Source of the DNA: Bacteroidetes bacterium B1(2017) | GTDB taxonomy: Bacteria > Bacteroidota > Bacteroidia > UKL13-3 | DNA: 64,000 bases | Direction of reading: 5' to 3' | NCBI GenBank assembly: GCA_002256395.1 | Contig: NKJG01000002.1 | Span: 209,098 to 273,097, forward strand | In this document: positions 1 through 64,000 of the stretch, piece after piece | Numbering within the stretch: position 1 is the stretch's first letter | How the letters are laid out: every line of letters starts with the position of its first letter | Notes under the pieces: model-generated | What the model was told of the DNA's origin: nothing | The model's input: only the letters and a program-made list of their open reading frames with translations | Database searches by the model: none | Program-made: the position numbers and the translations under genes

Positions 1-3000
1 TTCAATAGCAAGTATTTCCTTACCCATAAGGTCAATCAGTTTTAGGGTTGAACTCGATTTCGAATTTGTGTTTATTGAAATACTCGTATTTGTAGGGTTA
101 GGATAAACCGAAATGCTTGGCTCAATGAATTCTTCACTTGATAAGCCTGTAGAATGAGGCCTATTATTGCTTATCCAAATGCTAAACCTATTATTACCAA
201 ACGAGGCTGTATCTGAAGTTACATTGAATGATTTTATCAAAGGTTCTCCATTTAGTAGTTGAGTTTCGGTATGCGTGTATTTATCTAATAAAAATACTTG
301 GTAGAAATTAGGAAGACTTAGGCTTTCAACCTTTATAGTGTAGTTTCCTTGGGTGGCTGAACCTAAGCCTAGCGGAAGCTCTTTTTCACTATTATCTTCA
401 ATATTAGCAAGTGTGTTAATAGCATATTTCTTATTGTTTACATCATAGGAATAAATATTTACACCACTAGCATTTCCCATTTTTTCGGCATCTGCATCTT
501 CGTCAAATAAATCGGTTTTGTTTCGGTTAAATATAATTAAATGTTCATCCGATTTAGAGTTACTATTACTAAGGGTTAATCTAATTTCAAAGGGTTTATT
601 TCCCTTAAACATATTCGATGCAGCACTATTTGTTTTAGCAGCCTCTGTAACAGAAAGGATAGGGGATGCTGCATTTGCTTTTACAAAAAATGCTTGTCCA
701 GATGCAATAATATTTGTACCACCATTGGTTCCACCCGATCCTGTAACATAAGTTGCATATCTATCGTTGGCTGGATCAAAAATCCAAGTAGTTCCCAAAA
801 CATTTGTCTTCGTCCAACTTGCCTGATCCCAATCAATAGCGCATGGGTAAGGGTTTCCAACTAAATTCCATCCATCACCATTTAACGCATTGTAAGTAAC
901 AGCAAAAGTATGGTCTCCTGTTTTAACTGTACCACTCGCACTTAATGTTACATCAATGGGTGTATTGTTAGTTCCATCCAATAAGCCACATCCTTGGCTT
1001 CTATTACCTCTTATATAAACATTATAACCTGTTCCTGCAGTTAAGTTAGTAGAGCCAGTATTTGGGATGCTTGTCCAGGCGTTGGTATATACTGTGGCAC
1101 CACTAATATTAGGAGTGGTTGCAACAGGAGTTGCTGTTGCTTCATTAAATGTAAGCATACTTCCGTTATTATTAGTAGAAGCATCAAATCCATTTGAATG
1201 TGCTGTTAAGCTTGGGCAAGCAGTTCCACCAGAACCAGAACCAGTTATATAAATTTGTTGTTGCCAAGATGAGGCAATGGTAGGACCAGAGCTAAAAGGA
1301 GCCGCAAGATTTCTGTATTTTCTTCCAGATGTAGCAGATGGAATATAGCGTTCTACGGTCACATTTCCTGTAATAGAACCACTTGAACCAATAGAGGCAG
1401 TTCCAGTATTATCTGATTTTAAAGTTAATAGTCCGGCTGTGGTCAAGGTTCCGCTAAATGTTATTTGGCCACCAGCAGAAACAGATTTCATACCTGCACC
1501 ACTTATGGTAATATTTACATAAGCCCTAGGTGTTACTGTTTGAGCCGATGCAGAGGTATATTCAATAGTTGAGCCAGAGCCTAACGTAATAGTAGGTGTA
1601 TTAGAAGTACTAATTGTAGTGCTTGTACTGCCGCTAAATCCTTCTGTTTTCGATGTCTTTAAAATTCCATTTATGGTAAAGGTAGCAGACGCACCTGAAG
1701 CAATAAGTTGATTATTTGCAGCATCTAAAATACCACCACTTGCAGCAACAGTTAAGTTTGTAGATGCACCTAAATTTAAGTTGCCAACTAAGGTTGCAGA
1801 AGTAGAAGAACTAATAGTAATACCATTTGTGTTTGTTAAGGTTAATGATGTTCCGCCATTTGTTCCTAATTGAGCGCTAGTTCCTGTAATACTCCATACT
1901 CCTGTTCCAGATGCAGTCATTGCATTGGTTCCACCCAAACCAACAATTCCATATTTAAATGTTTTTGTACTATTACCTGTCCAACCTAAAGTTACCCCGC
2001 TTGCAAGTTCAACCCTGCCATTAAATGTAGTTTGAGTGCCAGCTCCCAAAGAAGCAATGGTTTGTCCAAATCTAAAAATTGGAATTTCTGTGGTTACATT
2101 AGGGAAGTAGGTAACACCTGATGTAGATGGTGAAGAAGATAAATTATACAATAAAATACCACCCGTTTCATAAACATGAGTAGAAGCATTTACGCCAGCA
2201 TTATTAGCAGTTAATCCAGTAGATTCAACACTTAGAATTCCACCGGTTTTAATTCTAATGTTTGAACTAGCAGTATAGGTAAAAGTACTTACAGTGTAAT
2301 TTACTCTTCCACCTGATTCAATACTAATATCATCGCCCGTTCCATTATTAACTGTCATTGCAGCAGAAACTATTAAAATTCCTCCACTTTGAACCACAAC
2401 CTCATCTACAGTAGCTGTTGCAGAAACAGTAACCGTATGGCCGTTTTGAATAGTTATTGTACTATTTGAGCTACTTGGTAAATCTGCAGAAAGTGTTACT
2501 GTTGCATATGTAGAACCACCATTTGCCGATCTTTCCCATGTTTCGCTACCAGAAGTTACTCCATTCCAATTTCCAGTGCGTAATGAGCGATAAATATAAC
2601 TTGCAGGACCCGCATTAATATCAAAACTAGAGCTTGTTACATCCCAGTCAAGAGTAGAAGTTCTTTCGGCATTTAAAGTTAAGGTAGTTCCTGTAACAGT
2701 ATGTGTTAAGCCAGCAAAAGTAGCTAAACCAGAACTAGCTGCCACATCAATAGGTGAACCTGTTAAGGTTCCAGTTGATGTAATTCTAATGGAGCTTGTA
2801 AAATCTAAATCTCTATTTCCATTCCCATCATTTGCACTAACTGTTACATCTGTCATAGCTACATTGCTAGTTGTATTAGCAGGTTGAGCAACAAATGCTA
2901 AAGCTGTTGCAGTAACTTCTAATCTATTCACATCGACGCTTGTAGAAGAGGCTGCAGCCCCAGCACTAGCTGATGCAAAACCAGATAGAGTAGCTGTTGA

Positions 3001-5925
3001 TGTTGCAGAACTAACCGTAAAGGTTAGTTGCTGATTATCTGTTACAGTTGATTGATAAGTAACTCTTAATTCAAAATCTTTTGTTCCACCATCTGTGCTA
3101 GTACTTAAAGTTAGTCCAGAAAAAGTAATGCTTGTTCCACCATTTACAGCAATCTCTGCTATATTACTTGAACCATCAAATAAGGCTGCTGTTCTAATGG
3201 CAGTTGAACCACCTGTGCTAAATGTAATATCTGTTAAAGTAGTGGCTAAGTTATCAGCATCAGTAGTTACACCACCATCGCGCAATGTTAGTCCATTTAC
3301 ACCTACACTATTGGCTAAAGTTAAAGTACTAGAAGTTTGTTTAGCGGCATAATCAACATTACTGGTGTAAGTATATCCAGCGGTATTTGTAATATCAGAT
3401 GCTACCGAAACTGTTCCAGAACCAGTAACCGTAAAGGTATACGTTCCTTCATCAGTATCATTATTAATGATTGTAATTATAGTAGTTTTAGCTCCTGCTG
3501 TGGTTGGGTTAAACGTAACAGTAAAAGTAGTTGTATTACTTGGAGTAATTGGACTGCTTGCACTAGCGGTATTTAGAGTAAAATCTGTAGTATTTGAACT
3601 TGTTATACTTGAATAGGTTAGATCTAAGGTGCCTAAATTTTCAATAGTAAAAGTTGTGGCCGAACCCGAATTGCCAGAAACAATGCTACCAGCGGCATAG
3701 GTACCACTACCCGATACTATACTGGTTACATTTTGTTTTACATTTATTTCTGGAGCAGCAGAAGTTACATTAAATGAATTACTAAGATCTGTAAACGACC
3801 CTTGTGTAGCCGTTAATTGATTTGTGTTTGAAGCTGTTGAAAATACTAAATTATTTAATGTAGCTACACCTGCAACCATTGCAACTGTAGTGGTTGCAGC
3901 TCCTCCAAAAGTTGTTGAACCAGAAGAAATAGTTAAAACAACATTCGATGTATTGTCTAAATCGTAATTTACGTTTGCGTCAATTGCTCTAACAGTTGGA
4001 GATGGGTTCATCACAGAATTTTGAGCTACATGACTTACATTTTGGTCAAAAATTATATCAGTAGTAGCTACTTCAATTTTGTTATTATCTCCACTAGTGG
4101 AAGTGGCTGCTGCCCCAGCATTGGCTGCCGAAAAACCTGATCCCGCTCCGCTTGCTGTTGCCGAAGATACCGTAAATGAAATTTGTTGATTATCTGTAAC
4201 AGAACTTTTAAAAGTAGCTCTTAATGAAAAAGTTTTACTCCCATTATCTGATGGTGCTAAGGTCAGTCCAGAAAAGCTAGAGGTAGCAGTTACCGAAGTT
4301 AGCTCACCAACATTTGTGCTACCATCAAAAATTGCTAGGGTACGAATATTTGAAAAGTTGGCAACTGTAAAAGAAATAGCAGTTAACGTAGTGCTTAATG
4401 CATCTGCATCCGAACTGCCACCACCATCTTGAATATCAAATTGGCCTACTTCAATTGAATTACCACTTGTTAATGTAGAAGCAGTTTGGTAGGCAGAATA
4501 ATCAATATTTGTTGGGTGTGTAAAGCTAGAATTTAAAATAATATTCGACGATGATGAGGATGAATTTGTAATTGAAACATTATCCAACCCTACTGTTAAA
4601 TTTGTAGAACCAGAGGAATTGTCTCTCCAAGATGCCCATCTTAATTGATAATTTGTGCTAGTTGAAAGTCCTGTTATAGATAAAGATGATTTACTTGTAA
4701 CACTATTCAGGATTGGCGTAGATCCACCGGCTGTGAAAGTAACAGAACTCCCAGATACAGAAGTCCAAGACCCCGTTGTACCTGCTCTATATTCTAATTC
4801 AATCCCCATGGTCCTATATCCCGATGCAGAATACAAAACCTCAATGTCATACGAAACATTAACACTAGTTAGTGATCCAGTATTTATAGTTAAAAATGGT
4901 TGATTTAAACCACTCGTTGTGCTACTTGATGTAGCTATCGCAAGTTCTCCGTTTGAGGATAATCCATATCCTAAAAGTCCGCCTGTTGGTTCAGAAGCTA
5001 TTGCACCTGCTTGGGCAGTTAAACCAATTAAAGAACCTGAAGGTGTGGTTGCCAATGCCGTAGCTTGACTAGCAGTAGCACTGCCATCTTGGGCCCTTCC
5101 ATGAAACCCAGCTGGATAGGTAGTAAAGGAGGCAGAGGTTCCAAAATTTTGTGAATAAGGCAAGCTCTGGGGAAAAACTAATGTTACATTATCTATACCT
5201 ATTCCTTGTCCATTGGTTGAACCACCATTACCAGTATATCTCCACCTAAAATAATAGGTAGACCCATTTGTAATACTTAATCCTGTTAAACTTACACTTT
5301 TACTTATTGTAACAGCCGGGTTTGAAATTACCGTATTATTTGCATCCGCTGCGTAGCTTTGGTCTCCAGCTGTTGCAGATGTATTTACACTGGTATTTGT
5401 ACCTCCGTGAAAAAATGTCCAATCAAAAGCTCTTGAACCCGACCTGTATTTTTCATAATCAAAATGCAAATCTAATGCTGTTATTGTGCTGCCGGTATTA
5501 TTTGTGAAGGCAAAAAAGATATCTCTTGGTGAGGTATATGCTCCTGCTGTTAAAAATCCAATAGCCCTCTCTGTTGCACTACCAGTTATACCATTTGCCC
5601 AATTTATTGCACCTCCACTTGATGATGAAGTTACAGCTCCTGATCCTGTATTTCCATAAGCAAGGGTTGTAGCTGTTGTATTTCCAGCAGCTGTCCAATC
5701 GGCTGTATTGTTTCCAAATTTAAATCCTGTTGGTAAACTGGCAGTACCACTTGTTCCAATGGTAAAATCTTGGAAGTAAGTTGAAGAGGTTGTTATACTT
5801 ACTTGACTCATTACACTGTTAGTACCCAAAAACAAGCACATAACACTTAAACCTATAAACCTAAATAAAGAAAACTTGCCTTTACTTTTAGAAAGGCTTT
5901 GATACTGTAAAACACTTTTTTTCAT
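1..5925 (-). CDS. Giant Ser/Thr/Gly-rich cell-surface protein with T9SS (Por) C-terminal sorting domain; partial, C-terminal ~30 aa lie beyond the window start
   Basis: My own minus-strand translation gives an ATG at 5925 (MKKSVLQYQSLSKSKGKF..., signal-peptide-like). The frame stays open to position 1 (...SVYPNPTNTSISINTNSKSSSTLKLIDLMGKEILAIE). The YPNP + I.I + LIDL.GK motif is the Por_Secre_tail signature. Two ~390-aa internal modules repeat (NQQISFTVSSATASG.. and NQQLTFTVSSATSTA..). It is absent from the ORF track only because its stop lies outside the window. Confidence 0.75.
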   Translation of the reverse strand, partial: MKKSVLQYQSLSKSKGKFSLFRFIGLSVMCLFLGTNSVMSQVSITTSSTYFQDFTIGTSGTASLPTGFKFGNNTADWTAAGNTTATTLAYGNTGSGAVTSSSSGGAINWANGITGSATERAIGFLTAGAYTSPRDIFFAFTNNTGSTITALDLHFDYEKYRSGSRAFDWTFFHGGTNTSVNTSATAGDQSYAADANNTVISNPAVTISKSVSLTGLSITNGSTYYFRWRYTGNGGSTNGQGIGIDNVTLVFPQSLPYSQNFGTSASFTTYPAGFHGRAQDGSATASQATALATTPSGSLIGLTAQAGAIASEPTGGLLGYGLSSNGELAIATSSSTTSGLNQPFLTINTGSLTSVNVSYDIEVLYSASGYRTMGIELEYRAGTTGSWTSVSGSSVTFTAGGSTPILNSVTSKSSLSITGLSTSTNYQLRWASWRDNSSGSTNLTVGLDNVSITNSSSSSSNIILNSSFTHPTNIDYSAYQTASTLTSGNSIEVGQFDIQDGGGSSDADALSTTLTAISFTVANFSNIRTLAIFDGSTNVGELTSVTATSSFSGLTLAPSDNGSKTFSLRATFKSSVTDNQQISFTVSSATASGAGSGFSAANAGAAATSTSGDNNKIEVATTDIIFDQNVSHVAQNSVMNPSPTVRAIDANVNYDLDNTSNVVLTISSGSTTFGGAATTTVAMVAGVATLNNLVFSTASNTNQLTATQGSFTDLSNSFNVTSAAPEINVKQNVTSIVSGSGTYAAGSIVSGNSGSATTFTIENLGTLDLTYSSITSSNTTDFTLNTASASSPITPSNTTTFTVTFNPTTAGAKTTIITIINNDTDEGTYTFTVTGSGTVSVASDITNTAGYTYTSNVDYAAKQTSSTLTLANSVGVNGLTLRDGGVTTDADNLATTLTDITFSTGGSTAIRTAALFDGSSNIAEIAVNGGTSITFSGLTLSTSTDGGTKDFELRVTYQSTVTDNQQLTFTVSSATSTATLSGFASASAGAAASSTSVDVNRLEVTATALAFVAQPANTTSNVAMTDVTVSANDGNGNRDLDFTSSIRITSTGTLTGSPIDVAASSGLATFAGLTHTVTGTTLTLNAERTSTLDWDVTSSSFDINAGPASYIYRSLRTGNWNGVTSGSETWERSANGGSTYATVTLSADLPSSSNSTITIQNGHTVTVSATATVDEVVVQSGGILIVSAAMTVNNGTGDDISIESGGRVNYTVSTFTYTASSNIRIKTGGILSVESTGLTANNAGVNASTHVYETGGILLYNLSSSPSTSGVTYFPNVTTEIPIFRFGQTIASLGAGTQTTFNGRVELASGVTLGWTGNSTKTFKYGIVGLGGTNAMTASGTGVWSITGTSAQLGTNGGTSLTLTNTNGITISSSTSATLVGNLNLGASTNLTVAASGGILDAANNQLIASGASATFTINGILKTSKTEGFSGSTSTTISTSNTPTITLGSGSTIEYTSASAQTVTPRAYVNITISGAGMKSVSAGGQITFSGTLTTAGLLTLKSDNTGTASIGSSGSITGNVTVERYIPSATSGRKYRNLAAPFSSGPTIASSWQQQIYITGSGSGGTACPSLTAHSNGFDASTNNNGSMLTFNEATATPVATTPNISGATVYTNAWTSIPNTGSTNLTAGTGYNVYIRGNRSQGCGLLDGTNNTPIDVTLSASGTVKTGDHTFAVTYNALNGDGWNLVGNPYPCAIDWDQASWTKTNVLGTTWIFDPANDRYATYVTGSGGTNGGTNIIASGQAFFVKANAASPILSVTEAAKTNSAASNMFKGNKPFEIRLTLSNSNSKSDEHLIIFNRNKTDLFDEDADAEKMGNASGVNIYSYDVNNKKYAINTLANIEDNSEKELPLGLGSATQGNYTIKVESLSLPNFYQVFLLDKYTHTETQLLNGEPLIKSFNVTSDTASFGNNRFSIWISNNRPHSTGLSSEEFIEPSISVYPNPTNTSISINTNSKSSSTLKLIDLMGKEILAIE

Positions 5926-6208
5926 ATACTATTTTTTATTTTTGATTTCAGTTACTTTAGAGTTAAAATCAAAATCTTACTACTTAACTCGGGGTAAAAG
6001 TCATCTCACTACTTCAACTAAACATCATCCTAATGTTTCGTTTATGTTAATGAAAAAAAATGACTTCATACAGGTGTATTTTATATCCTTCAAAGGACGC
6101 ATACCCCAAAATAATTTGCAAGCAATAGCCATCAACTAAATCCAGTAAACCGGATTTAATTTTAGTTTTAGAAAATTAAAAATGCTTAAGATGCCTAATG
6201 GGCGTAGG

Positions 6209-7450
6209 TTACAGAGTTTGGCTCGAACCCATTTCTTGTATAGCTAAATAAGCCATAAGTCCAGACCCAAGAGCTAATGCGTCTTCATCAATATCAAAAG
6301 TAGGGGTATGCACACCCGAAATAATACCTCTTGATTCGTTCCTTGTTCCTAATCTATAAAAACACGCAGGTGCAACTTGTGAGTAATATGAAAAATCTTC
6401 GGCAGCCATCCAAATATCTAAATCTAACACATTTTCTATACCAAGATATTCTTGCGCAGCAGTTTTTGCTCTAGCTGTAACTTCTGGGTTGTTTTTAAGA
6501 AACGGATATCCTTTTCTAATTTCAAAATCAACAGAACCGCCAAATCCTTCAGCAATACTAGTAGCTGTTCTTAGCATCAATTCATGTGCTTTTGCTCGCC
6601 AGTTTTCGTCAAGAGTTCTAAAGGTTCCTTCTAAATAAACCTCATTGGGTATAACATTAGTAGCTCCATTGGCTATTACTTTTCCAAAGCTTAATACACT
6701 TGGAATAATAGGATTACTTTGTCTACTTACCAATTGCTGCAAAGCTGTAATCATTTGTGCTGTAATTGCAATTGGGTCAATACATAAATGAGGCATGGCA
6801 CCATGACCACCTTTTCCTTTTACTGTAACATATAATTCATCAGTGCTTGCCATATATAAACCACTTCTAAAACCTACCTTACCAACAGGTATAAGTGGCA
6901 TTACGTGCTGACCCAAAATTGTGTTAACAGTAGGGTTTTCAAGAATACCTTCCTGTATCATTAAGCTTGCACCGCCAGGAAGTTTTTCTTCTCCAGGTTG
7001 AAATATAAGTTTAAATGTGCCTTCAAAAAGATCTTTATGATCCATCAATAATTTAGCAACGCCCAATAAACAAGTTGTATGAACATCATGGCCGCATGCA
7101 TGCATTACTCCGTGGTTCTTTGATTTATATTCCACCTCATTGGCTTCAATTATTGGAAGGGCATCCATATCGGCGCGCAGGGCAATGGTTTTAAAGGAAG
7201 GATTTTTTCCTTCAATTAATACTTCCAATCCAGTTACTGCCATTTCCTTTATTTGAGTAATTCCCATTGCCTCTAACTGGGCCCTCACATAGGCAACAGT
7301 TTCAAATTCTTTAAATGAAAGTTCTGGATGACTATGGATATGCCTGCGAATGGTAATTAATTGGTCAGAAAGTGAATTTGCTTGTGATTTAATGCTTGCT
7401 AGTATGCTCATAACTAAAGCAAAAGAAATCATAAAACTCCATTTTACCAA
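6209..7450 (-). CDS. Peptidase M20D-family amidohydrolase (aminoacylase / hippurate-hydrolase-like), secreted
   Basis: 413 aa with an N-terminal signal peptide. It carries the M20 metal-binding motifs HACGHD and MDALP and the dimerisation-domain pattern. Confidence 0.8.
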   Translation of the reverse strand: MVKWSFMISFALVMSILASIKSQANSLSDQLITIRRHIHSHPELSFKEFETVAYVRAQLEAMGITQIKEMAVTGLEVLIEGKNPSFKTIALRADMDALPIIEANEVEYKSKNHGVMHACGHDVHTTCLLGVAKLLMDHKDLFEGTFKLIFQPGEEKLPGGASLMIQEGILENPTVNTILGQHVMPLIPVGKVGFRSGLYMASTDELYVTVKGKGGHGAMPHLCIDPIAITAQMITALQQLVSRQSNPIIPSVLSFGKVIANGATNVIPNEVYLEGTFRTLDENWRAKAHELMLRTATSIAEGFGGSVDFEIRKGYPFLKNNPEVTARAKTAAQEYLGIENVLDLDIWMAAEDFSYYSQVAPACFYRLGTRNESRGIISGVHTPTFDIDEDALALGSGLMAYLAIQEMGSSQTL

Positions 7451-7541
7451 AGACTGACATTATTCATGTAGTTTCAATCGAATGCTTACATTTGATTTGT
7501 CGTTTAAACCTACATAAATTACTAATTCATAAGTAAAGAGT

Positions 7542-7790
7542 ATGCAACTAAATAAAAACATCGCCGTGAGTGAAAACGGATTTATTTTCAACCCGGTTAG
7601 TGGTGATTCATTTTCAACCAACCCAATTGGTCAAGAAATTATTAGGTTAATGAAGGATCAAAAGGATAGAAAAGAAATTACAAAAATTCTGGCAGATAAG
7701 TATGCTGCCGATGATGCCACTATTGAAAAAGATTTAAGTGATTTTTTTCAAATGTTATTGTCGTACCAATTAATAAACGACCATGAATAG
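7542..7790 (+). CDS. PqqD-like small protein (RiPP recognition element fold)
   Basis: 82 aa with a PqqD-type pattern (NIAVSENGFIFNPVSGDSFSTNPIGQEIIRLM...ILADKY.....IEKDLSDFFQML..QLI). It ends in ...DHE, a C-terminal Glu. Its stop overlaps the next ORF's start (ATGAATAG). Confidence 0.6.
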   Translation: MQLNKNIAVSENGFIFNPVSGDSFSTNPIGQEIIRLMKDQKDRKEITKILADKYAADDATIEKDLSDFFQMLLSYQLINDHE

Positions 7791-8832
7791 GCGCAAAATA
7801 ACCGTTGCCGTTTCTGGATTAAATAATATTGATAGTCCAGGCCCAGGTATACCCGTTATTAGAGCATTAAAAGAAAGTACAGAGTTTGATGTTCGAATAA
7901 TTGGTTTGAGTTACGAAACTCTTGAACCGGGATTATATATGCACGATTTGGTTGATAAATCTTATTCTATTCCATTGCCTTCTTCTGGTATGGATAGCTT
8001 ATTGGTGCGTTTAGAATATATACATTCGAGAGAAAAGTTAGATGTTATTATCCCAAATTTTGATGCCGAATTGCATAGTTTTATTAAGCTTGGACCTATT
8101 CTAAAATCAAGTTATAATATCGCTACCTTCATGCCAGATCTAGAAACATTTGAATCGCGACATAAGTCAGTTCTGTATGAATTTGGTGAAAAGAATGAGG
8201 TAAAAGTGCCTAAAGCGAAAATGATTTATTCACCTGCTGAAATAGGAGCAATAGGTCAAGAACTAGGTTACCCTTTAGTTGTAAAAGGTAAATACTATGA
8301 TGCAAGTATTGCGGCAACTCCAGAGCAAGCTGTGAACTATTTTCATAAAATTGCCAATAAATGGGGACTTCCAATTATCCTTCAAGAATTTGTTTCGGGT
8401 AATGAGGTAAATGTTACTGCAATAGGCGATGGAAATGGAAATTGTATTGGAGCTGTTCCTATGCGTAAGTTATATATTACGGATAAAGGAAAGGCTTGGG
8501 CAGGTATTTCATTATTAGATGAGGAGCTTATAAAAATAGCTAATCGTGTAATTGCAAATTCTAAATGGCGCGGAGGTTGTGAACTTGAATTTATAAAATC
8601 AAAAGAAGGAGAGTATTACCTATTAGAAATGAATCCTCGTTTTCCAGCTTGGGTTTATTTAGCTGTTGGTTGTGGTCAGAACCACCCCGAAGCACTTGTG
8701 AAATTGGCACTAGGCGAAGATGTTAAACCCTATGAAACCTATGAAAGCGGGAAGCTCTTTGTTCGCTATTCGTTTGATCAAATAGTTAGCCTTCAAGAAT
8801 ATGAAAAAATTTCAACCTTGGGCGAACTATAA
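7783..8832 (+). CDS. ATP-grasp domain protein (CPSase/PylC-like carboxylate-amine ligase)
   Basis: 349 aa with a pre-ATP-grasp N-domain. It has a GYPLVVKG ATP-binding region and the E(L/M)NPRF motif typical of CPSase/biotin-carboxylase-type ATP-grasp enzymes. It overlaps the PqqD-like gene by 8 nt. Confidence 0.75.
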   Translation: MNRRKITVAVSGLNNIDSPGPGIPVIRALKESTEFDVRIIGLSYETLEPGLYMHDLVDKSYSIPLPSSGMDSLLVRLEYIHSREKLDVIIPNFDAELHSFIKLGPILKSSYNIATFMPDLETFESRHKSVLYEFGEKNEVKVPKAKMIYSPAEIGAIGQELGYPLVVKGKYYDASIAATPEQAVNYFHKIANKWGLPIILQEFVSGNEVNVTAIGDGNGNCIGAVPMRKLYITDKGKAWAGISLLDEELIKIANRVIANSKWRGGCELEFIKSKEGEYYLLEMNPRFPAWVYLAVGCGQNHPEALVKLALGEDVKPYETYESGKLFVRYSFDQIVSLQEYEKISTLGEL

Positions 8833-8893
8833 AAAATACTACCGACATAAAATCATTTAAATAAACATTAAAAAACTTTCAATTTCTATACAT

Positions 8894-10252
8894 ATGGCAA
8901 AGTTAAGTTATGAGCGTCCAGTTATTCAAAAGTTAAATACTGGAAGTATGAATAAATTTGGTACCCGCACAGAATATGCTCCGGTTACCCATATAGAAGG
9001 TGTGGCTGTTAAAGATATTATTGCAGAATATGGTTCGCCAGTTTTTGTTATTAGCGAGCAGCAAATACGAAGGAATTATCAGCAAGCTGTTAGAGCGTTT
9101 AAAACCAGATATCCTAAGGTTCAATTTGCCTGGAGTTACAAAACAAATTACATGAATGCGGTTTGTAATGTGTTTCATCAAGAAGGTTCATGGGCAGAGG
9201 TTGTATCCATTTTTGAATATAAAAAAGCCATAGGTAATGGCGTTCCAGGAAATAAAATTATTTTTAATGGTCCCGATAAATCGGAGGAGGATTTAATACT
9301 TGCGGTTAAAAATAAATCGCTTATTCATATTGATCATTTCGACGAGCTATATATGTTAATTGAAGTTGTTCAGAACCTAAAAATGAAGGCTTCAGTTGCC
9401 ATTCGTGTGAATATGGATGTAGGCGTATATCCAATGTGGGATCGCTTTGGATTTAACTATGAAAATGGCCAAGCTTGGAATGCTATAAATAAAATTATGA
9501 GTCAGCCAGAGCTAGAATTAAACGGTTTGCATTGTCATATTGGAACCTATATGTTAACCTCTGCAGCCTACGCAACTGCGGCTTGGAAGCTGTGCGATTT
9601 GGCTATTAACATAAAGTCTAAATGGAATAAAATAATCCAATACCTTGATTTGGGTGGTGGCTTTGCCTCAGCTAATACGTTGAAAGGTAGTTACCTTCAG
9701 GGGCCAGATATAATTCCAAGTATGGAAGATTATGCAGAAGCAATTTCATCAACCATCCTAAACTTTGGTTTCAAACCGAATGAATTGCCTACCCTGTTTT
9801 TAGAAACTGGCAGAGCTTTAATTGATGATGCAGGCTATCTTTTAGGTTCGGTAATTGCCACCAAACGCTTAAGCGATGGTCGTCGTGCCACCATTATGGA
9901 TTTTGGTGTGAACCTATTGTTTACTGCTTTCTGGTATAACCACAAAATTTCACCTGCACAAGAATTCTCCCACCATACAGAAGATATGGTAGTTTACGGG
10001 CCACTTTGCATGAATATTGATTGTATTAGAGAGAGTGTAAACCTACCATTATTAAGCAAAGGCGATCAAGTGGTGGTTCATAAAGTAGGAGCATACAACA
10101 TGACTCAATGGATGCAGTTTATTCAAATGCGCCCTAATATTGTTATGGTTGATGCTAAGCAGCAAGTTCATCTTATTCGTCATAAAGAATCGGTTGAAAC
10201 CATGTTGCAATATGAGCATATGCCTGCTCATCTTGAAAAGTTTGAGTTGTAG
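8894..10252 (+). CDS. PLP-dependent decarboxylase, Orn/DAP/Arg decarboxylase family 2 (alanine-racemase-like TIM barrel)
   Basis: 452 aa. It carries the family motifs DLGGGF and HCHIGT (HxHxGS-like), and the length matches DapDC/ODC-type decarboxylases. Confidence 0.75.
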   Translation: MAKLSYERPVIQKLNTGSMNKFGTRTEYAPVTHIEGVAVKDIIAEYGSPVFVISEQQIRRNYQQAVRAFKTRYPKVQFAWSYKTNYMNAVCNVFHQEGSWAEVVSIFEYKKAIGNGVPGNKIIFNGPDKSEEDLILAVKNKSLIHIDHFDELYMLIEVVQNLKMKASVAIRVNMDVGVYPMWDRFGFNYENGQAWNAINKIMSQPELELNGLHCHIGTYMLTSAAYATAAWKLCDLAINIKSKWNKIIQYLDLGGGFASANTLKGSYLQGPDIIPSMEDYAEAISSTILNFGFKPNELPTLFLETGRALIDDAGYLLGSVIATKRLSDGRRATIMDFGVNLLFTAFWYNHKISPAQEFSHHTEDMVVYGPLCMNIDCIRESVNLPLLSKGDQVVVHKVGAYNMTQWMQFIQMRPNIVMVDAKQQVHLIRHKESVETMLQYEHMPAHLEKFEL

Positions 10253-10296
10253 AATTTGAACTTTCGAAAAATTAATAGTAAGATGCAATTTGAATT

Positions 10297-12486
10297 TTGA
10301 ACATGAAAAAAGAACTTAATTGGCTATATTTTTTGGATACTGTACTGAACAGTTATAGCCAAATATTTTTTTCTTTAAACAAGCTATTTGCTAGCACTAT
10401 ACTTTTGGTAACATTTTTTGATCCAAAGGTTGGGTTATTTGGTCTAGTATCTGTTTTGCTAGTGAACCTAATGGCCTTTGCCTTTGGATTTAATAGAAAA
10501 GAAATAAGAGAAGGTATTTTTGGCTTTAATGCCTTGCTATTTGGATTGGCCATGGGTTTTAGATTCGAGATAAACGGAGCATTCCTTGTTTTGTTTTTTG
10601 TTTCGAACCTAAGCTTATTAGTTACAACAGCCGTCTTTAAGGGTAGTTTTGGTAAGGTACAATTGCCCTTTTTAAGTTTCCCGTTTTTACTAAGCTATTG
10701 GATAGTTTGTCTTGCCGTTAGTAGCTTAAGTAATATTCATTTGGCTGCGCCTGTGGTTTATTCTGAAATAGGAGTGCCTGGAGTTCAAAGTTTTTTTGAG
10801 ACTCTAGTGCATAGTTTGGATACTGTTTCAATGCCTGTATTAATTAAAATTTTCTTCAAAACTTTGGCTGCAACATTTTTTATTTCATCGGTTTTAGGTG
10901 GTTTATTAATTGCTATTTCTTTGTTTTTATTTTCGCGTATAACCTTCTCCCTTGCTGTGTTTGGGTTTACTGCGGCATTTTATGTGTATGATATTTTTGG
11001 TGCAGATATTTATCAACTTTCAGATAATATGGTTGGGTCGAACTATATCTTTTTTGCTATTGCGATAGGTGGCTTTTACCTCATTCCAAATTTGTATTCG
11101 TATGCAAGTAGTTTGGTTTTGGTACCCGTTTTATTATTAATGCAAATTGCCTTTGATAAATTATTTACTGGTTTTGAACTTAAAACCTTTACCCTTGCAT
11201 TTAGTGTTTTAACCTGTATCTTTTTATATGCCCTTCATCAAAGATGGATGCATAAATTTTTACACCTTGTTACCATTCAATATTATTCGGCCGAAAAAAC
11301 AGTTTATAAATATTTAAATGCCTTAAGTAGATTCAATCAAGCACACTTAAAGAAATTTGCTTTGCCTTTTTGGGGTGAGTGGCAGGTAAGCCAAGCATAT
11401 GATGGTAAAATAACTCATTTGGGCGATTGGAGTAAGGCTTTAGATTTTGTGGTGGTGGATGAAAAGTTAAAAACCTATAGAGAACCTGGACTTCATCTAA
11501 ATGATTTTTATTGCTATAATAAACCTGTTTTAGCTCCTGCCGATGGATATGTATATGCTATTTTTAACCATATAGATGATAATGAAATTGGGGTGGTTGA
11601 TACCGAAAAAAATTGGGGAAATAGTATCCTTATAAATCATTTGGATGGGGTGTTTTCACAAATAAGCCATCTTAAAAAGGACTCTTTTAAAGTAGCAGTT
11701 GGTGACTTTGTACAAAAGGGAACTTTATTGGCAGCATGCGGCAGCAGTGGGCGTTCACCAGAGCCTCATATGCATTTCCAGCTTCAAACAACCCCAACCT
11801 TAGGGGCAAAAACCTTAGCTTATCCCTTGGCCTATTACTTAGAACTTGGAATTACTAAAGAATGGGAGTTAAAACAATTTGAAGTACCCAAACAAGATGT
11901 AATCATTTCAAATGTTATGCAAGAAAAGCTATTGCATGATGCGTTTGATTGGATGCCTGGTAAACAATTTCATTTCGTAATTGAGGGTAAATCTGATTTA
12001 ATTGAATGGGAGGTTTTTACAGATGAATACAATAGATTATACCTTTTTGAACCTAAAACAAACAGCTATGCCTATTTTGTAAACGATGGCACTCGCTTTT
12101 ATTTCACCGACTTTGAAGGAAGTAGAAAGAGTAGTTTGTTTCAATTATACACTAGTTGCTATTCAGTATTATTAGGTGTATATCCAAAAATAAATTTAGG
12201 AGACAAGCTACCATTGATTCATTTTAATCCGCCTATTTTAATTTGGTTTCAAGATGTTTTGGCTCCATTTTATTTATTTACGGAAGCACGTTTTTCAAGT
12301 AAAATTAGAAAGGTAGACCAATTATTAGCCCCACAACGAATAGAAATTGAAAGTAATGTGGAGGCACGTTTATTAAATCAGAAGTTTAAAAGCAGCACCT
12401 ATTCTATTGTTATTACAGAAAAAGGTGTTTCAGAATTAACATTACTTAATGGCCCTAAAACAGAAAAATGGATATGCGTAGATTAA
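10297..12486 (+). CDS. Polytopic membrane protein: N-terminal urea-transporter (UT)-like domain fused to C-terminal M23 (LytM) metallopeptidase domain
   Basis: 729 aa. The N-terminal ~330 aa are polytopic with UT-family-like motifs (SQIFFSLNKLFAS..., GIFGFNALLFGLAMGF). The C-terminus carries the M23 signature (HLDGVFSQISHL...GSSGRSPEPHMHFQL, i.e. the HxxxD...HxH arrangement). Confidence 0.7.
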   Translation: MNMKKELNWLYFLDTVLNSYSQIFFSLNKLFASTILLVTFFDPKVGLFGLVSVLLVNLMAFAFGFNRKEIREGIFGFNALLFGLAMGFRFEINGAFLVLFFVSNLSLLVTTAVFKGSFGKVQLPFLSFPFLLSYWIVCLAVSSLSNIHLAAPVVYSEIGVPGVQSFFETLVHSLDTVSMPVLIKIFFKTLAATFFISSVLGGLLIAISLFLFSRITFSLAVFGFTAAFYVYDIFGADIYQLSDNMVGSNYIFFAIAIGGFYLIPNLYSYASSLVLVPVLLLMQIAFDKLFTGFELKTFTLAFSVLTCIFLYALHQRWMHKFLHLVTIQYYSAEKTVYKYLNALSRFNQAHLKKFALPFWGEWQVSQAYDGKITHLGDWSKALDFVVVDEKLKTYREPGLHLNDFYCYNKPVLAPADGYVYAIFNHIDDNEIGVVDTEKNWGNSILINHLDGVFSQISHLKKDSFKVAVGDFVQKGTLLAACGSSGRSPEPHMHFQLQTTPTLGAKTLAYPLAYYLELGITKEWELKQFEVPKQDVIISNVMQEKLLHDAFDWMPGKQFHFVIEGKSDLIEWEVFTDEYNRLYLFEPKTNSYAYFVNDGTRFYFTDFEGSRKSSLFQLYTSCYSVLLGVYPKINLGDKLPLIHFNPPILIWFQDVLAPFYLFTEARFSSKIRKVDQLLAPQRIEIESNVEARLLNQKFKSSTYSIVITEKGVSELTLLNGPKTEKWICVD

Positions 12487-13802
12487 TATTTTTTCTTTTC
12501 ATTTGGCCCGTCTTAATAAACGCTCAACCACTTACCTACACTAGTGTTGAGGTTAAATCTTTAGAGTATTACAATGATTTTGAGTATAAAAAATTAACGA
12601 AACTAGGTGAGGAGGCTTTGGATCAAAAAATTGATTTTTACGACCTACGAGTGCGAATGGGAATTGCTTATTATAAAATGAACAAATTTGAACCAGCCAC
12701 CATTCATTTTATGAAAGCAGTTGAAATGAATCCATCTGAACCTGATATTTTATCCTATGCCTATAATTGCTTGCTAATTACTGCTCAATTTAATAGAGCA
12801 AATGCATTCCTAATTCAATATCCAACTACAAGTGCAAGCATAAAACCAAAATCAACAGGTTTAGGAAGCGTTGAAATAGAAACCGGTTTAATCAATACGA
12901 ATTTAGCATCTAGTTATTCGGGAGAGATTTTGCGAGAATCAGGTTCTAATTATGCCTCTGGTAATTTCTTTTCTAAAATGGCCTATACTCGTGTATATGC
13001 TGAGGGATTAGCCTCACCCGACCTTAGATGGCATTTAGGTGGAAATATTTTTCAATCAACCCACCTGAGTAAGCTTGAGTTTTTTGATAAGAATACAGAG
13101 GTAGAAAAGTCGAGCTTAAATTATCAATTCAATTTTGGGTTTACTAAATTGCTTGCACACGGATGGCAAACAGGTATTGGCATTGCTTATTATCGTCAAA
13201 ACTTCCCATTCCCCTACGTTTCATCAACTATTCAGCCACCACCTCCAAATTCGGTATTTAAGGATTCCATTGAAACATCAAACGCTGTTAGTATTAGCGC
13301 TCTTATTTCAAAACGCATGAAATATATAGAACCTATTTTAGTGCTTAATTACGGCGATTTCGATCTTAAAAATAGATTTCAAGCAGAATTAGGAATAACA
13401 ACTTTCCCATTGGGTCATCAACAATTATACACCTACACGAGTGGCTCGTTTATTAGAAGTGATGGGAGTAATTCATATGCCTTTAATCAAAAAATTGGCT
13501 ATTCATTTAAGAATTCAATCTCCCTTGAGGGAAGCTTTTTAAAAGGTTCTTTAGATAATTATATGTGCAATATGGGCTTCTTAACCTTAAATACATTTGA
13601 CCCTTTGAAATGGTCGGCTGGAGCCGATTTAAATTACAGAATAAAGAGGTGGATTATTACACCTGGCTATAGAATTCAAAAAAGAGCTGGATCTTATGAA
13701 AGCGAATCTGCTCCAATTGGTCCTGTTCAACCAACTATAAAGACGAACAATTTTTCTTATTCAACAAACTTATTTTTTATCACACTAAAATGTCAATTTT
13801 AA
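12468..13802 (+). CDS. Secreted TPR-like N-domain + predicted outer-membrane beta-barrel protein
   Basis: 444 aa. The start overlaps the upstream stop by 19 nt. It has a signal peptide and TPR-like helices at ~40-110. The C-terminal ~300 aa show alternating-hydrophobic beta-strand character and end in a terminal Phe (..LKCQF), typical of OMP barrels. Confidence 0.4.
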   Translation: MDMRRLIFFLFIWPVLINAQPLTYTSVEVKSLEYYNDFEYKKLTKLGEEALDQKIDFYDLRVRMGIAYYKMNKFEPATIHFMKAVEMNPSEPDILSYAYNCLLITAQFNRANAFLIQYPTTSASIKPKSTGLGSVEIETGLINTNLASSYSGEILRESGSNYASGNFFSKMAYTRVYAEGLASPDLRWHLGGNIFQSTHLSKLEFFDKNTEVEKSSLNYQFNFGFTKLLAHGWQTGIGIAYYRQNFPFPYVSSTIQPPPPNSVFKDSIETSNAVSISALISKRMKYIEPILVLNYGDFDLKNRFQAELGITTFPLGHQQLYTYTSGSFIRSDGSNSYAFNQKIGYSFKNSISLEGSFLKGSLDNYMCNMGFLTLNTFDPLKWSAGADLNYRIKRWIITPGYRIQKRAGSYESESAPIGPVQPTIKTNNFSYSTNLFFITLKCQF

Positions 13803-14401
13803 AACAACTAGTTCTTGGAATGCTTCTAGTGGCAACCATTAACGCTAACGCCCAAAACTTAAGTGAGATTTTTGCTAAGAGTTATGCTGCAGAAAAAAAC
13901 GCTAACTATACCGAAGCAATTGCAGCTATGCAAGCACAAACGTATACCTCTTCATATGAAGTAAATTTACGATTAGGTTGGCTATATTATGCCGATAAAA
14001 AGCATAGCGAATCTGTAGCTTATTATCAAAAAGCAATTGCCTTAAAACCATTGGCTACAGAGCCATTATGGGGGATAATTTATCCTTTAAGTGTGCAAGA
14101 AAAGTGGACAGGAGTGGAGCAAGCATATAAAGATATTTTAAAGCTTGATCCAAGAAATTCAAAAGCCAATTACTACCTAGGTTCGATCTACTTTTATAGA
14201 AAAGATTATACCACTGCTAAAAAATATTTGCAAGAAGTTATTGCTCTTTATCCATTTGATAAAGATGCCAATTTACTTTACGGCTGGAGTCAATATTATC
14301 TTGGAAATACAAGTGAGGCAAAGAATGCCTTTAACCATGTTTTAAATAGTAAACCAGATGATTCCTCGGCTAAAGAAGGGTTGGCACTGTTAAATAAGTA
14401 G
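13790..14401 (+). CDS. Secreted tetratricopeptide-repeat protein
   Basis: 203 aa with a signal peptide (..ATINANAQ). It has multiple TPR-like W/Y-rich helical repeats. It overlaps the upstream gene by 13 nt. Confidence 0.6.
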   Translation: MSILKQLVLGMLLVATINANAQNLSEIFAKSYAAEKNANYTEAIAAMQAQTYTSSYEVNLRLGWLYYADKKHSESVAYYQKAIALKPLATEPLWGIIYPLSVQEKWTGVEQAYKDILKLDPRNSKANYYLGSIYFYRKDYTTAKKYLQEVIALYPFDKDANLLYGWSQYYLGNTSEAKNAFNHVLNSKPDDSSAKEGLALLNK

Positions 14402-14429
14402 ATTTGGTTTTATTTCTTATCTTTGGAAG

Positions 14430-14816
14430 GTGAAAGATTTCAAGAAATATTATGTCATTCCTGCACCTCCAGAAGATGTGTATTTGGCTCTTACCAATGA
14501 ACCAACTATGATGCTTTGGACAGGTGATCAGGCTAGTTTTGTAGCAGAGGTAGGTTCAGAATTTTCTATGTGGGATGGAAGTATTGTTGGAAAAAATTTA
14601 GAACTTGAGCTTAATAAAAAAATTGTTCAAGAATGGTTTTTTGGAGAGGAACCAACCGAAACTCCAAGTATTGTAACCCTTAAGTTGCATGTTCATAACC
14701 AAGGAACATCAATTGAGGTAAGGCATACTAATATTCCCGACGAAGAATATGATGATATTATCGATGGTTGGACAAACAATTATATGGCAGAACTCTATGA
14801 GTTTTACGATGAATAA
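14430..14816 (+). CDS. SRPBCC-superfamily small protein (Aha1/AHSA1-like)
   Basis: 128 aa. Length and pattern fit the Bet v1-like/AHSA1 fold. It is the last gene of the same operon, 28 nt after the TPR gene. Confidence 0.45.
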   Translation: MKDFKKYYVIPAPPEDVYLALTNEPTMMLWTGDQASFVAEVGSEFSMWDGSIVGKNLELELNKKIVQEWFFGEEPTETPSIVTLKLHVHNQGTSIEVRHTNIPDEEYDDIIDGWTNNYMAELYEFYDE

Positions 14817-14822
14817 TTGGTA

Positions 14823-15458
14823 TTAATTATTAATTTCTCCCTTGCCTTCACGAATTACAATTGGGTCATCCGAAGTGCAATCAATAATGGTTGAGGGGAT
14901 ATTTCCACCCGAACCACCGTCGATAACCATATCCACTTGGTGTTCAAATTTTTCATGAATCTCCTCAGGATCGGTCATATATTCAATTATTTCATCCTCA
15001 TGATGAATGGTTGAAACAACAAGCGGCGAACCTAATTCCTTTATAATGGTTTGTGCAATGGTATTATCTGGAACCCTTATACCAATTGTTTTCTTGTTGC
15101 CAGCAAATAGCTTGCTTACATGGTTATTAGCCCTTAAAATAAAGGTAAAGGCACCAGGCAAATTATTTTTTAACAGCCTAAATACATTTTTATCAATAGC
15201 AGCTGTTACATCAGAAATATTTGCCAAATCAGAACATAATAGGGAGTAATTTACCTTTTCTGGTTTCTTTCCCATAATCCTGCTCATGCGCTCTATTCCT
15301 TTTCTCGAATCCATTCTACAAGCCATAGCATAAATCGTATCCGTAGGAATAATTATTACCCCATCCGAATTCAAAACATCAAGCACCTTTTTTAGGTCGC
15401 GTGGATTTGGATTTTTTGTATGTAGTGCGAGTAGCATGATATAAATGAAAAAAGGCAC
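14823..15458 (-). CDS. tsaC: L-threonylcarbamoyladenylate synthase (TsaC/YrdC family)
   Basis: 211 aa. It carries the YrdC-domain motif ..IIIPTDTIYAMAC.. (the PTDTVYGL equivalent). Confidence 0.75.
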   Translation of the reverse strand: MPFFIYIMLLALHTKNPNPRDLKKVLDVLNSDGVIIIPTDTIYAMACRMDSRKGIERMSRIMGKKPEKVNYSLLCSDLANISDVTAAIDKNVFRLLKNNLPGAFTFILRANNHVSKLFAGNKKTIGIRVPDNTIAQTIIKELGSPLVVSTIHHEDEIIEYMTDPEEIHEKFEHQVDMVIDGGSGGNIPSTIIDCTSDDPIVIREGKGEINN

Positions 15459-15516
15459 TGAGTAATGAAAAGGAAGTAATCCTCACTCATTATTCAGTGC
15501 CTAATTTAGCTAAAAA

Positions 15517-16737
15517 TTATAATTTTCCTGCAACAGCTTGCTGAACTAAATCAGCAGCTTCTTTTAATACAATAGCAGAGTATACTTTCAATCCCGACTC
15601 ATCAATTAATAATTTCGCAGCTTCGGCATTGGTACCTTGCAAACGAACAATAATTGGAACTGGAATATTGCCAATGCTCTTATAAGCATCAACAACACCT
15701 TGTGCAACACGGTCGCAACGTACAATTCCACCAAAAATATTAATTAAAATAGCCTTTACATTAGGGTCTTTCAAGATAATTCTAAAACCAGCTTCTACAG
15801 TTTTTGCATTGGCAGATCCACCCACATCAAGGAAGTTTGCAGGATCGCCACCAGATAATTTAATAATATCCATAGTAGCCATTGCTAAACCGGCACCATT
15901 AACCATACAACCAACGTTTCCGTCTAATTTAACAAAGTTAAGATTGTATTCAGCTGCTTCAACTTCGGTAGCATCTTCTTCAGATGTATCGCGCATTGCT
16001 TCGTAATCTGGATGACGGTATAAAGCGTTGTCATCAATATTTACTTTCCCATCAACTGCAATAATCTTATTGTCTGAAGTGCGCAATACAGGGTTAATTT
16101 CAAACATGGCCGAATCAGATTTGTCGTATGCTTTATATAAAGCGGTAACAAATTTCACCATTTGTTTAAATGCCTCGCCTTCGCAACCTAAGTTAAAAGC
16201 AATCTTACGAGCTTGAAAACCTTGTAAACCCACTTTAGGATCAATGGTTTCTTTATGAATCAAATGTGGAGTATGTTCTGCAACATGCTCAATGTCCATT
16301 CCACCTTCGGTAGAGTAAACAATAATGTTTTTACTTTGACCTCTATCAAGCATTACACTCATGTAATACTCCTTAGTTTCGCCAGGACCTGGATAGTATA
16401 CGTCTTGGGCTACCAAAACTTTACTTACTAGTTTTCCTTTAGGGCCAGTTTGTATTGTAACCAAAGTTCCTCCAAGGATATTTCCTGCAATTTCTTTTGC
16501 CTTATCGGCATTTTTTGCAACGGCAACACCTCTTTGTTCTTTTCCAACAATATTACCTTTCCCACGGCCACCAGCATGAATTTGGGCTTTTATAACCACA
16601 AAATCACTTCCAAATTGATCTTTCAATTTTAATGCAGCAGCATGGGCTTCATCAGCAGTCTCGGCAACTATGCCTTCCTGAACGGCAACGCCAAATGATT
16701 TTAAAATCTGCTTGGCTTGGTATTCATGAATATTCAT
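15517..16737 (-). CDS. sucC: Succinate--CoA ligase (ADP-forming) beta subunit
   Basis: 406 aa. The N-terminus MNIHEYQAKQIL... and the full-length pattern match SucC. Confidence 0.9.
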   Translation of the reverse strand: MNIHEYQAKQILKSFGVAVQEGIVAETADEAHAAALKLKDQFGSDFVVIKAQIHAGGRGKGNIVGKEQRGVAVAKNADKAKEIAGNILGGTLVTIQTGPKGKLVSKVLVAQDVYYPGPGETKEYYMSVMLDRGQSKNIIVYSTEGGMDIEHVAEHTPHLIHKETIDPKVGLQGFQARKIAFNLGCEGEAFKQMVKFVTALYKAYDKSDSAMFEINPVLRTSDNKIIAVDGKVNIDDNALYRHPDYEAMRDTSEEDATEVEAAEYNLNFVKLDGNVGCMVNGAGLAMATMDIIKLSGGDPANFLDVGGSANAKTVEAGFRIILKDPNVKAILINIFGGIVRCDRVAQGVVDAYKSIGNIPVPIIVRLQGTNAEAAKLLIDESGLKVYSAIVLKEAADLVQQAVAGKL

Positions 16738-16801
16738 TTCTTATAAAATTTGTTGCGAAAATACGTTTTCAAACAACAATTGAAAGTATTTATCTGCTAT
16801 T

Positions 16802-18265
16802 GTGCAAAACACTTTTCTCTTTGTTACCTTCGGATTTGCAAAAATGAAATCAATTCTAACTTTAACTTACACAAAATCATGGATTTTGGTGCTCGTTACC
16901 GGATTTTTCGCCTTTTTGTTTCATGTCCAAAATCCTGTTGTTAGGGAGTGGGATGAGGCAACTTATGGCATAAATGCCTACGAAATGAGTCAGTCGAACA
17001 ATCCAATTGTGGTTACTTTTAACCACCAAAGCGATGTTTACAACTCAAAACCACCTTTTGGAGTCTGGTTAATGAGCCTATCTACAAAAATATTTGGAGT
17101 GAATACGTTCTCCTTACGATTTCCTTCAGCTCTTTTAGCCTACCTCTTTTCATGTTTTCTGTTTTATTTCATTTATAAAGAGTTTAAAAATTTAGAATGG
17201 GCATTGTTTGCGTCGCTTATTTTAATTGGAAGCATTGGCTTTACGGGTTGGCACGAAGCTCGTAGTGGCGATTTTGATGCCATGGTGGCCGTTTTTATGG
17301 CTCTTGCTATTCTCTATTTTTCAAAGGCAATTTTGTTACATGAACCTCAAAGGCTCTTACTATTCTTTCTTTTTTTAACTTTAGCCTGCCTAACCAAAGG
17401 CGTTTATGGATTAATTATTTTACCTGGATTATTTCTATTTACAAGTAGTCAAAAACAACTAAAATGGAGCGTGTCGCAATGGCAATTATATATTGGTTTT
17501 GTTGCTTTCTTAATCTCATTTATGGGATATTATTTTCTGCGAGAAAGGATGAGTCCAGGATACTTTAAAGCGGTTTTAGAAAACGAGGTAGGGGAGCGTG
17601 TTTTTTTAGAAACCAATATTCATAAAACAGAAATTCCGTTTTACTATCATACAGTTAAATTACTTGTTTATCGCTTTCAACCTTTCATACTTTTACTGCC
17701 TTTTTTTGCAGTTAAATTTTGGTTCGAACCAAGCACACATGAAAAAAGATTTTTGACAGCTATTGTTTTAAGTGCAGCAAGTATTTGGTGTGTCATTTCA
17801 TTTTCAAAAACCAAATTAGTTTGGTATGATGGGAGCTTGTATCCTTTGCTTGCTATATGTTTGGGGTGGTTTATATCCGTTCAATCGCAAAAGCTTAGAG
17901 CATATGCTACGCCTGCCTTGCTCCTTATTGCGACCTTTGTATTTTATTTAAATTACACTGAAAAAGACAGCTTTGAGTTTCCTCATTTTTTAAAAGAATT
18001 GCGAACACAAAAACAAGTTATCGAACCATTAAAAGTATATAGTACCAAATTTGAACATCCAATTAGATATTACCTTTTACAAGATAGTTTGGCTTGTTAT
18101 AAATCGAGTTATACCAACGATATTAAATCGCTTAATGTTGGCGATTGGCTAATTGTAAATTTAGAAGAACAACCTATCTCAAAATTTGATTCTATTTTTG
18201 AGGTAAATCCAATTTTTGATAAAGGTAAATATGTGCTACTGGTGCTCGAAGAAAAACCCAATTAA
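16802..18265 (+). CDS. Lipid-carrier-dependent glycosyltransferase, GT39/ArnT/PMT-like polytopic membrane protein
   Basis: 487 aa with ~11 TM helices. The N-terminal loop carries a DE/aromatic-rich motif (REWDEATYG...KPPFG) typical of the ArnT/PMT family. Confidence 0.6.
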   Translation: MQNTFLFVTFGFAKMKSILTLTYTKSWILVLVTGFFAFLFHVQNPVVREWDEATYGINAYEMSQSNNPIVVTFNHQSDVYNSKPPFGVWLMSLSTKIFGVNTFSLRFPSALLAYLFSCFLFYFIYKEFKNLEWALFASLILIGSIGFTGWHEARSGDFDAMVAVFMALAILYFSKAILLHEPQRLLLFFLFLTLACLTKGVYGLIILPGLFLFTSSQKQLKWSVSQWQLYIGFVAFLISFMGYYFLRERMSPGYFKAVLENEVGERVFLETNIHKTEIPFYYHTVKLLVYRFQPFILLLPFFAVKFWFEPSTHEKRFLTAIVLSAASIWCVISFSKTKLVWYDGSLYPLLAICLGWFISVQSQKLRAYATPALLLIATFVFYLNYTEKDSFEFPHFLKELRTQKQVIEPLKVYSTKFEHPIRYYLLQDSLACYKSSYTNDIKSLNVGDWLIVNLEEQPISKFDSIFEVNPIFDKGKYVLLVLEEKPN

Positions 18266-20031
18266 TAATAGAAATTTCCAATATTATAGCGCAGTTCCAT
18301 GGCTTCAATTTGAGTGCGTTTTCCAAATATCACATCCAAATACTCCTCATCAAAGGATAGGGTAATAAACTCTTCTTCTAATTTCGCATCACCAGCTATT
18401 AAATTTAATAAATCCGAAATCGATTTATAGTCGTAAATGTCTCCAATATCTTCGGGTTCCATGGTGTAAACCTTATTGTTGGCAAATACGCTCACCGTGT
18501 AAGTGTAAGTTTCAACGGTTTCTGTTTCTGTTGCTTTCGATTCAATTAAATAGGGCCCAATTTTACCTTTACTTAATTCTAAAAAGGAACTTATGAGTGG
18601 CTCATAATTTAATGGTAAATCGTTGCCAATTAGGCTAACGCTTTTGTAATTTCCAATATGCTCTAAAACTCTATAAATATTGCTTCCCGAAGGTTTAGAT
18701 AAGGCAGTATCTTTAGATAGAATATCAATAAGTTTCACTTCATTTTTAGTTTCAACGATACCAATTTGGGTTAAATCATTAACTAATGCTTCTACATTTT
18801 GGGTGTTAATTTCATAGTAGATCAATAGTTCTTTATAAGTTTTTTCGTCCTTTATATATGGGGTTCTATTAACAATAAAACTATCAGCCCCCATATCAAT
18901 TAGCGCCTTTACAACTGTTTCCTTTTCGTAATTTGAAGTATAAGAATTGCCTGTTACCTGCTTAAGTAATTTAATTGGAATTTCAGGGTTATGATTTGCC
19001 TTATAAAAATCAATTGCTATATCTATTTCTGAGCTATAAGTATCTTGGTCACCCAGTTTTTCAAGCAAAATTGGCTCGTATTTCTGTCTGTCGCAGCGCA
19101 TAATAAACTCATTTGGTAGTTTACCTAGCGCTTTGTTTTTTGCTAATATTTTTGCTAACGGAAGTGCATTTTCTGATCCATATTTTAACAAGACGTTTGA
19201 AATTTGATAGGCTGGATTATTACTCGCGTATCCTTTCAAACTCGTAAACTCATTTCGTGCAAGAATCTTCAATTCGTATATTTTGGTGCAAATGTCAACA
19301 CTAATTTGGCGGTTACCAGTATAGTTATTTGTAGCAAACGATTCCAAACCATTGGCAATCCAATAGTCTTTCTTTAAATTGAATTTTCTTTCCAAAATCA
19401 TCTGCCCCATCCATTGCAAAATAGAAGTGTTAATGCCTTCCTCCCCAAGCCAATAAAACAATCTTCCATTTTCTACTTCACCCTTTGTTAATAGATGATT
19501 TTCGAAAGCCTTTTGGTAACCTGGTAGTTGATAAAAACCTGCTATTTGGGCAACTGAAACTTCATCGGCTGTATCTTCTAAGTTCATTAAAATTGCCGAT
19601 GATAAGAGTGTATTTGATAAAAGTTGTTTACACTCTTCATATACAATTGCATTCGACGATAAATCACTATAAATGCTATTTCGTAATTCGGCACTATCTC
19701 CTTTCAAATCAATTAAAACTTGTTTAAGGGCATTGGTATCTCCTAAAACATATCTGGTAGCTGCACTTAATTCATTAAATTTTTGTTGCTTTTTTAATTT
19801 TCTAGCTGGCTCATTATCTAGGTATTCCTGCCTCATAAGCTTTACCAATGCCGAATCACTAATAATTACAATATGTGTCGAACCAGGTTCTTCCTCCTCA
19901 TAGTCTGTTGTTGTAATTTCTACTTTGGGAGATTTTTTGTTCTTAAGTATTTCTTTCTTTAGCAAATCCCAATATTGGGCATGAACCATGGAACTACTTA
20001 ATACACAAATTAAAAATACAATTGTCCTCAT
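18262..20031 (-). CDS. Hypothetical secreted protein
   Basis: 589 aa with a signal peptide (..SSMVHAQ). I recognise no domain. Confidence 0.4.
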   Translation of the reverse strand: MRTIVFLICVLSSSMVHAQYWDLLKKEILKNKKSPKVEITTTDYEEEEPGSTHIVIISDSALVKLMRQEYLDNEPARKLKKQQKFNELSAATRYVLGDTNALKQVLIDLKGDSAELRNSIYSDLSSNAIVYEECKQLLSNTLLSSAILMNLEDTADEVSVAQIAGFYQLPGYQKAFENHLLTKGEVENGRLFYWLGEEGINTSILQWMGQMILERKFNLKKDYWIANGLESFATNNYTGNRQISVDICTKIYELKILARNEFTSLKGYASNNPAYQISNVLLKYGSENALPLAKILAKNKALGKLPNEFIMRCDRQKYEPILLEKLGDQDTYSSEIDIAIDFYKANHNPEIPIKLLKQVTGNSYTSNYEKETVVKALIDMGADSFIVNRTPYIKDEKTYKELLIYYEINTQNVEALVNDLTQIGIVETKNEVKLIDILSKDTALSKPSGSNIYRVLEHIGNYKSVSLIGNDLPLNYEPLISSFLELSKGKIGPYLIESKATETETVETYTYTVSVFANNKVYTMEPEDIGDIYDYKSISDLLNLIAGDAKLEEEFITLSFDEEYLDVIFGKRTQIEAMELRYNIGNFYY

Positions 20032-20152
20032 TTGCTGGGGTGAAAGGTTGGGTTAAACAAACATAAGTATTGAATTGGTAAATTTTGGTGTCTTAGCAAT
20101 AAAATATTCTTAATTTATGTTGAACTCCTTGCGAATTACTTATTTTTGATAC

Positions 20153-22537
20153 ATGCGTTTGAAATGCCTTTTTTTCTTTCTTCTGACCCTATTTATCTTT
20201 TTTGCTTCCTTCCAGGTTTCTGCTCAACAGCTAACTATAAGTGGATATGTAAAAGATAGTGCCACAGGTGAAACCCTTATTGGTGCAAGTATTAGAAATG
20301 TTGAAGGCACGTTTGGAACAGTTACAAATGTGTATGGGTTTTTCTCTATAAGGGTTCCTTCAACTACAACACAATTAAATTGCTCTTACATAGGATACAA
20401 GCCAAAAACAGTTTCAATAAAGAATTTAAAGGGCTCGGCCATTGAGATTGAACTGGCTCCAAAAAATATTCTAGAAAAAGAAGTCCTCATAAGCGGTGAA
20501 CGAATGGATAAAAATATTCGGAATACAGAAATGAGTAGGATTGAATTAAGTGGAGAAAAAATAAAATCGATGCCGGTTATTTTTGGTGAACCGGATGTTT
20601 TAAAGGCTATAACCTTATTGCCAGGAATTAAAAGCGGGGGAGAAGCCAGCACAGGCTTTTATGTAAGGGGAGGTGGACCCGATCAAAATTTAATATTAAT
20701 GGATGAAGCGGTGGTTTATAACCCTTCTCATTTGTTTGGTTTCCTTTCTGTATTTAATTCCGATGCCGTTAAAAATATTGATATCATTAAAGGTGGTATG
20801 CCTGCAAATTATGGAGGTCGACTTTCTTCCATCCTAAATGTAAATATGCGTGAAGGAAATAATCAAGAGTTTAAATATAGCGGAGGCATTGGTTTAATTG
20901 CAACAAGATTAACTGCGGAAGGGCCAATAAAGAAAGGCAAAAGCAGCTTTTTAATTTCTGGTCGAAGAACCTATGTAGATGCTTTGGCTAAACCTTTTCT
21001 TCCTGCCACTATCAAAGGCAATAGCTATTATTTTTACGATTTGAACCTTAAAATGAATTTCATTCTAAGTCCTAAAGATCGCATTTTTATTTCTGGATAT
21101 TTTGGTAGAGATATCCTCGATTATAAAAGTGAACGAAATAGCAGTGTTCAATTTAATTTTGGTTGGGGCAATAGCACCGCAACTGCTAGATGGAATCATG
21201 TTTTCAACCCAAAATTATTTTCTAATACCAGCATTATTTTTAATAGGTACGAACTCTTTAACGATTTTGAATTTGGTGCTGGTGGATTTAAAGTTAGAAG
21301 TAACCTCCTCGATTGGAACCTTAAATCTGATTTTACCTGGTTTGCTCAAGAAAATCATCAAGTGAAATTTGGTGTTAATTATACCTTTCATACCTTCCAA
21401 CCAGGCATCCTTACAGGTAATATTGGTTCGGCACAAATTGAGCAAATTATTACTAAACAATATGCTCATGAGTTTGCGGCTTATTTGTTAGACGAATGGA
21501 AAATAAATCATCGGTTAACAATTAATTATGGATTACGAGCAGTAGCGTTTAATTTAATTGGCCCCTATACCCAAGCCGAATATGATAACGATACCCAATT
21601 GCCAACCGGAAAAAGTATTAACTATGGAAAAGGCCAATCCATTGCTTTTTACCCTAGGCTCGAACCAAGATTTAGCGGAACTTATTTGCTGACCGAAACT
21701 TCAAGTTTAAAGGCATCTTATACTCAAACCTATCAATTTTTACACCTTGCTACAACCTCTGGAGCCCAGTTCCCTGTTGATTTGTGGGTTCCGAGCAGCA
21801 GATTGGTTCAGCCCCAAATGGCAAGACAATTTGCCTTAGGATACTTCCGTAACTTTAAAGATAATGTTTACGAAACCTCAGCCGAAGTATACTATAAGCC
21901 AATGCGAAACCAAATAGAATTTAAGCCAGGTGCTTCTTTATTCTTTAACCAAAATCTAGAAAACGAAATGGTATTTGGTAAAGGTGAAAGCTATGGATTA
22001 GAACTTTTTGTTAGAAAAAAGTCGGGCAAATTAACTGGTTGGATAGGGTACACCCTAAGCAAAACCACCAGGCAATTTGATGCCTTAAATAATGGTAAAC
22101 CGTATTTTTATAGATACGATAGAACTCATGATATTTCGGTTTTATTGAGCTATCAATTTAATAAAAAATGGAGTGGTAATTTTGTGTTTGTATATGGCAC
22201 TGGAAACGCCACCACACTGCCCGATTCGCGCTATGCATATAGGTTTGGGATAGATCCATTAACGGGCGAACCTAAGTTTGTTTTTATTGATAAATATAGT
22301 GGAGTGAATACTTTTAGAATGCCATCTTACCATAGGGCAGATATATCTTTTACCTATCTAAAAAAGCAAACGAAGAAGTATGAAAGTTCATGGAATTTTA
22401 GTCTGTATAATGTCTATAATAGAGCAAATCCATACTTCATTTATTTTCTTCCTGATATCACCACCCAAACAGTAAAAGCGTTTATGGTTTACCTTTTCCC
22501 TATTGTACCATCTGTTCAATGGAACTTTAAATTTTAA
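20153..22537 (+). CDS. TonB-dependent outer-membrane receptor with N-terminal carboxypeptidase-regulatory-like (CarbopepD_reg) domain
   Basis: 794 aa. It has a signal peptide, an ISGYVKDSATGETLIGASI CarbopepD domain, plug-domain motifs, and a C-terminal aromatic barrel ending in F. Confidence 0.8.
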   Translation: MRLKCLFFFLLTLFIFFASFQVSAQQLTISGYVKDSATGETLIGASIRNVEGTFGTVTNVYGFFSIRVPSTTTQLNCSYIGYKPKTVSIKNLKGSAIEIELAPKNILEKEVLISGERMDKNIRNTEMSRIELSGEKIKSMPVIFGEPDVLKAITLLPGIKSGGEASTGFYVRGGGPDQNLILMDEAVVYNPSHLFGFLSVFNSDAVKNIDIIKGGMPANYGGRLSSILNVNMREGNNQEFKYSGGIGLIATRLTAEGPIKKGKSSFLISGRRTYVDALAKPFLPATIKGNSYYFYDLNLKMNFILSPKDRIFISGYFGRDILDYKSERNSSVQFNFGWGNSTATARWNHVFNPKLFSNTSIIFNRYELFNDFEFGAGGFKVRSNLLDWNLKSDFTWFAQENHQVKFGVNYTFHTFQPGILTGNIGSAQIEQIITKQYAHEFAAYLLDEWKINHRLTINYGLRAVAFNLIGPYTQAEYDNDTQLPTGKSINYGKGQSIAFYPRLEPRFSGTYLLTETSSLKASYTQTYQFLHLATTSGAQFPVDLWVPSSRLVQPQMARQFALGYFRNFKDNVYETSAEVYYKPMRNQIEFKPGASLFFNQNLENEMVFGKGESYGLELFVRKKSGKLTGWIGYTLSKTTRQFDALNNGKPYFYRYDRTHDISVLLSYQFNKKWSGNFVFVYGTGNATTLPDSRYAYRFGIDPLTGEPKFVFIDKYSGVNTFRMPSYHRADISFTYLKKQTKKYESSWNFSLYNVYNRANPYFIYFLPDITTQTVKAFMVYLFPIVPSVQWNFKF

Positions 22538-22548
22538 TCCAAAAAACA

Positions 22549-23397
22549 ATGAAACTAAACCAATATACATTCAAGTTTTTCTTAGGTATATCAATACTCT
22601 TTGCTTCATGCGAAAAGGAAATTCAAATAAATGTTCCTCCCTCAAAAGAAGAGCTCGTTGTTGAAGCTTCCATTAACCAACTTACCCCAACTCTTAATTA
22701 TGTTATCCTTTCAAAAACCCTCGATTATTTCAATCCAAGTTTAAGTTTAGCAGCCGTAAGCGGAGCTCAAGTTTTTATTACTGAAGGGTCAATTAGTGGT
22801 ATGGATACTTTTTATGCGGGAAATAGAACTCAATTTTATGATTTATTAGATACTATTATTCCCGGCATTTATTTAAATCCACTCTTCACAGGTAAGGCTC
22901 AAACACCTTATTTACTTGAGGTGGAGCTTGCTGATGGAAGAAAAATTTCGGGTAAAACCTTTATTCCAAAACCCGTTGTAATTGATAGTATTCACTATTG
23001 GTTCGAACCAAATAAGAAGGATACAAATGCTTTTTTTTACCTGCAATGGTTTGATGGCCCAGAGCAAAATAATTACCGTGTGGTACTCAAAAAAGGCTTT
23101 ATCCCATTTCTAACTGGATGGGGATATGGCGATAGATTTTACACCTTTGATGATAAACTAATAAATAATCAAGAACGACCATTTCAAATGCTAAATCCAT
23201 ATAAATATGGCGATACCGTGAATGTATATTTAGCTCAAATAGGTAGGCCAGAATTTGTGTTTTGGGATTCGTTTAGAAGTGCCGCAAATAATGGTGGCCC
23301 CTTTGCTACACCTGTTTCTGTTAAATCAAATGTAACAGGGGCTATTGGTTCTTTTACAGGCTATGGCCTAACCCAAGAGCAACTTATTTTGAAGTAA
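22549..23397 (+). CDS. DUF4249-family lipoprotein, partner of the CarbopepD TonB-dependent receptor
   Basis: 282 aa with a lipobox (LFASC). It lies 11 nt after the TonB-dependent receptor, a pairing conserved in Bacteroidota. Confidence 0.5.
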   Translation: MKLNQYTFKFFLGISILFASCEKEIQINVPPSKEELVVEASINQLTPTLNYVILSKTLDYFNPSLSLAAVSGAQVFITEGSISGMDTFYAGNRTQFYDLLDTIIPGIYLNPLFTGKAQTPYLLEVELADGRKISGKTFIPKPVVIDSIHYWFEPNKKDTNAFFYLQWFDGPEQNNYRVVLKKGFIPFLTGWGYGDRFYTFDDKLINNQERPFQMLNPYKYGDTVNVYLAQIGRPEFVFWDSFRSAANNGGPFATPVSVKSNVTGAIGSFTGYGLTQEQLILK

Positions 23398-23859
23398 TTA
23401 TTTTTTTAATTTTAAAAGTATTTCCTCATACTTTTCTATATATCCTTTAAGACTTATTTTAGTAAGTAATTCCTCAAGTAAAACATAAGGTATATCTGAT
23501 GTTTTCTTAAACCTAATACATGATTTGCCCATATCTAGCTTGCTTTTTGAATGTTTAGGGTACTCATTCACAAACCAGTTAAGGATTTCTTCATTGCCGT
23601 AAATTCCCATATGGTAAAAGGCAATAAAGTTCTTTTGCGAAGCTATATTTATAAAGGGTAAAGCCTGATTAGGATTTACATGGTAACCTTTTGGATAAAC
23701 CTTTAAAGGCACAACAAATCCTATCATTCCATAGGTCATTTTCTCCTCAAATTCACCTAAATGTTTCCTGCATAAATTTATTAGTTTGGTCAATGCCTCT
23801 CTTCGATCCTCGGGAGTTTCAACCAAATACTCTTCAATAGTTTTTGCTTGGCTTTGCAT
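23398..23859 (-). CDS. Small cytoplasmic protein, DUF1801/YdhG-like
   Basis: 153 aa. The N-terminal pattern is ..TIEEYL...PEDRREALTKL... Confidence 0.3.
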   Translation of the reverse strand: MQSQAKTIEEYLVETPEDRREALTKLINLCRKHLGEFEEKMTYGMIGFVVPLKVYPKGYHVNPNQALPFINIASQKNFIAFYHMGIYGNEEILNWFVNEYPKHSKSKLDMGKSCIRFKKTSDIPYVLLEELLTKISLKGYIEKYEEILLKLKK

Positions 23860-23936
23860 ATTAAATCACCTTGTTATTGAATATAAAAAAACGCCCTACA
23901 AAATAATCTGTAGGGCGTTCTAAAATATATTACTTG

Positions 23937-25466
23937 TTATTTCACAAAATCTTCAAATTGAACCTTAAATTCTACGCGTCTATTTTTGGCTTTACCTTCT
24001 GCTGTTTTATTTTCAGCTACTGGTTGTGTATCGCCATATCCTTCTGAGGCAATTCTACTTGCATCTACGCCTTTTGAAATTAAATAAGTTCTAACAGCAG
24101 CGGCACGGTCTTTTGATAATTGCATATTCTTATCTGCATTACCTACATTATCGGTATGTCCACCTATAAACAATCTATAACTTGGATTTTCATTCATGGC
24201 TTTTGCAACTCCATCTAAGATAGGATTGGATGTTTTCTTAATGGTTGATTTTCCTGTTTCGAATTGAACTCCTTGTAAAGCCTTTTCAAATAGCTTTTTC
24301 ACATTTTGTTTAATTTCCGGACAACCACCATTACTTGCTACACCTGCTAAGGCTGGACATTTATCAACATTATCAGCTAATCCATCTCCATCGCTATCAG
24401 GGCAACCTTCATTTGCAGCTGTTCCAACTAATCTAGGACATTTGTCTACTGCATCTTCAACACCGTCATTATCGGTATCAGGGCAACCGTTAAACTCTGC
24501 TTTGCCAGCAACGTTTGGACATTTGTCTAATGCATCTTCAATACCGTCATTATCAGAATCAGGGCAGCCATTAAACTTAGCCAAGCCTGCAACAGCTGGA
24601 CATTTATCTTGAGCATCCTCCACACCGTCATTATCGGTATCAGGGCAACCATTAAAAGCTGCAATACCTGCAACACTTGGGCATTTATCAAAATTATCTG
24701 CTATGCCATCTTTATCTGCATCTATAATACATCCATCTTTATCTATCAAAGCTCCTTTAGGAGTTCCAGGGCATTTATCTCTTTTATCACCTACACCATC
24801 TCCATCCTCGTCTTTCATTTTGCCTATTAGATAACTAACACCTACAGAATGATGCCACAATTGGTCATAGGATAAACGAGTATATTGAACTTTTCCTTCA
24901 ACCTTATCGCCACTAGTCCAACCATAATGCGATTGTATGTTTAAATAAAAACGTTCTTCAATTTTAATATTAACCCCCATTCCTAATGGAATAACAAAAT
25001 CGTTCATTCTCTTCTGGCCAAAGTCGTTGCCATCAGGTAAAGCAGAGGATCTTACTCCAACACCCATCAAAAAATAAGGAGTAAACTTAGCGTAATCTTG
25101 AGCCAAAAATTTCCATCTTATGGTCGCATCTGCATAATTAAATTTAGAATAATAGTTGTAATTAATATTCCTGAAATATCCATGTTGTCCAGTAAGTAAA
25201 CCAAGATTCAAATCAAATCGTTTGTCTAAGTATCTTGATGCACTTAATCCTGCATGCCAAATATGCTTATCAACTACACTTATGTTGTTTTTAGAATAGG
25301 CACGGTGTGAAGATAAATCAAACTTTAAAAAACTATTTCCTAAATCTCCACTGTATTCAGAAAATCCAACATTAAGACCTAAAGCCCATTTATAGTCTGG
25401 AGTTTGGGCCCTCATTGGAATAGTAAAACTGGTTAATACCAGCAAGCATAGTAGTATTTTTCTCAT
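23937..25466 (-). CDS. OmpA-family outer-membrane protein with thrombospondin type-3 (Ca-binding) repeats
   Basis: 509 aa. It has a signal peptide and an N-terminal beta-barrel, followed by about 5.5 tandem 27-aa DKCPxVAGxAxFNGCPDxDNDGxED repeats. The C-terminal OmpA_C domain is present (..NRRVEF..). A Rho-independent-like hairpin lies downstream. Confidence 0.8.
   Translation of the reverse strand: MRKILLCLLVLTSFTIPMRAQTPDYKWALGLNVGFSEYSGDLGNSFLKFDLSSHRAYSKNNISVVDKHIWHAGLSASRYLDKRFDLNLGLLTGQHGYFRNINYNYYSKFNYADATIRWKFLAQDYAKFTPYFLMGVGVRSSALPDGNDFGQKRMNDFVIPLGMGVNIKIEERFYLNIQSHYGWTSGDKVEGKVQYTRLSYDQLWHHSVGVSYLIGKMKDEDGDGVGDKRDKCPGTPKGALIDKDGCIIDADKDGIADNFDKCPSVAGIAAFNGCPDTDNDGVEDAQDKCPAVAGLAKFNGCPDSDNDGIEDALDKCPNVAGKAEFNGCPDTDNDGVEDAVDKCPRLVGTAANEGCPDSDGDGLADNVDKCPALAGVASNGGCPEIKQNVKKLFEKALQGVQFETGKSTIKKTSNPILDGVAKAMNENPSYRLFIGGHTDNVGNADKNMQLSKDRAAAVRTYLISKGVDASRIASEGYGDTQPVAENKTAEGKAKNRRVEFKVQFEDFVK
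24335..24794 (-). repeat. Tandem 81-bp coding repeats (TSP3 calcium-binding repeats) inside the OmpA-family gene
   Basis: DNA periodicity of ~81 bp (...ccgtcattatcggtatcagggcaacc... recurs). It corresponds to the DxDxDGxxD repeats in the protein. Confidence 0.7.
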
Positions 25467-25608
25467 ATTCGCATTTTAAACATTGGTGCTAAAATAAATA
25501 AATCAAGGAGAATATTCGTAATAATGCCTTTATTTTTTTTTAGATATTCTGTTGTAGGGGCTTATCTAAGTTTTTATTTATGTTTGAGGTCAATGTAAGG
25601 ACTTAAGT

Positions 25609-26364
25609 ATGATTTCTATTTTTATAATTGGAACTGGGCGTCTAGCGCATAATTTGGTAAATGCCTTTCAAAAATCAACAGTTACTTTGGAAGGTGTATT
25701 TGCTCGAAATGAATCAGAGGCACAAGCATTTTCCAAGAAATTTGAAATTCCACACATTAAAAATTATTCCTCTATCCCCCCAAATTGCGACCTATATTTC
25801 CTCTGTGTTTCTGATCAAGCAATAGGGGAGGTTTCAAACAATTTAAAGGTAACTGGTTGTGTGGTTCATTGTTCTGGTACCAGTTCAATTGAAACACTTT
25901 CTCCTCATGCACATACTGGAGTATTCTGGCCTATTCAATCATTTTCGAAAGATAAATTAGTTAGCTTTAAGGATATTCCAATTTGTATAGAGGCAAACAC
26001 AGATGAAGACAAAAGGTTACTTGAAGTTATTTCTGATTCTATTACCACTAAAACAATTCTTGCCCAAGGCCAACAAAGACAACAATTGCACCTTGCTGCC
26101 GTTTTAGTAAACAATTTTACCAATCACTTATTTACATTGGCACAATCTTTCTTAAATCAAAACCAGTTGTCGTTTGATGTCTTAAAACCTTTAATCAACG
26201 AAACACTCACAAAGGTGAATACCCAAAATCCATCCTTAATTCAAACAGGCCCTGCTGCACGTAAAGATTTTATTACTATTGATAATCACCGTCGTTTATT
26301 ACTTGAAAACCCTAATTTAGCAAACGTGTATGAAGTACTTACAAAAAGTATTTTAAACAGTTAA
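25609..26364 (+). CDS. Rossmann-fold protein, DUF2520-like (ProC/F420-oxidoreductase-like N-domain)
   Basis: 251 aa. The N-terminal IFIIGTGRLAHNL pattern is a dinucleotide-binding motif. Confidence 0.4.
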   Translation: MISIFIIGTGRLAHNLVNAFQKSTVTLEGVFARNESEAQAFSKKFEIPHIKNYSSIPPNCDLYFLCVSDQAIGEVSNNLKVTGCVVHCSGTSSIETLSPHAHTGVFWPIQSFSKDKLVSFKDIPICIEANTDEDKRLLEVISDSITTKTILAQGQQRQQLHLAAVLVNNFTNHLFTLAQSFLNQNQLSFDVLKPLINETLTKVNTQNPSLIQTGPAARKDFITIDNHRRLLLENPNLANVYEVLTKSILNS

Positions 26365-26388
26365 TTTTATTTAAAGCTGAACCAATCC

Positions 26389-27651
26389 ATGAAGAAATTC
26401 ATTCTATTAATATTCCTATCTTTTAGTATTAGCAAAATATCCTTTGCAACACGTTTGCTTATTCCTATGGATGAAGATCAAAAGAATCATTTAAAAGCTT
26501 ACGGTATTTCATACTGGGTTCTTAAAAAAGACCTGGAGGTAAATTGGCTTCTTAATTATAGAGGTGGAAGCTTTATGATTATGTATAACGAACTAATTGA
26601 AAAAGAGTGTAAAATTAGAGGCGTTACCTATGAAACGATTAGTGAAGGCCAAGTTACCGAAATTCTCACTGAAGTAGCCCGTCCTGAGGTTAATATGGAA
26701 CTTGTTAAATTACTGAAAGCTCCTAAAATTGCCGTTTATTCTCCTAAAACCAAACAACCTTGGGATGATGCAGTTACCCTCGTTTTAACCTATGCCGAAA
26801 TTCCATATGAAGTTATTTATGATGATGAAGTGCTCGATGGCAAATTGAGCATGTATGATTGGCTTCATGTCCATCACGAAGACTTTACAGGGCAATACGG
26901 AAAATTCTATTCTAACTTTTCACAAGCAGCTTGGTATCAAGCCGAGGTTAGAGAAAGTGAAGCCATGGCCTCTAAACACGGATTCAATAAAGTTTCAGAA
27001 TTGAAATTGGCAGTGGCTAAAAAAATTAGAGATTATGTTCTTGGAGGAGGCTTTATGTTTGCCATGTGTAGTGCCACCGACACCTACGATATTGCGCTTG
27101 CCGCCGATGGCTTAGATATTTGTGAGCAAGTTTTTGATGGTGATCCTGCCGATTGGAATGCAAATCCTAAATTAGATTTTAGCAAAAGCTTTGCCTTTAA
27201 AGACTATAAACTCTATTTCGATCCACTTACCTATGAACATAGCTACATAGACGCTATGCAAGGAACAAGGCCAGTTTCCGAAGAAAATGATGTGTTTTCA
27301 TTATTTGAATTTAGTGCCAAATGGGATATGGTTCCTGCTATGCTAAATCAAAACCATACCTCAACCGTTAAAGGTTTTTGGGGTCAAACAACCGCCTTTA
27401 GAAAGCCCTATATTAAAAGTGGCGTAATCATACTTGGCGATAATAAATCACTAAATGAAGCTCGCTATATTCATGGCACTTCTGGTAAAGGCACTTGGAC
27501 TTTTTATGGAGGACATGATCCGGAAGATTATCAACACCAAGTGGGCGAACCACCTACAGATTTGACTCTTCATCCCAATTCTCCTGGATATAGACTAATC
27601 TTAAATAATGTACTTTTTCCTTCTGCTCAAAAGAAAAAGCAAAAAACTTAG
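26389..27651 (+). CDS. Hypothetical secreted protein
   Basis: 420 aa with a signal peptide. It has possible class-I glutamine-amidotransferase-like features (KIAVYSP...), weakly supported. Confidence 0.35.
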   Translation: MKKFILLIFLSFSISKISFATRLLIPMDEDQKNHLKAYGISYWVLKKDLEVNWLLNYRGGSFMIMYNELIEKECKIRGVTYETISEGQVTEILTEVARPEVNMELVKLLKAPKIAVYSPKTKQPWDDAVTLVLTYAEIPYEVIYDDEVLDGKLSMYDWLHVHHEDFTGQYGKFYSNFSQAAWYQAEVRESEAMASKHGFNKVSELKLAVAKKIRDYVLGGGFMFAMCSATDTYDIALAADGLDICEQVFDGDPADWNANPKLDFSKSFAFKDYKLYFDPLTYEHSYIDAMQGTRPVSEENDVFSLFEFSAKWDMVPAMLNQNHTSTVKGFWGQTTAFRKPYIKSGVIILGDNKSLNEARYIHGTSGKGTWTFYGGHDPEDYQHQVGEPPTDLTLHPNSPGYRLILNNVLFPSAQKKKQKT

Positions 27652-28012
27652 TTTCTTAGTGGTTGGTTGATTTTGCCATACTAGCCGAGTTAATATAATT
27701 TTAATGGTAAAATGCCTGAGTTTTGGACAATAAGATTTTATTAATAAAAATTTTACAATTCAAATTAATAATACTTCCATTAATAGGTAAAAGCCGTAAG
27801 ATGCCTGATTTTTCTGAGGGTTTGTTGAAAGGAGTTTATTTATTCGTTTTTATCTTATTTGCCGTTTAATAGTTATAAGCCGCCAAATACTCATTCGTGT
27901 ATTGAAATTTAAAAGTAGTTTCTACATTTGTATATGCAATTCAGGAAATATTTCCATTTTAATTAATTGAAATATTTAATTGTTTGATTAAAGACCAAAG
28001 AAACTAATTACC

Positions 28013-28255
28013 ATGAGCACCAACAACCCCAAGGCAAGCGGCCTACTCTTTACCCTAACTTTTATAGGGCTATTTTTTGTATCTCTCATTGTGGTTCTGG
28101 CCGCAGATATTGAAGTGAGTTCCTTTTTCGAGGATCAAGTTAATTCTCAAATTAACACTCAAGTGCAATCAAAAATTGGAAGCGTAGGTGCTAGTGTTTC
28201 CTCGGGCAAAAGTTTAAATAACAGCTTGTTCTACGAATTTGGCAGTCAAAAATAA
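28013..28255 (+). CDS. Small hypothetical membrane protein
   Basis: 80 aa with one TM helix and a Ser/Gly/Gln-rich tail. It is preceded by ~360 bp of AT-rich non-coding DNA. Whether it is a real gene is uncertain. Confidence 0.2.
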   Translation: MSTNNPKASGLLFTLTFIGLFFVSLIVVLAADIEVSSFFEDQVNSQINTQVQSKIGSVGASVSSGKSLNNSLFYEFGSQK

Positions 28256-28306
28256 ATTATAGTAAAATATTTGGAAGGAGTACAGGTAATCTTTTCAAAA
28301 AAAATA

Positions 28307-28334
28307 AAGAGCGCTTTTGGGCGCTCTTTTATTT
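28307..28334. terminator. Bidirectional Rho-independent terminator between the small ORF and trpS
   Basis: Perfect 8-bp stem aagagcgc/gcgctctt with a 6-nt loop. It is flanked by an A-run upstream and a T-run downstream. Confidence 0.6.
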
Positions 28335-29336
28335 TTAAAAGGATTTGAATCCAATTGCTTCCCTGCATTCATCGAGTGTTTTTTGTGCACTAGCACTCGC
28401 TTTTTCCCTACCAAGTTCTACCACTCTTTTAAGTAGGGCAGCATCAGAACTAATTGTTGCAATTTTTTCTCTGATAGGCTGTAAATATATAATCATGTCT
28501 TCTGCCAAATCTTTCTTTAAATCGCCATACCGTATGCTACAGGTGGCATATAAATTTTGATAATGATTTAACTTATCTTCTGTTGAAACTATTTTAATTA
28601 AATCAAATAAGTTTTGAACCGCAGGACTTGGTTGGGTATTTGGTTCAGTAGGACCTGCATCTGTAACGGCTTTAGACATTTTTTTGCGAATAGTTTCTGG
28701 GGAGTCAATTAGGTTAATCACATTGCCATCGCCATCACTTTTACTCATTTTTCCACCACCTAATAATCCTGGTATTTTAACTAACTCCTTACCATAATTA
28801 AAGGCATATGGCTCAGGAAAAATGGAGTTGTTGTAAATCCTATTAAACCTATTTCCAAATGTTCTTGCCATTTCTAAGTGTTGCTCTTGATCTTTACCAA
28901 CAGGGACTTTAGTGGCCTTATGTATGATAATATCTGCAGCCATAAGTACTGGGTAGGTTAACAAACCAGCATTTACATTATCAGGCTGTGTTCTTACTTT
29001 TTCTTTAAATGAAGCAACACGTTCCAATTCGCCTTTATAAGCATGCATATTCAACATCATATAAAGTTCTGGAATTTGTGGCAAATCGCTTTGTATATAT
29101 AATGTACAAACTTCTGGGTCTAATCCACATGCCAAATACTCAACCAAAACCTGTCTAACATTTGCATGTAAATCTGCCGGATTTGGATGAGTTGTTAAAC
29201 TATGGTAATCGGCAATAAAAAAAAAGCAATTGTGCTCATGCTGCATTTTTAAAAAATTAGTAACAGCACCCAAGTAATTCCCTAAATGCAAATTTCCTGT
29301 TGGTCTAATTCCGCTTACAATTATTTCTTTATTCAT
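28335..29336 (-). CDS. trpS: Tryptophan--tRNA ligase
   Basis: 333 aa with the class I HIGH-like (TGNLHLGNYLGA) and KMSKS motifs. Confidence 0.9.
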   Translation of the reverse strand: MNKEIIVSGIRPTGNLHLGNYLGAVTNFLKMQHEHNCFFFIADYHSLTTHPNPADLHANVRQVLVEYLACGLDPEVCTLYIQSDLPQIPELYMMLNMHAYKGELERVASFKEKVRTQPDNVNAGLLTYPVLMAADIIIHKATKVPVGKDQEQHLEMARTFGNRFNRIYNNSIFPEPYAFNYGKELVKIPGLLGGGKMSKSDGDGNVINLIDSPETIRKKMSKAVTDAGPTEPNTQPSPAVQNLFDLIKIVSTEDKLNHYQNLYATCSIRYGDLKKDLAEDMIIYLQPIREKIATISSDAALLKRVVELGREKASASAQKTLDECREAIGFKSF

Positions 29337-29448
29337 TTGCTCGCAAAATAAAGAAATTTATTTAGCTATTTCCCATCAAATTTGCTTAATATTTACAGTA
29401 ATATTTTTAGTTTCTAAATAAACTAAAACATCTTTTTTGAAACCATAA

Positions 29449-30597
29449 TTAGTTCTCAGAAATAGTTTTCAAAATAGAATTCCAAAGATTATTGGATGTT
29501 AAATCCCAAGAAAATTTCTGCCGTTGTTGTCTTCCATTTTCTATTAATTCTCCTACTAATTTAGGTGAATCATATAGTTGTTTCATGCCTGTCGCAATGC
29601 TCGAAACATCAAATGGATCAACATATAGAGCGGCGTTTTCTGCAATTTCTGGCATGCAGCTAGTATTACTGCACAATACCGGAATATCACATTGCATGGC
29701 CTCAATTAATGGTATTCCAAACCCTTCAAAATAGGAAACAAAGGCCAAGGCAAATGCTGAACCCATTACAAGCTCCAAATTTTCTTGAGCCAGTCTTCCT
29801 ACAATGTGTATTTCAGAAAAATAGGGACTGTTTTTTAAGGCATCATCTAATTCTTTTTCGCCCCAAAAACTACTACCAACTAATACCAATTGAAAATCGG
29901 ATTGACTCTCTTTCTTAAATTTTGTAAAGGCCTGAACCAAACGTATCAAATTTTTTCTCGGGCTTAAGGATCCAACAAAAATAAAATATGGCTTTGAATT
30001 AGCGTATTGATCCCTTACCAGTTGTTTCGTTTCTTCCAACAATGGCTTATAACCCTCATTAATTCCATTAAAAACCACATCAATTTTGTTGGGATTAACT
30101 TGGTAACTTTTACAAATATCTTGTTTACTGAACTCTGAAACAGTTGCAACTCGTTTGGCTTCTTGAATAAATTTGGGTACAAAATAGCTATAATATTTAC
30201 TGTAAAAATATCCTAAGTCTTTTGGGTAATGTAAAAAGTTAATATCGTGTACAACCGCTAACTGCTTGGTTTTTGAACCTAAAGCAACTAATCCATCTGG
30301 CGCCAAAAATACATCCGGCTTTATTTTTTTTAGAATGTTCCTTACCGACCATTGATAATAGATAACATATAGAAAAGGGTGTCTCGCTGGTGGAAATAAC
30401 ACAATTCCCTTCACATTTTTGCTGAAAATAAACTCCTTAGAAAAAGGCCTGTCAAACAAGAAAATAAACTCATGCTCTGGATTGTTTTGAGTTATTCGCT
30501 TGAGTGTTTGAAAAGTAAACCAACCTATTCCATCCAACTTGTTTGGCATTAAAGCACGTGTGTTTACTACAATTTTCATGCTGACAATATTATTCAT
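29449..30597 (-). CDS. Glycosyltransferase family 4 (GT-B, group 1)
   Basis: 382 aa. The C-terminal GT1/GT4 motifs are present (..EGFGIPLIEAM..). Confidence 0.7.
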   Translation of the reverse strand: MNNIVSMKIVVNTRALMPNKLDGIGWFTFQTLKRITQNNPEHEFIFLFDRPFSKEFIFSKNVKGIVLFPPARHPFLYVIYYQWSVRNILKKIKPDVFLAPDGLVALGSKTKQLAVVHDINFLHYPKDLGYFYSKYYSYFVPKFIQEAKRVATVSEFSKQDICKSYQVNPNKIDVVFNGINEGYKPLLEETKQLVRDQYANSKPYFIFVGSLSPRKNLIRLVQAFTKFKKESQSDFQLVLVGSSFWGEKELDDALKNSPYFSEIHIVGRLAQENLELVMGSAFALAFVSYFEGFGIPLIEAMQCDIPVLCSNTSCMPEIAENAALYVDPFDVSSIATGMKQLYDSPKLVGELIENGRQQRQKFSWDLTSNNLWNSILKTISEN

Positions 30598-31040
30598 TTA
30601 TAGTCATAATAGGTACTTTAAAAAGTATTATTTTTATGTTGATCCCAAAAAAATCCCAGCTTCAATACTTTTCATTTTGCTAGTTTTATAATAAATTGAA
30701 TTCCCCAAATAGCTATATTTTATTGGCTACTTCAGTTGCTTCGTGTAATAATGACATGACATATTATCATGAAAAAGTTGGCATTTACTTTGTATTATTT
30801 ACGTATCTGTGCGACATGACAGATTGCCTAAAACTACAGCTATACCAATGTAACTACATTATTTGAAAATTCATTTCCGGTTTGAAACCATTTTTTGCGA
30901 TTCCATGAATTTTCTAAATCCACATTATTTTTTTGTTTGACTCTTTGCATTTAATTGAAAATTTATGCAAATTCTCAAGCTATTAAATGGTTTTAATTTT
31001 TTGTCGCACAGTCTATTTTTAACAATAAATTTTAAATGAA

Positions 31041-32960
31041 ATGGAAATATCAACAATCTTAATAATTGCATCCGTATTATTATTAATTATTTTTTACAAA
31101 TTCACTTTTCGTGTATTCCTCGGAATAGTTATCGTTCCTGAGGATAAAATAGGTTTGGTTACAAAGAAATTTGTGCTTTTTGGGTCTAAAAAGGCACTTC
31201 CTGATGGGCGAATTTTAGCTCTTGAAGGTGAGGCAGGTTTTCAAGCTCAAACCTTGGCTCCTGGTATTTATTTTGCTAAATGGTTTTGGCAATATGAAAT
31301 TACCATGGAAGCACTTACAATTATTCCTGAAGGTAAAATTGGATTGTTTGTTGCAAAAGATGGTAATGAGTTACCTACCGGCCATATCCTTGCTCGAAAA
31401 ATAGAATGCGATAGCTTTCAAAGTGCTGTTATGTTCCTTCAAAATGGAGGATGTAAGGGGCGTCAAGCAGCATTTATTACCGCTGGTACCTATCGTATCA
31501 ACACCTTTTTATTTGATGTAATTGTGGTTGATATGACCATCATTCAAGAAAATATGGTGGGTATTGTTACAACCTTGGATGGACAACCAATTGAGGAGGG
31601 TAGCATAGCTGGTCGGCAAGTTCCCGAGCATAACAACTTCCAGGATGTTGGATCTTTTTTGGTTAACGGTGGTAATAAAGGACTACAACCACAAGTTATT
31701 CTTGCTGGGTCGTACTACCTCAACCCATGGTTTGTTCAAGTAGAACAAATAAAAATGACAGAAATTCCAATTGGTCATGTTGGGGTGGTTATTAGCTATG
31801 TGGGTAATGAAGGAAAAGACCTTAGTGGTGCTGAATTTAAACATGGTAACATTGTAACTAAAGGTGAAAAAGGCGTTTGGGCCGAACCTTTTGGCCCAGG
31901 TAAATACCCTGTGAACACCTATATTATGCGTGTTGAATTGGTACCAACCACAAACCTTGTTTTAAATTGGGCTAGTGCCAGAAGCGAATCTCATCAACTC
32001 GACAAGAATTTATCAACCATAACTGTGCGTTCAAAGGATGGTTTCCCATTCAATTTAGATGTTTCTCAAATTATCCATATACCAACCACTGAAGCACCTA
32101 AAGTTATTGCTCGTTTTGGTAATATGAACAATCTAGTGAGTCAGGTTCTTGAACCAACTATCGGAAACTACTTTAGAAACTCGGCTCAAGATAGCGATGT
32201 AATTGCATTCCTAGGTACTCGTAAGGAACGCCAGGAATCAGCAAAAATGCATATTGGAAGAGTTCTTGAACAATACAATGTAAATGGGGTAGATACTTTA
32301 ATAGGTGATATTGTTCCTCCAGAAAGTTTAATGAAAACTCTTACAGACCGTAAACTTGCCGAAGAACAAAATGTAACCTACGAAACTCAAAAGAAAGCTG
32401 AGCAAACTCGTCAAACACTTGAAAAAGAAACGGCGATTGCTGATATGCAAAAAGAAGTTGTTAAATCTGATCAGGGAGTTTGGATTGCTCAACGTGTAGC
32501 GGATGCTGCCGTTAAAAAAGCAGAAGGTGAGGCAACGAGTGTGAAAATTCAAGCTACTGCGGAAGCTGAACGTGTGAAGGTAATTTCTGGTGCAGATGCT
32601 GAACGTACCAAATTGATTGCAAATGCAGATGCTGAAAAAATTAAAGCCTTAGCAAATGCAGAGGCTCAAAAAATTGAAGTAGAAGGTAGGGCAGAAGCTG
32701 AGAAAATTTTGGCTATTGGTAAGTCAAACGCCGAATCGTATAAATTATCTGTAGAGGCTATGGGCGGAGATAATTTCACTAAATTAAAGGTAACCGAGGT
32801 AATTGGTACACAAGGGGTAAAAATCATCCCTGAGGTATTAATTACTGGGTCGGCTGGCGATGGTTCAAATGGTGCAATTAGCGGGCTTTTAGGCATGCAA
32901 CTTCTAGAAGATGTTATGGAAAAAAAACGCAAAGAAACTAAGGAAACCATTAAAGAATAA
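31041..32960 (+). CDS. Flotillin-like SPFH/band-7 membrane protein (YqiK/FloT family)
   Basis: 639 aa. It has an N-terminal TM, duplicated EDKIGLV/EGKIGLF YqiK-type N-repeats, an SPFH core, and an Ala/Glu/Lys-rich coiled-coil (AEKIKALANAEAQKIEVEGRAEAEKI). Confidence 0.75.
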   Translation: MEISTILIIASVLLLIIFYKFTFRVFLGIVIVPEDKIGLVTKKFVLFGSKKALPDGRILALEGEAGFQAQTLAPGIYFAKWFWQYEITMEALTIIPEGKIGLFVAKDGNELPTGHILARKIECDSFQSAVMFLQNGGCKGRQAAFITAGTYRINTFLFDVIVVDMTIIQENMVGIVTTLDGQPIEEGSIAGRQVPEHNNFQDVGSFLVNGGNKGLQPQVILAGSYYLNPWFVQVEQIKMTEIPIGHVGVVISYVGNEGKDLSGAEFKHGNIVTKGEKGVWAEPFGPGKYPVNTYIMRVELVPTTNLVLNWASARSESHQLDKNLSTITVRSKDGFPFNLDVSQIIHIPTTEAPKVIARFGNMNNLVSQVLEPTIGNYFRNSAQDSDVIAFLGTRKERQESAKMHIGRVLEQYNVNGVDTLIGDIVPPESLMKTLTDRKLAEEQNVTYETQKKAEQTRQTLEKETAIADMQKEVVKSDQGVWIAQRVADAAVKKAEGEATSVKIQATAEAERVKVISGADAERTKLIANADAEKIKALANAEAQKIEVEGRAEAEKILAIGKSNAESYKLSVEAMGGDNFTKLKVTEVIGTQGVKIIPEVLITGSAGDGSNGAISGLLGMQLLEDVMEKKRKETKETIKE

Positions 32961-34116
32961 TCTGCCATTGAAATCAATTATTCCCTATCATGAGGTTTTG
33001 TTTTACGGTATAGTGCTCGTATGGGGATTATTGCGGTACCATTATTTTAAAAGTAAAAATGATGACTATGCGGAAAGTTGGGATGTTCCCAACTTTCCGC
33101 AATACGATACCTTGTTGCAAAATAAGAATCCTTATTACGCAAAGTTATCTATGCCAGGTAAACTTAAATTTATCTCCAGAATTCGATTGATTAGGGAAGA
33201 ATTGGAGTTTCAAGGGAGGGAGGATTTTGAAATAACAGAAGAAGTAAAAGTATTACTTTGTGCTAGCATCACTCAACTTACTTTTGGATTTAATTCACCT
33301 ACAATTCCCATGTTAAAAGGTGTAGTGGTTTTTCCTTCCATATTTTATAGCAGGTTAACAGAGGCTTGGGTTAAAGGTTTAGCAATGGGAAATGGTGTTG
33401 TATTTCTTAGCTGGGACGATTTCATAAATGGTTATAAAGATTCAAGTGAAACCTATAACTTAGGACTACATGAATTTGCACATATCCTACGATTACAGGC
33501 TTTGGAATCTGGCTTTTCGGATGAGCGATTAAGCATGTATTTTGAAGATTGGGAAGAAAATGGAACCGATGCCTTTGAAGATATTAGAGAAGGTTCACAA
33601 GAGTTTTTCAGGGAGTATGGCGGAACCAATAAAGCAGAGTTTTTTTCAGTTTGTATCGAGAACTTCTTTGAAGTTCCTCAGAAATTTGAAGAAAAATTGC
33701 CGGATGTATATTGGCATTTATGTTACTTAATGAAACAAAACCCACTTAATTACACGGAAGATTTTAATTTCGACAGACAGGATGCCCAACTTGCTAATGA
33801 AGAAGTACAAGAAAAAATACCCGAATACGATGTACTAAACTCAAAGTTTGAATATAATTTGTGGCAGTTTTTTGGTTCCTTTTGGTTTATTTGGCTCATG
33901 CTGATTCTAATTTTCCAAAACTTTATTTCCTCAGATGGAACTCCTGTTTGGGCTAGGATGAGCCTAATTTGCGTTGTTATTGGCCTTGTTGTAAGAATTC
34001 AATACTACCAAAATTTTAGGGCAATTCAAGATAGAGAATATTTGTATCATCTCTTCCTTCGAGTAATTCCAGTTTCAATTGGTATTTCCTTATTCTACCA
34101 GGTTTTTTTTAGTTAA
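32911..34116 (+). CDS. MtfA-like zinc-dependent peptidase (M90/DUF980) with C-terminal TM segments
   Basis: It has the HEFAHIL zinc motif and downstream conserved Glu residues. The annotated ATG overlaps the flotillin gene by 50 nt, so the true start may be an in-frame TTG/GTG just after 32960, or the ATG at 33151. Confidence 0.5.
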   Translation: MLWKKNAKKLRKPLKNNLPLKSIIPYHEVLFYGIVLVWGLLRYHYFKSKNDDYAESWDVPNFPQYDTLLQNKNPYYAKLSMPGKLKFISRIRLIREELEFQGREDFEITEEVKVLLCASITQLTFGFNSPTIPMLKGVVVFPSIFYSRLTEAWVKGLAMGNGVVFLSWDDFINGYKDSSETYNLGLHEFAHILRLQALESGFSDERLSMYFEDWEENGTDAFEDIREGSQEFFREYGGTNKAEFFSVCIENFFEVPQKFEEKLPDVYWHLCYLMKQNPLNYTEDFNFDRQDAQLANEEVQEKIPEYDVLNSKFEYNLWQFFGSFWFIWLMLILIFQNFISSDGTPVWARMSLICVVIGLVVRIQYYQNFRAIQDREYLYHLFLRVIPVSIGISLFYQVFFS

Positions 34117-34130
34117 TTAATTCATTTTTT

Positions 34131-34688
34131 ATGGAAACCAAACCTATCCAAATTATAGAAACTGAAAGGCTAAAACTCAAGGTGGTTGATGCAAACATTT
34201 ATGAACACGTTTTAAAAAACTACACCGATGCAGAAATTGCTCAGTTTTTTGGCCATCAAAACGAAATAGAAATAGAAACTGAAAAAAATAGGTTAAAAAA
34301 TGGGATTCAAACCCATAGTAAAACGATTCTACTATTTTATTTGGAGGAGAAAATTAGCGCTAAGGTTTTTGCCTGGTGCGGTTACCATACCTGGTATTTT
34401 AATCATAATAGGGCAGAGCTAGGTTATTCTCATTTTGGTGACGATTTTAAACAAAAAGGTTATATGAAAGAAGCCTTACCATTCATTATTAAATATGGGT
34501 TTGAACAAATGAAACTTCATAGAATTGAAGCTATGATTAGTCCTCTAAATACTCCTTCCCTTAAATTAATTCATCAAAATAATTTTAAATATGAAGGTCT
34601 AATGCGAGAACACTATCTTAAAAATGAAGTATATGAGGACTCAGCTGTATATTCATTATTAAAGTCGGAATGGGATGGTTTAAACTAA
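34131..34688 (+). CDS. GNAT-family N-acetyltransferase (RimJ/RimL-like)
   Basis: 185 aa with a GNAT-fold pattern (..ISPLNTPSLKLIHQNNFKYEG..). Confidence 0.6.
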   Translation: METKPIQIIETERLKLKVVDANIYEHVLKNYTDAEIAQFFGHQNEIEIETEKNRLKNGIQTHSKTILLFYLEEKISAKVFAWCGYHTWYFNHNRAELGYSHFGDDFKQKGYMKEALPFIIKYGFEQMKLHRIEAMISPLNTPSLKLIHQNNFKYEGLMREHYLKNEVYEDSAVYSLLKSEWDGLN

Positions 34689-34704
34689 AAATAATTATTA
34701 ATAC

Positions 34705-35451
34705 ATGTGCTATCATGCTTCTGTAGGTGCTACTTATAAACAATTAGAAATGGAATACGAACGGCCTTTTGAGGGCGATTTTCCAAGCTTTTCAAGCATT
34801 AATGAGGTGGTTGGTTATCATTTAAATGGGTTTGATTTCCCCAATTTTCCAGTAATTACCTCCGAAAAACCAAACTCAATCCAGTTTCATAAATGGGGCT
34901 TAATTCCTGCTTGGATAAGTAATTTTGAACAAGCAAATACATTTAGAGTAAATACATTAAATGCAAAAACCGAAACCATTTTTGAAAAACCTTCTTTCAA
35001 AAACTCCATTCTCAATAAAAGATGTTTAATTCCTGCCACTGGATTTTTTGAATGGAAACAAGAACTAGATAAAAGCAAAACACCTTACTACATTCATTTA
35101 AAGGATCAATCCATTTTTTCGTTTGCTGGTATTTTTGACTATTGGTTCAATCCAGCAGAAAATAGTACTTATAAAACGTTTTCAATTCTTACTATGCCTG
35201 CCAACCCATTAATGGAAACGATTCACAATACAAAAAAAAGAATGCCACTAATTCTAACAAAAGAACAGGAATCAGTTTGGGTAAATTTAAAAAGTACAAA
35301 GGAAGATATTCAGGCATGCTTTCTAGGTGAATTAAATTATAAGCTAGAAGCTTATACCATTTCTAAACTTATCAGCTCTAAGAAGCATCCAAGTAATGTG
35401 GCAGAGGTACTAAAACCCTACTCGTACATAAAGCCCGACTTATTTACATAA
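34705..35451 (+). CDS. SOS-response-associated peptidase (SRAP/YedK, abasic-site processing protein)
   Basis: 248 aa. It starts MCYHA.., placing the catalytic Cys2 immediately after Met, with the conserved SRAP core. Confidence 0.7.
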   Translation: MCYHASVGATYKQLEMEYERPFEGDFPSFSSINEVVGYHLNGFDFPNFPVITSEKPNSIQFHKWGLIPAWISNFEQANTFRVNTLNAKTETIFEKPSFKNSILNKRCLIPATGFFEWKQELDKSKTPYYIHLKDQSIFSFAGIFDYWFNPAENSTYKTFSILTMPANPLMETIHNTKKRMPLILTKEQESVWVNLKSTKEDIQACFLGELNYKLEAYTISKLISSKKHPSNVAEVLKPYSYIKPDLFT

Positions 35452-35454
35452 AAA

Positions 35455-35487
35455 AAGCTGCTCAAATATTGAGCAGCTTTTTTTTTA
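35455..35487. terminator. Bidirectional Rho-independent terminator between the SRAP and ferredoxin genes
   Basis: Perfect 11-bp stem aagctgctcaa/ttgagcagctt with loop atat. It is flanked by A- and T-runs. Confidence 0.65.
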
Positions 35488-35829
35488 AATGTGCATTCTG
35501 TTTTTCTTTTCCAAAAGTGCTTCTTGTGTTTCAACAACATCTGGATCAGGAACGCAGCAGTCAACAGGACAAACTGCAGCACATTGTGGTTCCTCATGGA
35601 AGCCAACACATTCAGTACATTTGCTGCTTACAATAAAGTAAGTATCTTCAGACTTAGGTGCAAAACGCTTACTTACGTCAATGGTTTCTCCATCAACAGA
35701 AATGGTTCCGCTAAGATTGTTTCCGTCTGCCCATGCCCATTCGGCACCAGCTTCATAAATTGCGTTATTCGGACATTCAGGTTCGCATGCTCCGCAATTG
35801 ATGCATTCATCAGTGATTATGATTGCCAT
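35485..35829 (-). CDS. 2x[4Fe-4S] ferredoxin
   Basis: 114 aa with two Cys clusters ([12 protein letters not shown] and [22 protein letters not shown]). Confidence 0.8.
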
Positions 35830-35913
35830 ATTTCTAAAATTTTTATAGGATGATAACTACTGCAAGTTTAGTTTTGTTGGCGCTTTCAAAAAAATAGAAT
35901 TAGTCTAAATTAT

Positions 35914-36927
35914 ATGAATTATTCACAAAGAGTAGAGTTGTTTTCAAAATTAGGAGACAAACTCCTTCAATTAAATTCGGAATCGCCTCTATTACAGCAG
36001 GCTTACATCTACAACAATTGGTTCACCCTAGATATGCAAATTAGGGCCCTTCATGCTTGGGGATGCCTTTTAAATGAAAAAAATATTGGAAAATGGTTAG
36101 ACCACTACCAATTAATTGAACCAAATGAGCCTAAGACCGTCGCAATTATCATGGCGGGCAATATTCCTTTGGTAGGTTTTCATGATTTACTCTGCGTTTT
36201 AATAACAGGAAATAGAGCCCTTATTAAACCAAGTAGCGACGATACCAAATTAATAGGATGGGTTATTGAACAAATTCTTGAATTATCTCCTGAAATGAAA
36301 TCCTATATTAGGATGGCAGAGGACTATCAATTAAAAAACTTCGATGCCGTAATTGCCACTGGTAGCAATAATAGCAATAGGTATTTTGAGTATTATTTTA
36401 AAGATAAATCAAGTTTACTTAGAAAAAACAGAAAAAGTCTGGCTATTTTAACTGGAAATGAAAGTTCAGAGGACCTTGATAATTTAGCGGATGACGTGTT
36501 TTTGTATTTTGGTTTAGGGTGCAGAAATGTATCCAAATTACTGGTTCCAAAAGGCTACAATTTAGAACCTATGTTCTTAGCTTTTGAGCGTTACAAAGAC
36601 ATAATTAACCATAATAAATACGCTAATAATTATACCTACCATAAGGCCTTGTTCCTAATGAATCAGGACCCTCATTTAGACAATGGCTTTTTAATTGTTA
36701 GGCAAGATGATGCTTTAGCGTCGCCTTTAAGTGTATTAATGTTCCAGATTTATGAAAACCAAAATGATATTGATGCGTTCTTAAAATTGCATGAGGAAAA
36801 CATTCAATGCACCGTTGGTTTGCCACAATTTGGAGGGAATGTTCCTTTTGGAAAATCTCAACAACCAGAACTATGGGACTATGCTGATGGAATTGACACA
36901 ATTGAATTCCTAAAAGGATTGAATTAG
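35914..36927 (+). CDS. Acyl-CoA reductase, LuxC-like
   Basis: 337 aa. Family-level similarity only (..IIMAGNIPLVGFHDLLCVLITGNRALIKPSS..). Confidence 0.4.
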   Translation: MNYSQRVELFSKLGDKLLQLNSESPLLQQAYIYNNWFTLDMQIRALHAWGCLLNEKNIGKWLDHYQLIEPNEPKTVAIIMAGNIPLVGFHDLLCVLITGNRALIKPSSDDTKLIGWVIEQILELSPEMKSYIRMAEDYQLKNFDAVIATGSNNSNRYFEYYFKDKSSLLRKNRKSLAILTGNESSEDLDNLADDVFLYFGLGCRNVSKLLVPKGYNLEPMFLAFERYKDIINHNKYANNYTYHKALFLMNQDPHLDNGFLIVRQDDALASPLSVLMFQIYENQNDIDAFLKLHEENIQCTVGLPQFGGNVPFGKSQQPELWDYADGIDTIEFLKGLN

Positions 36928-36948
36928 GTGTTAGATAAGCAGAAACCT

Positions 36949-37962
36949 TTAAAAGAAAGTAGATCTTTTAAAGGTTTCCTCTAATACATTTGCAGCAGCA
37001 ATTTCCATTGGATTATGTCTATCCAACAAAGGATTTATTTCGGTTATCTCGAACGAAAATAGGTTTGGTATACTTAAGAAACCACTTAATAATTCAACTG
37101 CTTCATCTCTCGATAATCCATCATGAACAGGTGTGCCTGTGCCCGAAGAAATAGAAGGGTCCATACTATCAACATCAAAGGATACAAGGATGTGATGGCA
37201 ATGCGACAGATGTTCTAAGGTCTCTTGGAGGATTCCTTTTATGCCTAAATCTTTTCTATTAGCAGGTAAGAAATGCTTTATTTCTAATTCTTTAATTTCA
37301 TTAGTTTCCTCAACCTCCAAATCCCTAATATCAATAAAAACTAAATCTTTGGGATTAAGTTTTGGTGCAATTTTTTTCGACCCCAATTCAATCATTTCTT
37401 TCCATAGTGATTGAACTTGTTTATCAACTTTGTTATGCGAATTTTTATTATTGGTAATTCCTAGGGCAGCTGCCAATGGCATCCCATGCATGTTTCCACT
37501 TGGCGAGGTATAAGGTGTATGAATATCTGCATGGGCATCAATCCATATAACACCCAAATTGTTTTTTGGATAAAGATTTTTATAGGCACTTATGGCTGCA
37601 AGTCCATTGCTATGGTCGCCAGAAATAATCCAAGGCCTGAAACCATCCACTACGGCTTTTTCAATTGCTTCAATTGCTCTATTTTCTACCTCTAAAATGG
37701 ATTCAATATGCAAGGCAAATTCATGATGCTCTTCTTCTGCAATTTCAGATGAACTAATAATATCAATAGGAATGTTTTCTAGTAACTGTTTGGGTAATTC
37801 TTTAAGTAGAGCCTGAGGTCCAAGTTTAGCACCTTTTTTTCCTGCTCCAAAATCAGATTCAATGGTTATTATTTTTACATTATTCACAAAACCTCCGTAG
37901 GATGGTGTTCGGCAAATATAGCTTTTTGCTCGAGGCGAACAAATTGAATGTAAAGTGAACAA
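36949..37962 (-). CDS. Arginase-family hydrolase, likely agmatinase (speB-like)
   Basis: 337 aa with the binuclear-Mn motifs GGDHS (ISGDHSNG), DAHADIHT and the SFDVD signature. It is divergent from the arginine-decarboxylase-like gene. Confidence 0.6.
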   Translation of the reverse strand: MFTLHSICSPRAKSYICRTPSYGGFVNNVKIITIESDFGAGKKGAKLGPQALLKELPKQLLENIPIDIISSSEIAEEEHHEFALHIESILEVENRAIEAIEKAVVDGFRPWIISGDHSNGLAAISAYKNLYPKNNLGVIWIDAHADIHTPYTSPSGNMHGMPLAAALGITNNKNSHNKVDKQVQSLWKEMIELGSKKIAPKLNPKDLVFIDIRDLEVEETNEIKELEIKHFLPANRKDLGIKGILQETLEHLSHCHHILVSFDVDSMDPSISSGTGTPVHDGLSRDEAVELLSGFLSIPNLFSFEITEINPLLDRHNPMEIAAANVLEETFKRSTFF

Positions 37963-38036
37963 AAAAATGCCAATTCATAATTAATTTATGTGTAGAAACC
38001 TTTTGCTTTCATTAAAATTGCACAAATATTTAGAAA

Positions 38037-39443
38037 TTGAGCAATTTACATATCAAAAACAAGTACACAGATCTAATCCATCAAACCTTTTTCTTTCCTA
38101 GGCATGGATTTGATGTGGCAAATAACCAATTAGAGTTTCATGGAATAAACCTAATGGAACTTATTGAAAAATATGGCACACCTCTTAAGTTTACCTATTT
38201 GCCTAAAATTGATTCTCAGATTGAAAAGGCGAGAGACTTGTTTAAATTGGCTTTTGAAAAATATGAATACAATGCCAATTACAATTATTGTTATTGTACT
38301 AAAAGTTCCCATTTTAGCTTCGTTCTGAACCAAGTTTTAAAAAATGGGGTGGATTTAGAAACAAGCTCTGCGTTTGATTTATCAATTATTGAACGATTGG
38401 CACAAGCGAATAAATTCGATAAAAAGCAATTCATCATTTGCAATGGATATAAAACGGAGCAATATGCCACTAATATGGCAAAATTGGTCAATAATGGATT
38501 CGAAAATTTAGTTTGTGTTCTTGATAATATTGACGAATTTGAATTATTAAATAACCATACAAGCAGAGAAACAAAATTAGGAATTCGAATTGCAACAGAA
38601 GAAGAACCCAATTTCCTTGTTTATACCTCAAGACTTGGCATGAGTCACAAAAAAATTCTTGATTTATACCAAGAGAAAATAAAAGGACATCCAAATTTTA
38701 AATTAAAACTTCTACATTTCTTCGTTAATTCAGGAATCAGGGATACCACTTATTTTTGGAGTGAATTAGCACGTTTGGTAAATGTTTATTGTGATGTTAA
38801 GGAGGTTTGTGATGACCTTGATACTTTAGATATTGGAGGTGGTATGCCAATATACACATCATTAGGTGTAGAATATGATTATGCCTATATGATAGACCAA
38901 ATTGTATATTATATTAAGGCCATTTGTGATAATAGAAAAGTTCCAGTACCCAATATTTTTACTGAATTTGGCTCTTTTACGGTTGGTGAAAGTGGGGGTA
39001 TGTTATATTCAATAATTGGCCAAAAAGAGCAAAATGATAAAGAGTTGTGGTATATGATAAATAGCTCATTTATAACAACTTTGCCTGATACTTGGGGTAT
39101 TGGTCAAAAGTTTATAATGCTTGCCGTAAACAATTGGGATAAAGAATTTCAACGAATAAACTTAGGTGGACTAACCTGCGATAGCCAAGATTTCTACAAT
39201 TCGGATACAAATACGAACCAGGTGTTTATGCCAAAAATTGATTCGAATGAAACCTTACATATGGGATTCTTCCATACTGGAGCCTACCAGGAAAGTTTGG
39301 GTGGTTACGGTGGTATTCAACATTGCTTGATTCCAGCCCCAAAGCACATTTTAATAGATAGGGATGAGGCAGGTAATTTAAGTTATGAGGTGTTTGCCCA
39401 AGAGCAAAAAGAAGAAACTATGTTAAATATTTTAGGGTATTAG
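38037..39443 (+). CDS. Orn/DAP/Arg decarboxylase family 2 enzyme, likely biosynthetic arginine decarboxylase (SpeA-like)
   Basis: 468 aa. It has a fold-III PLP decarboxylase pattern (..LDIGGGMPI.., ..GLTCDSQD.., ..HTGAYQESLGG..). It is paired with the agmatinase-like gene. Confidence 0.55.
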   Translation: MSNLHIKNKYTDLIHQTFFFPRHGFDVANNQLEFHGINLMELIEKYGTPLKFTYLPKIDSQIEKARDLFKLAFEKYEYNANYNYCYCTKSSHFSFVLNQVLKNGVDLETSSAFDLSIIERLAQANKFDKKQFIICNGYKTEQYATNMAKLVNNGFENLVCVLDNIDEFELLNNHTSRETKLGIRIATEEEPNFLVYTSRLGMSHKKILDLYQEKIKGHPNFKLKLLHFFVNSGIRDTTYFWSELARLVNVYCDVKEVCDDLDTLDIGGGMPIYTSLGVEYDYAYMIDQIVYYIKAICDNRKVPVPNIFTEFGSFTVGESGGMLYSIIGQKEQNDKELWYMINSSFITTLPDTWGIGQKFIMLAVNNWDKEFQRINLGGLTCDSQDFYNSDTNTNQVFMPKIDSNETLHMGFFHTGAYQESLGGYGGIQHCLIPAPKHILIDRDEAGNLSYEVFAQEQKEETMLNILGY

Positions 39444-39488
39444 TTTGCAAAAAGCAGAAAAGGTATATATTTGCACAAAATTAAAATT

Positions 39489-39626
39489 ATGGCAACTACT
39501 CGTTTGAAAAGAAAAGGAAGAAGAAATAAAGTATCATCTGTCCTACGTAAAATAGGTATTAAAGTAAACACTCAATTGGTGAAAATTAAATCGCCAAATG
39601 CAGAACGTACTGTAATTATCGATTAA
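39489..39626 (+). CDS. Small basic protein (45 aa), possibly DUF4295-like
   Basis: ATG at 39489 gives MATTRLKRKGRRNKVSSVLRKIGIKVNTQLVKIKSPNAERTVIID. A strong terminator follows. It is below the ORF-track length cutoff. Confidence 0.3.
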   Translation: MATTRLKRKGRRNKVSSVLRKIGIKVNTQLVKIKSPNAERTVIID

Positions 39627-39650
39627 TTTTTTCTGAAAAAATTTAAAAAA

Positions 39651-39677
39651 GCTCTGGAGAAATCCAGGGCTTTTTTT
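39651..39677 (+). terminator. Rho-independent terminator
   Basis: Stem gctctgga/tccagggc with one G-U pair and loop gaaa, followed by TTTTTTT. Confidence 0.6.
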
Positions 39678-39727
39678 GTGCCATTAGCAAAAAAAAATGG
39701 ATGATATTACTGAATATCATCCATTTG

Positions 39728-39811
39728 TGCCGTGGAGGAGACTCGAACTCCCAAGCCCTTGCGAGCACCACCCCCTCAAGATGGCGTGTCTACCAATTTC
39801 ACCACCACGGC
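39728..39811 (-). tRNA. tRNA-Leu (anticodon GAG)
   Basis: Reverse complement folds as GCCGTGG-TG-GTGA..TAGA-CAC-G-CCATC-TTGAGGG-GGTGG-[long variable arm TGCTCGCAAGGGCTT]-GGGAG-TTCGAGT-CTCCT-CCACGGC-A. This is a class II tRNA with a 7-bp acceptor stem and GAG at positions 34-36. CCA is not encoded. Confidence 0.85.
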
Positions 39812-39859
39812 AAAGGGATTCAAATATGACTTAAAATACTGAAATTGCCAAAAGAAAAC

Positions 39860-40012
39860 CTACCTAAATACAGATTTAACAGGCGATAAGACAGCAGATA
39901 CTCCATCTACCAATCCCTCAAAACCATCTACAACCGTTTGAAAATCGGTTACAAAGATTACGATAATGAAAGTAATCAGGGCAATAAAGAAAAATCGGAT
40001 TAATTGATTCAC
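39860..40012 (-). CDS. Putative 50-aa single-TM protein (GTG start)
   Basis: My own translation gives V/MNQLIRFFFIALITFIIVIFVTDFQTVVDGFEGLVDGVSAVLSPVKSVFR. It could be spurious. Confidence 0.2.
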   Translation of the reverse strand: MNQLIRFFFIALITFIIVIFVTDFQTVVDGFEGLVDGVSAVLSPVKSVFR

Positions 40013-40129
40013 TCTAATTCAATTTAATACTCAAAAATAGAACTTTTAAATAGCAATAAACCAAAGTATGTTCAAACATTTTCCCCAATCCTAAAGATTA
40101 TTTCTATTTTAGTAAACTAATTTAGGTTC

Positions 40130-41005
40130 ATGGAAACTCAATATAGCATTCAATCCTCCAAGTTAAAAGTTATTATTAATACACATGGTGCTGAAATGAT
40201 TTCAGTATTAGATAAACAAACTGGTTTCGAATTTATGTGGAATGGAAATCCTGAAATTTGGAATAGACATGCCCCTGTTTTGTTTCCAATTGTTGGCAAA
40301 CTAAACCAAAATAGGATCACAATTGAAGGAAAAATAGTTGAAATGAGCCAACATGGTTTTGCACGTGATTGCGAATTTGAAGCCATTGAGGTCTATGAAG
40401 ATTTATTAAAATCAATGTTGGTTTCTGACGATGTCTCATTAAGCAAATATCCATACCAGTTCAAGTTTTTCATTACCTATCAAGTTTTTGAAAATGTTTT
40501 AGAAACCACCTATACCATATTAAATGAAGATGTTAAAACCATGTATTTTTCAGTAGGAGCACATCCTGGTTTTATGCTTCCAGAGGCAAATTTAGAGAAC
40601 TATTATATTGAGTTTTCAGACAAGGAAAATTTGGAACGCCATTTATTAAAGGATGGACTTTTTACTGGTGAAAGTGAACTTCTTTCTTCCAACCAAAAGC
40701 AACTTAATTTGAATCATGAACTTTTTGAAAAAGATGCTATAGTATTCAAAAAGTTAGCAAGTAAAACCCTTTCACTTAAAAAAGTGAATAGCAACTATTG
40801 CATTCAACTTGATTTCGACCAATTTCCATTTATGGGTATATGGACAAAAGCTGGTCAAGAAAATTTCATCTGTTTAGAGCCGTGGTTAGGAATTGCTGAT
40901 GGGTGCAATTTCAATTCGGATATTTCACAAAAGGAGGGAATTGTGGCACTTGAACCTGGATCAGATGTTAGTTTTAGCTATAAATTAACCTTTTCTGCAG
41001 ATTGA
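40130..41005 (+). CDS. Aldose 1-epimerase family protein (YihR-like mutarotase)
   Basis: 291 aa with the pattern ..INTHGAEMISV..PVLFPIVGKL...HGFAR.. Confidence 0.65.
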   Translation: METQYSIQSSKLKVIINTHGAEMISVLDKQTGFEFMWNGNPEIWNRHAPVLFPIVGKLNQNRITIEGKIVEMSQHGFARDCEFEAIEVYEDLLKSMLVSDDVSLSKYPYQFKFFITYQVFENVLETTYTILNEDVKTMYFSVGAHPGFMLPEANLENYYIEFSDKENLERHLLKDGLFTGESELLSSNQKQLNLNHELFEKDAIVFKKLASKTLSLKKVNSNYCIQLDFDQFPFMGIWTKAGQENFICLEPWLGIADGCNFNSDISQKEGIVALEPGSDVSFSYKLTFSAD

Positions 41006-41331
41006 TTAAGAAATAATCCAAAGATTATTGCCCCAACTCCATAGGCAATAACATCAAAAAAATCGGAAGTAAACTTGTTTGATAAAACAGGAATTATTAA
41101 TTCAAATACAAAGGCAACAATGGCCCAAATTACAATAATAACAAAAGGAGAATAAGTGAACTCTTTTTGAATTAATTTTTGTTGAGCTAATAAGGTTATG
41201 CCTAAGAATATGGGCAAAAACAGAATATCATCTAAATAATTACTAATAAAAGCATTTGGTGCATATGTGTTTTGTATCCATTTGTCGAGGATAAATAGGC
41301 TAATAATGAAAATGAAACGCCCAATTTTCAT
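40978..41331 (-). CDS. Small polytopic membrane protein (VanZ-like?)
   Basis: 117 aa with 3-4 TM helices. Confidence 0.3.
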   Translation of the reverse strand: MKIGRFIFIISLFILDKWIQNTYAPNAFISNYLDDILFLPIFLGITLLAQQKLIQKEFTYSPFVIIVIWAIVAFVFELIIPVLSNKFTSDFFDVIAYGVGAIIFGLFLNQSAEKVNL

Positions 41332-41332
41332 A

Positions 41333-41635
41333 TTATCCTGGCATGAGCAGCAAAATAATTGTTATAACTATAAAAAAGAAAACAAGAAACATTTGACCAC
41401 TTTGAAGGGCTTTTTCAACTAAAAACCAAAATTTACTATTGTTGGCCTGCTTTAATCGAACCCATTTCATCATGGGTGTACCTTCGCGTTGTTCCTTTTC
41501 AAGCTCAGCTCGTTCCTCTCTATACTTTTTATCTAAAATCTCTCCACAATGGGTACAAAAGGCCTTTTCACCATCTGTCCACTGCTGGCAGTGTTCGCAC
41601 TTCTTAATTGAATTTTGTTGTTGGGAAGATTTCAT
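41333..41635 (-). CDS. Zinc-ribbon domain membrane protein
   Basis: 100 aa with a CxxC...CxxC ribbon (CEHCQQW..CTHCGE) and a C-terminal TM helix. Confidence 0.4.
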   Translation of the reverse strand: MKSSQQQNSIKKCEHCQQWTDGEKAFCTHCGEILDKKYREERAELEKEQREGTPMMKWVRLKQANNSKFWFLVEKALQSGQMFLVFFFIVITIILLLMPG

Positions 41636-42071
41636 TTAATTTGGTTTCTCTGTGGGCAAATATCTCCTTCACATTCCGATCTACAAAGAACCAATGAAGA
41701 AAAGGTGCCAAAATCCATCCTTTTGATTTATAAGTTATAATATCAGTCATAAGTGTTTGCCCATTTTCTTCCTCAAAAATATGTTGATGATGCCATTCAA
41801 CATAAGGGCCTGATAGCTGTTTATCAGCAAATTTAACATTTGGTTGCCATTCACAGATCTCTGTTTGCCATAAAAATGGAATTCCAAATAATTTTATTCT
41901 ATAATCAATTCGCTGCCCAACCTTCATCAAAATTGGAAGAGGAGTTAATATTTTAAAATGAATTGATTCTGGAGTTAATCTATTTAAGTTCTCCGCTTTA
42001 CTAAAGAAATCAAAAACCTCAGGTAATGGACGACTTATTTTAGTTTGATAGTTTAGGACTTTACTTTTCAT
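41604..42071 (-). CDS. SRPBCC (START/polyketide-cyclase-like) domain protein
   Basis: 155 aa with Bet v1-like features. Confidence 0.45.
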   Translation of the reverse strand: MKSKVLNYQTKISRPLPEVFDFFSKAENLNRLTPESIHFKILTPLPILMKVGQRIDYRIKLFGIPFLWQTEICEWQPNVKFADKQLSGPYVEWHHQHIFEEENGQTLMTDIITYKSKGWILAPFLHWFFVDRNVKEIFAHRETKLNEIFPTTKFN

Positions 42072-42247
42072 GTATCATAAAGGAAATAGGAGGGTGTTTT
42101 GTTTTAGGATATGCCAGAATAGCACATTCAGCGTTGCTTTACAATTGTTTTTAAGGAGTTTACAAGTGTATTAAAATAGTGCATAAAACATAGATATACA
42201 ATTAGTTAAGATTAGTAAATTAAAGTATTTATTCACTAGCTTGCTTA

Positions 42248-42322
42248 ACAAATGTATATTACCAGCTTTACATTTGTATTAGTTGCTTTACATTTGTATC
42301 TTTGACCCTTTACAAATGTATT
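42248..42322. promoter_or_regulatory. Putative operator: three phased direct copies of CTTTACAWWTGTAT (core TACAWWTGTA, internally dyad-symmetric) plus an upstream half-site
   Basis: TACATTTGTA at 42269-42278 and 42289-42298, TACAAATGTA at 42311-42320, and ACAAATGTA at 42248-42256. Spacing is 20-22 bp, two helical turns. They lie 30-100 bp upstream of the XRE-family regulator gene. Confidence 0.45.
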
Positions 42323-42347
42323 TAACTATTGTTAATCAATATATTAC

Positions 42348-42803
42348 ATGGATGAGCTAAATAAACGTGTGTTAAGTGTTATGATTCAAAAGAATTTGAG
42401 CAAATCCTCCTTTGCGCAGATTTTAGAAATATCACTTCCAGTCCTTACTCACATAGGTTCGGGCAGAAATAAGCCTGGTTTAGAATTAATTCAAAAGATT
42501 TTGGATAAATTCCCTGATATAAGTCCAGATTGGCTAATTTTAGGTACCGGAGCAATGTATAGAGAAGAAAAGAAGAATGCAGATTTGAGCATAGAATTAA
42601 AGAATTTGCAAGAAATTGCTCTTAAAATCCCTGATTTAGCTAAAAATGCAGCACAAATTGAAGAATACCATGCAATATTGTTAAGGGAGATTTTATACCT
42701 AAAGGAGTTGGCTCCCTACCTAAGCGCAGTTCAAAATAACTCACGTGCTCTTAGATCCGAAATTGAAAAGGAAATATTCTCAATAGAATCTAAACTTAAA
42801 TAG
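42348..42803 (+). CDS. XRE-family helix-turn-helix transcriptional regulator with C-terminal coiled-coil
   Basis: 151 aa. The HTH_XRE pattern is ..KNLSKSSFAQILEISLPVLTHIGSGRNKPGLELIQKI.. Confidence 0.65.
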   Translation: MDELNKRVLSVMIQKNLSKSSFAQILEISLPVLTHIGSGRNKPGLELIQKILDKFPDISPDWLILGTGAMYREEKKNADLSIELKNLQEIALKIPDLAKNAAQIEEYHAILLREILYLKELAPYLSAVQNNSRALRSEIEKEIFSIESKLK

Positions 42804-43020
42804 CATATTTGATGTTATTAAATATTGATTTATAAAATATTAGATTTCAAGAGTAAGCCAGAAATTTCAAAAGTGTAATGCTATTTTGTCATGGTTGAAG
42901 CCCGATTCATTATGGTGTTTTGTATTGTTATGGGCAATTGTTGTCAAAAAGGGATTTCTATAAAAAACTAAATTTGATAAATTGTACTAGAATAAACATT
43001 TTTGCTAGAGAGGAATTCCC

Positions 43021-43629
43021 ATGCTAGAAAAACAAAAAATAGAGTCGGGTGAAAAAGGAATACTTTTTGAAAGCCAAAAATTAGAACGCTTTACCCAAAT
43101 TAGTCCACTTACCGCCATCCTATTTTATGGTTTTATCTGGTGCCTTTTACTATTTTTAAACAATACATACACCTCAAATGGGTTTACCAAAAGTGCCGGT
43201 ATTTATCTGTTTGCTCTACTATTCTGGACTTTTTTTGAATATATGGCCCATCGGTATATTTTTCATTTTATAACCGATTCTCCAAGGGTTAAGACCTTTC
43301 ATAGGTTTATCCATGGAATACACCATGAATTTCCAAGGGATGTAAAAAGGTTAATAATGCCGCCTTTGCCTGGCTTATCAATAATTTTGCTGCTTTTTGG
43401 GACTTTTTACCTTTTTATGGATTTAAATACGTTTGTTTTTTTAGCTGGATTCATAAATGGATGGGCTATTTATGTTAGCATACATTATGTAATTCATGCC
43501 TATAAACCTATAAAAGGATTTAAAATTTTATGGAGGCACCATGCAAAACATCACTATCAGCAGGGTGATAAAGCATTTGGAGTGAGTTCTCCTTTTTGGG
43601 ATTGGTTTTTTAGAACCCTTCCTAATTAG
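43021..43629 (+). CDS. Fatty-acid hydroxylase / sterol-desaturase superfamily membrane protein
   Basis: 202 aa with three His boxes (HRYIFH, HGIHHEFP, HHAKHHYQ). Confidence 0.6.
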   Translation: MLEKQKIESGEKGILFESQKLERFTQISPLTAILFYGFIWCLLLFLNNTYTSNGFTKSAGIYLFALLFWTFFEYMAHRYIFHFITDSPRVKTFHRFIHGIHHEFPRDVKRLIMPPLPGLSIILLLFGTFYLFMDLNTFVFLAGFINGWAIYVSIHYVIHAYKPIKGFKILWRHHAKHHYQQGDKAFGVSSPFWDWFFRTLPN

Positions 43630-44405
43630 GGTAATTCTTGGATTAATTCTTGGTATTCTTTGCTATTCTTCTTGCCAGTTTTAGCACCAAGTTCTTTCCA
43701 TTTATTCAAAATTGTTTCTATTCTATTTTCGGGTTCAGGATGGGTGCTCAAGAACTCAACCATTTCAGGGTTTTTCTTATCTTTTTTTAAGCGTTGAAAA
43801 AAAACTGCAGCACCCCGAGCATCTAAATCGGTAGAATACAAGTATTCTACCGATTTTAAGTCGGCATCTCGTTCATCTTTTCTGCTAAAGGAAAGGCTTA
43901 ATAAATTAGCCCCTAAGTTTAATAAAGTAGAGTTATCTACCCCAAAAAAGTATTTAACTAACAAGGAAAGCCCCATGTTCTTAACTAATTGGTCGGTTGA
44001 ATGCCTCAAATCTGCATGTGCCATTTCATGCCCTAAAACACCAGCCAAGGCATCTTCCGAGTCGAGGTATTTTAATAGGCCAGTGTAGACATATATATAT
44101 CCACCAGGTAGGCAAAATGCGTTTAAGGTTGAATCATCCTCAATAACTTTAATTTCCCAAGAGAAATCGCTTTTGTGTTCTAGTTTACTAGATTTTAAAA
44201 TCTTGTTCCTAATTTCTTTTAATTTACCATAAACCTTTGGGTATTCCTCCTCGTCGAGAATGGTTACAAACCCAGCATCTGAATTAAGTTGATTTTTACT
44301 TTGTTCTCCTAAACTTTTATCAATGCTAACTGGCAGCCAAGAACTGTTGCAGGATGCAAATAGGAGAGTTGTAAAAAAAAGGCCTAATACTTTTTTGTTT
44401 ACCAT
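43626..44405 (-). CDS. M48-family zinc metallopeptidase lipoprotein
   Basis: 259 aa with a lipobox (LFASC) and the HEMAHADLRH (HExxH) motif. Confidence 0.7.
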   Translation of the reverse strand: MVNKKVLGLFFTTLLFASCNSSWLPVSIDKSLGEQSKNQLNSDAGFVTILDEEEYPKVYGKLKEIRNKILKSSKLEHKSDFSWEIKVIEDDSTLNAFCLPGGYIYVYTGLLKYLDSEDALAGVLGHEMAHADLRHSTDQLVKNMGLSLLVKYFFGVDNSTLLNLGANLLSLSFSRKDERDADLKSVEYLYSTDLDARGAAVFFQRLKKDKKNPEMVEFLSTHPEPENRIETILNKWKELGAKTGKKNSKEYQELIQELP

Positions 44406-46420
44406 ATATTGGCTCTTGATTCAGGTTTTCTATACATTTTATTTCCTTCTTTAACCCCAAAAGCTTGGTAGAATTGAGGCATATTGCTAAGAGGGCCAAA
44501 AACTCTAAATTCTCCTGGAGAGTGCGGATCAGTAAGAATTAACTGACGCATGGCTTCAGGACGCGCATTGTTTTTCCAAATTTGAGCGAAACCAATAAAA
44601 AACCTTTGTTCTGGAGTAAATCCATTTACTATTTTACCCGGATTCTTTTTTAAACGCATTTGATAAGCTTCATATGCAATTGTTAATCCGCCTAAATCGG
44701 CAATGTTTTCGCCTAAAGTTAACTCTCCATTTACATGTAAACTATCGCTAACAAAGTAGCCGTTGAACTGGTTTACAAGCACCTTTGTTTTTTCTTCAAA
44801 TGATTTTTTATCTTCTTCTGTCCACCAACTTTTCAGGTTTCCATCGGCACCGTATTTAGCACCTTGGTCATCAAATCCATGAGTAAGTTCATGGCCAATA
44901 ACGGCACCAATGCTACCATAATTAACTGCATCATCGGCAGCGCCATCAAAAAAGGGAGGTTGCATAATTGCTGCTGGGAAAACTATTTCATTTAGGGTTG
45001 GACTATAGTATGCATTTACGGTTTGTGGTAACATGCCCCAACGACCTTTATCAATTGGTTTTCCAAGGTTATTGATCATATCGTTAAAATCAAATTCATT
45101 AGCCCTATAGTTATTTTCAATATATGAATCCTCTTTGATATCTAATTTGGAATAATCATCCCATTTATCAGGATACCCAAACTTACGATTGAATGAGGCT
45201 AGTTTTATTAAGGCCTTTTCTCTAGTTTCATTGCTCATCCAAGATAAATTATTAATTCTAATCTTAAATGCAGCTACAATATCATCAACCATTGCATTAA
45301 CGCGTTGTTTAGAAGCAGGTGAAAATGTTTTCTCAACAAATAATTGTCCTAATAATTCACCTACAATATTATTTGAGGCTGCAATTCCTCTTTTCCATAA
45401 AGGTTTTTGTTCTTTGGTTCCAGACAAAACCGTAGCATAGAAATAGAAGTTTTGCTTTTCTAATTTACTATCCAAAAATCCCGCTGCATTGTTCATTAAA
45501 TTCCATCTCAAATAGGCTTTTATTGTTGATAGAGGAGTGGTTGCCAATAATTTATTCAGCTGAGCAAAAAAATCGGGTTGGGAAACAATTAAGCTGTCAA
45601 ATGGCTTAACTTGAAGAAGTTGGAAATAAGCAGCTAATCTTACTTCTGGATAATCTGTATCAACTTGTAAAAGTGATCTCTTGTTATACTGCTTTTCCTG
45701 ATTTCGTCTTTCTGTTCTGCTCATTGAAGCTTTTGCCAATTCTGTTTCAAATGAAATTACTTCATCCGAAATTTTCTCTTCAGAAAATCCAAATAATTGG
45801 GAGGTTGCTTGAATATGTTTATTATATTCTTCTCTAATATAAATTGATTTTGCGTCTTGCTTTAGGTAATAGTCGCGATCGGGCAAACCTAAGCCTCCTT
45901 GCGAGATGTAGGTAATATAGGAGGTGCTATTTTTTAAATCTTGACCAACATAAAAATTGAAAAAGCAACGAATTCCTTTTTTGTGGAATTTTGATATTAA
46001 CTCATTTAATTGTTCCTTATTTTGAATAGAGTTAATTGCAGCTAAATCGCCAAGGCATGGTCTAATTCCTTGACCGTCTCTCTTAATTGTATCCATAAAA
46101 AGACGGTAAAATGCACCAACTTTTGCTTTATTTGAACCTGGTTTAGCCGATTTATCTGCAGCTGCTTGTTCTAAAATTTGTCGTAAAATGGTATTGTTTC
46201 TTTCCGATACAATGCTAAAGCTATTCCATCTACTTTCACTTGCAGGTACTGGGTTATTTTTAATCCAAGTTCCACTTGCAAAACGATAAAAATCATCACC
46301 AGCAACAACTGATTTATCCATTGCGCTGAAATCAATACCTTTAGGTTCTTTTTTGTTTATAAATGCTAATCCTAAGATTAGAGCTGTGCATACGAAAATA
46401 CTTGGTACAATTCTTTTCAT
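44399..46420 (-). CDS. M13-family (neprilysin/PepO-like) zinc endopeptidase
   Basis: 673 aa with a signal/anchor. It has the VIGHELTHGFD (HExxH) and ENIADLGG motifs. Confidence 0.85.
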   Translation of the reverse strand: MKRIVPSIFVCTALILGLAFINKKEPKGIDFSAMDKSVVAGDDFYRFASGTWIKNNPVPASESRWNSFSIVSERNNTILRQILEQAAADKSAKPGSNKAKVGAFYRLFMDTIKRDGQGIRPCLGDLAAINSIQNKEQLNELISKFHKKGIRCFFNFYVGQDLKNSTSYITYISQGGLGLPDRDYYLKQDAKSIYIREEYNKHIQATSQLFGFSEEKISDEVISFETELAKASMSRTERRNQEKQYNKRSLLQVDTDYPEVRLAAYFQLLQVKPFDSLIVSQPDFFAQLNKLLATTPLSTIKAYLRWNLMNNAAGFLDSKLEKQNFYFYATVLSGTKEQKPLWKRGIAASNNIVGELLGQLFVEKTFSPASKQRVNAMVDDIVAAFKIRINNLSWMSNETREKALIKLASFNRKFGYPDKWDDYSKLDIKEDSYIENNYRANEFDFNDMINNLGKPIDKGRWGMLPQTVNAYYSPTLNEIVFPAAIMQPPFFDGAADDAVNYGSIGAVIGHELTHGFDDQGAKYGADGNLKSWWTEEDKKSFEEKTKVLVNQFNGYFVSDSLHVNGELTLGENIADLGGLTIAYEAYQMRLKKNPGKIVNGFTPEQRFFIGFAQIWKNNARPEAMRQLILTDPHSPGEFRVFGPLSNMPQFYQAFGVKEGNKMYRKPESRANIW

Positions 46421-46566
46421 TTTGGTGATATTTCTATGTTATACTTACCTGCGAACATATAAAAAAAGCGACATTGCCTGTTAATCTTTTTTATTTAGAT
46501 GAAATTTCCCTTGAAAATATTTAAAATAAAGGAATTTCAAGCTCAATTTCTTAATATTGACCAACG

Positions 46567-47220
46567 ATGATTCGAGCAGAAAATTTAAGGAAGTCATATG
46601 GCGATTTGGCTATATTGAAGGGTGTAGACCTGCATGTTCAGGCTGGAGAGGTTGTTTCAATTGTTGGGGCATCTGGGGCTGGTAAAACAACCTTGCTTCA
46701 AATTTTAGGAACCTTAGATAAGTCAGACAGTGGGATTTTAGAGATTGGCGGGCAAGATGTTTCAACGTTAACGGGAAATAAATTAGCGAAGTTTAGGAAT
46801 AAACATATTGGATTTATTTTCCAATTTCATCAATTATTACCTGAATTTACCGCTTTGGAAAATGTGTGCATTCCTGGATGGATTGGCAAGCATCAAGAAA
46901 AGGAAATTAAGGAAAGAGCTGTTCATTTGCTCACCTATTTAGGTTTAGAATCTAGAATTAATCATAAACCAAATGCTTTAAGTGGTGGTGAACAGCAAAG
47001 AGTAGCTGTGGCACGTGCCCTTATAAATCAGCCTTCTATTATTTTGGCCGATGAGCCAAGTGGTAACCTTGATTCAAAATCTGCCGAAGAATTACATCTC
47101 TTGTTTTTTAAATTAAGGGAGGAAATGAAACAAACCTTTGTTATTGTTACTCATAATTTAAAATTGGCAGAACAAAGTGATCGAATGTTAACAATTAAAG
47201 ATGGAATAATATTGAAGTGA
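46567..47220 (+). CDS. ABC transporter ATP-binding protein (LolD/MacB-like)
   Basis: 217 aa with Walker [10 protein letters not shown], the ABC signature LSGGEQQRV and Walker B ILADEP. Confidence 0.8.
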
Positions 47221-49130
47221 GCATTCACCAAATACTTCATAAATATTGGGGATATGATTCCTTCAGACCACTGCAGGAAGAGATTATTCAATCGGTCTTG
47301 GATGGGAAGGATACTTTAGCCCTCTTGCCAACAGGAGGAGGGAAATCAATTTGCTTTCAAGTACCTGCAATGGCCTTAGATGGTTTATGTTTGGTTGTTT
47401 CGCCTCTAATTGCTTTAATGAAAGATCAGGTTGAAAACCTAGAAAAAATTGGAATTAAGGCGTACGCAATATTTTCGGGATTAACGCATCAGGAAATTCA
47501 AATAATTTTGGGAAACTGTGTCCATGGTGGGGCTAAATTTTTATATGTATCGCCGGAACGTCTAAGCACGAGTTTGTTAAGAGACCATTTAAGCCAAATG
47601 AATATTTCGCTTTTGGCAATTGATGAAGCTCATTGTATTAGTCAATGGGGATTTGATTTTAGACCAGAGTACAGAAAATTAAAAGAAATTAGGGAATATT
47701 TACCTGGTGTGCCCATCATGGCTTTAACCGCAACTGCCACCGCAAGAGTGGTTGATGATATTCAAGACCAATTGGGTTTCAAACATAAAAATGCATTTAG
47801 AAAAAGTTTCGAAAGACTGAACCTACATTATGTTGTTAGGAAAAATGAGAATAAATTAGAAAAGCTTTTAAATAGTGTAGCCATTACCAAAGGTAGTGGG
47901 CTTATTTATGTTAGGAACAGAAAAAAAACAGAGGAAATAGCTGCATACTTAATAGAACACGGCATTAATGCAAGTTTTTACCATGCTGGGCTTACTGCAG
48001 AATTACGACAATCAAGACAAGATAATTGGATTAAAAACAAAACTAGAATAATGGTTTGTACCAATGCCTTTGGTATGGGTATAGATAAACCAGATTGTAG
48101 GTTGGTTATTCATTATGAAATACCTGATTGTTTGGAGGCCTACTATCAAGAAGCTGGAAGAGCAGGTAGAAATGGAAATCCTGCCTATTGTTTGTTAGTG
48201 TATCATTCATCTGACGCAGAAATAATGAGAGCCAGATTGGCTCAAAATCATCCACCAGAAAGTGTTTTAAAAATGGTGTATGAAGGAATTGGAAGTTATT
48301 TTCATATACCAATAGGAGAATTAAATGTAGAAGGATTTGATTTTGATTTAGTGTCTTTTTCTACTTACCTAAAAACCAATCCTACCCTTGTTTTAAATGC
48401 TATAAAACTATTGTCGCAATTAGATGTAATTCATGTTAGTGAAGACTTGAGCCAACCCGCAAGAGTGAAAATGTTAATGCCTGGAAACAGGCTATATGCC
48501 TTTCAAGTAGAGTATCAAATGTATGATGATTTACTAAAGATTTTGCTTCGAACCTATGGAGGAATTTTTGATTATTACATTCCGATAAGTGAAAAGGTTT
48601 TAGGTATTAAATTGAATTGTTTGGAACGTGAAATTAGTGAGAAGTTAACTAAATTACATTTGTTGGGAGTACTAGATTATGTGGAGAAGAAGAACCGGCC
48701 AAAATTATATTTAAAAGACCCTCGAATTAAATCCGAATATTTAAATTTAAACCCAAGTTTATTGAGGGAAAGAAAAAAGATTGAAGAAGAAAAATTAGAA
48801 TCTATGATTGCTTTTGCAACAAATGAGCTGGTATGCAGAAGCAGAGTTCTTTTATCTTATTTTGATGAACATTCTGCGATAGACTGCGGTGCCTGTGACG
48901 TTTGTAAGGAAAAATTGGCTCAGCCTTGGGAAGAAGGTAAAATTGAAACTTTAATCGCTCAATTGAAAAGGGTAAAATGGGAGCTAAGACCTTCCACAAA
49001 AGAATTAGCGAAGGAAATAGTAGGGTTTAATGAACAGGATCTTTCATTTGGATTAAGGATTTTATTGGATAAAGGTATATTGCAATTGGATTCTCAACAA
49101 TACATAACTTGGAAAAAAGGCGAAGAATAA
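47217..49130 (+). CDS. recQ: ATP-dependent DNA helicase RecQ
   Basis: 637 aa. It has the helicase motifs (PTGGGKS, DEAH), the RecQ zinc-binding Cys cluster (CRSRVLL...CGACDVC) and a C-terminal HRDC-like region. Confidence 0.9.
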
Positions 49131-50200
49131 TTTTTACCGTAACGAATGATTTAAGTTACGACCAACGAATGCGCAGGCATGCATCCATATTGGTGGATGC
49201 AGGGTTTGAGGTTTGGTTGGTTGGCAGAAATAAAACTGGCTCAATTCCATTAAATGAAAGTAAATTTAAACAAGTTAGGTTTCATTGTTTTTTTGAAAGG
49301 GGGAAGCTGTTTTATTTAGAATTCAATATTCGATTATTATTGTTTTTATTATTTAATAAGGCATATGTAAATGGGGCTGTAGATTTGGACACCATATTAG
49401 CAAATACTCTTGCAGCCATAATTCGTAGGCAAAAATTAGTTTTTGATTCACACGAATATTTTACGGAGGTTCCAGAATTAAGCGGTAGAAATATGAGTAA
49501 GGCAATCTGGAATGGTATTGGTAAATTGTGCATTCCGTTTTCAGTAAAAGCTTATACTGTAGCTCCACAATTGGCAAAAGTTTTAGAGAAAGAATATTCC
49601 AAACCCTTCGACTGTGTAATGAATGTTCCTTTGTTGGTTCAAACCGAAACCATTAGCGAGAAAAGCGAAAAAATAATCTTATACCAAGGAGCATTAAACA
49701 AGGGACGTTGCTTAGAGCAAATAATACGAGCAATGAAAAACCTAGATGCAATTTTATGGATAGCGGGAGAGGGCGATTTAAGTTTACCCTTAAGAGCCTT
49801 AGTAAAACAAGAAGGCCTTGAGGCAAAAGCAGTTTTCTTAGGCTTTGTTGAACCAACAGATTTGCCCGAAATAACCAGTAAGGCATATATTGGATATAAT
49901 GTTTTGGAGCCAGATGGGCTTAGCTATCAGTATTCCTTAGCGAACAAGTTTTTTGATTATATGCATGCTCAGGTTCCTCAATTGGGCCCAACTTTTATTG
50001 AATACGAGCAGATAAATAACAAGTATGAGGTGGCATTATTATGTAAGCATTCGGAGGAGGCGATTTTTGAGACCGTAAATAAACTTCTTAGTGATAACGG
50101 TTTATATAAACGTTTGCAAAATAATTGTTTGAAAGCTTCTCAAGTTTATAATTTGCAGTTGGAATCAAATAAATTGATTTCGATATATTATTCCTTGTAA
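49109..50200 (+). CDS. Glycosyltransferase (GT4-like, GT-B fold)
   Basis: 363 aa. It overlaps the recQ stop by 22 nt. It has an N-terminal GT4-like domain and a C-terminal GT1 motif region. Confidence 0.55.
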   Translation: MEKRRRIIFTVTNDLSYDQRMRRHASILVDAGFEVWLVGRNKTGSIPLNESKFKQVRFHCFFERGKLFYLEFNIRLLLFLLFNKAYVNGAVDLDTILANTLAAIIRRQKLVFDSHEYFTEVPELSGRNMSKAIWNGIGKLCIPFSVKAYTVAPQLAKVLEKEYSKPFDCVMNVPLLVQTETISEKSEKIILYQGALNKGRCLEQIIRAMKNLDAILWIAGEGDLSLPLRALVKQEGLEAKAVFLGFVEPTDLPEITSKAYIGYNVLEPDGLSYQYSLANKFFDYMHAQVPQLGPTFIEYEQINNKYEVALLCKHSEEAIFETVNKLLSDNGLYKRLQNNCLKASQVYNLQLESNKLISIYYSL

Positions 50201-51316
50201 TTGAAAAAAAGCCTACATATTGTTTCTTTCGACATACCTTTTCCGGCAAATTATGGCGGTGTAATAGATGTGTTTTACAAAATAAAGGCCTTAAGTGAGC
50301 TAGGAATAGATATTACTCTTCATTGTTTTGAATATGGCGATAGACAACGAAGGCAAGAGTTAGAATTCTATTGCAAAGAAGTTTATTATTATCCGAGAAG
50401 AAAGCTCGTATTTGAATTTTGGCTGCCTTATATTGTTAGTAGTAGAAAAAACTCCCAGCTCTTAAGTAATTTATTATTGGATGAAAACCCAATATTATTT
50501 GAAGCACTTCATAGTTGTTATTATTTAGACCATCCAAGCCTAAGCAAGCGCAATAAAATGGTTAGGATGCATAATATTGAACACGATTATTACGCACAAT
50601 TAGCACAATCTGAAACCAATATAGCAAGGCGATTTTATTATTGGTATGAGTCAAAGGTTTTAAAATCCTTTGAAAATATTGTTTTGAAGGCGCAAACAAT
50701 TTGGGGGATTTCTTCCAAGGATTGTAAAGATTTAACGGTCCAATTTGGAGAGAAAGTGTTTCTGCTGCCTGCTTTCCATGGGAATGATAATGTAAGAAGT
50801 AAAATTGGTTCAGGGCCTTATTGTTTTTATCATGGGAAGTTAAGTGTTGCAGAAAATCATCTTGCCGCCATGTATTTAGTAAAAGAGGTTTTTTCTAAAA
50901 CGAATCACGTATTAAAAATAGCGGGGGATGGTGTGAAACCTGAGCTTAGAGAGGCAATATCTTTGCAACCCAATATTGAATTAGTTGAAAATATAGGGCC
51001 TGAAGAAATTACAGGATTAATTGAAAACGCCCATATAAATGTATTAGTTACTTTTCAACCTACAGGTATTAAACTAAAGCTTGTAAACGTATTATACAAT
51101 GGAAGATTTTTGCTTGTTAACTCAAGTATGGTTTCCGGAAGCGGCCTCGAAAAAGCGTGTATTATTGAGGACGAACCAGAGAAAATGGCTCTTCAAATAG
51201 ACGCATTAATGGAAAAAGAATTTACCGAACAAGACATTGAATGGAGGAAACAGCTATTGGGTAAGCAGTTTGATGTACTTTTAAATGCATCAAAAATTAT
51301 TCAACACCTGAATTAG
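50201..51316 (+). CDS. Glycosyltransferase family 1/4
   Basis: 371 aa. It follows the previous GT gene with no gap. GT-B-type pattern. Confidence 0.55.
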   Translation: MKKSLHIVSFDIPFPANYGGVIDVFYKIKALSELGIDITLHCFEYGDRQRRQELEFYCKEVYYYPRRKLVFEFWLPYIVSSRKNSQLLSNLLLDENPILFEALHSCYYLDHPSLSKRNKMVRMHNIEHDYYAQLAQSETNIARRFYYWYESKVLKSFENIVLKAQTIWGISSKDCKDLTVQFGEKVFLLPAFHGNDNVRSKIGSGPYCFYHGKLSVAENHLAAMYLVKEVFSKTNHVLKIAGDGVKPELREAISLQPNIELVENIGPEEITGLIENAHINVLVTFQPTGIKLKLVNVLYNGRFLLVNSSMVSGSGLEKACIIEDEPEKMALQIDALMEKEFTEQDIEWRKQLLGKQFDVLLNASKIIQHLN

Positions 51317-52004
51317 TTTCCTTTAGTAGTTTATTGGTTTGAACTTTCCCCGCTTCGCATCGAATAATATTGGCAGGGTATTTATCTATAATTCTATAAT
51401 CATGGGTTGCCATTACTACTGCAGTTCCCGTTTTACAAATTTGATGGAGTAGGGTTAAAATGTCGTCACTCGTTTTAGGATCAAGATTTCCTGTAGGTTC
51501 GTCTGCTAAAATAAGTTCTGGTTTATTTAGCAGGGCTCTTGCTATAGCCACTCTTTGTTGCTCGCCACCACTCAACTCAAAAGGCATTTTATGGGCTTTG
51601 GTTGAAAGTCCAACAAGTTGTAAAACTTCTTTAATACGTTGGTCTATTTCAGAATCATTTTTCCAACCTGTTGCTTTTAACACAAAGTTCAAATTTTCGA
51701 ACACATCTCTATCAAAAAGTAATTGAAAATCTTGGAACACTACTCCAATTTTTCTTCTTAACTGTGGTATTTGGTTCTTTTTCAAGGAGCCTAAATCAAA
51801 TCCTACAATAGAGCCAATGCCTTTAACAACAGGTAATTCTCCATAAAGAACCTTAAGTAAAGAGCTTTTACCACTGCCTGTTGTACCAATAAGATATACA
51901 AATTCACCAGCAGAAATAGATAAGTTTATTTCAGATAATATCAAATTATCTTGTTGAAACACACTCACATCATTCAATGTTATTAGAGGATTGTTATCAG
52001 TCAT
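51297..52004 (-). CDS. ftsE: Cell-division ABC ATPase FtsE
   Basis: 235 aa with Walker [19 protein letters not shown] and [11 protein letters not shown]. FtsE-like length. Confidence 0.8.
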
Positions 52005-52206
52005 GTAATTCTAATTTGGTCATTTTCCCAAAGGGAATAGTATTCATTAATTCAAGGATTTTAGGAATGTTCTTTCCAAGGCCACATTTCTCTAAGGCCT
52101 TTTCTGGTCTATCGGTGCGAGTGTAGGCAATAAGAGTGAAGTTATCATCTCTGACTTGCAGGTAATCTGGGATTTTTGCCTTTCCTCTAATTTTAATTAT
52201 ATACAA
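51997..52206 (-). CDS. Small hypothetical protein translationally coupled to ftsE
   Basis: 69 aa. It overlaps the ftsE start by 8 nt. Confidence 0.3.
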   Translation of the reverse strand: MYIIKIRGKAKIPDYLQVRDDNFTLIAYTRTDRPEKALEKCGLGKNIPKILELMNTIPFGKMTKLELHD

Positions 52207-52273
52207 AATATGAGAATTATTTTTTTATTGTTTGATTCAATGCCTTATAATTGCGCAACAAAAATAAATAACA

Positions 52274-54004
52274 ATGAAGGATTTTTTCCAAAAAGTTCTA
52301 CCAATCAGTTTAGCCACTTCAGTTTTTTTAGCCGCCTGTAGTGGACCAAATTTCACAAAGAACAACTATTCAGTTACGCCAAACCCATTAGAAATGAGAG
52401 GCGATTCTGTAAGCGTTGTGATTAATGGTAATGTGCCACAAAAATCAATGAAAGCCAGCGCCCTGGTTACATTTCAACCTTATTTAAAAACCAAGGATGG
52501 AAAAGAAATTGCACTTAAAAGTGTAACAGTTAAAGGCGAAAAAGCTAAAGGATCGGCAGATTACACTGTAAATTCAAAATCGGGAGGTTCTGTTACGTAT
52601 AGTGACAAAATTCCTTATACTGCCGATTTGAAAAATGTAAAATTGTATCCACGTTTTAGCTATAATGGAAAAGCACTTAAAGTGCCTGATAGCATTATGG
52701 TTGTTGGTACTATTACCACTGCGGGTATGTTAAAATACTCAAATGAATTTCAAAGTGGAACAGATTCTTACCAGCCTGAAATCAGTAATAAATCGGTGAA
52801 TATTTACTTCCCAATGGATGTGGATAAGTTCAATCCGAACTTTAAAGTAGGAAAAACTCTTAGCAATAAAGGTCAGATTGCCGAATTGAAGAAGTTATTG
52901 AAGAAAGATCCAAATTGGATTATTAGAGGAATATCTATTAATGCATATGCATCTCCAGATGGAGAATTAGAAAGAAATAGTAATCTATCTAAAGGAAGAT
53001 CATCTTCTACATTTGCTTATTTCAGAAAAGAGTTAAAGAAATTAGGCTTCTCGGAAGTGAATGATAGTAACTTTAGCATGGGCTATATGTTGGCTGAAGA
53101 TTGGAAAGGTTATGCAACTGAACTTGCTGCCTCTACTTTAGCTGATAAAGATGCTATGATTGCTATTGTAAACAACTCTAATATTAGCGACGACGAGCGT
53201 GAATCTCAATTGCGCAAGAACTATGAGAAATCGTGGAAGAAATCGGCTGAGACTATTTTACCTAAATTACGTAAATCAGAATTAGTTGTAATTGGTAACA
53301 AACCATTTAAAACTGAAGCTGAATTAGTTACTTTTTATGGTAAATATGATCAATTAAATAATACTGAATTGTACCATTTAGCAATTATTACTACTGACCT
53401 TAAACAAAAAGAAGCCGTTTTAATTGCTTATACAATGAAGGTTGCTGATGATTGGAAAGGTTTTAATGATTTAGCCGTTGTTAATCTTCAAACGAATAAT
53501 TTGAATGATGCAACAACTAATTTAAATAAAGCCAATGAACTAAGCGCTAATAATGGTACTGTATTAGCAAATATGGGTGCTTTAGCTCGCGCAAAAGGAG
53601 ACAATGTTACCGCTAGATCTTTCTACCAAAAAGCTGCTGATAATGGAGCTAATACCTATTATAACTTAGGTGTATTTGATGTTAAAGCTGGTAATTATGC
53701 TTCAGCTGTAAGTAACTTTGGAAAAAGTGGTAAATCTGATTTCAATACCGCTTTAGCTCAATTATTAAATGGTGATGCAAATGGTGCAAAAACTACAATT
53801 GATAATTTGAATGTTGACGAATTAACTTGGGAACACTATTACCTACGTGCCATTTGTGGTGCTAGAATGAATAACCAAGATGTTTGTACAACTAATTTGG
53901 TTCAGGCTGTGAGCAAAAATTCAGCTGCAAGAACGATGGCAAAAGATGATGTTGAGTTTTTGAAATTCTTCAAAAACCCATTGTTTGAAGCTGCAATTCG
54001 TTAA
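52274..54004 (+). CDS. Hypothetical lipoprotein with C-terminal TPR-like region
   Basis: 576 aa with a lipobox (FLAACSG). The C-terminal ~170 aa are Ala/Asn-rich TPR-like. Confidence 0.4.
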   Translation: MKDFFQKVLPISLATSVFLAACSGPNFTKNNYSVTPNPLEMRGDSVSVVINGNVPQKSMKASALVTFQPYLKTKDGKEIALKSVTVKGEKAKGSADYTVNSKSGGSVTYSDKIPYTADLKNVKLYPRFSYNGKALKVPDSIMVVGTITTAGMLKYSNEFQSGTDSYQPEISNKSVNIYFPMDVDKFNPNFKVGKTLSNKGQIAELKKLLKKDPNWIIRGISINAYASPDGELERNSNLSKGRSSSTFAYFRKELKKLGFSEVNDSNFSMGYMLAEDWKGYATELAASTLADKDAMIAIVNNSNISDDERESQLRKNYEKSWKKSAETILPKLRKSELVVIGNKPFKTEAELVTFYGKYDQLNNTELYHLAIITTDLKQKEAVLIAYTMKVADDWKGFNDLAVVNLQTNNLNDATTNLNKANELSANNGTVLANMGALARAKGDNVTARSFYQKAADNGANTYYNLGVFDVKAGNYASAVSNFGKSGKSDFNTALAQLLNGDANGAKTTIDNLNVDELTWEHYYLRAICGARMNNQDVCTTNLVQAVSKNSAARTMAKDDVEFLKFFKNPLFEAAIR

Positions 54005-54023
54005 TAAAAATAAAATTTATTTT

Positions 54024-54058
54024 AAAACCCCGGAGCAAAAACTTCGGGGTTTTTTGTT
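54024..54058 (+). terminator. Rho-independent terminator
   Basis: aaaaccccgga..ttcggggtttttt: a GC-rich stem followed by a T-run. Confidence 0.6.
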
Positions 54059-54087
54059 TTTTTGTACCCTCAATTGCTAATTTTTCG

Positions 54088-55080
54088 ATGATAAACCATC
54101 CAGAAGTATTCCAATCGGCTTTAGATTTTTCACCTGATGGAATAATGATATATGACAGTCAAGGTAAGATTTTATTTTGCAATCAATCTATTTGTAACCA
54201 ATTAGGTTTTCATAAATTAGAAATACTGCACCAAAATATTAGAAACTTTGTGGCACCTAATTTTATTGAAAAGCTTGATAACGTTTGGCAGAACATAGAA
54301 CAAATTCCCAATCAGGAATTTGATTACGAAAAATTACTTCTAACCAAAAAAGGGGAGTTTATACTTTTTACAGTAAGTAGTAAATTGATTTTATTGGATA
54401 AGCAAGTATTTCGGGTTAGCTTTTATAAAAACGAATTGGTTCAGAAAAAGCAACATGCTGAATTACTTGAAACCACAAAAAGAATAAATGAATACTCTTT
54501 CTTAACATCCCACAAACTGCGTCATCCCATTGCAAATATGCTTGGTTTGGTAAATTTATTAGACACTAATAATTTGGCAAATCCAGAAAACTTAATGCTT
54601 ATCGATTACCTAAAACAAGCATCCTATCAGTTAAATGAGGTTGTTCATGAGTTAAATAATTCTCTTAATTCATCAAAATTCAAAGACGAATTAAACATCT
54701 TCCCCAAAAATGACAGGGCAAAAGTTGTTATGCTAGTGGATGATGACTCGATCAATCACTTTATTACCAAGTCAATTATTGGAAGGACAGACCCTTCAAT
54801 TTTGGTGTTATCATTTAATAATCCAAAAAATGCATTGCTTTATTTGGAGGCAAATACGAGTATGCCGGATTTGATTTTATTGGATTTGGGGTTGAAATGG
54901 ATGACTGAATGGGACTTCATGGATGAGTTTCAAAAATTAGAAATCAACCCCGTACCTATGTATGTATTCCGCAATTTTGTGGATACCGTGGATAAGGTTA
55001 GCAGCAAACAATTTCCTGGTTTTAAGGATTTTATCATAAAACCAATTACCACAGAAAAGCTAGAAGCTATTTTTATTTAA
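54088..55080 (+). CDS. PAS - HisKA(DHp) - receiver signalling protein lacking an HATPase_c domain
   Basis: 330 aa. It has an N-terminal PAS-like region, the DHp phospho-acceptor SHKLRHPIANMLG, and a C-terminal REC (..VMLVDDD.., ..LILLDLGL..). No ATP-binding G1/G2 boxes are present. Confidence 0.5.
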   Translation: MINHPEVFQSALDFSPDGIMIYDSQGKILFCNQSICNQLGFHKLEILHQNIRNFVAPNFIEKLDNVWQNIEQIPNQEFDYEKLLLTKKGEFILFTVSSKLILLDKQVFRVSFYKNELVQKKQHAELLETTKRINEYSFLTSHKLRHPIANMLGLVNLLDTNNLANPENLMLIDYLKQASYQLNEVVHELNNSLNSSKFKDELNIFPKNDRAKVVMLVDDDSINHFITKSIIGRTDPSILVLSFNNPKNALLYLEANTSMPDLILLDLGLKWMTEWDFMDEFQKLEINPVPMYVFRNFVDTVDKVSSKQFPGFKDFIIKPITTEKLEAIFI

Positions 55081-55170
55081 GAAGGTTTAGCCTTTTTCCA
55101 CAGGATTGTGCAAAACCCACCATAAAGTTATAGTCTATCTCTGCGTATCTTGGCATCTTAAATTAAGCGT

Positions 55171-57051
55171 ATGGCAGAAGAAGTTGTAAATTATGACGAG
55201 AGCAGTATTCGCTCATTAGATTGGCGTGAACATATTAGGCTTAGGCCAGGTATGTATATAGGTAAACTGGGCGATGGTAGCGCCATGGATGATGGTATTT
55301 ATATCCTATTAAAGGAAATAATAGACAACTCTATTGATGAGTTTGTAATGGGCAATGGCAGGCAAATTGATATAAAAATTTTAGACAACAGAGCCTATAT
55401 TAGAGATTATGGTAGAGGTATTCCTCTTGGAAAAGTTATTGAATGTGTTTCTCAAATTAATACTGGCGGTAAATACGACTCCGCCGCTTTTAAGAAGTCT
55501 GTTGGATTAAATGGAGTTGGAACCAAGGCTGTAAATGCCTTATCTGCAAATTTTAAGGTTCAATCATTTAGAGATGGAAAGTGTAAAATAGCCGAATTTG
55601 AAAAAGGACATTTAGTTAAAGACCATAAACTGCAAGATACTATTGAGCCAAATGGAACTTCGATAAGTTTTGTTGCGGATGATACCATTTTTAAGCACTT
55701 CAAGTATATTAACGAGTATATTGAAAATATGCTTTGGAATTACGTGTATTTGAATGCCGGATTAACCATTTGGTTCAATGATAAAAAGTACTTTTCAAAA
55801 GATGGTTTATTGGATTTATTAAAGCGTAAAACAAATGAAGAAGCTTTAAGGTATCCAATTATTCACTTAAGAGGAGAAGACATTGAAGTTGCCATTACGC
55901 ATGAAAATCAATATGGCGAAGAGTATTATAGCTTTGTTAACGGGCAACATACCACCCAAGGTGGAACGCATTTAAATGCGTTTAGAGAAGCATTTGCCAA
56001 AACGGTAAGGGATTTTTATAAGAAGGATTTTGATTTGGCTGATATACGTGCCAGCATTATTGCTGCAGTAAGTATCCGCGTTCAAGAACCTGTTTTCGAA
56101 AGTCAAACCAAAACCAAACTTGGTTCACAAAACATGGCACCAACCGAATCGCCTAGTGTGAAGCAGTTTGTTATGGATTTTATGAAGAAAAGTTTAGACG
56201 ATTTTCTTCATAAACATCCCGAGGTTGCAGATGCCCTTCAAAGAAGGATTAACCAAAGTGAACGTGAGCGCAAGGAAATGGCAGGTATTAAAAAGCTTGC
56301 AAACGACCGCGCGAAAAAGGCTAACCTACATAATAAAAAATTGCGCGACTGTCGCTACCATTATAATGATGGAAAAGATGAGCGTAGGTTTGAAACAACT
56401 TTGTTTATTACAGAAGGGGATTCGGCAAGTGGTTCAATTACCAAAAGCAGAAATGTAGAGCTTCAAGCTGTATTTAGTTTACGTGGTAAACCATTAAATA
56501 GTTATGGCTTAACCAAGAAAATTGTTTACGAAAACGAAGAATTTAACTTGCTTCAACATGCTTTAAATATTGAAGAAAGTATTGAAGATTTAAGATACAA
56601 TAGAATTGTTGTGGCAACTGATGCCGATGTGGATGGAATGCATATTCGTTTATTACTACTCACATTTTTCTTGCAATTCTTCCCTGATCTAGCGAAAAAC
56701 GGACATATTTTTATTTTAGAAACTCCATTATTTAGGGTTCGAAACAAACAAAAAACCTTTTATTGCTATACCGAACAAGAAAAGCACGATGCTATACGAC
56801 AATTAGGTGCTAGACCTGAAATAACCCGATTTAAAGGTCTTGGCGAGATCTCTCCAGATGAATTTGGATTGTTTATTGGAGATGATATGCGCTTACAACC
56901 TGTTGTTTTAACACCAGATATGCCAATACAAAAAATGTTGGAATATTATATGGGTAAAAACACCATGGATAGACAAGCCTTTATCATTGATAATTTAAGA
57001 ATTGAAAAAGATACGGTAATTGAAGAAACGGAGGAAGAGGAATTAGTATAA
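55171..57051 (+). CDS. parE: Type IIA topoisomerase B subunit, most likely topoisomerase IV subunit B (ParE)
   Basis: 626 aa. It has a GHKL ATPase N-domain (..IIDNSIDE..), a TOPRIM domain (..ITEGDSASG..) and the ..LGEISP.. motif. It is shorter than typical GyrB. The assignment ParE versus GyrB is by length/pattern only. Confidence 0.6.
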
Positions 57052-57087
57052 ATGTAAAGCCCGAGTGATAAAAACATTCGGGCTTTT

Positions 57088-57933
57088 TTATGCTAGGATT
57101 CGTTTCTCTCCACAGTATACATTGAACCTATTATCCCTCAAAAATCCTATTAAGGTAATATCATTTTCTTTGGCTAAATCTACAGCCAAACTACTTGGTG
57201 CACCAACAGCCGCCACTAAAGAAATCCCTGCCATTGCTGCCTTTTGAAGTAATTCAAAACTTGCTCGTCCGCTTAACAATAAAATACTTTCTTTAAATTG
57301 GTTTTGGTTCGAACCAAGAATTGCTCCAATGAGTTTATCTAAGGCATTGTGCCTACCAACATCTTCTCTACTAAGTATAAAATTTCCGTCTTTTGAAAAT
57401 AGAGCACAGCCATGTAATCCTCCGGTATAGGTAAATACTTGTTGGTGTTCTTGTAAGGTTTTTGGCAAACTTAATAGGAGGGGACTAGCTACTAAAAACA
57501 GCTCTTTCTCTGTCTTGTCGCATTGTTGAAAAACCGCTTCAATACTAGCTTTTCCGCAAACGCCGCAACTTGAGGTGGTATAAAAATTCCGTTGAATAGA
57601 ATCTAGATTTATATCTACATTTTCATTTAATTCAACTCGTACAATATTGAAATTATTTTCTAAAGTATTTAGTTCGGTGCAATATTGAATGCTGGAAATT
57701 TCAGTAGAATTTTTAACAATACCTTCAGTAAAAAGAAAGCCCAAAGCCAATTCAAAATCATTGCCTGGGGTACGCATAGTAACAGAAATTTTCTTCTGTT
57801 GTCTATTTTCTTTTGAACCAAAACCTAAACGAATTTCAAGAGGCTCTTCAACGGCAAGTAAATCTTCCTTGTAAGTAACTTCGCCATTTTCAATTCTCAT
57901 TAGGCGCGTGGCAGCAACAGCAGGCTTGTTCAT
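57088..57933 (-). CDS. fdhD: Formate dehydrogenase accessory sulfurtransferase FdhD
   Basis: 281 aa with an FdhD-like pattern (..EEPLEIRL.., conserved Cys in ..TSSCGVCGK..). Confidence 0.75.
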   Translation of the reverse strand: MNKPAVAATRLMRIENGEVTYKEDLLAVEEPLEIRLGFGSKENRQQKKISVTMRTPGNDFELALGFLFTEGIVKNSTEISSIQYCTELNTLENNFNIVRVELNENVDINLDSIQRNFYTTSSCGVCGKASIEAVFQQCDKTEKELFLVASPLLLSLPKTLQEHQQVFTYTGGLHGCALFSKDGNFILSREDVGRHNALDKLIGAILGSNQNQFKESILLLSGRASFELLQKAAMAGISLVAAVGAPSSLAVDLAKENDITLIGFLRDNRFNVYCGEKRILA

Positions 57934-57936
57934 AAA

Positions 57937-60348
57937 TTACTTTACAATAAAGGTTTGTGTAAGTTTACCTTTTTCATCCTCAAATAAAATAGTATAGGCA
58001 CCTTTTTGCCAGTTGCCTGTTTGAATCTCCATTTGAGTATCTGATTTAGAAACCTTGTGTTCGATAATTAAGACTGCATTCATTGTAAAAACAGAAAATT
58101 TACCTGTCCCGTGATTTGCTGGAAGTTGAATGTTTATTGCTCCATCAGTGGGGTTCGGGTATACAATTAACTTACGGGCACCTTCATTTGGTTCAGCTTT
58201 TATACCAGCACGAATATCATAAACACCAAAAACATAATCTCCTTTTTTTAGATTATTTACCCAAAACCTACCTGTTTTATCGATTTTACTTGGCCCCATT
58301 TGTTTAGTTAAATCGGTTTCTACCACAAAAGGAGATTCAGCATCCTTACGAAATAATAAAACCAAGCTATCTTCCAACCCAGAAATTAGTTCATTGTCTA
58401 AATAGCCAGTATTGGTGGCACTTGGAGTACTGCCATCGTAATTAAAGAAGGCTGTTGCTTTAAATTGATCATTCCATAAGCCATCAATATTCCAATAGCG
58501 TTCACCAGAAATTCTAATTCCTACCGGTAATTGTTTTGAACCAATCCATGGTTGAGCAAAATGATGTTGGATGAAAAAATAGGTTGAATCAGAATTAATT
58601 TGTGGCGTTATAGTTAACAATACATTTGCAAATGTCTTAGGTGTAGTACCTTTTACCCATTCTTTTTGAGTACTGGCGCCATTCATAGTACCTTGATTAA
58701 TTCCAATTTTAAAATTTGTAATTGTAAGATTTCCGGTACTAATTGCAAGCGAATAATCACCTGTTTGATTATTTCTATAAATAGGAGCATAATATTCATT
58801 CCATTGAGTACCTAAATTATATGAAACAAAAGCCCAAACCAATTCAGGAAGGTTAGTTTTATGTCTCGACATTAGTTGAAAAATGGCTTCACAGTTTTGT
58901 TTTCCATTATTATTAATCCTAATAAATTGCAGGTCGGTATGCCCTTTATCATAAATATACGAATTGAAAAATGCAGCTATCATTCCTCCAAATCGTTTTT
59001 CAAAATGTGCCTGTAAATCAGAAGTGGAAACATCTTTAAATCTATTAGCCGCCAAATAAGTTTTAACGGTATTAAAGAAAGCAGTATCATTATTAATTAG
59101 CATTCGAAGACTATGTACCATAAGACTCCCTTTGGTGTACACATGGGTTCCATATGTTTGTGCTAAAGGCACGCCCGATACTGGTTTGTAGCCCTTATCT
59201 CTTACATGAGCCCACCTTAAAACCTCAAATAGTTCTGAATTCATTTTTTCTTCATAGGTAGCTTTTCCATATACACATTCTAAAAACAAGGCCTCGCAAT
59301 AACTTGCCCAACCTTCGTTTAGCCACATATCACTTGCAGTGCGAGTAGTAACTAAATTCCCGAACCAATGATGTGACAACTCATGCGCCATTAAGGTTTC
59401 GTAATTTGTTGAACCATCAACTGCATATAATGGAAAAGAAATATTGCAGGCATGTTCCATGGCGCCAGAGGTAAAAGGCACTCCAACATAACCAACTCTA
59501 TCAAATAGATAAGGGCCAAATTTAGATTCAAAGCAACTTAAGGCATCGTTTAATTTAGCAAAGGATGCTTTTGCTTTTAGGGTATCGGCAGCCGAAACAG
59601 CTAATGAAATTGGTATGTTACGTGCAATTCCTGAATAGGAGCTGTTAATTAATACATATTTACTAACAGCTACATTAGCAATATAGGTTGGAATACTTTG
59701 GTTTAAATGCCAATTCCAAGTTATTGATCCATTTCCATTTATAGTTGCAGGGTCTTGCAAACCGCTACAAACCGCCATAAAACCAGTATCTGTTGTGATA
59801 TGGAATTCATATTTTGCTCTGTCTGTAAAATTATCAATACATGGAAACCAGCAACGACCAAAATTCGGTGGGTTAGAAGCCATGCCGACACCCATGTTAA
59901 AAGCATAGTTTCCATTAAAGAAAAACCCGCCCCAACGGGCATCTTTAACAGGAGAGCCAGCATAAGATACCTCTAAATTAATTGAGTCTCCTTTTTGGAA
60001 GGATTCTGTAAGATTAATATGGAGTGTGGAATCTGTTTGAGAAAAATAAGTATTCTTATTATTACACAAAACCTGGCTTACTGGTAGATTTTGAAGGTCA
60101 AGAACTAAGCTGCGTGTTTGATTAAACAAGGCGGTACAATTTATCTTACACGTACCTTGAATTTGCTTACTAGTTATGTTTTGCAAATTGACATGGATAT
60201 TGTAATAGTAAACGTCCACAGAGTCAACACGTTGAGCCCATGAATTTGACAAATTAAAAAGTGAAATTAGTGCGATTAAGATACGCGTATAAGTACTATT
60301 CATATTGGACCAAATATAAAAGAAAAAATACGACAATTTATTATCCAC
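57937..60348 (-). CDS. M1-family aminopeptidase with T9SS C-terminal sorting domain
   Basis: 803 aa with a signal peptide. It has HELSHHWFGNLVT (HExxH) and a downstream ..WLNEGWASY.. The C-terminal ..LIVYPNPTDGAINIQ... tail is a Por secretion tail. Confidence 0.8.
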   Translation of the reverse strand: MDNKLSYFFFYIWSNMNSTYTRILIALISLFNLSNSWAQRVDSVDVYYYNIHVNLQNITSKQIQGTCKINCTALFNQTRSLVLDLQNLPVSQVLCNNKNTYFSQTDSTLHINLTESFQKGDSINLEVSYAGSPVKDARWGGFFFNGNYAFNMGVGMASNPPNFGRCWFPCIDNFTDRAKYEFHITTDTGFMAVCSGLQDPATINGNGSITWNWHLNQSIPTYIANVAVSKYVLINSSYSGIARNIPISLAVSAADTLKAKASFAKLNDALSCFESKFGPYLFDRVGYVGVPFTSGAMEHACNISFPLYAVDGSTNYETLMAHELSHHWFGNLVTTRTASDMWLNEGWASYCEALFLECVYGKATYEEKMNSELFEVLRWAHVRDKGYKPVSGVPLAQTYGTHVYTKGSLMVHSLRMLINNDTAFFNTVKTYLAANRFKDVSTSDLQAHFEKRFGGMIAAFFNSYIYDKGHTDLQFIRINNNGKQNCEAIFQLMSRHKTNLPELVWAFVSYNLGTQWNEYYAPIYRNNQTGDYSLAISTGNLTITNFKIGINQGTMNGASTQKEWVKGTTPKTFANVLLTITPQINSDSTYFFIQHHFAQPWIGSKQLPVGIRISGERYWNIDGLWNDQFKATAFFNYDGSTPSATNTGYLDNELISGLEDSLVLLFRKDAESPFVVETDLTKQMGPSKIDKTGRFWVNNLKKGDYVFGVYDIRAGIKAEPNEGARKLIVYPNPTDGAINIQLPANHGTGKFSVFTMNAVLIIEHKVSKSDTQMEIQTGNWQKGAYTILFEDEKGKLTQTFIVK

Positions 60349-60430
60349 AAATAAGCATTTTTATGTGGGAATTTTATGCCTAAAAATCGGCCTAAATACC
60401 ATATTTTGCAATGGTTTATATATCGGTACA

Positions 60431-60448
60431 AACAGGTCGAGACCTGTT
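60431..60448. promoter_or_regulatory. Palindrome AACAGGTC-GA-GACCTGTT upstream of gyrA
   Basis: Two 8-bp perfect inverted arms with a 2-bp spacer, ~65 bp upstream of the gyrA start. Confidence 0.3.
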
Positions 60449-60511
60449 CTAATATTATTATATAAAAAGAAGTAAAAAAAGGCAGGCTAACACCTGTACA
60501 ATAAATAGATT

Positions 60512-63130
60512 ATGGCAGAAGATAGAATTATACAGATTAACATCGAAGATGAAATGAAAACCGCCTACATCGATTATTCGATGTCGGTTATTGTGAGCAG
60601 GGCCTTGCCTGATGTTCGTGATGGTTTAAAACCGGTTCACCGTAGAGTTTTATACGGTATGACAGAGTTAGGTTTAGCTTCAAACAGAGCTCACAAGAAG
60701 TCGGCTCGTATTGTTGGGGAAGTTTTGGGTAAGTATCACCCACATGGCGATTCATCCGTTTATGATACCATGGTGCGTATGGCCCAAGAATGGAATATGC
60801 GTTACATGTTGGTAGATGGTCAAGGAAATTTTGGTTCGGTTGATGGTGATCCACCTGCAGCAATGCGCTATACAGAAGCTCGCTTGCGTAAAATGGCTGA
60901 AGAACTATTGACTGATATTGATAAAAATACCGTTGATTTTCGTCCCAACTTTGATGATAGCTTAACAGAACCAACCGTTTTGCCATCAAAGGTTCCTAAT
61001 TTGTTAATGAACGGTGCTGCTGGTATTGCCGTAGGTATGGCAACCAATATGGCTCCTCATAATTTATCAGAGTGTGTAGATGGAATTCAGGCATACATTG
61101 ATAACAGAGACATTACCATTCCTGAATTAATGAAATTTATTAAGGCTCCTGATTTTCCTACAGGTGGAACAATATATGGATATGAAGGAGTGAAGAATGC
61201 ATTTGAAACAGGTAGAGGACGAATTGTTATGCGTGCTAAAGCCGGTTTTGAAACAACAAAAACGGGTAAAGACCAAATTGTTGTAAATGAAATTCCGTAT
61301 CAAGTAAACAAAGCAACCCTTATTAAGCAAATTGCTGATTTGGTTAATGAAAAGGTTATTGAAGGCATCAGCGATGTAAGAGATGAGAGTGATAGAGATG
61401 GTATGCGCATGGTGTTTGACTTAAAACGCGATGCTGTTCCAAATGTGGTATTGAATAAACTTTATAAGTTCTCTCAACTTCAAACATCCTTTAGTGTAAA
61501 CAATGTAGCTCTTGTAAAAGGTCGTCCTGAAACATTAAACCTTAAAGATTTAATTGTTCATTTTGTTGAGCACCGCCATGTTGTTATTGTTCGTAGAACT
61601 CAATTTGATTTAGAAGAAGCACAAAAACGTGCTCATATTTTAGAAGGTTTATTAATTGCCTTAGATCATTTAGATCAAGTAATTGCCTTAATTCGTTCAT
61701 CGCGTACTCCAGATGAAGCTAGAACTGGCTTAATGGAGAACTTTAAATTATCTGAAATTCAAGCCAAGGCCATTTTGGATATGCGTTTACAACGTTTAAC
61801 TGGACTTGAACGCGATAAAATTAAAGAAGAATACGCCCAAATAATGGAACTCATTGGCAGATTGCAAGAAATTCTATCAAACGAAAGCTTGCGTATGCAA
61901 ATTATTAAAGATGAGTTAGCCGAAATGAAAGATAAATACGGCGACGAACGCAGAAGCATTATCGAAATGGTTGGTAGCGAAATGAGTATGGAAGATCTAA
62001 TTCCAGATGAAGAAGTAGTAATTACTATTTCACATTTGGGTTATGTTAAACGTACGTCTTTAAACGAATACCGTACTCAAGCTCGCGGTGGTAGAGGAAG
62101 TAGAGGCGTAGCTAAACGTCAAGAAGACTTTGTAGAACATATCTTTATGGCTACAAATCATAACTACTTGTTGTTATTTACAGAACAAGGAAGATGTTTT
62201 TGGTTGCGTGTTTACGAAATTCCAGAAGGAGAAAAAACAAGTAAAGGTAGAGCTATCCAAAACTTGATAAATATTCCGGTTGAAGATAAAGTAAAAGCAT
62301 TCTTATGTGTGAAGACATTAAGCGATCCTGAATACTTAAATACCTATAATGTAATTATGGTAACTCAAAAAGGTACCATCAAGAAAACTACATTAGAAGC
62401 ATATAGCCGTCCAAGAGCAAATGGTATTAATTCTATGAATGTTCGTGAAGGGGATACTTTAGTGGAAGCTAAACTAACCAACGGAACGAGCGAGATTATT
62501 ATCGCAAGTAGGGAAGGTAAAGCCATTCGTTTTAATGAAAGTGGTGTTCGCCCAATGGGTAGAAATGCTACTGGGGTTAGAGCAATTCGCTTAGCAGATG
62601 GAGATGAGGTAATTGGTATGGTTTCTATTGCCGACCCTAAAGAATCCAATGTGTTGGTGGTGAGCGAAAATGGTATGGGTAAACGTACAGAGGTAGAAGC
62701 TTACAGAATTACCAAACGTGGTGGTAAAGGTGTAATGGCTATGAATGTTACCGAAAAAACGGGTAAGCTAGTTTCTATTAAGGATGTAGATGATACAAAT
62801 GATATCATGATTATTAATAAGAGCGGTATTACCATTAGATTAAGTGTAAGCTCGTTAAGAGTGTTGGGTAGAGTTACCCAAGGTGTACGTTTAATTAATA
62901 TTGGTGGTAAAGACGAAATAGCAAGCGTAGCAAAAATCAATTATATTCCTGGAGAAGAAGAAGGTGAAAATGATGGGGAAGTGGAAGAAGGAGAAATTGT
63001 AGAAGGATTTGAAGTTATTGCTGGAACAGATAAAGATATAGAGGAAGTTGGACCAGAAATAATAGAGGAGGATATTGAAGAGGAAGAAGATGAGGATGAA
63101 GGTGAGGATGAAACTCCACCGACAGAATAA
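60512..63130 (+). CDS. gyrA: DNA gyrase subunit A with an extended acidic C-terminal tail
   Basis: 872 aa. The N-terminus closely matches GyrA (..[32 protein letters not shown].., ..[25 protein letters not shown]..), better than ParC. GyrA-box-like repeats follow, and the protein ends in a ~60-aa Glu/Asp-rich tail. Confidence 0.9.
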
Positions 63131-63145
63131 GTAGAGTTCAAATTA

Positions 63146-63183
63146 AAAAGCGCTTCAAATGAAAATTTGAGGCGCTTTTTTTT
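63146..63183 (+). terminator. Rho-independent terminator after gyrA
   Basis: Stem gcgcttcaaa/tttgaggcgc with one G-U pair, followed by TTTTTTTT. Confidence 0.6.
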
Positions 63184-63247
63184 ACGCCTACTTTAAAACT
63201 TGTAATGTATCTTTGGCTACTAATTTTTTGAATTGGCTTAAGTTCAT

Positions 63248-64000
63248 TATGTATAAAAAAGGTCTACTTATTTTCGGTCTGATCCAATTGTTGGTCTCAA
63301 ATTATGCGCTGTCGCAATACTCGCCGCAAGTTGGTATAACTGGTTGTGCGGCAATTCATGCGGATAGTTCTATTATTAAAGATTGGGCTTCTTTTGTAGT
63401 AGAAAAAAAATTAGGATTCAAAAATTGTGCAGATACAAGTTTAGGTTTTGCTTCTTCTGGATTAGATTCCTTCGCAACCCAAAAAGCCGACCGATTAACC
63501 TATAGTTTAGGAGATGGTGGCTCAATTACACTCCTTTTTCCAGGTGGTATTTATAATGGCATAGGGCCAGATTTTGTTGTTTTCGAAAATGGATTTTCAT
63601 TTGGCTCCGATTCTAACTTTTTAGAATTAGCATTCGTAGAAGTTAGTAGCGATGGAAAGAATTTCTATAGGTTCCCTGCACATAGTTTAACTGATACCAA
63701 TAGCCAGGTAGGTCCATTTGGAAGCTTAAATGCCAGTAAAATAAACAACTTGGCCGGAAAATATGTTGGCGCTTATGGAACTCCATTCGACTTAGAAGAC
63801 CTTAATCTTAATTTGAATGAGATAGGATATATTCGTATTGTGGATGTAGTTGGAAGTGTTAATCCTGCTTTTGGATCGAGAGATTCTATTGGAAATTTAA
63901 TCAACGATCCTTGGCCTACTCCTTACCCTTCATCAGGATTTGATATAGATGCCGTTGGAGTAATTCACACTTATAGGTTGGAAGGCATTCAAGAATTTTC
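63248..64000 (+). CDS. Hypothetical secreted protein, partial (continues past the window end)
   Basis: ATG at 63248 gives a signal peptide MYKKGLLIFGLIQLLVSNYALSQ. The frame is open to the window end. It is not in the ORF track because no stop lies in the window. Confidence 0.4.

Follow-up and report, generated by a model that had tools for sequence, protein, structure and literature searches.

Background

Several biosynthetic pathways are known in which an amino acid is decarboxylated only after it has been joined to a partner. In the butirosin (BtrJ, BtrK and BtrI) and closthioamide (CtaD, CtaF and CtaE) systems, an ATP-grasp enzyme loads Glu/Asp onto a carrier and a decarboxylase of the Orn/DAP/Arg family converts it in situ, the closthioamide ATP-grasp/decarboxylase cycle being iterative (PMC7183216). 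BtrI is a carrier of 87 aa, and FigC, SbnH, AcsE, MccE and BtrK group in one clade, every member of which decarboxylates an amino acid that is already conjugated, FigC being an N-citrylornithine decarboxylase (PMC7857480). Ligation followed by decarboxylation of the conjugate is likewise found in the FigA/FigC (FslA/FslC) rhizoferrin pathway of Francisella and with SbnH and AcsE, the ligase being an NIS synthetase and not an ATP-grasp enzyme. The Btr and Cta systems have been reported in the Firmicutes and Actinobacteria as variable secondary-metabolite clusters.

Among envelope proteins, the urea transporters (dvUT, UT-A and UT-B; PF03253) are passive, bidirectional channels that normally serve uptake coupled to cytoplasmic consumption. 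PgaA, BcsC, PelB, AlgK/AlgE and Slam/type 11 proteins have periplasmic tetratricopeptide repeats (TPRs) at the N-terminus and a beta-barrel at the C-terminus, the barrel of Slam proteins having 14 strands. Peptidases of the M23/LytM type such as lysostaphin, LytM, Pgp3, MepM and EnvC are periplasmic or secreted. The UT-B termini are intracellular, and a fusion of UT with M23 has been noted earlier only as a domain combination (PMC12998343). The locus described below joins an ATP-grasp and decarboxylase set to a membrane protein with a urea-channel-like domain and a peptidase, and to a small outer-membrane barrel, in one operon of the Bacteroidota.

Genomic data and locus sets

The locus belongs to Bacteroidetes bacterium B1(2017) (GCA_002256395.1 NKJG01000002.1:209098-273097); the window is the whole 64,000-nt stretch that was analysed. 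Comparisons were made with 80 species-level genome loci and with 80 metagenome loci seeded with the ATP-grasp gene, the denominators for the latter being those loci whose contig had room for the gene in question.

Organisation of the locus

The seven plus-strand ORFs (g1 to g7) claimed in the initial annotation are all present exactly as described, with spacings of -8, +61, +44, -19, -13 and +28 nt in order, and all its domain assignments are upheld by Pfam. Its start coordinate needs revision, as 7451 marks the end of the divergent M20 gene and g1 begins at 7542. The features are as follows.

6209..7450, minus strand: divergent M20 amidohydrolase, signal-peptide-like N-terminus (Pfam M20; NCBIfam TIGR01891, 362 bits against a cutoff of 154)
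7487..7494, plus strand: candidate Bacteroidota-type -7 promoter box, TACATTTG
7542..7790, plus strand: g1, PqqD-fold protein, 82 aa (Pfam PqqD, 4e-12); 8-nt overlap with g2
7783..8832, plus strand: g2, ATP-grasp ligase, 349 aa (Pfam ATPgrasp_Ter, 3e-10; ATP-grasp_3, CPSase_L_D2, Dala_Dala_lig_C)
8894..10252, plus strand: g3, PLP decarboxylase of alanine-racemase fold, 452 aa (Pfam Orn_Arg_deC_N, 1e-29; Orn_DAP_Arg_deC)
10297..12486, plus strand: g4, inner-membrane protein, 729 aa (Pfam UT, 1e-47; Peptidase_M23, 4e-14)
10321..11235, plus strand: g4 UT channel domain, residues 9-313
11359..11901, plus strand: M23 domain of g4, residues about 355-535, predicted to face the cytoplasm and to be active
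11914..12483, plus strand: g4 C-terminal domain, residues 540-729, an antiparallel beta-sheet, curved, plus two or three helices
12468..13802, plus strand: g5, outer-membrane protein, 444 aa, signal peptide 1-19, C-terminal ...LKCQF
12537-12818, plus strand: three TPRs of g5, residues 24-117 (Pfam TPR; AlphaFold)
12858-13799, plus strand: 14-strand beta-barrel of g5, residues 131-444 (AlphaFold)
13790..14401, plus strand: g6, periplasmic TPR protein, 203 aa, signal peptide MSILKQLVLGMLLVATINANA followed by QN (several Pfam TPR families, to 2e-17)
14430..14816, plus strand: g7, SRPBCC/AHSA1 protein, 128 aa (Pfam AHSA1, 5e-19)

Genes g1 to g6 overlap or lie 44-61 nt apart, with 28 nt before g7, and a divergent intergenic region of 91 nt separates g1 from the M20 gene. 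The candidate -7 box lies in this region, 48 nt ahead of the start codon of g1; on inspection of the sequence it is a weak match to TAnnTTTG, which we take to be the Bacteroidetes promoter -7 consensus. A sigma-70 scan gave no signal above background, and a riboswitch search found none, nor is a riboswitch or a polymerase gene conserved with the operon.

Conservation of a six-gene core

In the ATP-grasp-seeded metagenome loci with room for the respective gene, the PqqD-like g1 is present in 74/75, the decarboxylase g3 in 60/60, UT-M23 (g4) in 52/52, the TPR-barrel g5 in 33/38 and the TPR protein g6 in 38/38. The gene order of the window recurs in essentially every such locus with contig room and is collinear in about 35 of the 80 genome loci, which span Flavobacteriales, Chitinophagales, Sphingobacteriales, Cytophagales, Bacteroidales and Kapaibacterium; g6 is found beside UT-M23 in 73/80 genome loci. 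The arrangement is well beyond chance, and the genes make up a co-conserved functional unit, in agreement with the initial annotation; the operon is confined to a subset of the phylum. LytTR-type two-component regulators were observed immediately upstream in 16 loci.

The unit so conserved is smaller than the seven genes of the initial annotation. Downstream g7 was found only in the closest relatives of the window (L001, L003, L034, L037, L051 and L067; about 7/80 genome loci) and in 0/80 metagenome loci. The M20 gene is nearby in only about 7/80 genome loci and in 0/80 metagenome loci, and it is not adjacent in L034 and L037. Since both are co-located only in the closest relatives, the core consists of six genes, PqqD-like, ATP-grasp, PLP decarboxylase, UT-M23, TPR-barrel and periplasmic TPR; g7 is a lineage-specific downstream neighbour, and the M20 enzyme, which the initial annotation suggested could hydrolyse the same amide product, is a local neighbour outside the core.

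In about half of the 80 genome loci, UT-M23, g5 and g6 are present but g1-g3 are not. In one sub-clade of the UT-M23 genes (59-97% mutual identity), termed type B here as against the type A set of the window, g1-g3 are absent and UT-M23 is adjoined by a divergent trio, whose products are a protein of 145 aa, an unrelated decarboxylase (fold-I, Orn/Lys/Arg) and an ATP-grasp enzyme assigned to PRK06524 (745 bits, cutoff 684). The order of g5 and g6 is swapped within the clade with the trio keeping its position (L040 and L054 compared with L004). Because the replacement is confined to one clade, it represents roughly one evolutionary event, and the finding that 0/52 ATP-grasp-seeded loci lack UT-M23 argues that type B genomes do not keep g2 elsewhere. 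An Acyl_transf_3 (OatA-like) gene was seen near several type B loci. In about 10/80 genome loci neither enzyme set is near UT-M23, g5 and g6, the contig mostly ending close upstream.

The cytoplasmic enzymes

The decarboxylase g3 is assigned by sequence to the clade of FigC, SbnH, AcsE, MccE, BtrK and DAPDC, and is not the primary-metabolism LysA, in line with the initial annotation: it scores 224 bits against the LysA model (cutoff 298), its best NCBIfam match is FslC (238 bits) and its best PDB match is 7kh2 (FigC/FslC, 1.9e-61), followed by M. jannaschii DAPDC (2.4e-46) and BtrK (1e-23). In the alignment, 'GPLCMNID' of g3 resembles 'GPSCMQHD' of FigC and differs from 'GGLCESSD' of DAPDC; this Cys-Met replaces an acidic residue that binds the free side-chain amine (PMC7857480). 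The Arg/Tyr specificity-helix residues of DAPDC are missing from g3, and so are the citrate-binding His357 and Arg387 of FigC. Since FigC is its nearest solved relative, its score falls below the LysA cutoff, the Cys-Met change is shared and the DAPDC Arg is lost, decarboxylation by g3 most likely follows ligation, its substrate being the conjugate, as with FigC, BtrK and CtaF, a logic absent from the initial annotation.

The ligase g2 (66-92% identical across Bacteroidota orders) retains the Mg-binding E-x-N motif ('LLEMNPR') and falls far below every curated cutoff, which sets it apart from the primary-metabolism PurK, as had been anticipated. In NCBIfam it matches nothing but 'CPS-like' models of the PRK12767 type, with scores far under their cutoffs, its best PDB match is 2pn1 at just 1.5e-6, and a faint match to cyanophycin synthetase was seen (E 0.003-0.007). 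By these profiles g2 represents an uncharacterised ATP-grasp family.

No Pfam family other than PqqD matches g1 even at E<=10, PP-binding included. N6, A8, S10, G13, F14, F16, P18, G21-D22-S23-F24, N27, G30, E63, D65, D68 and F69 are among the residues that never vary in a set of 91 unique sequences; an acidic tail is present in 87/91 and the final residue is variable. A peptide- or partner-binding subunit, or a carrier, is proposed; we know of no PqqD protein reported to carry a covalently attached group. A search of 88 loci for a precursor ORF within 2 kb turned up no conserved one, and g1 as the mark of a classical RiPP cluster was rejected on this ground.

Together, g1, g2 and g3 match the precedent of the Btr and Cta systems, in which the genes for an ATP-grasp and for an Orn/DAP/Arg-fold PLP decarboxylase acting post-attachment are accompanied by one for a small protein, about 80-90 aa long (PMC7183216, PMC7857480). 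They differ in that the small protein has the PqqD fold and is not a phosphopantetheinyl carrier, in that phosphopantetheinyl transferase, transacylase and downstream tailoring genes are absent, and in that the operon is highly conserved, belongs to the Bacteroidota and is tied to the envelope. Compared with FigA/FigC, the locus lacks a siderophore receptor, a TonB-dependent transporter and an MFS exporter.

The envelope components

The g4 protein, whose NCBI model starts two codons later (ATG at 10303, 727 aa), has four parts: a channel domain of the UT family, a linker helix, the M23 metallopeptidase and, at the C-terminus, a beta-rich domain that matches no Pfam family and is weakly similar to lipid-binding folds. 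The first-half UT signature is canonical ('LPFLSFPF') and the second is degenerate ('LKTFTLAF'). It further differs from the urea transporters in its fused, predicted cytoplasmic M23 and additional 190-aa domain, and in an operon that encodes biosynthetic enzymes and outer-membrane components and not urease. Beyond residue about 312 the protein has no hydrophobic segment, and Lys/Arg are abundant next to the membrane; the M23 and C-terminal domains, both situated past the final membrane helix, should by homology and charge bias face the cytoplasm, and a role of M23 as a periplasmic cell-wall hydrolase is therefore unlikely. All of 56 homologs keep H374, D383, H458, H491 and H493, and H458 and H491-x-H493 align with Pgp3 and lysostaphin, so that catalytic competence is predicted; the first zinc motif is non-canonical, H374 and D383 being eight residues apart in contrast to HxxxD. 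Mature peptidoglycan is an unlikely substrate.

For g5, the AlphaFold model (pLDDT 95.5), with signal peptide, three TPRs and 14 strands, bears out the prediction of a TPR and beta-barrel protein with a terminal Phe. The signal peptide and TPR families of g6 likewise agree with its periplasmic assignment. The g5 barrel is much closer to FadL, TodX, BamG, CymA, OmpG and PorV than to PelB or BcsC, and DUF560, the Slam family, gave no match even at E<=10.

Proposed function of the system

The reading that we favour, tentatively, is a cytoplasmic pathway in which a small amide with a terminal amine is built on an amino acid that is conjugated or tethered; M23 would release the amide, which would then leave through the UT pore and the barrel. 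In this scheme, g2 would join an amino acid by its side chain to an acceptor (amide or acyl linkage), both alpha groups, amino and carboxyl, staying free; the acceptor may be a small carboxylate or amine, a residue of g1 or a residue of a peptide held by g1. The alpha-carboxylate of the conjugate would then be stripped by g3, giving an N-acyl-diamine or omega-aminoacyl unit, possibly through repeated cycles. In the envelope, g4 would be a trimeric UT-type channel whose cytoplasmic mouth bears M23 and a beta domain of ligand-binding-like type; M23 may cut the product off a carrier or pro-form, the small amide would exit through the pore, and g6 and the g5 barrel would carry it across the periplasm and outer membrane. 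The outward direction is a proposal, UT channels themselves being passive and bidirectional.

Against this reading, g1 has a PqqD fold without a phosphopantetheine-carrier signature, the type B clade has no PqqD-like gene, and some genome loci have neither enzyme set nearby. UT pores are narrow and are known only for urea-like solutes. Since its second-half signature is degenerate, the UT domain of g4 might serve as a scaffold and form no channel.

An unlikely alternative is a RiPP-type system in which g1 shows a precursor peptide encoded elsewhere to g2 and g3, M23 serves as leader peptidase and export proceeds via g4/g5. Apart from the clear PqqD/RRE fold of g1, it could draw on the fusion of a predicted cytoplasmic peptidase to a membrane protein, comparable to peptidase-containing exporters, on the LytTR-type regulators and on MccE, a member of the g3 clade that acts on a peptide conjugate (PMC7857480); the lack of a conserved precursor ORF counts against the classical form.

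It is also improbable that the operon modifies or recycles the cell wall, g2 with its Ddl-like chemistry adding a dibasic amino acid to a peptidoglycan precursor, cytoplasmic or lipid-linked, at a carboxylate of the stem peptide. In that case g3 would yield a bound diamine, as with the cadaverine covalently linked to Selenomonas peptidoglycan, or act on peptide-bound meso-DAP, M23 would recognise or trim the stem peptide, and the TPR proteins and barrel would engage the modified wall. Peptidoglycan paralogues exist for each of the three enzyme families (Ddl, LysA and M23 endopeptidases), the g3 pocket suits an amino acid acylated on its distal group, and the OatA-like gene of type B loci and the weak lipid-binding likeness of g4 fit as well. 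However, the UT channel is left without a role, no Mur, lipid II or flippase gene is conserved in the locus, the operon occurs in only part of the phylum, and we know of no report of polyamine-linked peptidoglycan in the Bacteroidota.

Uptake, in which a small amide, urea-like or peptide-like nutrient or signal enters through g5 and the passive UT channel, is hydrolysed by M23 and is trapped or converted by g2/g3, seems still harder to sustain. It accords with the ordinary role of UT proteins, with the nearness of the g5 barrel to the uptake channels FadL, TodX, CymA and OmpG, and with the position of M23 exactly where an imported substrate would emerge; yet the genes conserved in the locus include no hydrolase, urease, permease or catabolic regulator, no riboswitch was found, and ATP-grasp ligases and FigC-clade decarboxylases are biosynthetic in all characterised cases cited (PMC7183216, PMC7857480).

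The model of the initial annotation, synthase-dependent export of a poly-amino-acid or other polymer by a RimK/cyanophycin synthetase-like g2 and a PgaA/BcsC/PelB/AlgE-like TPR-barrel pair, is very unlikely. The layout of a TPR-plus-barrel protein with a periplasmic TPR protein is real, ATP-grasp enzymes can iterate, as in the tri-beta-alanine of CtaD/CtaF (PMC7183216), and the faint cyanophycin synthetase match is consistent with it. Compared with such exporters, g5 has only three TPRs, its barrel is nearer the FadL group, and neither a polysaccharide synthase nor lipoprotein cargo is encoded nearby.

That an enzyme operon and an unrelated envelope operon adjoin by happenstance is highly improbable, for, despite the loci without g1-g3 and the strongly differing evolutionary rates of the halves (identities across genome loci of about 70-90% for g2 and g3, 43-53% for g4 and 23-34% for g5), UT-M23 accompanies g2 in 52/52 loci, genes overlap within each half, the g3-g4 gap is just 44 nt, and where g1-g3 are missing another decarboxylase and ATP-grasp pair adjoins UT-M23.

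No publication describes the operon and no described system resembles it, as the initial annotation had remarked in finding no characterised pathway of this composition. Rhizoferrin is made by two known routes, diamine first, or ligation and then decarboxylation (PMC7857480), and the pair of type A and type B loci parallels these. On the favoured reading of amide synthesis and release, g1 to g6, a unit maintained across hundreds of Bacteroidota species, would constitute one conserved system of the phylum with a cytoplasmic half and an envelope half.

Gene organisation and annotation of the locus

The locus is located on an 856,788-bp contig of the metagenome-assembled genome (MAG) 'Bacteroidetes bacterium B1(2017)', with a GC content of ~35% that is unchanged across the operon region. 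The seven plus-strand ORFs described in the initial annotation were all recovered, with spacings of -8, +61, +44, -19, -13 and +28 nt, and all of its domain predictions, including that for the divergent M20 gene, were confirmed by Pfam. The start coordinate required correction, as position 7451 is the base after the M20 gene; g1 begins at 7542 and is separated from the M20 gene by a 91-nt intergenic region. The features and their Pfam assignments are as follows:

6209-7450, - strand, divergent amidohydrolase gene (M20)
7542-7790, + strand, g1, PqqD-like protein (PqqD)
7783-8832, + strand, g2, ATP-grasp ligase (ATP-grasp)
8894-10252, + strand, g3, PLP decarboxylase (alanine-racemase-fold Orn/DAP/Arg decarboxylase)
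10297-12486, + strand, g4, UT-M23 membrane protein (UT and M23)
12468-13802, + strand, g5, TPR-barrel protein (TPR)
13790-14401, + strand, g6, periplasmic TPR protein with a signal peptide (TPR)
14430-14816, + strand, g7, SRPBCC protein (AHSA1/SRPBCC)

The NCBI model of g4 begins two codons downstream, with the ATG at 10303, giving a protein of 727 aa. The public protein names of the operon ('HPr-rel-A system PqqD family protein', 'biotin carboxylase', 'diaminopimelate decarboxylase', three entries of 'hypothetical protein' and 'ATPase') are generic or misleading.

Two other features of the window were observed. A giant minus-strand ORF of at least 1976 aa (1-5928) is cut off by the left edge of the window. 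Its product starts with a signal peptide, contains a C-terminal segment, '...VYPNPTNTSISI...', of the kind found in type IX secretion sorting domains, and is probably a very large T9SS-secreted surface protein. The M20/TIGR01891 amidohydrolase (6209-7450, - strand) carries a hydrophobic, signal-peptide-like N-terminus (MVKWSFMISFALVMSILASIKSQA...). Members of this family are usually cytoplasmic; this one may be exported.

Conservation of a six-gene unit

Over 1900 full-length homologues of g4 were found, of 712-745 aa, and all of them carry both UT and M23 domains. A scan for UT-M23 loci, with one genome per species, yielded at least 565 loci, of which 80, spread over the Bacteroidota, were retained; among the groups represented are Flavobacteriales, Chitinophagales, Sphingobacteriales, Cytophagales, Bacteroidales and Kapaibacterium. 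Gene content was examined by tblastn and ORF clustering. The envelope trio is universal among the 80 genome loci, with UT-M23 in 79, the g5 family in 71 and the g6 family in 73. In approximately 35 loci (type A) the genes for the PqqD-like protein, the ATP-grasp ligase and the decarboxylase lie directly upstream of UT-M23 in the same orientation, which is the layout of the window, and these loci cover the full diversity (pairwise g4 identity 40-100%, median 48%).

An independent metagenome scan seeded with the ATP-grasp gene provided another 80 loci, in which a gene was counted only where the contig had room for it. PqqD was present in 74/75, the decarboxylase in 60/60, UT-M23 in 52/52 and g6 in 38/38 loci, while g5 was detected by tblastn in 33/38, being in the remainder probably too divergent for this method. 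Neither M20 nor the SRPBCC gene g7 occurred in any of the 80 metagenome loci; they adjoin the operon only in the closest relatives of the window (L001, L003, L034, L037, L051 and L067). The absence of co-conservation, named in the initial annotation as a refuting outcome, is thus contradicted for g1-g6 and borne out for g7 and M20, which are neighbours confined to close relatives and are ruled out by co-occurrence as pathway members; the conserved unit comprises six genes.

Across orders, g2 and g3 are 66-93% identical, g4 43-53% and g5 23-34%; the high identity of the ATP-grasp ligase and the decarboxylase indicates that the operon is under strong purifying selection. Genes for an integrase, a BspA-type LRR protein, an AAA ATPase, a fatty-acid desaturase, a T9SS cargo, a thioesterase and a chorismate-binding enzyme are inserted in variant loci and were regarded as incidental. 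In several loci among L004, L013, L021, L022 and L043 the g6-type TPR gene is present, downstream of g5/g6, as a tandem duplicate or on both sides of g5. Organism labels are implausible in several of the public MAG records with the operon (L012, CAVXOV010000019.1; L021, L033, L034, L066 and L074): environmental bins are named 'Chryseobacterium gleum', 'Chitinophaga pinensis' or 'Flavobacterium psychrophilum', and another example is 'Candidatus Saccharibacteria'. The taxon names of such records are unfit for inferring distribution.

The gene immediately upstream of the operon varies by clade. In 16 loci it belongs to a LytS-type two-component pair and encodes the LytTR response regulator; 11 loci have an AraC-type regulator gene at this position, and 12 the gene of a small secreted repeat protein. 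The LytS-type histidine kinase (PF06580) and LytTR regulator genes lie directly 5' of the PqqD gene in L036 (5172-6877, + strand), with the same arrangement in L021, L045, L053, L057, L066, L070 and L081, among both Flavobacteriales-like and Chitinophagales-like loci; the LytS/LytTR and AraC-type genes are likely to be the regulators of the operon. The small secreted protein (~45-117 aa; L128, L129, L075, L117, L118, L123, L125 and L127) is encoded on the same strand as the PqqD gene, no more than 450 nt before it; full-length copies have a signal peptide, and the 'NFVDxNxNGICDxxE' repeats of the protein, joined by Gly/Arg-rich linkers, resemble EF-hand calcium loops. The 12 loci with this gene come from anaerobic-digester and fermentation metagenomes. 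No Rfam match, whether for a riboswitch, a leader RNA or another family, was obtained at E<=1 in window 6000-15600, nor at the gathering score in seven diverse loci. A role in anti-phage defence was discarded, as PADLOC gave no matches.

The decarboxylase

The initial annotation named a placement of g2 and g3 in primary-metabolism families such as PurK and LysA as a refuting outcome; g3 is not LysA. The protein scores 224.2 bits against the LysA model TIGR01048, below the curated equivalog cutoff of 297.9, and higher, at 238 bits, against the FslC model NF041039. Its best solved match is the N-citrylornithine decarboxylase FigC/FslC (7kh2, 1.9e-61), followed by the best diaminopimelate decarboxylase (DAPDC; 2.4e-46) and the butirosin enzyme BtrK (1e-23). 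In ODC, ADC and DAPDC an acidic residue beside the catalytic Cys binds the side-chain amine of the substrate, its place being taken by Met355 in FigC, and in DAPDC this residue and an Arg of the specificity helix hold meso-DAP by its distal amino and carboxyl groups (PMC7857480). Residue alignment of the catalytic-Cys stretch gives 'GPLCMNID' in g3, 'GPSCMQHD' in FigC and 'GGLCESSD' in DAPDC; thus, g3 has 'CMNID' where the M. jannaschii DAPDC has 'CESSD', and it shares the Cys-Met pair with FigC. The specificity helix reads 'LLFTAFWYNH' in g3 and 'MMRPAMYEAYHH' in M. jannaschii DAPDC; the DAPDC Arg is absent from g3, as it is from FigC.

FigC, SbnH, AcsE, MccE and BtrK group with DAPDC in one clade and decarboxylate amino acids that are already conjugated (PMC7857480). 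By match scores and residues g3 is nearer to FigC than to DAPDC, and it is probably an enzyme of this type, predicted to act on a conjugate rather than on a free amino acid. It is not FslC/FigC itself, since its score lies far below the cutoff of 500 and the citrate ligands His357 and Arg387 align with Ile and Gln. Because these ligands are lost and the specificity helix of g3 is also more aromatic, the partner group of the substrate would not be citrate and is probably less acidic.

The ATP-grasp ligase and the PqqD-like protein

The Mg-binding motif of g2 is intact, and the protein lies outside every curated family. Searches of Pfam and NCBIfam gave no graspetide or RimK-type matches, and there is no precursor nearby; a microviridin-type graspetide ligase was therefore rejected.

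A direct precedent for the pairing of an ATP-grasp ligase with a decarboxylase is provided by butirosin BtrI/J/K and closthioamide CtaE/D/F, in which Glu or Asp is first attached to a small carrier by the ligase and then converted by the decarboxylase while still bound, the cycle being iterative in the closthioamide pathway (PMC7183216). The g1 protein (82 aa) is similar in size to the BtrI carrier (87 aa). However, unlike these systems, no phosphopantetheinyl carrier is encoded with g2: g1 matches Pfam PqqD (4e-12), with weak matches to the lasso-peptide and PQQ PqqD models, PqqD is its sole match with no PP-binding signal even at E<=10, and no carrier gene occurs among the conserved ORF clusters of the genome loci. 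Its N-terminal half is nearly invariant in 91 sequences, including G21-D22-S23-F24. A cryptic ACP/PCP, suggested by this invariant GDSF motif, was rejected, since a PP-binding signal is lacking and GDSF falls on a beta-strand of the PqqD fold in the alignment. Of the 91 sequences, 87 have an acidic tail, but the last residue varies (E, D, A, N, K, G), which argues against a LysW-like carrier ligated at a C-terminal Glu; the version with a near-terminal Asp/Glu is weakened.

The envelope proteins

The AlphaFold model of g4 (pLDDT 86.5, pTM 0.76) consists of a UT helical bundle (residues 9-313), a linker helix, an M23 beta domain and a beta-rich C-terminal domain of ~190 residues. The UT fold is full-length and scores above the gathering cutoff of PF03253. 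Against the equivalog urea transporter TIGR03441 the protein obtains 91 bits, below the cutoff of 274.6. The UT halves (10297-11235) have diverged unequally: the first-half signature is canonical ('LPFLSFPF' vs 'VPALTAPF' in dvUT) and the second degenerate ('LKTFTLAF' vs 'MPALTWPF'), and the GFN motif is kept in the first half and reads 'GSN' in the second. The low score and the degenerate second signature led us to reject an equivalog urea transporter, and the unequal halves hint that the pore may be asymmetric or altered.

Beyond residue ~312 g4 has no hydrophobic segment, Lys, Arg and His are abundant in the juxtamembrane stretch, and the termini of UT-B are intracellular (PMC12998343); a cytoplasmic location is therefore predicted for the M23 and C-terminal domains. 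The M23 domain scores 53 bits against PF01551 (cutoff 28.7), and its catalytic His458 and His491-x-His493 align with Pgp3 and lysostaphin. The canonical HxxxD zinc motif is absent; H374 and D383, eight residues apart, are invariant in 56 homologues, together with H458, H491 and H493. The one paper found to mention the UT-M23 fusion lists it as a domain combination, without context or function (PMC12998343). A Slam-type (type 11 secretion) outer-membrane protein was rejected for g5, which has no DUF560 barrel domain.

Replacement of the enzyme genes in one sub-clade

In 36 loci forming a single sub-clade (type B; g4 identity 59-97%), PqqD, the g2-type ATP-grasp and the g3-type decarboxylase are absent, and a trio of other genes is oriented divergently from UT-M23 (L004, 4759-9702, - strand, and corresponding positions in ~36 loci, e.g. 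L005-L013, L019, L022, L040, L054).

Proteins of the type B trio
c3: 145 aa, highly conserved; no Pfam/NCBIfam family, VOC/glyoxalase-like by eye
Decarboxylase: 913 aa, fold-I Orn/Lys/Arg type (OKR_DC_1, 2e-79), N-terminal extension of ~280 aa
ATP-grasp: ~490 aa, uncharacterised PRK06524 (745 bits, cutoff 684), annotated 'biotin carboxylase'

Given its lack of a family match and VOC/glyoxalase-type appearance, c3 was not accepted as a PqqD analogue, and the type B ATP-grasp and g2 have only the Mg-binding motif in common. The order of g5 and g6 in this clade is inverted relative to the window, and the trio stays in place with either order. As no ATP-grasp-seeded locus lacked UT-M23 (52/52), type B genomes probably keep no g2 elsewhere. 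Two routes to rhizoferrin are known, in which a diamine is used directly or ornithine is ligated and then decarboxylated (PMC7857480), and the type B and type A enzyme sets parallel these two routes. Chance hardly explains why a second, unrelated pair of decarboxylase and ATP-grasp genes adjoins the same envelope trio, although the type B arrangement, being limited to a single clade, counts as one supporting event and not many.

Proposed pathway and alternative explanations

In the proposed pathway, which is the best-supported reading, g2 would join an amino acid via its side chain to an acceptor and g3 would decarboxylate the conjugate to an amine-terminated amide, while g1 would hold the substrate or organise the enzymes; the M23 domain at the channel mouth would free the product, and the small amide would cross via the UT pore, g6 and the g5 barrel. 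This three-step reading of ligation, decarboxylation, and release with export is tentative as a whole, and we place it somewhat short of an even chance. A bolder reading is a new, Bacteroidota-specific trans-envelope small-molecule system, in which g2 and g3 would build an amine-terminated amide or short oligo-amide on a non-phosphopantetheinyl carrier or scaffold of PqqD fold, M23 would free the product from it and a repurposed UT-fold channel would serve as the dedicated product conduit, with the enzyme cassette swappable, as in type B, and the UT-M23/TPR-barrel/TPR conduit constant; this we regard as speculative and unlikely.

The PqqD-like g1 has the RRE feature of RiPP clusters. However, a search for precursor ORFs of 18-90 aa within 2 kb in 88 loci found none conserved except g1 and its antisense shadow, and nothing was conserved in the 450 nt upstream of g1 in 98 loci; the operon is not a classical RiPP cluster, and a RiPP whose precursor is encoded elsewhere is unlikely. 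The modification or recycling of peptidoglycan precursors is as unlikely. Uptake and assimilation appears slightly less probable again. The export of a polymer, as proposed in the initial annotation from the TPR and barrel proteins, is doubtful to a greater degree. The 16-18-strand barrel, long TPR array and partner inner-membrane synthase of PgaA/BcsC/PelB/AlgE were not found, and g5 is not of the PgaA, BcsC or PelB type, with a barrel of the wrong size and no synthase. That the enzymes and envelope proteins are unrelated modules, merely neighbouring, is very improbable given the type B arrangement. The remaining probability falls to some other explanation.

Novelty and significance

The initial annotation knew of no characterised pathway of such composition, and full-text searches of the accessible literature found no description of the operon. 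Each known system considered fails at least one defining feature tested here.

Known systems and the features in which they fail
LysA: below cutoff, specificity residues lost
FslC: below cutoff, citrate ligands lost
BtrIJK, CtaDEF: no phosphopantetheinyl carrier
RiPP clusters: no precursor gene
Equivalog urea transporter: below cutoff, second signature degenerate
PgaA, BcsC, PelB: barrel size wrong, no synthase
Slam: no DUF560 domain

Its parts are members of known protein families, but the operon as a system is unmatched in the accessible literature, its function being wholly inferred.

Bacteroidota dominate gut, soil, freshwater and wastewater communities, yet large parts of their envelope biology and small-molecule chemistry have still to be worked out. 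The operon is present in at least several hundred species and, in view of this and its strong conservation, its product is probably physiologically important and not a sporadic secondary metabolite. If the proposed system is true, it would represent the first urea-transporter-family channel dedicated to a non-urea solute, the first cytoplasm-facing M23 peptidase coupled to a channel, the first PqqD-fold protein working without a ribosomal precursor peptide and a new way for a Gram-negative phylum to make amine-terminated amides independently of NRPSs, and would correct the recurrent misannotations 'diaminopimelate decarboxylase', 'biotin carboxylase' and 'urea transporter'.

Follow-up and report, generated by a model that had tools for sequence, protein, structure and literature searches.

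A PqqD-like RiPP recognition element in a conserved Bacteroidota operon and the leader-like N-terminal tail of the neighbouring decarboxylase

RiPP recognition elements (RREs) serve as class-independent beacons in the mining of RiPP clusters, and their usual ligands are separate precursor peptides. In the window (the whole 64,000-nucleotide stretch of Bacteroidetes bacterium B1(2017) DNA that was analysed), an initial annotation described an 82-aa PqqD-like protein encoded together with an ATP-grasp ligase, with no precursor gene visible beside them. Bacteroidota loci of this kind carry no annotation beyond 'PqqD family protein / ATP-grasp / diaminopimelate decarboxylase', and neither this operon nor an RRE bound to the tail of an enzyme came up in a search of the full-text literature. 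We asked what the RRE of this locus binds.

The RRE/ATP-grasp gene pair and its operon

The ORFs, their overlap, the lengths of the two gaps and the ...LINDHE ending of the 82-aa protein given in the initial annotation were all exact when they were re-checked (Table 1). The gap 5' of the RRE gene is 91 bp (7451-7541), and that 3' of the ATP-grasp gene is 61 bp (8833-8893). The translational coupling of an RRE to an ATP-grasp ligase, which had been proposed there, was borne out by the 8-nt overlap ATGAATAG between the stop of the former gene and the start of the latter, and by a genuine match of the 82-aa protein to the Pfam PqqD family PF05402 (46.7 bits against a gathering score of 23.4, with profile positions 4-67 of 67 covered). 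An overlap of the two genes was seen in 70 of 79 loci, with -8 nt as both the median and the commonest value. Since the arrangement was found in at least 565 species-level genomes and in 288 further clade-2 metagenome stretches, its recurrence is far above chance.

The operon comprises, in this order, the genes for the RRE, the ATP-grasp ligase, an FslC-like PLP decarboxylase, a UT-like/M23 fusion and two TPR envelope proteins. We compared 80 loci drawn from the at least 565 species genomes, with approximately 10 kb of flank covered per genome; the six-gene order was kept in essentially all of them, and the synteny spans two clades. This is a strongly conserved pathway with membrane and outer-membrane components of its own, and it occurs in Bacteroidota from the environment, from digesters and from gut-associated settings; one of its hosts, Petrimonas sulfuriphila DSM 16547, is in culture. 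The M20 amidohydrolase encoded at 6209-7450 was rejected as a member, being a neighbour in the closest relatives only. Among the flanking genes, regulators alone recurred across the loci (LytTR/histidine kinase, ECF sigma and AraC-like), and no amino-acid or polyamine genes were seen when these flanks were checked for hints of the substrate. The genes of the window at 14.4-25.5 kb are housekeeping or envelope genes. A scan of the whole window at the Rfam gathering threshold gave no riboswitches or other RNAs, and promoter and terminator counts did not exceed the shuffle expectation, such a scan being uninformative for Bacteroidota.

The ATP-grasp protein matched ATPgrasp_Ter, ATP-grasp_3, CPSase_L_D2 and Dala_Dala_lig_C in Pfam, and its best NCBIfam matches were weak PRK12767 'CPS-like' models. 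The top Foldseek matches to its AF2 model (pLDDT 80.9) were biotin carboxylase, 2pn1, CPS and the L-amino-acid ligases RizA and BL00235. Since these fold neighbours are generic and only 13-19% identical to the query, they assign no substrate to the enzyme; biotin carboxylase, CPS and L-amino-acid ligases as the nearest folds do agree with the earlier view that this ATP-grasp is not of the microviridin type. A graspetide (microviridin-type) system was rejected, because no precursor gene adjoined the operon in the 80 loci and no graspetide maturase family was among the NCBIfam matches at E<=0.01. The ATP-grasp identity across the 80 genomes was 68-92%. Its C-terminal tail was conserved as well: D332, I334, E341, I343, T345, G347, E348 and L349 were invariant in 36 clade-1 sequences, and of the clade-2 examples inspected, all but a few end in GE[L/I], GVL being one of the rare exceptions.

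The best PDB match of the decarboxylase was the N-citrylornithine decarboxylase FslC (7kh2, E=1.9e-61), and BtrK was also related (E=1e-23). The enzyme carries the motif GPLCMNID, where FslC has CMQHD and the DAP decarboxylase (DAPDC) of M. jannaschii has GGLCESSD, with CES being the substrate motif of DAPDC. It was assigned neither to LysA (TIGR01048, 224.2 bits against a cutoff of 297.9, and no DAPDC-type CES motif) nor to FslC itself (NF041039, 238 bits against a cutoff of 500, and no NIS synthetase in the operon).

The gene for the UT-like/M23 fusion lies 3' of the decarboxylase gene in every locus with a contig long enough. Its product matched Pfam UT (E=1.3e-47) and Peptidase_M23 (E=4e-14), and urea transporters and M23 peptidases of the PDB were matched as well. 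Since the UT domain lies above the cutoff of PF03253 (162.8 bits against 25) and far below that of TIGR03441 (91.1 bits against 274.6), the profiles indicate that a urea-transporter fold is present, with no solute assigned to it. The M23 domain scored 53 bits against a Pfam cutoff of 28.7 and has the metallopeptidase motifs, ITH..D...ALDF, NWGN..I.NH and PHxHFQ (H...D, catalytic His and HxH) being kept at 95% or more in 66 orthologues. The Pfam scan gave no match to the C-terminal domain (residues ~500-729). In the UT fold, the N- and C-terminus are both cytoplasmic, and here the last UT helix, with a positively charged flank, precedes the M23 domain. Because of this known fold and the flanking charges, the M23 domain is probably cytoplasmic; Kyte-Doolittle hydropathy is too crude for a helix count. 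The last residue of the 444-aa protein is aromatic in most orthologues, and a C-terminal outer-membrane beta-barrel is probable in this protein. Its gene overlaps the UT/M23 gene by 13 nt in most loci and is usually overlapped, also by 13 nt, by that of the 203-aa TPR protein.

Table 1. Features of the operon in the window (positions are those of the window)
Feature	Position	Strand	Remarks
PqqD-like RiPP recognition element (RRE), lasso-B1 type	7542..7790	+	82 aa; Pfam PF05402 E=4.2e-12; C-terminus variable
RRE leader-contact stretch	7620..7745	+	N27 (7620-7622), Y54, D64 (7731-7733), F68 (7743-7745)
8-nt overlap of RRE stop and ATP-grasp start, ATGAATAG	7783..7790	+	Read off the sequence; translational coupling
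ATP-grasp ligase	7783..8832	+	349 aa; generic-level ATP-grasp matches in Pfam and NCBIfam
Conserved ATP-grasp C-terminal tail, residues 329-349 (...EYEKISTLGEL)	8767..8829	+	Predicted disordered, pLDDT <50
PLP-dependent group IV decarboxylase, FslC-like DAP decarboxylase paralogue	8894..10252	+	452 aa; Pfam Orn_Arg_deC_N and Orn_DAP_Arg_deC
Decarboxylase N-terminal tail, residues 1-27, proposed cis 'leader'	8894..8974	+	Near-invariant in 80 genomes; predicted disordered
Tail motif Y6-E-R-P-V-I11	8909..8926	+	Fits [Y/W]xxPx[L/V/I/F/A]
K21-F22-G23	8954..8962	+	15-17 residues past the tail aromatic
UT-like/M23 inner-membrane fusion	10297..12486	+	729 aa; UT-like channel residues 14-312, M23 residues ~407-498, C-terminal domain residues ~500-729
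444-aa signal-peptide protein	12468..13802	+	N-terminal TPR (weak matches); OMP_b-brl only E=0.39
203-aa signal-peptide TPR protein	13790..14401	+	Multiple TPR families; at this place in 60/80 loci

Candidate ligands of the RRE

By comparison of a profile of 32 homologues, the closest solved relatives of the RRE are the lasso-type TbiB1 (5v1u, E=4.1e-12 over 65 residues), FusB1 (TfuB1, 6jx3), PbaB1 (9x90) and LppB (9x8z). Lasso-type discrete RREs recognise leaders with [Y/W]xxPx[L/V/I/F/A]; two LppB residues secure the kink at the Pro and the hydroxyl of the Tyr, namely N33 and D70, the latter being hydrogen-bonded to the leader Tyr (PMC13381572). In the ungapped HMM alignment, N27 of the present RRE corresponds to N33 of LppB and G42 of PbaB1, D64 to D70 of LppB and Q79 of PbaB1, and F68 to F74 of LppB. 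N27 was conserved in 201/201 sequences, F68 in 197/201 and, within clade 1, D64 in 198/200. Conservation within the RRE is highest at the groove residues, N27, D64/Y64, F68, Y54 and L72.

The C-terminal Glu of the 82-aa protein had been put forward as an attachment site, after the LysW pathway, in which an ATP-grasp enzyme, a carrier and a releasing metallopeptidase work together. The protein of the window does end in Glu, and ATP-grasp enzymes are known partners of LysW-type carriers. However, its homologues end in HE, NE, YE, NA, NV, ID, KA, EQA, LV, ND or LE, and the last five positions, the C-terminal residue included, vary freely among the 32 homologues. Since the C-terminus is not conserved, which is the outcome that the initial annotation itself had named as speaking against the idea, the C-terminal Glu fails as a carrier site. 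The likeness to LysW was lost as well: the 82-aa protein has no EDWGE-like end, and its lack of any Cys rules out a Zn-ribbon. With the conservation sitting on the leader-binding face and not on the C-terminus, it is extremely improbable that the PqqD-like protein is a LysW-type carrier loaded by the ATP-grasp. The evidence ties the RRE to the N-terminal tail of the decarboxylase, not to its own C-terminus.

The absence of a precursor gene near the RRE and ATP-grasp genes, noted beforehand for the window, was confirmed and extended to 80 genomes. The six-frame search for small ORFs suggested at that time was run over 7400-8950 and yielded no plausible candidate, only out-of-frame ORFs within genes. 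Moreover, when 7,071 small ORFs (ATG starts only) of the 80 loci were clustered, the PqqD gene was the sole conserved small-ORF family between -2 kb and +1.5 kb relative to the operon, and the other 'families' were alternative-frame shadows of conserved genes.

A motif of the lasso-leader type was found on the decarboxylase. Compared with the DAPDC of M. jannaschii, the enzyme has an N-terminal extension of approximately 18 aa (residue 34 of the query aligns with residue 16 of the chain), and the tail has the consensus K-x-x-[Y/F]-E-R-P-x-I...G...K-F-G. YERPx[I/V/L] was present on this extension in at least 79 of the 80 genomes. When 148 loci were aligned on the tail aromatic (Tyr in 82, Phe in 66), E+1 and P+3 were invariant and I+5 was kept in 147; further along, K+15 and G+17 were kept in 148/148 and F+16 in 137/148. 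K21-F22-G23 is a putative modification or cleavage site. A lasso-like macrolactam in the tail was dropped, because there is no conserved Asp/Glu 7-9 residues after G23. A three-residue motif in one of approximately 12 inspected protein termini is not rare alone, the background being about 1% per terminus.

In the AF2 model of the decarboxylase, residues 1-27 had a pLDDT of 32-46 and no secondary structure, compared with approximately 90 in the neighbouring enzyme core. The alignments behind the AF2 models are shallow (36-40 sequences with 73-90% identity) and other loops of the decarboxylase have a pLDDT <50 as well; because of this shallowness, low pLDDT is a weaker sign of disorder than usual. 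As far as these models go, a tail that is near-invariant yet predicted to be disordered bears the signature of a docking motif.

A 37-aa tail query against 1.84 billion representatives gave 34 matches, 22 of which were checked by sequence or length. All 22 were this decarboxylase, 21 as N-terminal fragments (assembly artefacts at ends) and one at full length; one further match, P0391 (990 aa), was weak, internal and in another protein. No free-standing peptide bearing the tail sequence was found among the representatives.

The tail aromatic and RRE position 64 covaried. In the 148 paired loci, tail Tyr was accompanied by Asp (79) or Asn (3) at position 64 and tail Phe by Tyr (61), Ser (4) or Ala (1), with zero exceptions in either direction, and two further lineages were consistent with this pairing. 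On the neighbour-joining (NJ) tree of the ATP-grasp, the two sites each changed three times, on identical branches. As a control, all 82 RRE and 349 ATP-grasp columns were compared for their ability to split Tyr from Phe: RRE column 64 alone did so error-free, and the next-best columns made 8 errors (RRE) and 3 errors (ATP-grasp). The pair also had the top normalised mutual information, 0.755, against 0.67 for ATP-grasp column 43, a column that follows the clades fairly well too. These statistics are dominated by two large clades, and the count of approximately three independent switches comes from an NJ tree whose deep branches are very short. At the residue level, the pairing predicts that tail Y6 would contact RRE D64, and that tail Phe would meet Tyr, Ser or Ala.

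Possible roles of the decarboxylase tail

On balance, these comparisons of sequences lead us to think that the 82-aa protein is a working RRE of the lasso-B1 type, that its ligand is the N-terminal tail of the decarboxylase, neither a separate precursor nor the C-terminus of the RRE, and that the RRE may tether the ligase to the decarboxylase. If the RRE grips an enzyme tail, the lack of a precursor gene in this operon would be explained. The [Y/F]ERPxI segment would lie in the RRE groove as a canonical leader does, with the aromatic side chain adjoining residue 64 and the Pro adjoining N27 and F68. Since the RRE is co-translated with the ATP-grasp, it would most likely hold the ATP-grasp ligase and the FslC-like PLP decarboxylase in one complex; it is the gene overlap that suggests the ATP-grasp as the partner. 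The chemistry in such a complex would begin with an amide bond formed by the ligase, and the decarboxylase would then strip the alpha-carboxylate from an amino-acid moiety with a free alpha-amine. The order is modelled on rhizoferrin synthesis, in which citryl-ornithine is converted to citryl-putrescine, and on butirosin synthesis, in which gamma-Glu-S-BtrI is converted to GABA-S-BtrI. The UT-like channel/M23 protein, the TPR/probable beta-barrel protein and the periplasmic TPR protein would release and export the product. If true, this would be a natural use of RRE-leader recognition for enzyme assembly or cis-presentation, not for the capture of a free precursor, and it would account for a class of 'orphan' RRE hits and for hundreds of Bacteroidota loci. 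A plain ligase-decarboxylase pathway has no obvious need for a narrow urea-type channel or for an M23 peptidase.

A classical RiPP pathway, in which the precursor is encoded elsewhere in the genome and the tail motif is coincidental or merely competes, would give the RRE the kind of ligand that RREs usually have; some RiPP precursors do lie away from their clusters, and the flank covered here was only about 10 kb per genome. Nevertheless, we regard it as improbable, since the small-ORF survey around the 80 operons gave no conserved candidate, the position-64 covariation follows the decarboxylase tail specifically, and the tail sequence was never seen as a free-standing peptide. Furthermore, the ligase and the decarboxylase are 68-93% identical across Bacteroidota orders, unlike sporadic RiPP clusters. 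It seems quite improbable, in turn, that the RRE is a peptide-free structural subunit of the ATP-grasp, the tail an oligomer interface of the decarboxylase and the covariation phylogenetic noise. The weight of two large clades in the statistics, the short deep branches and the shallow AF2 alignments would all suit such an explanation, but it is the peptide groove that is most conserved in the RRE, only column 64 among 431 columns predicts the aromatic without error, and the switches are chemically sensible, a hydroxyl occurring with an Asp or Asn acceptor and Phe with Tyr, Ser or Ala.

The tail could also be a carrier or substrate, an unlikely but plausible role. The RRE would then present the tail, the ATP-grasp would attach an amino acid to an invariant residue such as the epsilon-amine of K21, the decarboxylase domain would process the tethered group as on a swinging arm, the M23 domain would hydrolyse the (iso)peptide bond, and the product would enter the fused channel. 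The tethered intermediate of the initial annotation is kept here, but the enzyme tail, in place of the PqqD protein, would serve as the carrier. K+15 and G+17 are invariant though they lie outside the RRE-binding motif; BtrK, a homologue of the decarboxylase, works on carrier-tethered Glu; and the LysW pathway is a precedent for the set of ATP-grasp, carrier and releasing metallopeptidase. Moreover, the catalytic residues of the M23 domain are intact, this domain follows the last UT helix with its positive flank, and the spacing of 17 from the aromatic to the invariant Gly equals the consensus lasso spacing from Y(-17) to core(+1). However, the covalent modification is hypothetical, the conservation of K-F-G could be explained equally well by contacts with the ATP-grasp surface, and a single-site carrier on an enzyme would limit the throughput. 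In addition, the activity known for M23 enzymes is that of endopeptidases of peptidoglycan or Gly-Gly bonds, and they are not known to release isopeptides. It is distinctly unlikely, further, that the tail arose from a lasso-like leader and is a carrier arm built into the enzyme, with K21 (or the ...GEL tail of the ATP-grasp instead) being loaded, decarboxylation in cis, possibly in repeated rounds of ligation and decarboxylation, cleavage by the M23/UT protein and export through the TPR/beta-barrel protein. If true, such an arm would amount to a protein-templated way of making a secreted amide or polyamide, conserved across Bacteroidota.

Comparison with known systems

The present RRE shares the PqqD-family domain, the contact residues and the ligand motif with the lasso B1 RREs (TbiB1, FusB1/TfuB1 and PbaB1) and the LPP RRE LppB, and in those RREs, too, the preference for one aromatic or another is tuned by the residue in the place of D70. 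In contrast to the lasso and LPP systems, where the motif lies on a precursor of 30-200 aa, here it is part of the N-terminal tail of the 452-aa PLP decarboxylase; the Phe variant of the motif, paired with Tyr, Ser or Ala at position 64, is a further difference. The operon has an ATP-grasp as the partner and no B2 protease, lasso cyclase, kinase or glycosyltransferase. It was not classed as a lasso peptide biosynthetic system, because no B2 transglutaminase-like protease, Asn-synthetase-like cyclase or precursor was among the conserved genes.

The LysW/LysX/LysK pathway likewise combines an ATP-grasp with a small accessory protein and has a metallopeptidase able to release the product. However, the small protein here has no conserved C-terminal Glu, Zn-ribbon or EDWGE end, the ATP-grasp was not assigned to the RimK/LysX family, and the metallopeptidase is an M23 domain fused to a channel, whereas that of the LysW pathway is an M20 enzyme.

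Butirosin biosynthesis, with BtrI (ACP), BtrJ (ATP-grasp) and BtrK, resembles the operon in that a group IV PLP decarboxylase, in the operon a homologue of BtrK, comes after an ATP-grasp, and BtrK is a precedent for the decarboxylation of a tethered amino acid. The operon differs from it in having neither an acyl carrier protein nor a phosphopantetheine site, and tethering here is hypothetical. With FslA/FslC of rhizoferrin synthesis, the operon would share the logic of ligating first and decarboxylating second, and the decarboxylases share the active-site motif CM[N/Q]xD, in contrast to CES of DAPDC. The ligase, however, is an ATP-grasp here and an NIS synthetase there, and the RRE, the M23 peptidase and the UT-like channel are absent from siderophore clusters. 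The tail has no detectable similarity to FslC, because FslC aligns only from residue 35.

In borosins such as OphMA and in engineered leader-fused synthetases, a recognition or substrate peptide is covalently part of a pathway enzyme. The likeness to the present operon is that, with the peptide carried on an enzyme, neither a distinct precursor gene nor a substrate-borne leader would be needed. In borosins, however, the core is fused to its own modifying enzyme and no RRE is involved, whereas here the leader-like motif lies off the enzyme that is coupled to the RRE.

Six-gene operon and its missing precursor

The 82-aa protein is 100% identical to one encoded by the MAG 'Bacteroidetes bacterium B1(2017)', from which the window derives. 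It matched the Pfam PqqD family (E=4.2e-12, above the gathering score), and its 349-aa partner matched several ATP-grasp models. The two ORFs overlap by ATGAATAG, as read from the window, and the pair is flanked by gaps of 91 bp and 61 bp; the ORF coordinates, overlap, and gaps in the initial annotation were all exact on re-reading. Its statement that no precursor ORF lies near the pair also held, and a six-frame check found none that was credible in or around it. It had further proposed that the C-terminal Glu of this RiPP recognition element (RRE) is a carrier site, as in the amino-group carrier LysW, and had made the idea depend on conservation of the C-terminus. When 32 homologues (49-84% identity to the window protein) were aligned, however, the last five residues varied freely (endings HE, NE, YE, NA, NV, ID, KA, EQA, LV, ND, and LE), so the carrier idea fails. 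The invariant positions lay in the N-terminal strand region NIA.S..GF.FNP..GDSFS.N..G and in the E62/D64/D67/F68 helix. Moreover, the protein contains no Cys and nothing LysW-like.

The gene order RRE, ATP-grasp, PLP decarboxylase, urea-transporter-like/M23 peptidase (UT/M23) fusion, TPR protein (probable barrel), and TPR protein was kept in virtually all of the 80 loci examined. Relative to the window proteins, the ATP-grasp was 68-92% identical in these loci, the decarboxylase 67-93%, the RRE 42-88%, the UT/M23 fusion 36-71%, and the first and second TPR proteins 22-54% and 37-73%, respectively. In 70 of 79 loci the ligase gene overlapped that of the RRE, and the last three genes were mutually overlapping in most. 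More than 6,500 database relatives of the ATP-grasp were found, the best 120 of which were all 73-92% identical and came from Chitinophagales, Flavobacteriia, Sphingobacteriales, Cytophagales, Bacteroidales, and Kapaibacterium; a scan with one genome per species confirmed at least 565 loci. The operon is a conserved six-gene unit, not a sporadic RiPP cluster. Publicly, the RRE is annotated as 'PqqD family' or 'HPr-rel-A system PqqD family protein', the ATP-grasp as 'ATP-grasp domain-containing protein', and the decarboxylase as 'diaminopimelate decarboxylase' or 'alanine racemase'.

Clustering of small ORFs from -2 kb to +1.5 kb in the 80 loci revealed no conserved ATG-ORF other than the RRE gene, the remaining clusters being out-of-frame shadows of conserved genes. 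The search for a trans-encoded precursor spanned about 10 kb of flank. Since the same absence recurs across the 80 loci, the missing precursor is a property of the system as a whole and not of the B1(2017) genome alone.

Neighbours, regulators, and operon variants

Features of the window and of variant loci (window numbering unless a locus is named)
Feature	Position	Strand	Description
Giant frame	1-5928	-	stop-free, at least 1,976 codons, running off window start; signal-like N-terminus; sole Pfam match HYDIN/VesB-like Ig domain
M20 amidohydrolase	6209-7450	-	divergently transcribed; CpsA/DoeB-like; signal-like N-terminus
PqqD-like RRE	7542-7790	+	82 aa, ending ...LINDHE
ATP-grasp	7783-8832	+	349 aa
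ATP-grasp C-terminal tail	8767-8829		residues 329-349
PLP decarboxylase	8894-10252	+	452 aa; Orn/DAP/Arg decarboxylase domains (Pfam)
UT/M23 fusion	10297-12486		729 aa
First TPR protein	12468-13802		444 aa
Second TPR protein	13790-14401		203 aa
Genes directly 3' of operon	14430-16737		AHSA1/SRPBCC protein; Sua5/YciO/YrdC (TsaC-like); succinyl-CoA ligase beta subunit
tRNA-Leu(GAG)	39727-39811	-	called by ARAGORN
Insertion	L059:12952-15030		692-aa secreted protein between decarboxylase and UT/M23 genes
Insertion	L070:12545-13033		162-aa transposase-like ORF in or beside operon
Displaced gene	L063:7529-9763		TPR gene moved upstream

Outside the closest relatives, the M20 amidohydrolase gene upstream of the RRE gene is not a neighbour of the operon, and so it does not count as a core component, even though product release in LysW-type pathways is the task of M20 enzymes. 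Among the genes recurring upstream of the RRE in the 80 loci, whose families were named by reading representative sequences, LytTR response regulators were seen in 20 loci, histidine kinases in 15, ECF sigma factors in 13, and AraC-like proteins with an HMA-like N-terminus in 11. These regulators differ by lineage and sit on the same strand directly 5' of the RRE gene, suggesting an inducible operon with repeatedly re-wired control.

Interruption is tolerated by the operon 3' of the decarboxylase gene. In some lineages (L039, L044, and L052), the 444-aa TPR/barrel protein gives way to an unrelated one with a signal peptide and a length of about 305-318 aa (MRN.II..SIIF...QSFLNANYL...), whose ORF (about 300 aa) sits after the UT/M23 gene; the outer-membrane component appears exchangeable between lineages. 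The genes 3' of the operon are ordinary housekeeping genes, kept as neighbours in close relatives only, and the product of the giant frame is probably a very large protein, either secreted or on the surface. A gathering-threshold Rfam scan of the whole window returned no family at all, tRNA included, despite the ARAGORN call.

Decarboxylase tail and RRE position 64

Relative to M. jannaschii DAPDC, the decarboxylase has about 18 extra residues at its N-terminus, and this extension, M.KL.YERP[VFYIL]I.[KR]LN.G.MNKFG..., was found in at least 79 of 80 genomes. Discrete lasso-type RREs recognise [Y/W]xxPx[L/V/I/F/A] (PMC13381572). Taken alone, this motif in the tail is weak evidence, since it occurs on about 1% of other N-termini, and about a dozen termini were inspected. 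In an AlphaFold2 model from a 40-sequence alignment, tail residues 1-27 had pLDDT values of 32-46 and no secondary structure, and the enzyme beyond them about 90; the alignments behind this model and that of the ATP-grasp were shallow. A tail near-invariant yet predicted to be disordered is what a docking motif would look like. Among the matches checked, a 37-aa tail query against 1.84 billion representatives returned decarboxylase fragments only, some with FERP in place of YERP.

The RRE family profile matched TbiB1 (E=4.1e-12), TfuB1/FusB1, PbaB1, and LppB in the PDB, all four being discrete RREs solved with leader peptides. In the ungapped profile alignment (LppB chain numbering offset, 18), RRE N27 aligned with LppB N33 and PbaB1 G42, D64 with LppB D70 and PbaB1 Q79, and F68, Y54, and L72 with LppB F74, Y60, and M78. 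In LppB, N33 secures the leader kink at Pro, D70 makes a hydrogen bond to the leader Tyr, and F74 sandwiches the leader Pro and divides two pockets; by mutagenesis, positions N33 and D70 set the Tyr-versus-Trp preference (PMC13381572). N27 was invariant (201/201), and D64 was present in 198 of 200 sequences of clade 1, that of the genome loci.

In the RRE encoded on the contig of one FERP fragment, residue 64 was Tyr. With the ATP-grasp of this contig as the seed, a metagenome scan gave 80 more loci, from a second clade with the same operon, the ATP-grasp being 54-58% and the decarboxylase about 60% identical to the window proteins. Among the 148 loci with both genes, a sample dominated by two clades, the tail aromatic and RRE residue 64 paired without exception as Tyr/Asp (79), Tyr/Asn (3), Phe/Tyr (61), Phe/Ser (4), or Phe/Ala (1); two divergent lineages (L164 and L165) were both Tyr/Asp. 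The pairing is chemically coherent, with the hydroxyl-bearing ligand accompanied by Asp or Asn, and Phe by Tyr, Ser, or Ala. On an ATP-grasp NJ tree, each character changed three times, on the same branches; about three switches is an estimate, given how short the deep branches are. To control for shared ancestry, all 82 RRE and 349 ATP-grasp columns were ranked as predictors of tail Tyr/Phe. Column 64 of the RRE was the sole error-free predictor, the runners-up making 8 errors (RRE) and 3 errors (ATP-grasp); its normalised mutual information was the highest (0.755), with clade-marker columns close (0.67). Judged from these sequences, the RRE is likely to bind the tail of the decarboxylase as it would a leader, in the canonical mode.

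The lasso leader consensus YxxPxLx3Gx5Tx places Tyr(-17) and core residue +1 at a spacing of 17. The tail Tyr-to-Gly spacing is likewise 17, an analogy that suggests a lasso-like precursor as its ancestor. The tail is not expected to form a lasso ring, since no conserved acidic ring partner was found 7-9 positions past the Gly.

A putative ligase-decarboxylase unit

The fold neighbours of the ATP-grasp model (pLDDT 80.9) were biotin carboxylase, CPS, 2pn1 (a structural-genomics protein), and two L-amino-acid ligases, RizA and BL00235. These share only 13-19% identity with it; thus the model confirms the fold, and the substrate is not assignable from the neighbours. Residues 329-349 (...F[EQ][KQ][IL]S[TM].GE[LI]) were strongly conserved in both clades, nearly all sequences ending in ...GE[L/I], with pLDDT below 50; possible roles for this tail are those of a lid, a motif for docking a partner, or a pseudo-substrate/acyl-donor arm.

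The closest solved relative of the decarboxylase was the N-citrylornithine decarboxylase FslC (E=1.9e-61), followed by DAP decarboxylases, D-Orn/Lys decarboxylase, and BtrK. The operon decarboxylase retains the sequence context of the PLP lysine, together with the motifs HCHIGT, DLGGG, and E.GR, and scores under the curated cutoffs for both LysA and FslC; a further motif site reads CMN, whereas DAPDC has CES and FslC CMQ. Enzymes of this fold require a free alpha-amino acid moiety, and the substrates of FslC and BtrK are amino acids with the distal group already acylated or tethered. By analogy, this requirement and the homology to FslC and BtrK suggest that ligation would precede decarboxylation.

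In the UT/M23 fusion, a UT channel domain (Pfam E=1.3e-47) is joined to an M23 domain whose zinc and catalytic motifs are kept across 66 orthologues; the last 230 residues of the fusion gave no match. Both termini of the UT fold are cytoplasmic and the segment following the last UT helix is basic, so the M23 domain is probably cytoplasmic. Both TPR proteins have signal peptides and TPRs, and the C-terminal residue of the larger is aromatic in most cases. Outer-membrane barrels end in an aromatic residue.

We lean slightly towards a scheme in which the RRE, by gripping the tail, would join the ATP-grasp and the decarboxylase into one unit, whose product may be released or exported by the UT/M23 and TPR proteins. 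The main rival, which we keep open, is that the tail is itself a carrier or substrate. A pure adaptor role explains neither K21 and G23 of the tail (+15 and +17 from the aromatic), absolutely invariant and outside the binding motif, nor the conserved, low-confidence C-terminal tail of the ATP-grasp.

Neither this operon nor any RRE reading an enzyme tail was found described in the full-text literature searched. By their defining components, lasso, graspetide, LysW, butirosin, and rhizoferrin systems differ from the operon, which is not one of these. The RRE and the decarboxylase tail are predicted to work in the way that RRE-leader pairs do.

Follow-up and report, generated by a model that had tools for sequence, protein, structure and literature searches.

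A conserved Bacteroidota operon encodes a urea-transporter-type channel fused to an M23 peptidase domain

Introduction

Urea transporters (UTs) and M23 metallopeptidases each have a settled role: UT proteins mediate urea flux through pores that conduct small, neutral solutes, and M23 enzymes cut peptidoglycan cross-links. Proteins that join the two are already on record. JGI product naming gives the UT + M23 architecture, and a 2026 domain survey in Biol Direct catalogues it, with A0A399T3G1 as the example (PMC12998343). That survey lists the combination only and does not deal with topology, a third domain, an operon or function. Our literature search on the fusion and on the operon described here returned this survey and no functional work, so the architecture is known and its function is unpublished. 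In hundreds of Bacteroidota species the two domains are firmly joined, and their arrangement matches neither settled role.

Several other described systems resemble parts of the genetic setting of this fusion. In pathways of the PQQ (PqqA/D/E/F) and mycofactocin (MftA–F) type, a PqqD-family chaperone, a decarboxylation and a peptidase specific to the pathway together release a small product from a peptide. In rhizoferrin biosynthesis (FslA/FslC), ornithine is ligated through its side-chain amine and then decarboxylated. C39-peptidase ABC exporters fuse a cytoplasmic peptidase to a membrane exit, and the AlgK/AlgE, PgaA and BcsC modules bring together secreted tetratricopeptide repeats (TPRs) and a barrel.

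Here we analyse a UT–M23 fusion encoded in a 64,000-nucleotide stretch of the Bacteroidetes bacterium B1(2017) genome (the window). Its gene belongs to a conserved and uncharacterised operon of Bacteroidota, of which the protein forms the membrane component; the operon looks built to make, cleave free and export a small peptide-derived compound. We assign a probability of roughly 0.38 to the reading in which this three-domain protein, with its M23 and C-terminal domains on the cytoplasmic side, serves an operon that ligates, decarboxylates, cleaves and exports.

Results

The gene lies in a single open reading frame on the forward strand (10,297–12,486). The original prediction started it at a TTG codon at 10,297, two codons ahead of the ATG at 10,303; from that ATG, 10,303–12,486 encodes a three-domain inner-membrane protein of 727 amino acids (aa), on which our residue numbering is based (add 2 for the earlier numbering). 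It matches at 100% the deposited 727-aa 'hypothetical protein CFE21_06555, Bacteroidetes bacterium B1(2017)', and an AF2 model of the whole protein has a pLDDT of 86.4 and a pTM of 0.72. Both domains of the proposed fusion are genuine. The Pfam UT profile (PF03253; TC 1.A.28) matches residues 14–312 over profile positions 2–290 of 292 (E=1.3e-47; bit score 162.8, cutoff 25), and Peptidase_M23 (PF01551) matches residues 407–498 (E=4e-14; bit score 53, cutoff 28.7). The UT-type channel and the M23 zinc peptidase are followed by a third, unnamed domain. The M23 domain, earlier placed at the C terminus, is therefore central (about aa 356–512), with some 215 aa (513–727) coming after it. Both this third domain and the PqqD-like gene described below had been overlooked.

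The fusion had also been called unusual, which it is not. We counted 425 representatives of the family at 50% identity. Genomes that carry the fusion number at least 539, and practically all of them are Bacteroidota; the protein in the window is one member of the already catalogued set, which forms a large conserved family and not an isolated oddity. None of the 14 short matches inspected was a family member without the UT domain.

The N-terminal domain (aa 1–315; 10,303–11,247, +) is a complete urea-transporter-type channel, with the 10-TM inverted repeat of the UT family and its two pore helices. Most residues of the selectivity filter are either kept or exchanged for similar ones relative to dvUT, for which the filter residues are listed in PMC4357013. 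The Si filter (Q/I/F/L; dvUT, Q/V/F/L) and the Sm filter (L/S/F/T; dvUT, L/T/L/T) are both close to dvUT, and the So filter reads G|A/T/F/F|Y (dvUT, E/V/F/L). Compared with described UTs (dvUT, 3K3F; mammalian UT-A/UT-B; bacterial Yut), the outer-site Glu/Gln is replaced by Gly/Ala and a Leu by Phe/Tyr, about 410 extra, predicted cytoplasmic residues follow, and urea-metabolism genes are absent nearby. As the outer-site carboxylate of dvUT (E187) has become Gly or Ala, the solute may be wholly non-urea-like. The protein scores 91.1 bits against the Yut equivalog profile, far under the cutoff of 274.6.

The side of the membrane on which the M23 domain lies bears directly on its substrate. UT proteins consist of a 5+5 inverted TM repeat with cytoplasmic N and C termini and a periplasmic central T5a–Pb loop (PMC4357013). 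In the UT–M23 family, K+R residues number 1.5 per sequence at the N terminus and on average 6.9 in the 40 residues past the last TM helix (aa 313–355), the central loop of the UT domain is acidic, and in the AF2 model the TM helices end with the UT fold, with neither a further one nor a signal sequence ahead of M23. From homology to the UT family, this charge bias and the lack of a later helix, we infer that the M23 and C-terminal domains very probably face the cytoplasm. Ankyrin and EF-hand modules are cytosolic. Both occur as C-terminal fusions of other UTs (PMC12998343).

A cytoplasmic M23 domain should have peptidoglycan out of its reach; peptidoglycan hydrolases of the M23 type keep their catalytic domain outside the cytoplasmic membrane, and the predicted position here is the opposite one. 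This makes unlikely the local cell-wall remodelling or attachment put forward in the original prediction. In such a reading the UT-like domain would anchor a periplasmic M23 endopeptidase that remodels peptidoglycan locally, possibly together with the periplasmic TPR and outer-membrane (OM) proteins. Such a role would agree with the M23 fold and catalytic residues, which match those of peptidoglycan hydrolases, and with the two translationally coupled downstream genes, which encode secreted proteins. However, the cytoplasmic C terminus expected of UTs, the charge distribution and the uninterrupted passage from channel to peptidase all run against it, and a complete UT fold with a conserved pore exceeds what an anchor needs. 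We consider a periplasmic, wall-directed M23 domain very unlikely. Two observations on the genetic context touch on the same question: the genes most tightly coupled to UT–M23, being those for secreted proteins, would fit more simply with a periplasmic M23 domain, and a gene for PBP1a, which would also suit this reading, lies just downstream in one divergent locus.

Between channel and peptidase is a conserved, K/R-rich linker (aa 316–355; 11,248–11,367, +) with many invariant residues, an amphipathic helix at 330–344 and pLDDT values of 66–76. The M23/LytM metallopeptidase domain that follows (aa ~356–512; 11,368–11,838, +) has the LytM fold, and its key residues are not degenerate. H372 (codon 11,416–11,418), D381 (11,443–11,445), H446, the catalytic H456 (11,668–11,670) and the HMH motif formed by H489 (11,767–11,769), M490 and H491 (11,773–11,775) are invariant in 40 homologues. 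The zinc site had been described as an intact HxxxD...HMH. The expected zinc ligands (H372, D381 and H491) and the two catalytic histidines (H456 and H489) bear this out, but the spacing of the first motif does not. The region reads T-H-L-G-D-W-S-K-A-L-D-F, and D375 varies among the 40 homologues (D29/E9/Q1/N1) whereas H372 and D381 do not, so that the first motif is H-x8-D. In this respect, and in a conserved insertion of ~20 aa that follows, the domain departs from the M23/LytM peptidases LytM, lysostaphin, LasA, Csd and ShyA; its predicted cytoplasmic location, which makes a peptidoglycan substrate unlikely, is a further difference. A longer first-motif spacer is found in LasA-type M23A enzymes. 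Judged from its conserved residues, the M23 domain is apparently active.

The C-terminal domain (aa 513–727; 11,839–12,483, +) is beta-rich and family-specific and belongs to no named family: Pfam and NCBIfam profiles gave no match over these residues, and a profile search for stand-alone or secreted versions returned only the fusion or N-truncated fragments of it. Its fold resembles ligand-binding barrels, with a weak resemblance to LolA and lipid carriers. It may be a novel beta-barrel-like domain, for which binding of a hydrophobic ligand is possible.

These features invite a reading in which the UT domain conducts urea or a small neutral amide and the cytoplasmic M23 and C-terminal domains act as a ligand sensor or gate and not as a peptidase, in parallel with the EF-hand and ankyrin fusions of other UTs, which carry regulatory-type modules at the same end (PMC12998343). 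The high conservation of the linker suggests rigid coupling to the channel, the barrel-like fold would suit a sensor, and EnvC, a non-catalytic LytM regulator, is among the best structural matches of the M23 domain. Regulatory LytM domains, however, have typically lost their zinc ligands, all of which are invariant here, and the conserved neighbours of the gene encode a ligase, a decarboxylase and a peptide chaperone, with no urease or urea-metabolism genes linked to it. A regulated channel of this kind seems to us rather unlikely.

The operon runs, on the forward strand and with overlapping stops and starts as the rule, from a PqqD-type chaperone through an ATP-grasp ligase, a PLP decarboxylase and UT–M23 to a secreted TPR protein with a probable OM barrel (OMTPR) and a periplasmic TPR protein (TPR2). 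The first gene (7,542–7,790, +) encodes an 82-aa, RRE-like peptide chaperone of the PqqD family (PF05402; E=4.2e-12; bit score 46.7, cutoff 23.4); the nearest NCBIfam models, scoring below cutoff, are lasso-type PqqD chaperones. Its last 8 nt are shared with the beginning of the ATP-grasp gene. The gene occurs in 32 related loci in addition to the window, always ending at the ATP-grasp start, and also in two divergent metagenome loci. A role as a LysW-type amino-group carrier was considered and rejected, since the protein has a PqqD fold and no invariant C-terminal Glu; the last residue varies among E, D, G, Q, K, A and V in 31 sequences.

The second gene (7,783–8,832, +) encodes a 349-aa ATP-grasp carboxylate-amine ligase (Pfam ATPgrasp_Ter, ATP-grasp_3 and CPSase_L_D2; PRK12767-like in NCBIfam, below cutoff), which is 57–92% identical across loci and thereby more conserved than UT–M23. 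The third (8,894–10,252, +) encodes a 452-aa fold-III PLP decarboxylase resembling FslC and LysA (Pfam Orn_Arg_deC_N and Orn_DAP_Arg_deC). Its best PDB match is the N-citrylornithine decarboxylase FslC (7kh2; E=1.9e-61), with DAP decarboxylases behind at 1e-46; it falls below the NCBIfam cutoffs for FslC (238 against 500 bits) and for LysA.

Downstream of UT–M23, OMTPR (12,468–13,802, +; 444 aa) overlaps the end of UT–M23 by 19 nt; start and stop overlap in 42 of 45 type-A pairs (defined below). It has a signal-peptide-like N terminus, a TPR_1 match at 62–90 and the C-terminal residues ...LKCQF; the signal peptide and the C-terminal aromatic residue fit an OM beta-barrel, which is probable on this basis. 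All nine homologues matched are hypothetical or plain TPR repeat proteins, and searching the PDB by sequence likewise matched nothing but TPRs. TPR2 (13,790–14,401, +; 203 aa), which overlaps OMTPR by 13 nt, has a signal peptide (N terminus MSILKQLVLGMLLVATINANAQ) and matches multiple TPR families. No riboswitch or other RNA element was found in the interval 6,000–16,000. A scan for sigma-70 promoters and terminators was uninformative, with counts at or below shuffled expectation.

Two flanking genes were rejected as core parts and are regarded as accessory. An AHSA1/SRPBCC-family protein of 128 aa (PF08327; E=4.9e-19), encoded by the last gene on the strand (14,430–14,816, +), is present only in the 4 closest loci. 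An M20 amidohydrolase resembling CpsA/DoeB (6,209–7,450, −; Pfam Peptidase_M20, TIGR01891), divergent from the operon, is adjacent in only 5 of 80 loci, all from the closest relatives.

Across 80 related loci, tblastn detected OMTPR in 69, TPR2 in 72, the PLP decarboxylase in 40 and the ATP-grasp ligase in 37; clustering of open reading frames over 81 loci, the window included, placed OMTPR in 76 and TPR2 in 73. In about half of the related loci (type A), the PqqD-like, ATP-grasp and PLP-decarboxylase genes lie directly upstream, the two enzyme genes being on the same strand as UT–M23 and separated by short gaps. In about 34 others (type B), which make up most of the remainder and have no PqqD homologue, UT–M23 is divergently adjacent to a fold-I OKR decarboxylase and a PRK06524-type ATP-grasp protein, a pair unrelated to that of type A. 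The earlier suggestion that the fusion belongs to an operon plausibly making a small amine or amide thus gains strong backing from two sets of neighbours.

The near-universal part of these loci is the trio of UT–M23, OMTPR and TPR2 only, and about 10% of loci with enough flank have neither enzyme pair adjacent, as would be expected if the biosynthetic genes were unrelated syntenic passengers and UT–M23 worked just with the two TPR/OM proteins in some other envelope function. That two unrelated ligase and decarboxylase pairs each adjoin UT–M23 across many lineages, and that the type-A enzyme genes share its strand at short distances, speaks against mere passengers, and we hold this account to be clearly improbable.

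Discussion

In the ligate–decarboxylate–cleave–export reading, the chaperone would hold a peptide or carrier, and the ATP-grasp enzyme would link one of its carboxylates to the side-chain amine of an amino acid, most probably a diamino acid (Orn, Lys or DAP, for instance). The decarboxylase would then strip the free alpha-carboxyl group. The M23 domain would free a small amine or amide where the UT pore opens to the cytoplasm; this product would pass the inner membrane through that pore and exit through the TPR and barrel proteins. The analysis shows the domain identities, the conservation of the catalytic residues and of the operon, and the size of the family; what the substrate is, which way it flows and whether the proteins form a complex we infer. 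The most specific version, in which PqqD holds the peptide, ATP-grasp extends it, PLP chemistry decarboxylates it and M23 clips it at a repurposed UT channel before TPR/beta-barrel exit, we regard as doubtful.

The nearest solved relative of the decarboxylase, FslC, acts on ornithine acylated at its side-chain amine, in favour of the proposal. Against it, a diamine-containing product would be charged, unlike the small neutral solutes of UT pores; the type-B loci do without a PqqD homologue; and the very high conservation of ligase and decarboxylase (70–92%) is atypical for RiPP-like secondary metabolism. Nor is a precursor or carrier gene conserved beside type-A or type-B loci, where clustering of small open reading frames recovered only pqqD and its antisense shadow.

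Set beside known pathways, the operon has in common with PQQ and mycofactocin the PqqD-family chaperone, encoded with modifying enzymes in type-A loci as in RRE/PqqD-dependent maturation, the decarboxylation step and the dedicated peptidase. It differs in having ATP-grasp and PLP chemistry in place of a radical-SAM enzyme, in lacking the precursor peptide gene at its loci and in the fusion of the peptidase to a channel. The order of ligase then decarboxylase genes is that of rhizoferrin FslA/FslC, but the ligase is of the ATP-grasp type and not an NIS synthetase, and siderophore receptor and TonB genes are absent. The likeness to C39-peptidase ABC exporters (a peptidase, predicted to be cytoplasmic, fused to a membrane exit) and to AlgK/AlgE, PgaA and BcsC (a secreted TPR protein and a probable barrel partner in the same operon) is architectural only: no homology to either group was detected, OMTPR matching TPRs alone, and where those exporters have an ABC pump, this protein has a narrow, passive channel.

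The same enzymes could instead edit or recycle cell-wall precursors from inside, with a cytoplasmic M23 domain acting on lipid-linked or soluble stem peptides, the C-terminal domain holding the lipid tail, and the ATP-grasp ligase (like D-Asp/D-Ala ligases) and LysA-like decarboxylase modifying that peptide; the free D-centre of meso-DAP is one conceivable site. Stem peptides are recognised by M23 enzymes, the chemistry of peptidoglycan and DAP involves ATP-grasp ligases as well as DAP decarboxylase, and the weak LolA/lipid-carrier resemblance of the C-terminal domain would fit. We judge this distinctly unlikely.

Were the cleave-and-release route correct, it would be undescribed before in Bacteroidota. 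A cytoplasmic M23 domain would for the first time have a function, on a metabolite intermediate, and a UT pore would have its first role outside urea transport. The route would also tie the final step of biosynthesis to exit across the membrane in a new way, and it would point to a small molecule conserved widely in Bacteroidota. Should the proposed logic fail, the annotations 'urea transporter' and 'murein DD-endopeptidase MepM' are still probably misleading across the family.

Domain composition and the zinc site

UT-M23 is encoded by a single open reading frame (ORF; 10297..12486, + strand), and the deposited protein starts at the ATG at 10303, has 727 amino acids and is identical in a homology search to a hypothetical protein of the metagenome-assembled genome (MAG) 'Bacteroidetes bacterium B1(2017)'. 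Residues are numbered here on those 727 amino acids; the original prediction ran two higher. As that prediction proposed, both sequence and fold assign UT-M23 to the urea transporter (UT) family and to the M23 family: Pfam UT (PF03253) covers residues 14–312 over the full profile (E=1.3e-47), Peptidase_M23 (PF01551) covers residues 407–498 (E=4e-14), and a profile built from 40 homologues matches solved urea transporters (best E 5e-22) and M23 peptidases (best E 4e-10). The M23 domain, which had been placed at the C terminus, is central and is followed by a third domain (513–727) with no family match in Pfam or NCBIfam. Folded by itself, this domain gave a confident beta-rich model (pLDDT 90.1). 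Its profile found 425 representatives among 1.84 billion, 152 of them at E<=1e-30, and all inspected matches were the same fusion or N-truncated fragments retaining UT helices and M23, so the domain appears to be exclusive to this family.

The zinc site looks intact, as predicted, with H446, the catalytic H456 and H489-x-H491 invariant in the 40-sequence alignment; the HxxxD motif that had been described is absent. The first motif reads T-H372-L-G-D375-W-S-K-A-L-D381-F, in which H372 and D381 are invariant and position 375 varies, giving a spacing of H-x8-D, and more divergent members carry THKxxWxHAWDF. After D381 comes an insertion, also conserved, of some 20 residues. The domain belongs to a distinct M23 subgroup.

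Predicted orientation and pore

UT proteins have a 5+5 inverted-repeat fold whose two halves are joined by a periplasmic or extracellular loop, T5a–Pb (PMC4357013), so that both termini are cytoplasmic. Charge averages over the 40 sequences follow the same pattern: K+R and D+E per sequence are 1.5 and 0.4 in the N-terminal 8 residues, 1.25 and 4.25 in the central loop (140–178), and 6.9 and 1.5 after the last transmembrane helix (313–355). The structure model has a short amphipathic helix at 330–344 and no transmembrane helix beyond the UT fold. Ankyrin repeats and EF-hands are cytosolic modules. Both occur C-terminal to other UT domains (PMC12998343). From UT homology and charge bias, we conclude that the M23 and C-terminal domains are predicted to lie on the cytoplasmic side. 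Peptidoglycan is an unlikely substrate for an M23 domain so placed, which argues against the cell-wall remodelling originally suggested. By this topology UT-M23 would lack the location required of a peptidoglycan hydrolase, and we consider a periplasmic hydrolase very unlikely. We also regard editing of cell-wall precursors in the cytoplasm as improbable.

We mapped the filter residues of dvUT (PMC4357013) onto the family alignment. The inner site (Si) is Q/I/F/L in the family and Q/V/F/L in dvUT, the middle site (Sm) L/S/F/T and L/T/L/T, and the outer site (So) G or A/T/F/F or Y and E/V/F/L; the outer site has thus lost the carboxylate and become more aromatic. These residues suggest that the narrow amphipathic slot of UT pores is retained. 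UT-M23 scores far under the NCBIfam Yut equivalog cutoff, and its solute is plausibly small and neutral, not necessarily urea. We hold a ligand-gated channel to be possible but unlikely.

Distribution and prior record

A first homology search returned 2394 related clusters at E<=1e-5, of which the best 120 are all 712–759 amino acids long with both Pfam domains; NCBI names these 'urea transporter' and JGI 'urea transporter/murein DD-endopeptidase MepM/murein hydrolase activator NlpD'. When one genome was scanned for each species, at least 539 carried a relative. The best 80 of these are Bacteroidota MAGs from several orders, except two records titled Saccharibacteria and Bifidobacterium, which are probably mislabelled bins. 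M23 appears, without further comment, among the modules C-terminal to bacterial UT domains in a 2026 survey of how UT proteins evolved (PMC12998343), so the architecture is already on record and the fusion is less unusual than first thought. We found no functional study of the fusion or operon in the literature. As far as we searched, no earlier description exists of the third domain, the cytoplasmic orientation inferred here, the H-x8-D subgroup, the six-gene operon or its alternative enzyme pair.

A conserved operon with alternative enzyme pairs

Neighbours were compared by tblastn and by clustering every ORF of 80 related loci and the window. The window's order is pqqD-like, ATP-grasp, decarboxylase, UT-M23-CTD, TPR/outer-membrane protein, TPR protein and SRPBCC gene. 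UT-M23 forms a core trio with OMTPR (12468..13802, +; 76/81 loci), a secreted protein of about 440 amino acids with N-terminal TPR and a C terminus typical of outer-membrane barrels, and TPR2 (13790..14401, +; 73/81 loci), a TPR protein of about 200 amino acids with a signal peptide. In loci of the window's type (type A, described below), the stop codon of one gene overlaps the start codon of the next in 42/45 UT-M23–OMTPR pairs and 46/52 OMTPR–TPR2 pairs. The SRPBCC/AHSA1 gene (14430..14816, +) and a divergent M20 amidohydrolase gene (CpsA/DoeB2-like; 6209..7450, −) border the operon in none but the nearest relatives of the window (4–5/80 loci) and may be lineage-specific accessories.

In type A, which comprises about 40 loci including the window, genes for a fold-III PLP decarboxylase and an ATP-grasp ligase lie upstream of UT-M23 on its own strand, separated by short gaps. 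Both enzymes are 57–92% identical between loci, whereas UT-M23 there is only 40–71% identical. Identity is strikingly uneven for one operon: between the window and its closest locus, it is 92% for the ATP-grasp and decarboxylase (7783..10252 in the window), and 71% for UT-M23 and 54% for the outer-membrane TPR protein (together 10303..13802), and against distant orders roughly 70%, 45% and 25%. The decarboxylase's nearest solved relative, ahead of DAP decarboxylases, is the N-citrylornithine decarboxylase FslC (E=1.9e-61), whose substrate is an amino acid already acylated on its side-chain amine.

In two divergent metagenome loci a PqqD gene directly precedes the ATP-grasp gene. The window has a corresponding 82-amino-acid ORF (7542..7790, +), readily overlooked at ordinary length cut-offs, that shares 8 nt with the beginning of the ATP-grasp gene and exceeds the Pfam threshold for PF05402 (E=4e-12); its nearest NCBIfam models, under cutoff, are lasso-peptide PqqD chaperones. 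The gene was detected in 32 related loci and the window, all type A, and in no type-B locus. PqqD-type proteins are chaperones that bind precursor peptides and present them to modifying enzymes, and this ORF alters the reading of the entire operon. A LysW-like carrier role is disfavoured, the C terminus of the chaperone being unconserved.

Around 34 loci (type B; L004–L063) instead carry a divergent trio: a 145-amino-acid protein without a family match, glyoxalase/VOC-like by eye (for example L005:8180-8617, −); a 913-amino-acid fold-I Orn/Lys/Arg decarboxylase (OKR_DC_1) with about 280 extra N-terminal residues (L051:2541-5282, −); and a 489-amino-acid PRK06524 'biotin carboxylase'-type ATP-grasp (L046:4100-5569, −). 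That two unrelated pairs of ligase and amino-acid decarboxylase adjoin UT-M23 favours a functional link over passive synteny, and we think it improbable that the neighbours are unrelated to its function.

A proposed pathway

We propose, at a probability of about 0.4, a 'build on a peptide, clip, and let out' scheme, of which the analysis shows the parts list, the conservation of the parts and a predicted topology, while we infer the substrate, the flux direction and any complex. The ligase would couple an amino acid to a carboxylate of the chaperone-bound peptide; the simplest case is a diamino acid that is linked, like the one in FslC's substrate, by way of the side-chain amine. The PLP enzyme would then remove the carboxyl from the free alpha-amino-acid end. 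M23, tethered by the conserved linker at the channel's cytoplasmic face, would release a small product that crosses the inner membrane through the UT pore, with the TPR and barrel proteins handling the periplasm and outer membrane. At type-B loci, decarboxylation would come first and ligation second, yielding a similar amide. Five points weigh against this scheme: no conserved precursor gene was found at type-A or type-B loci; type-B loci lack the chaperone; a diamine product would be charged, whereas UT pores pass neutral solutes; UT-M23 is tightly coupled to genes of secreted proteins; and enzyme conservation is unusually high for a secondary-metabolite pathway. The working logic resembles that of PQQ and mycofactocin, PqqD-dependent pathways to peptide-derived cofactors, and of peptidase-fused exporters, but the operon has neither the defining enzymes of these systems nor homology to them.

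Other neighbouring genes

Just upstream of the operon, before pqqD, eight type-A loci (L020, L033, L039, L048, L052, L054, L059 and L077) encode two proteins, identified by eye, that may control it: a response regulator of LytTR type and a histidine kinase resembling LytS. In the divergent metagenome locus of P0275, the TPR gene is followed immediately by a class-A PBP gene (Transgly and Transpeptidase), and two ORFs without annotation (95 and 169 amino acids) come just ahead of pqqD. Another locus, L081, has a PAD_porph gene (agmatine/peptidylarginine deiminase family; 11534-12328, −) near the operon on the opposite strand. In the window, an ORF of at least 1976 amino acids (1..5928, −) runs past the window start. 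Its N terminus is signal-peptide-like, its repeats are rich in Ser, Thr, Gly and Asn, and the segment at the window edge resembles, by eye, the first part of a T9SS-type sorting domain. The product is probably secreted to the cell surface and has no relation to the operon.
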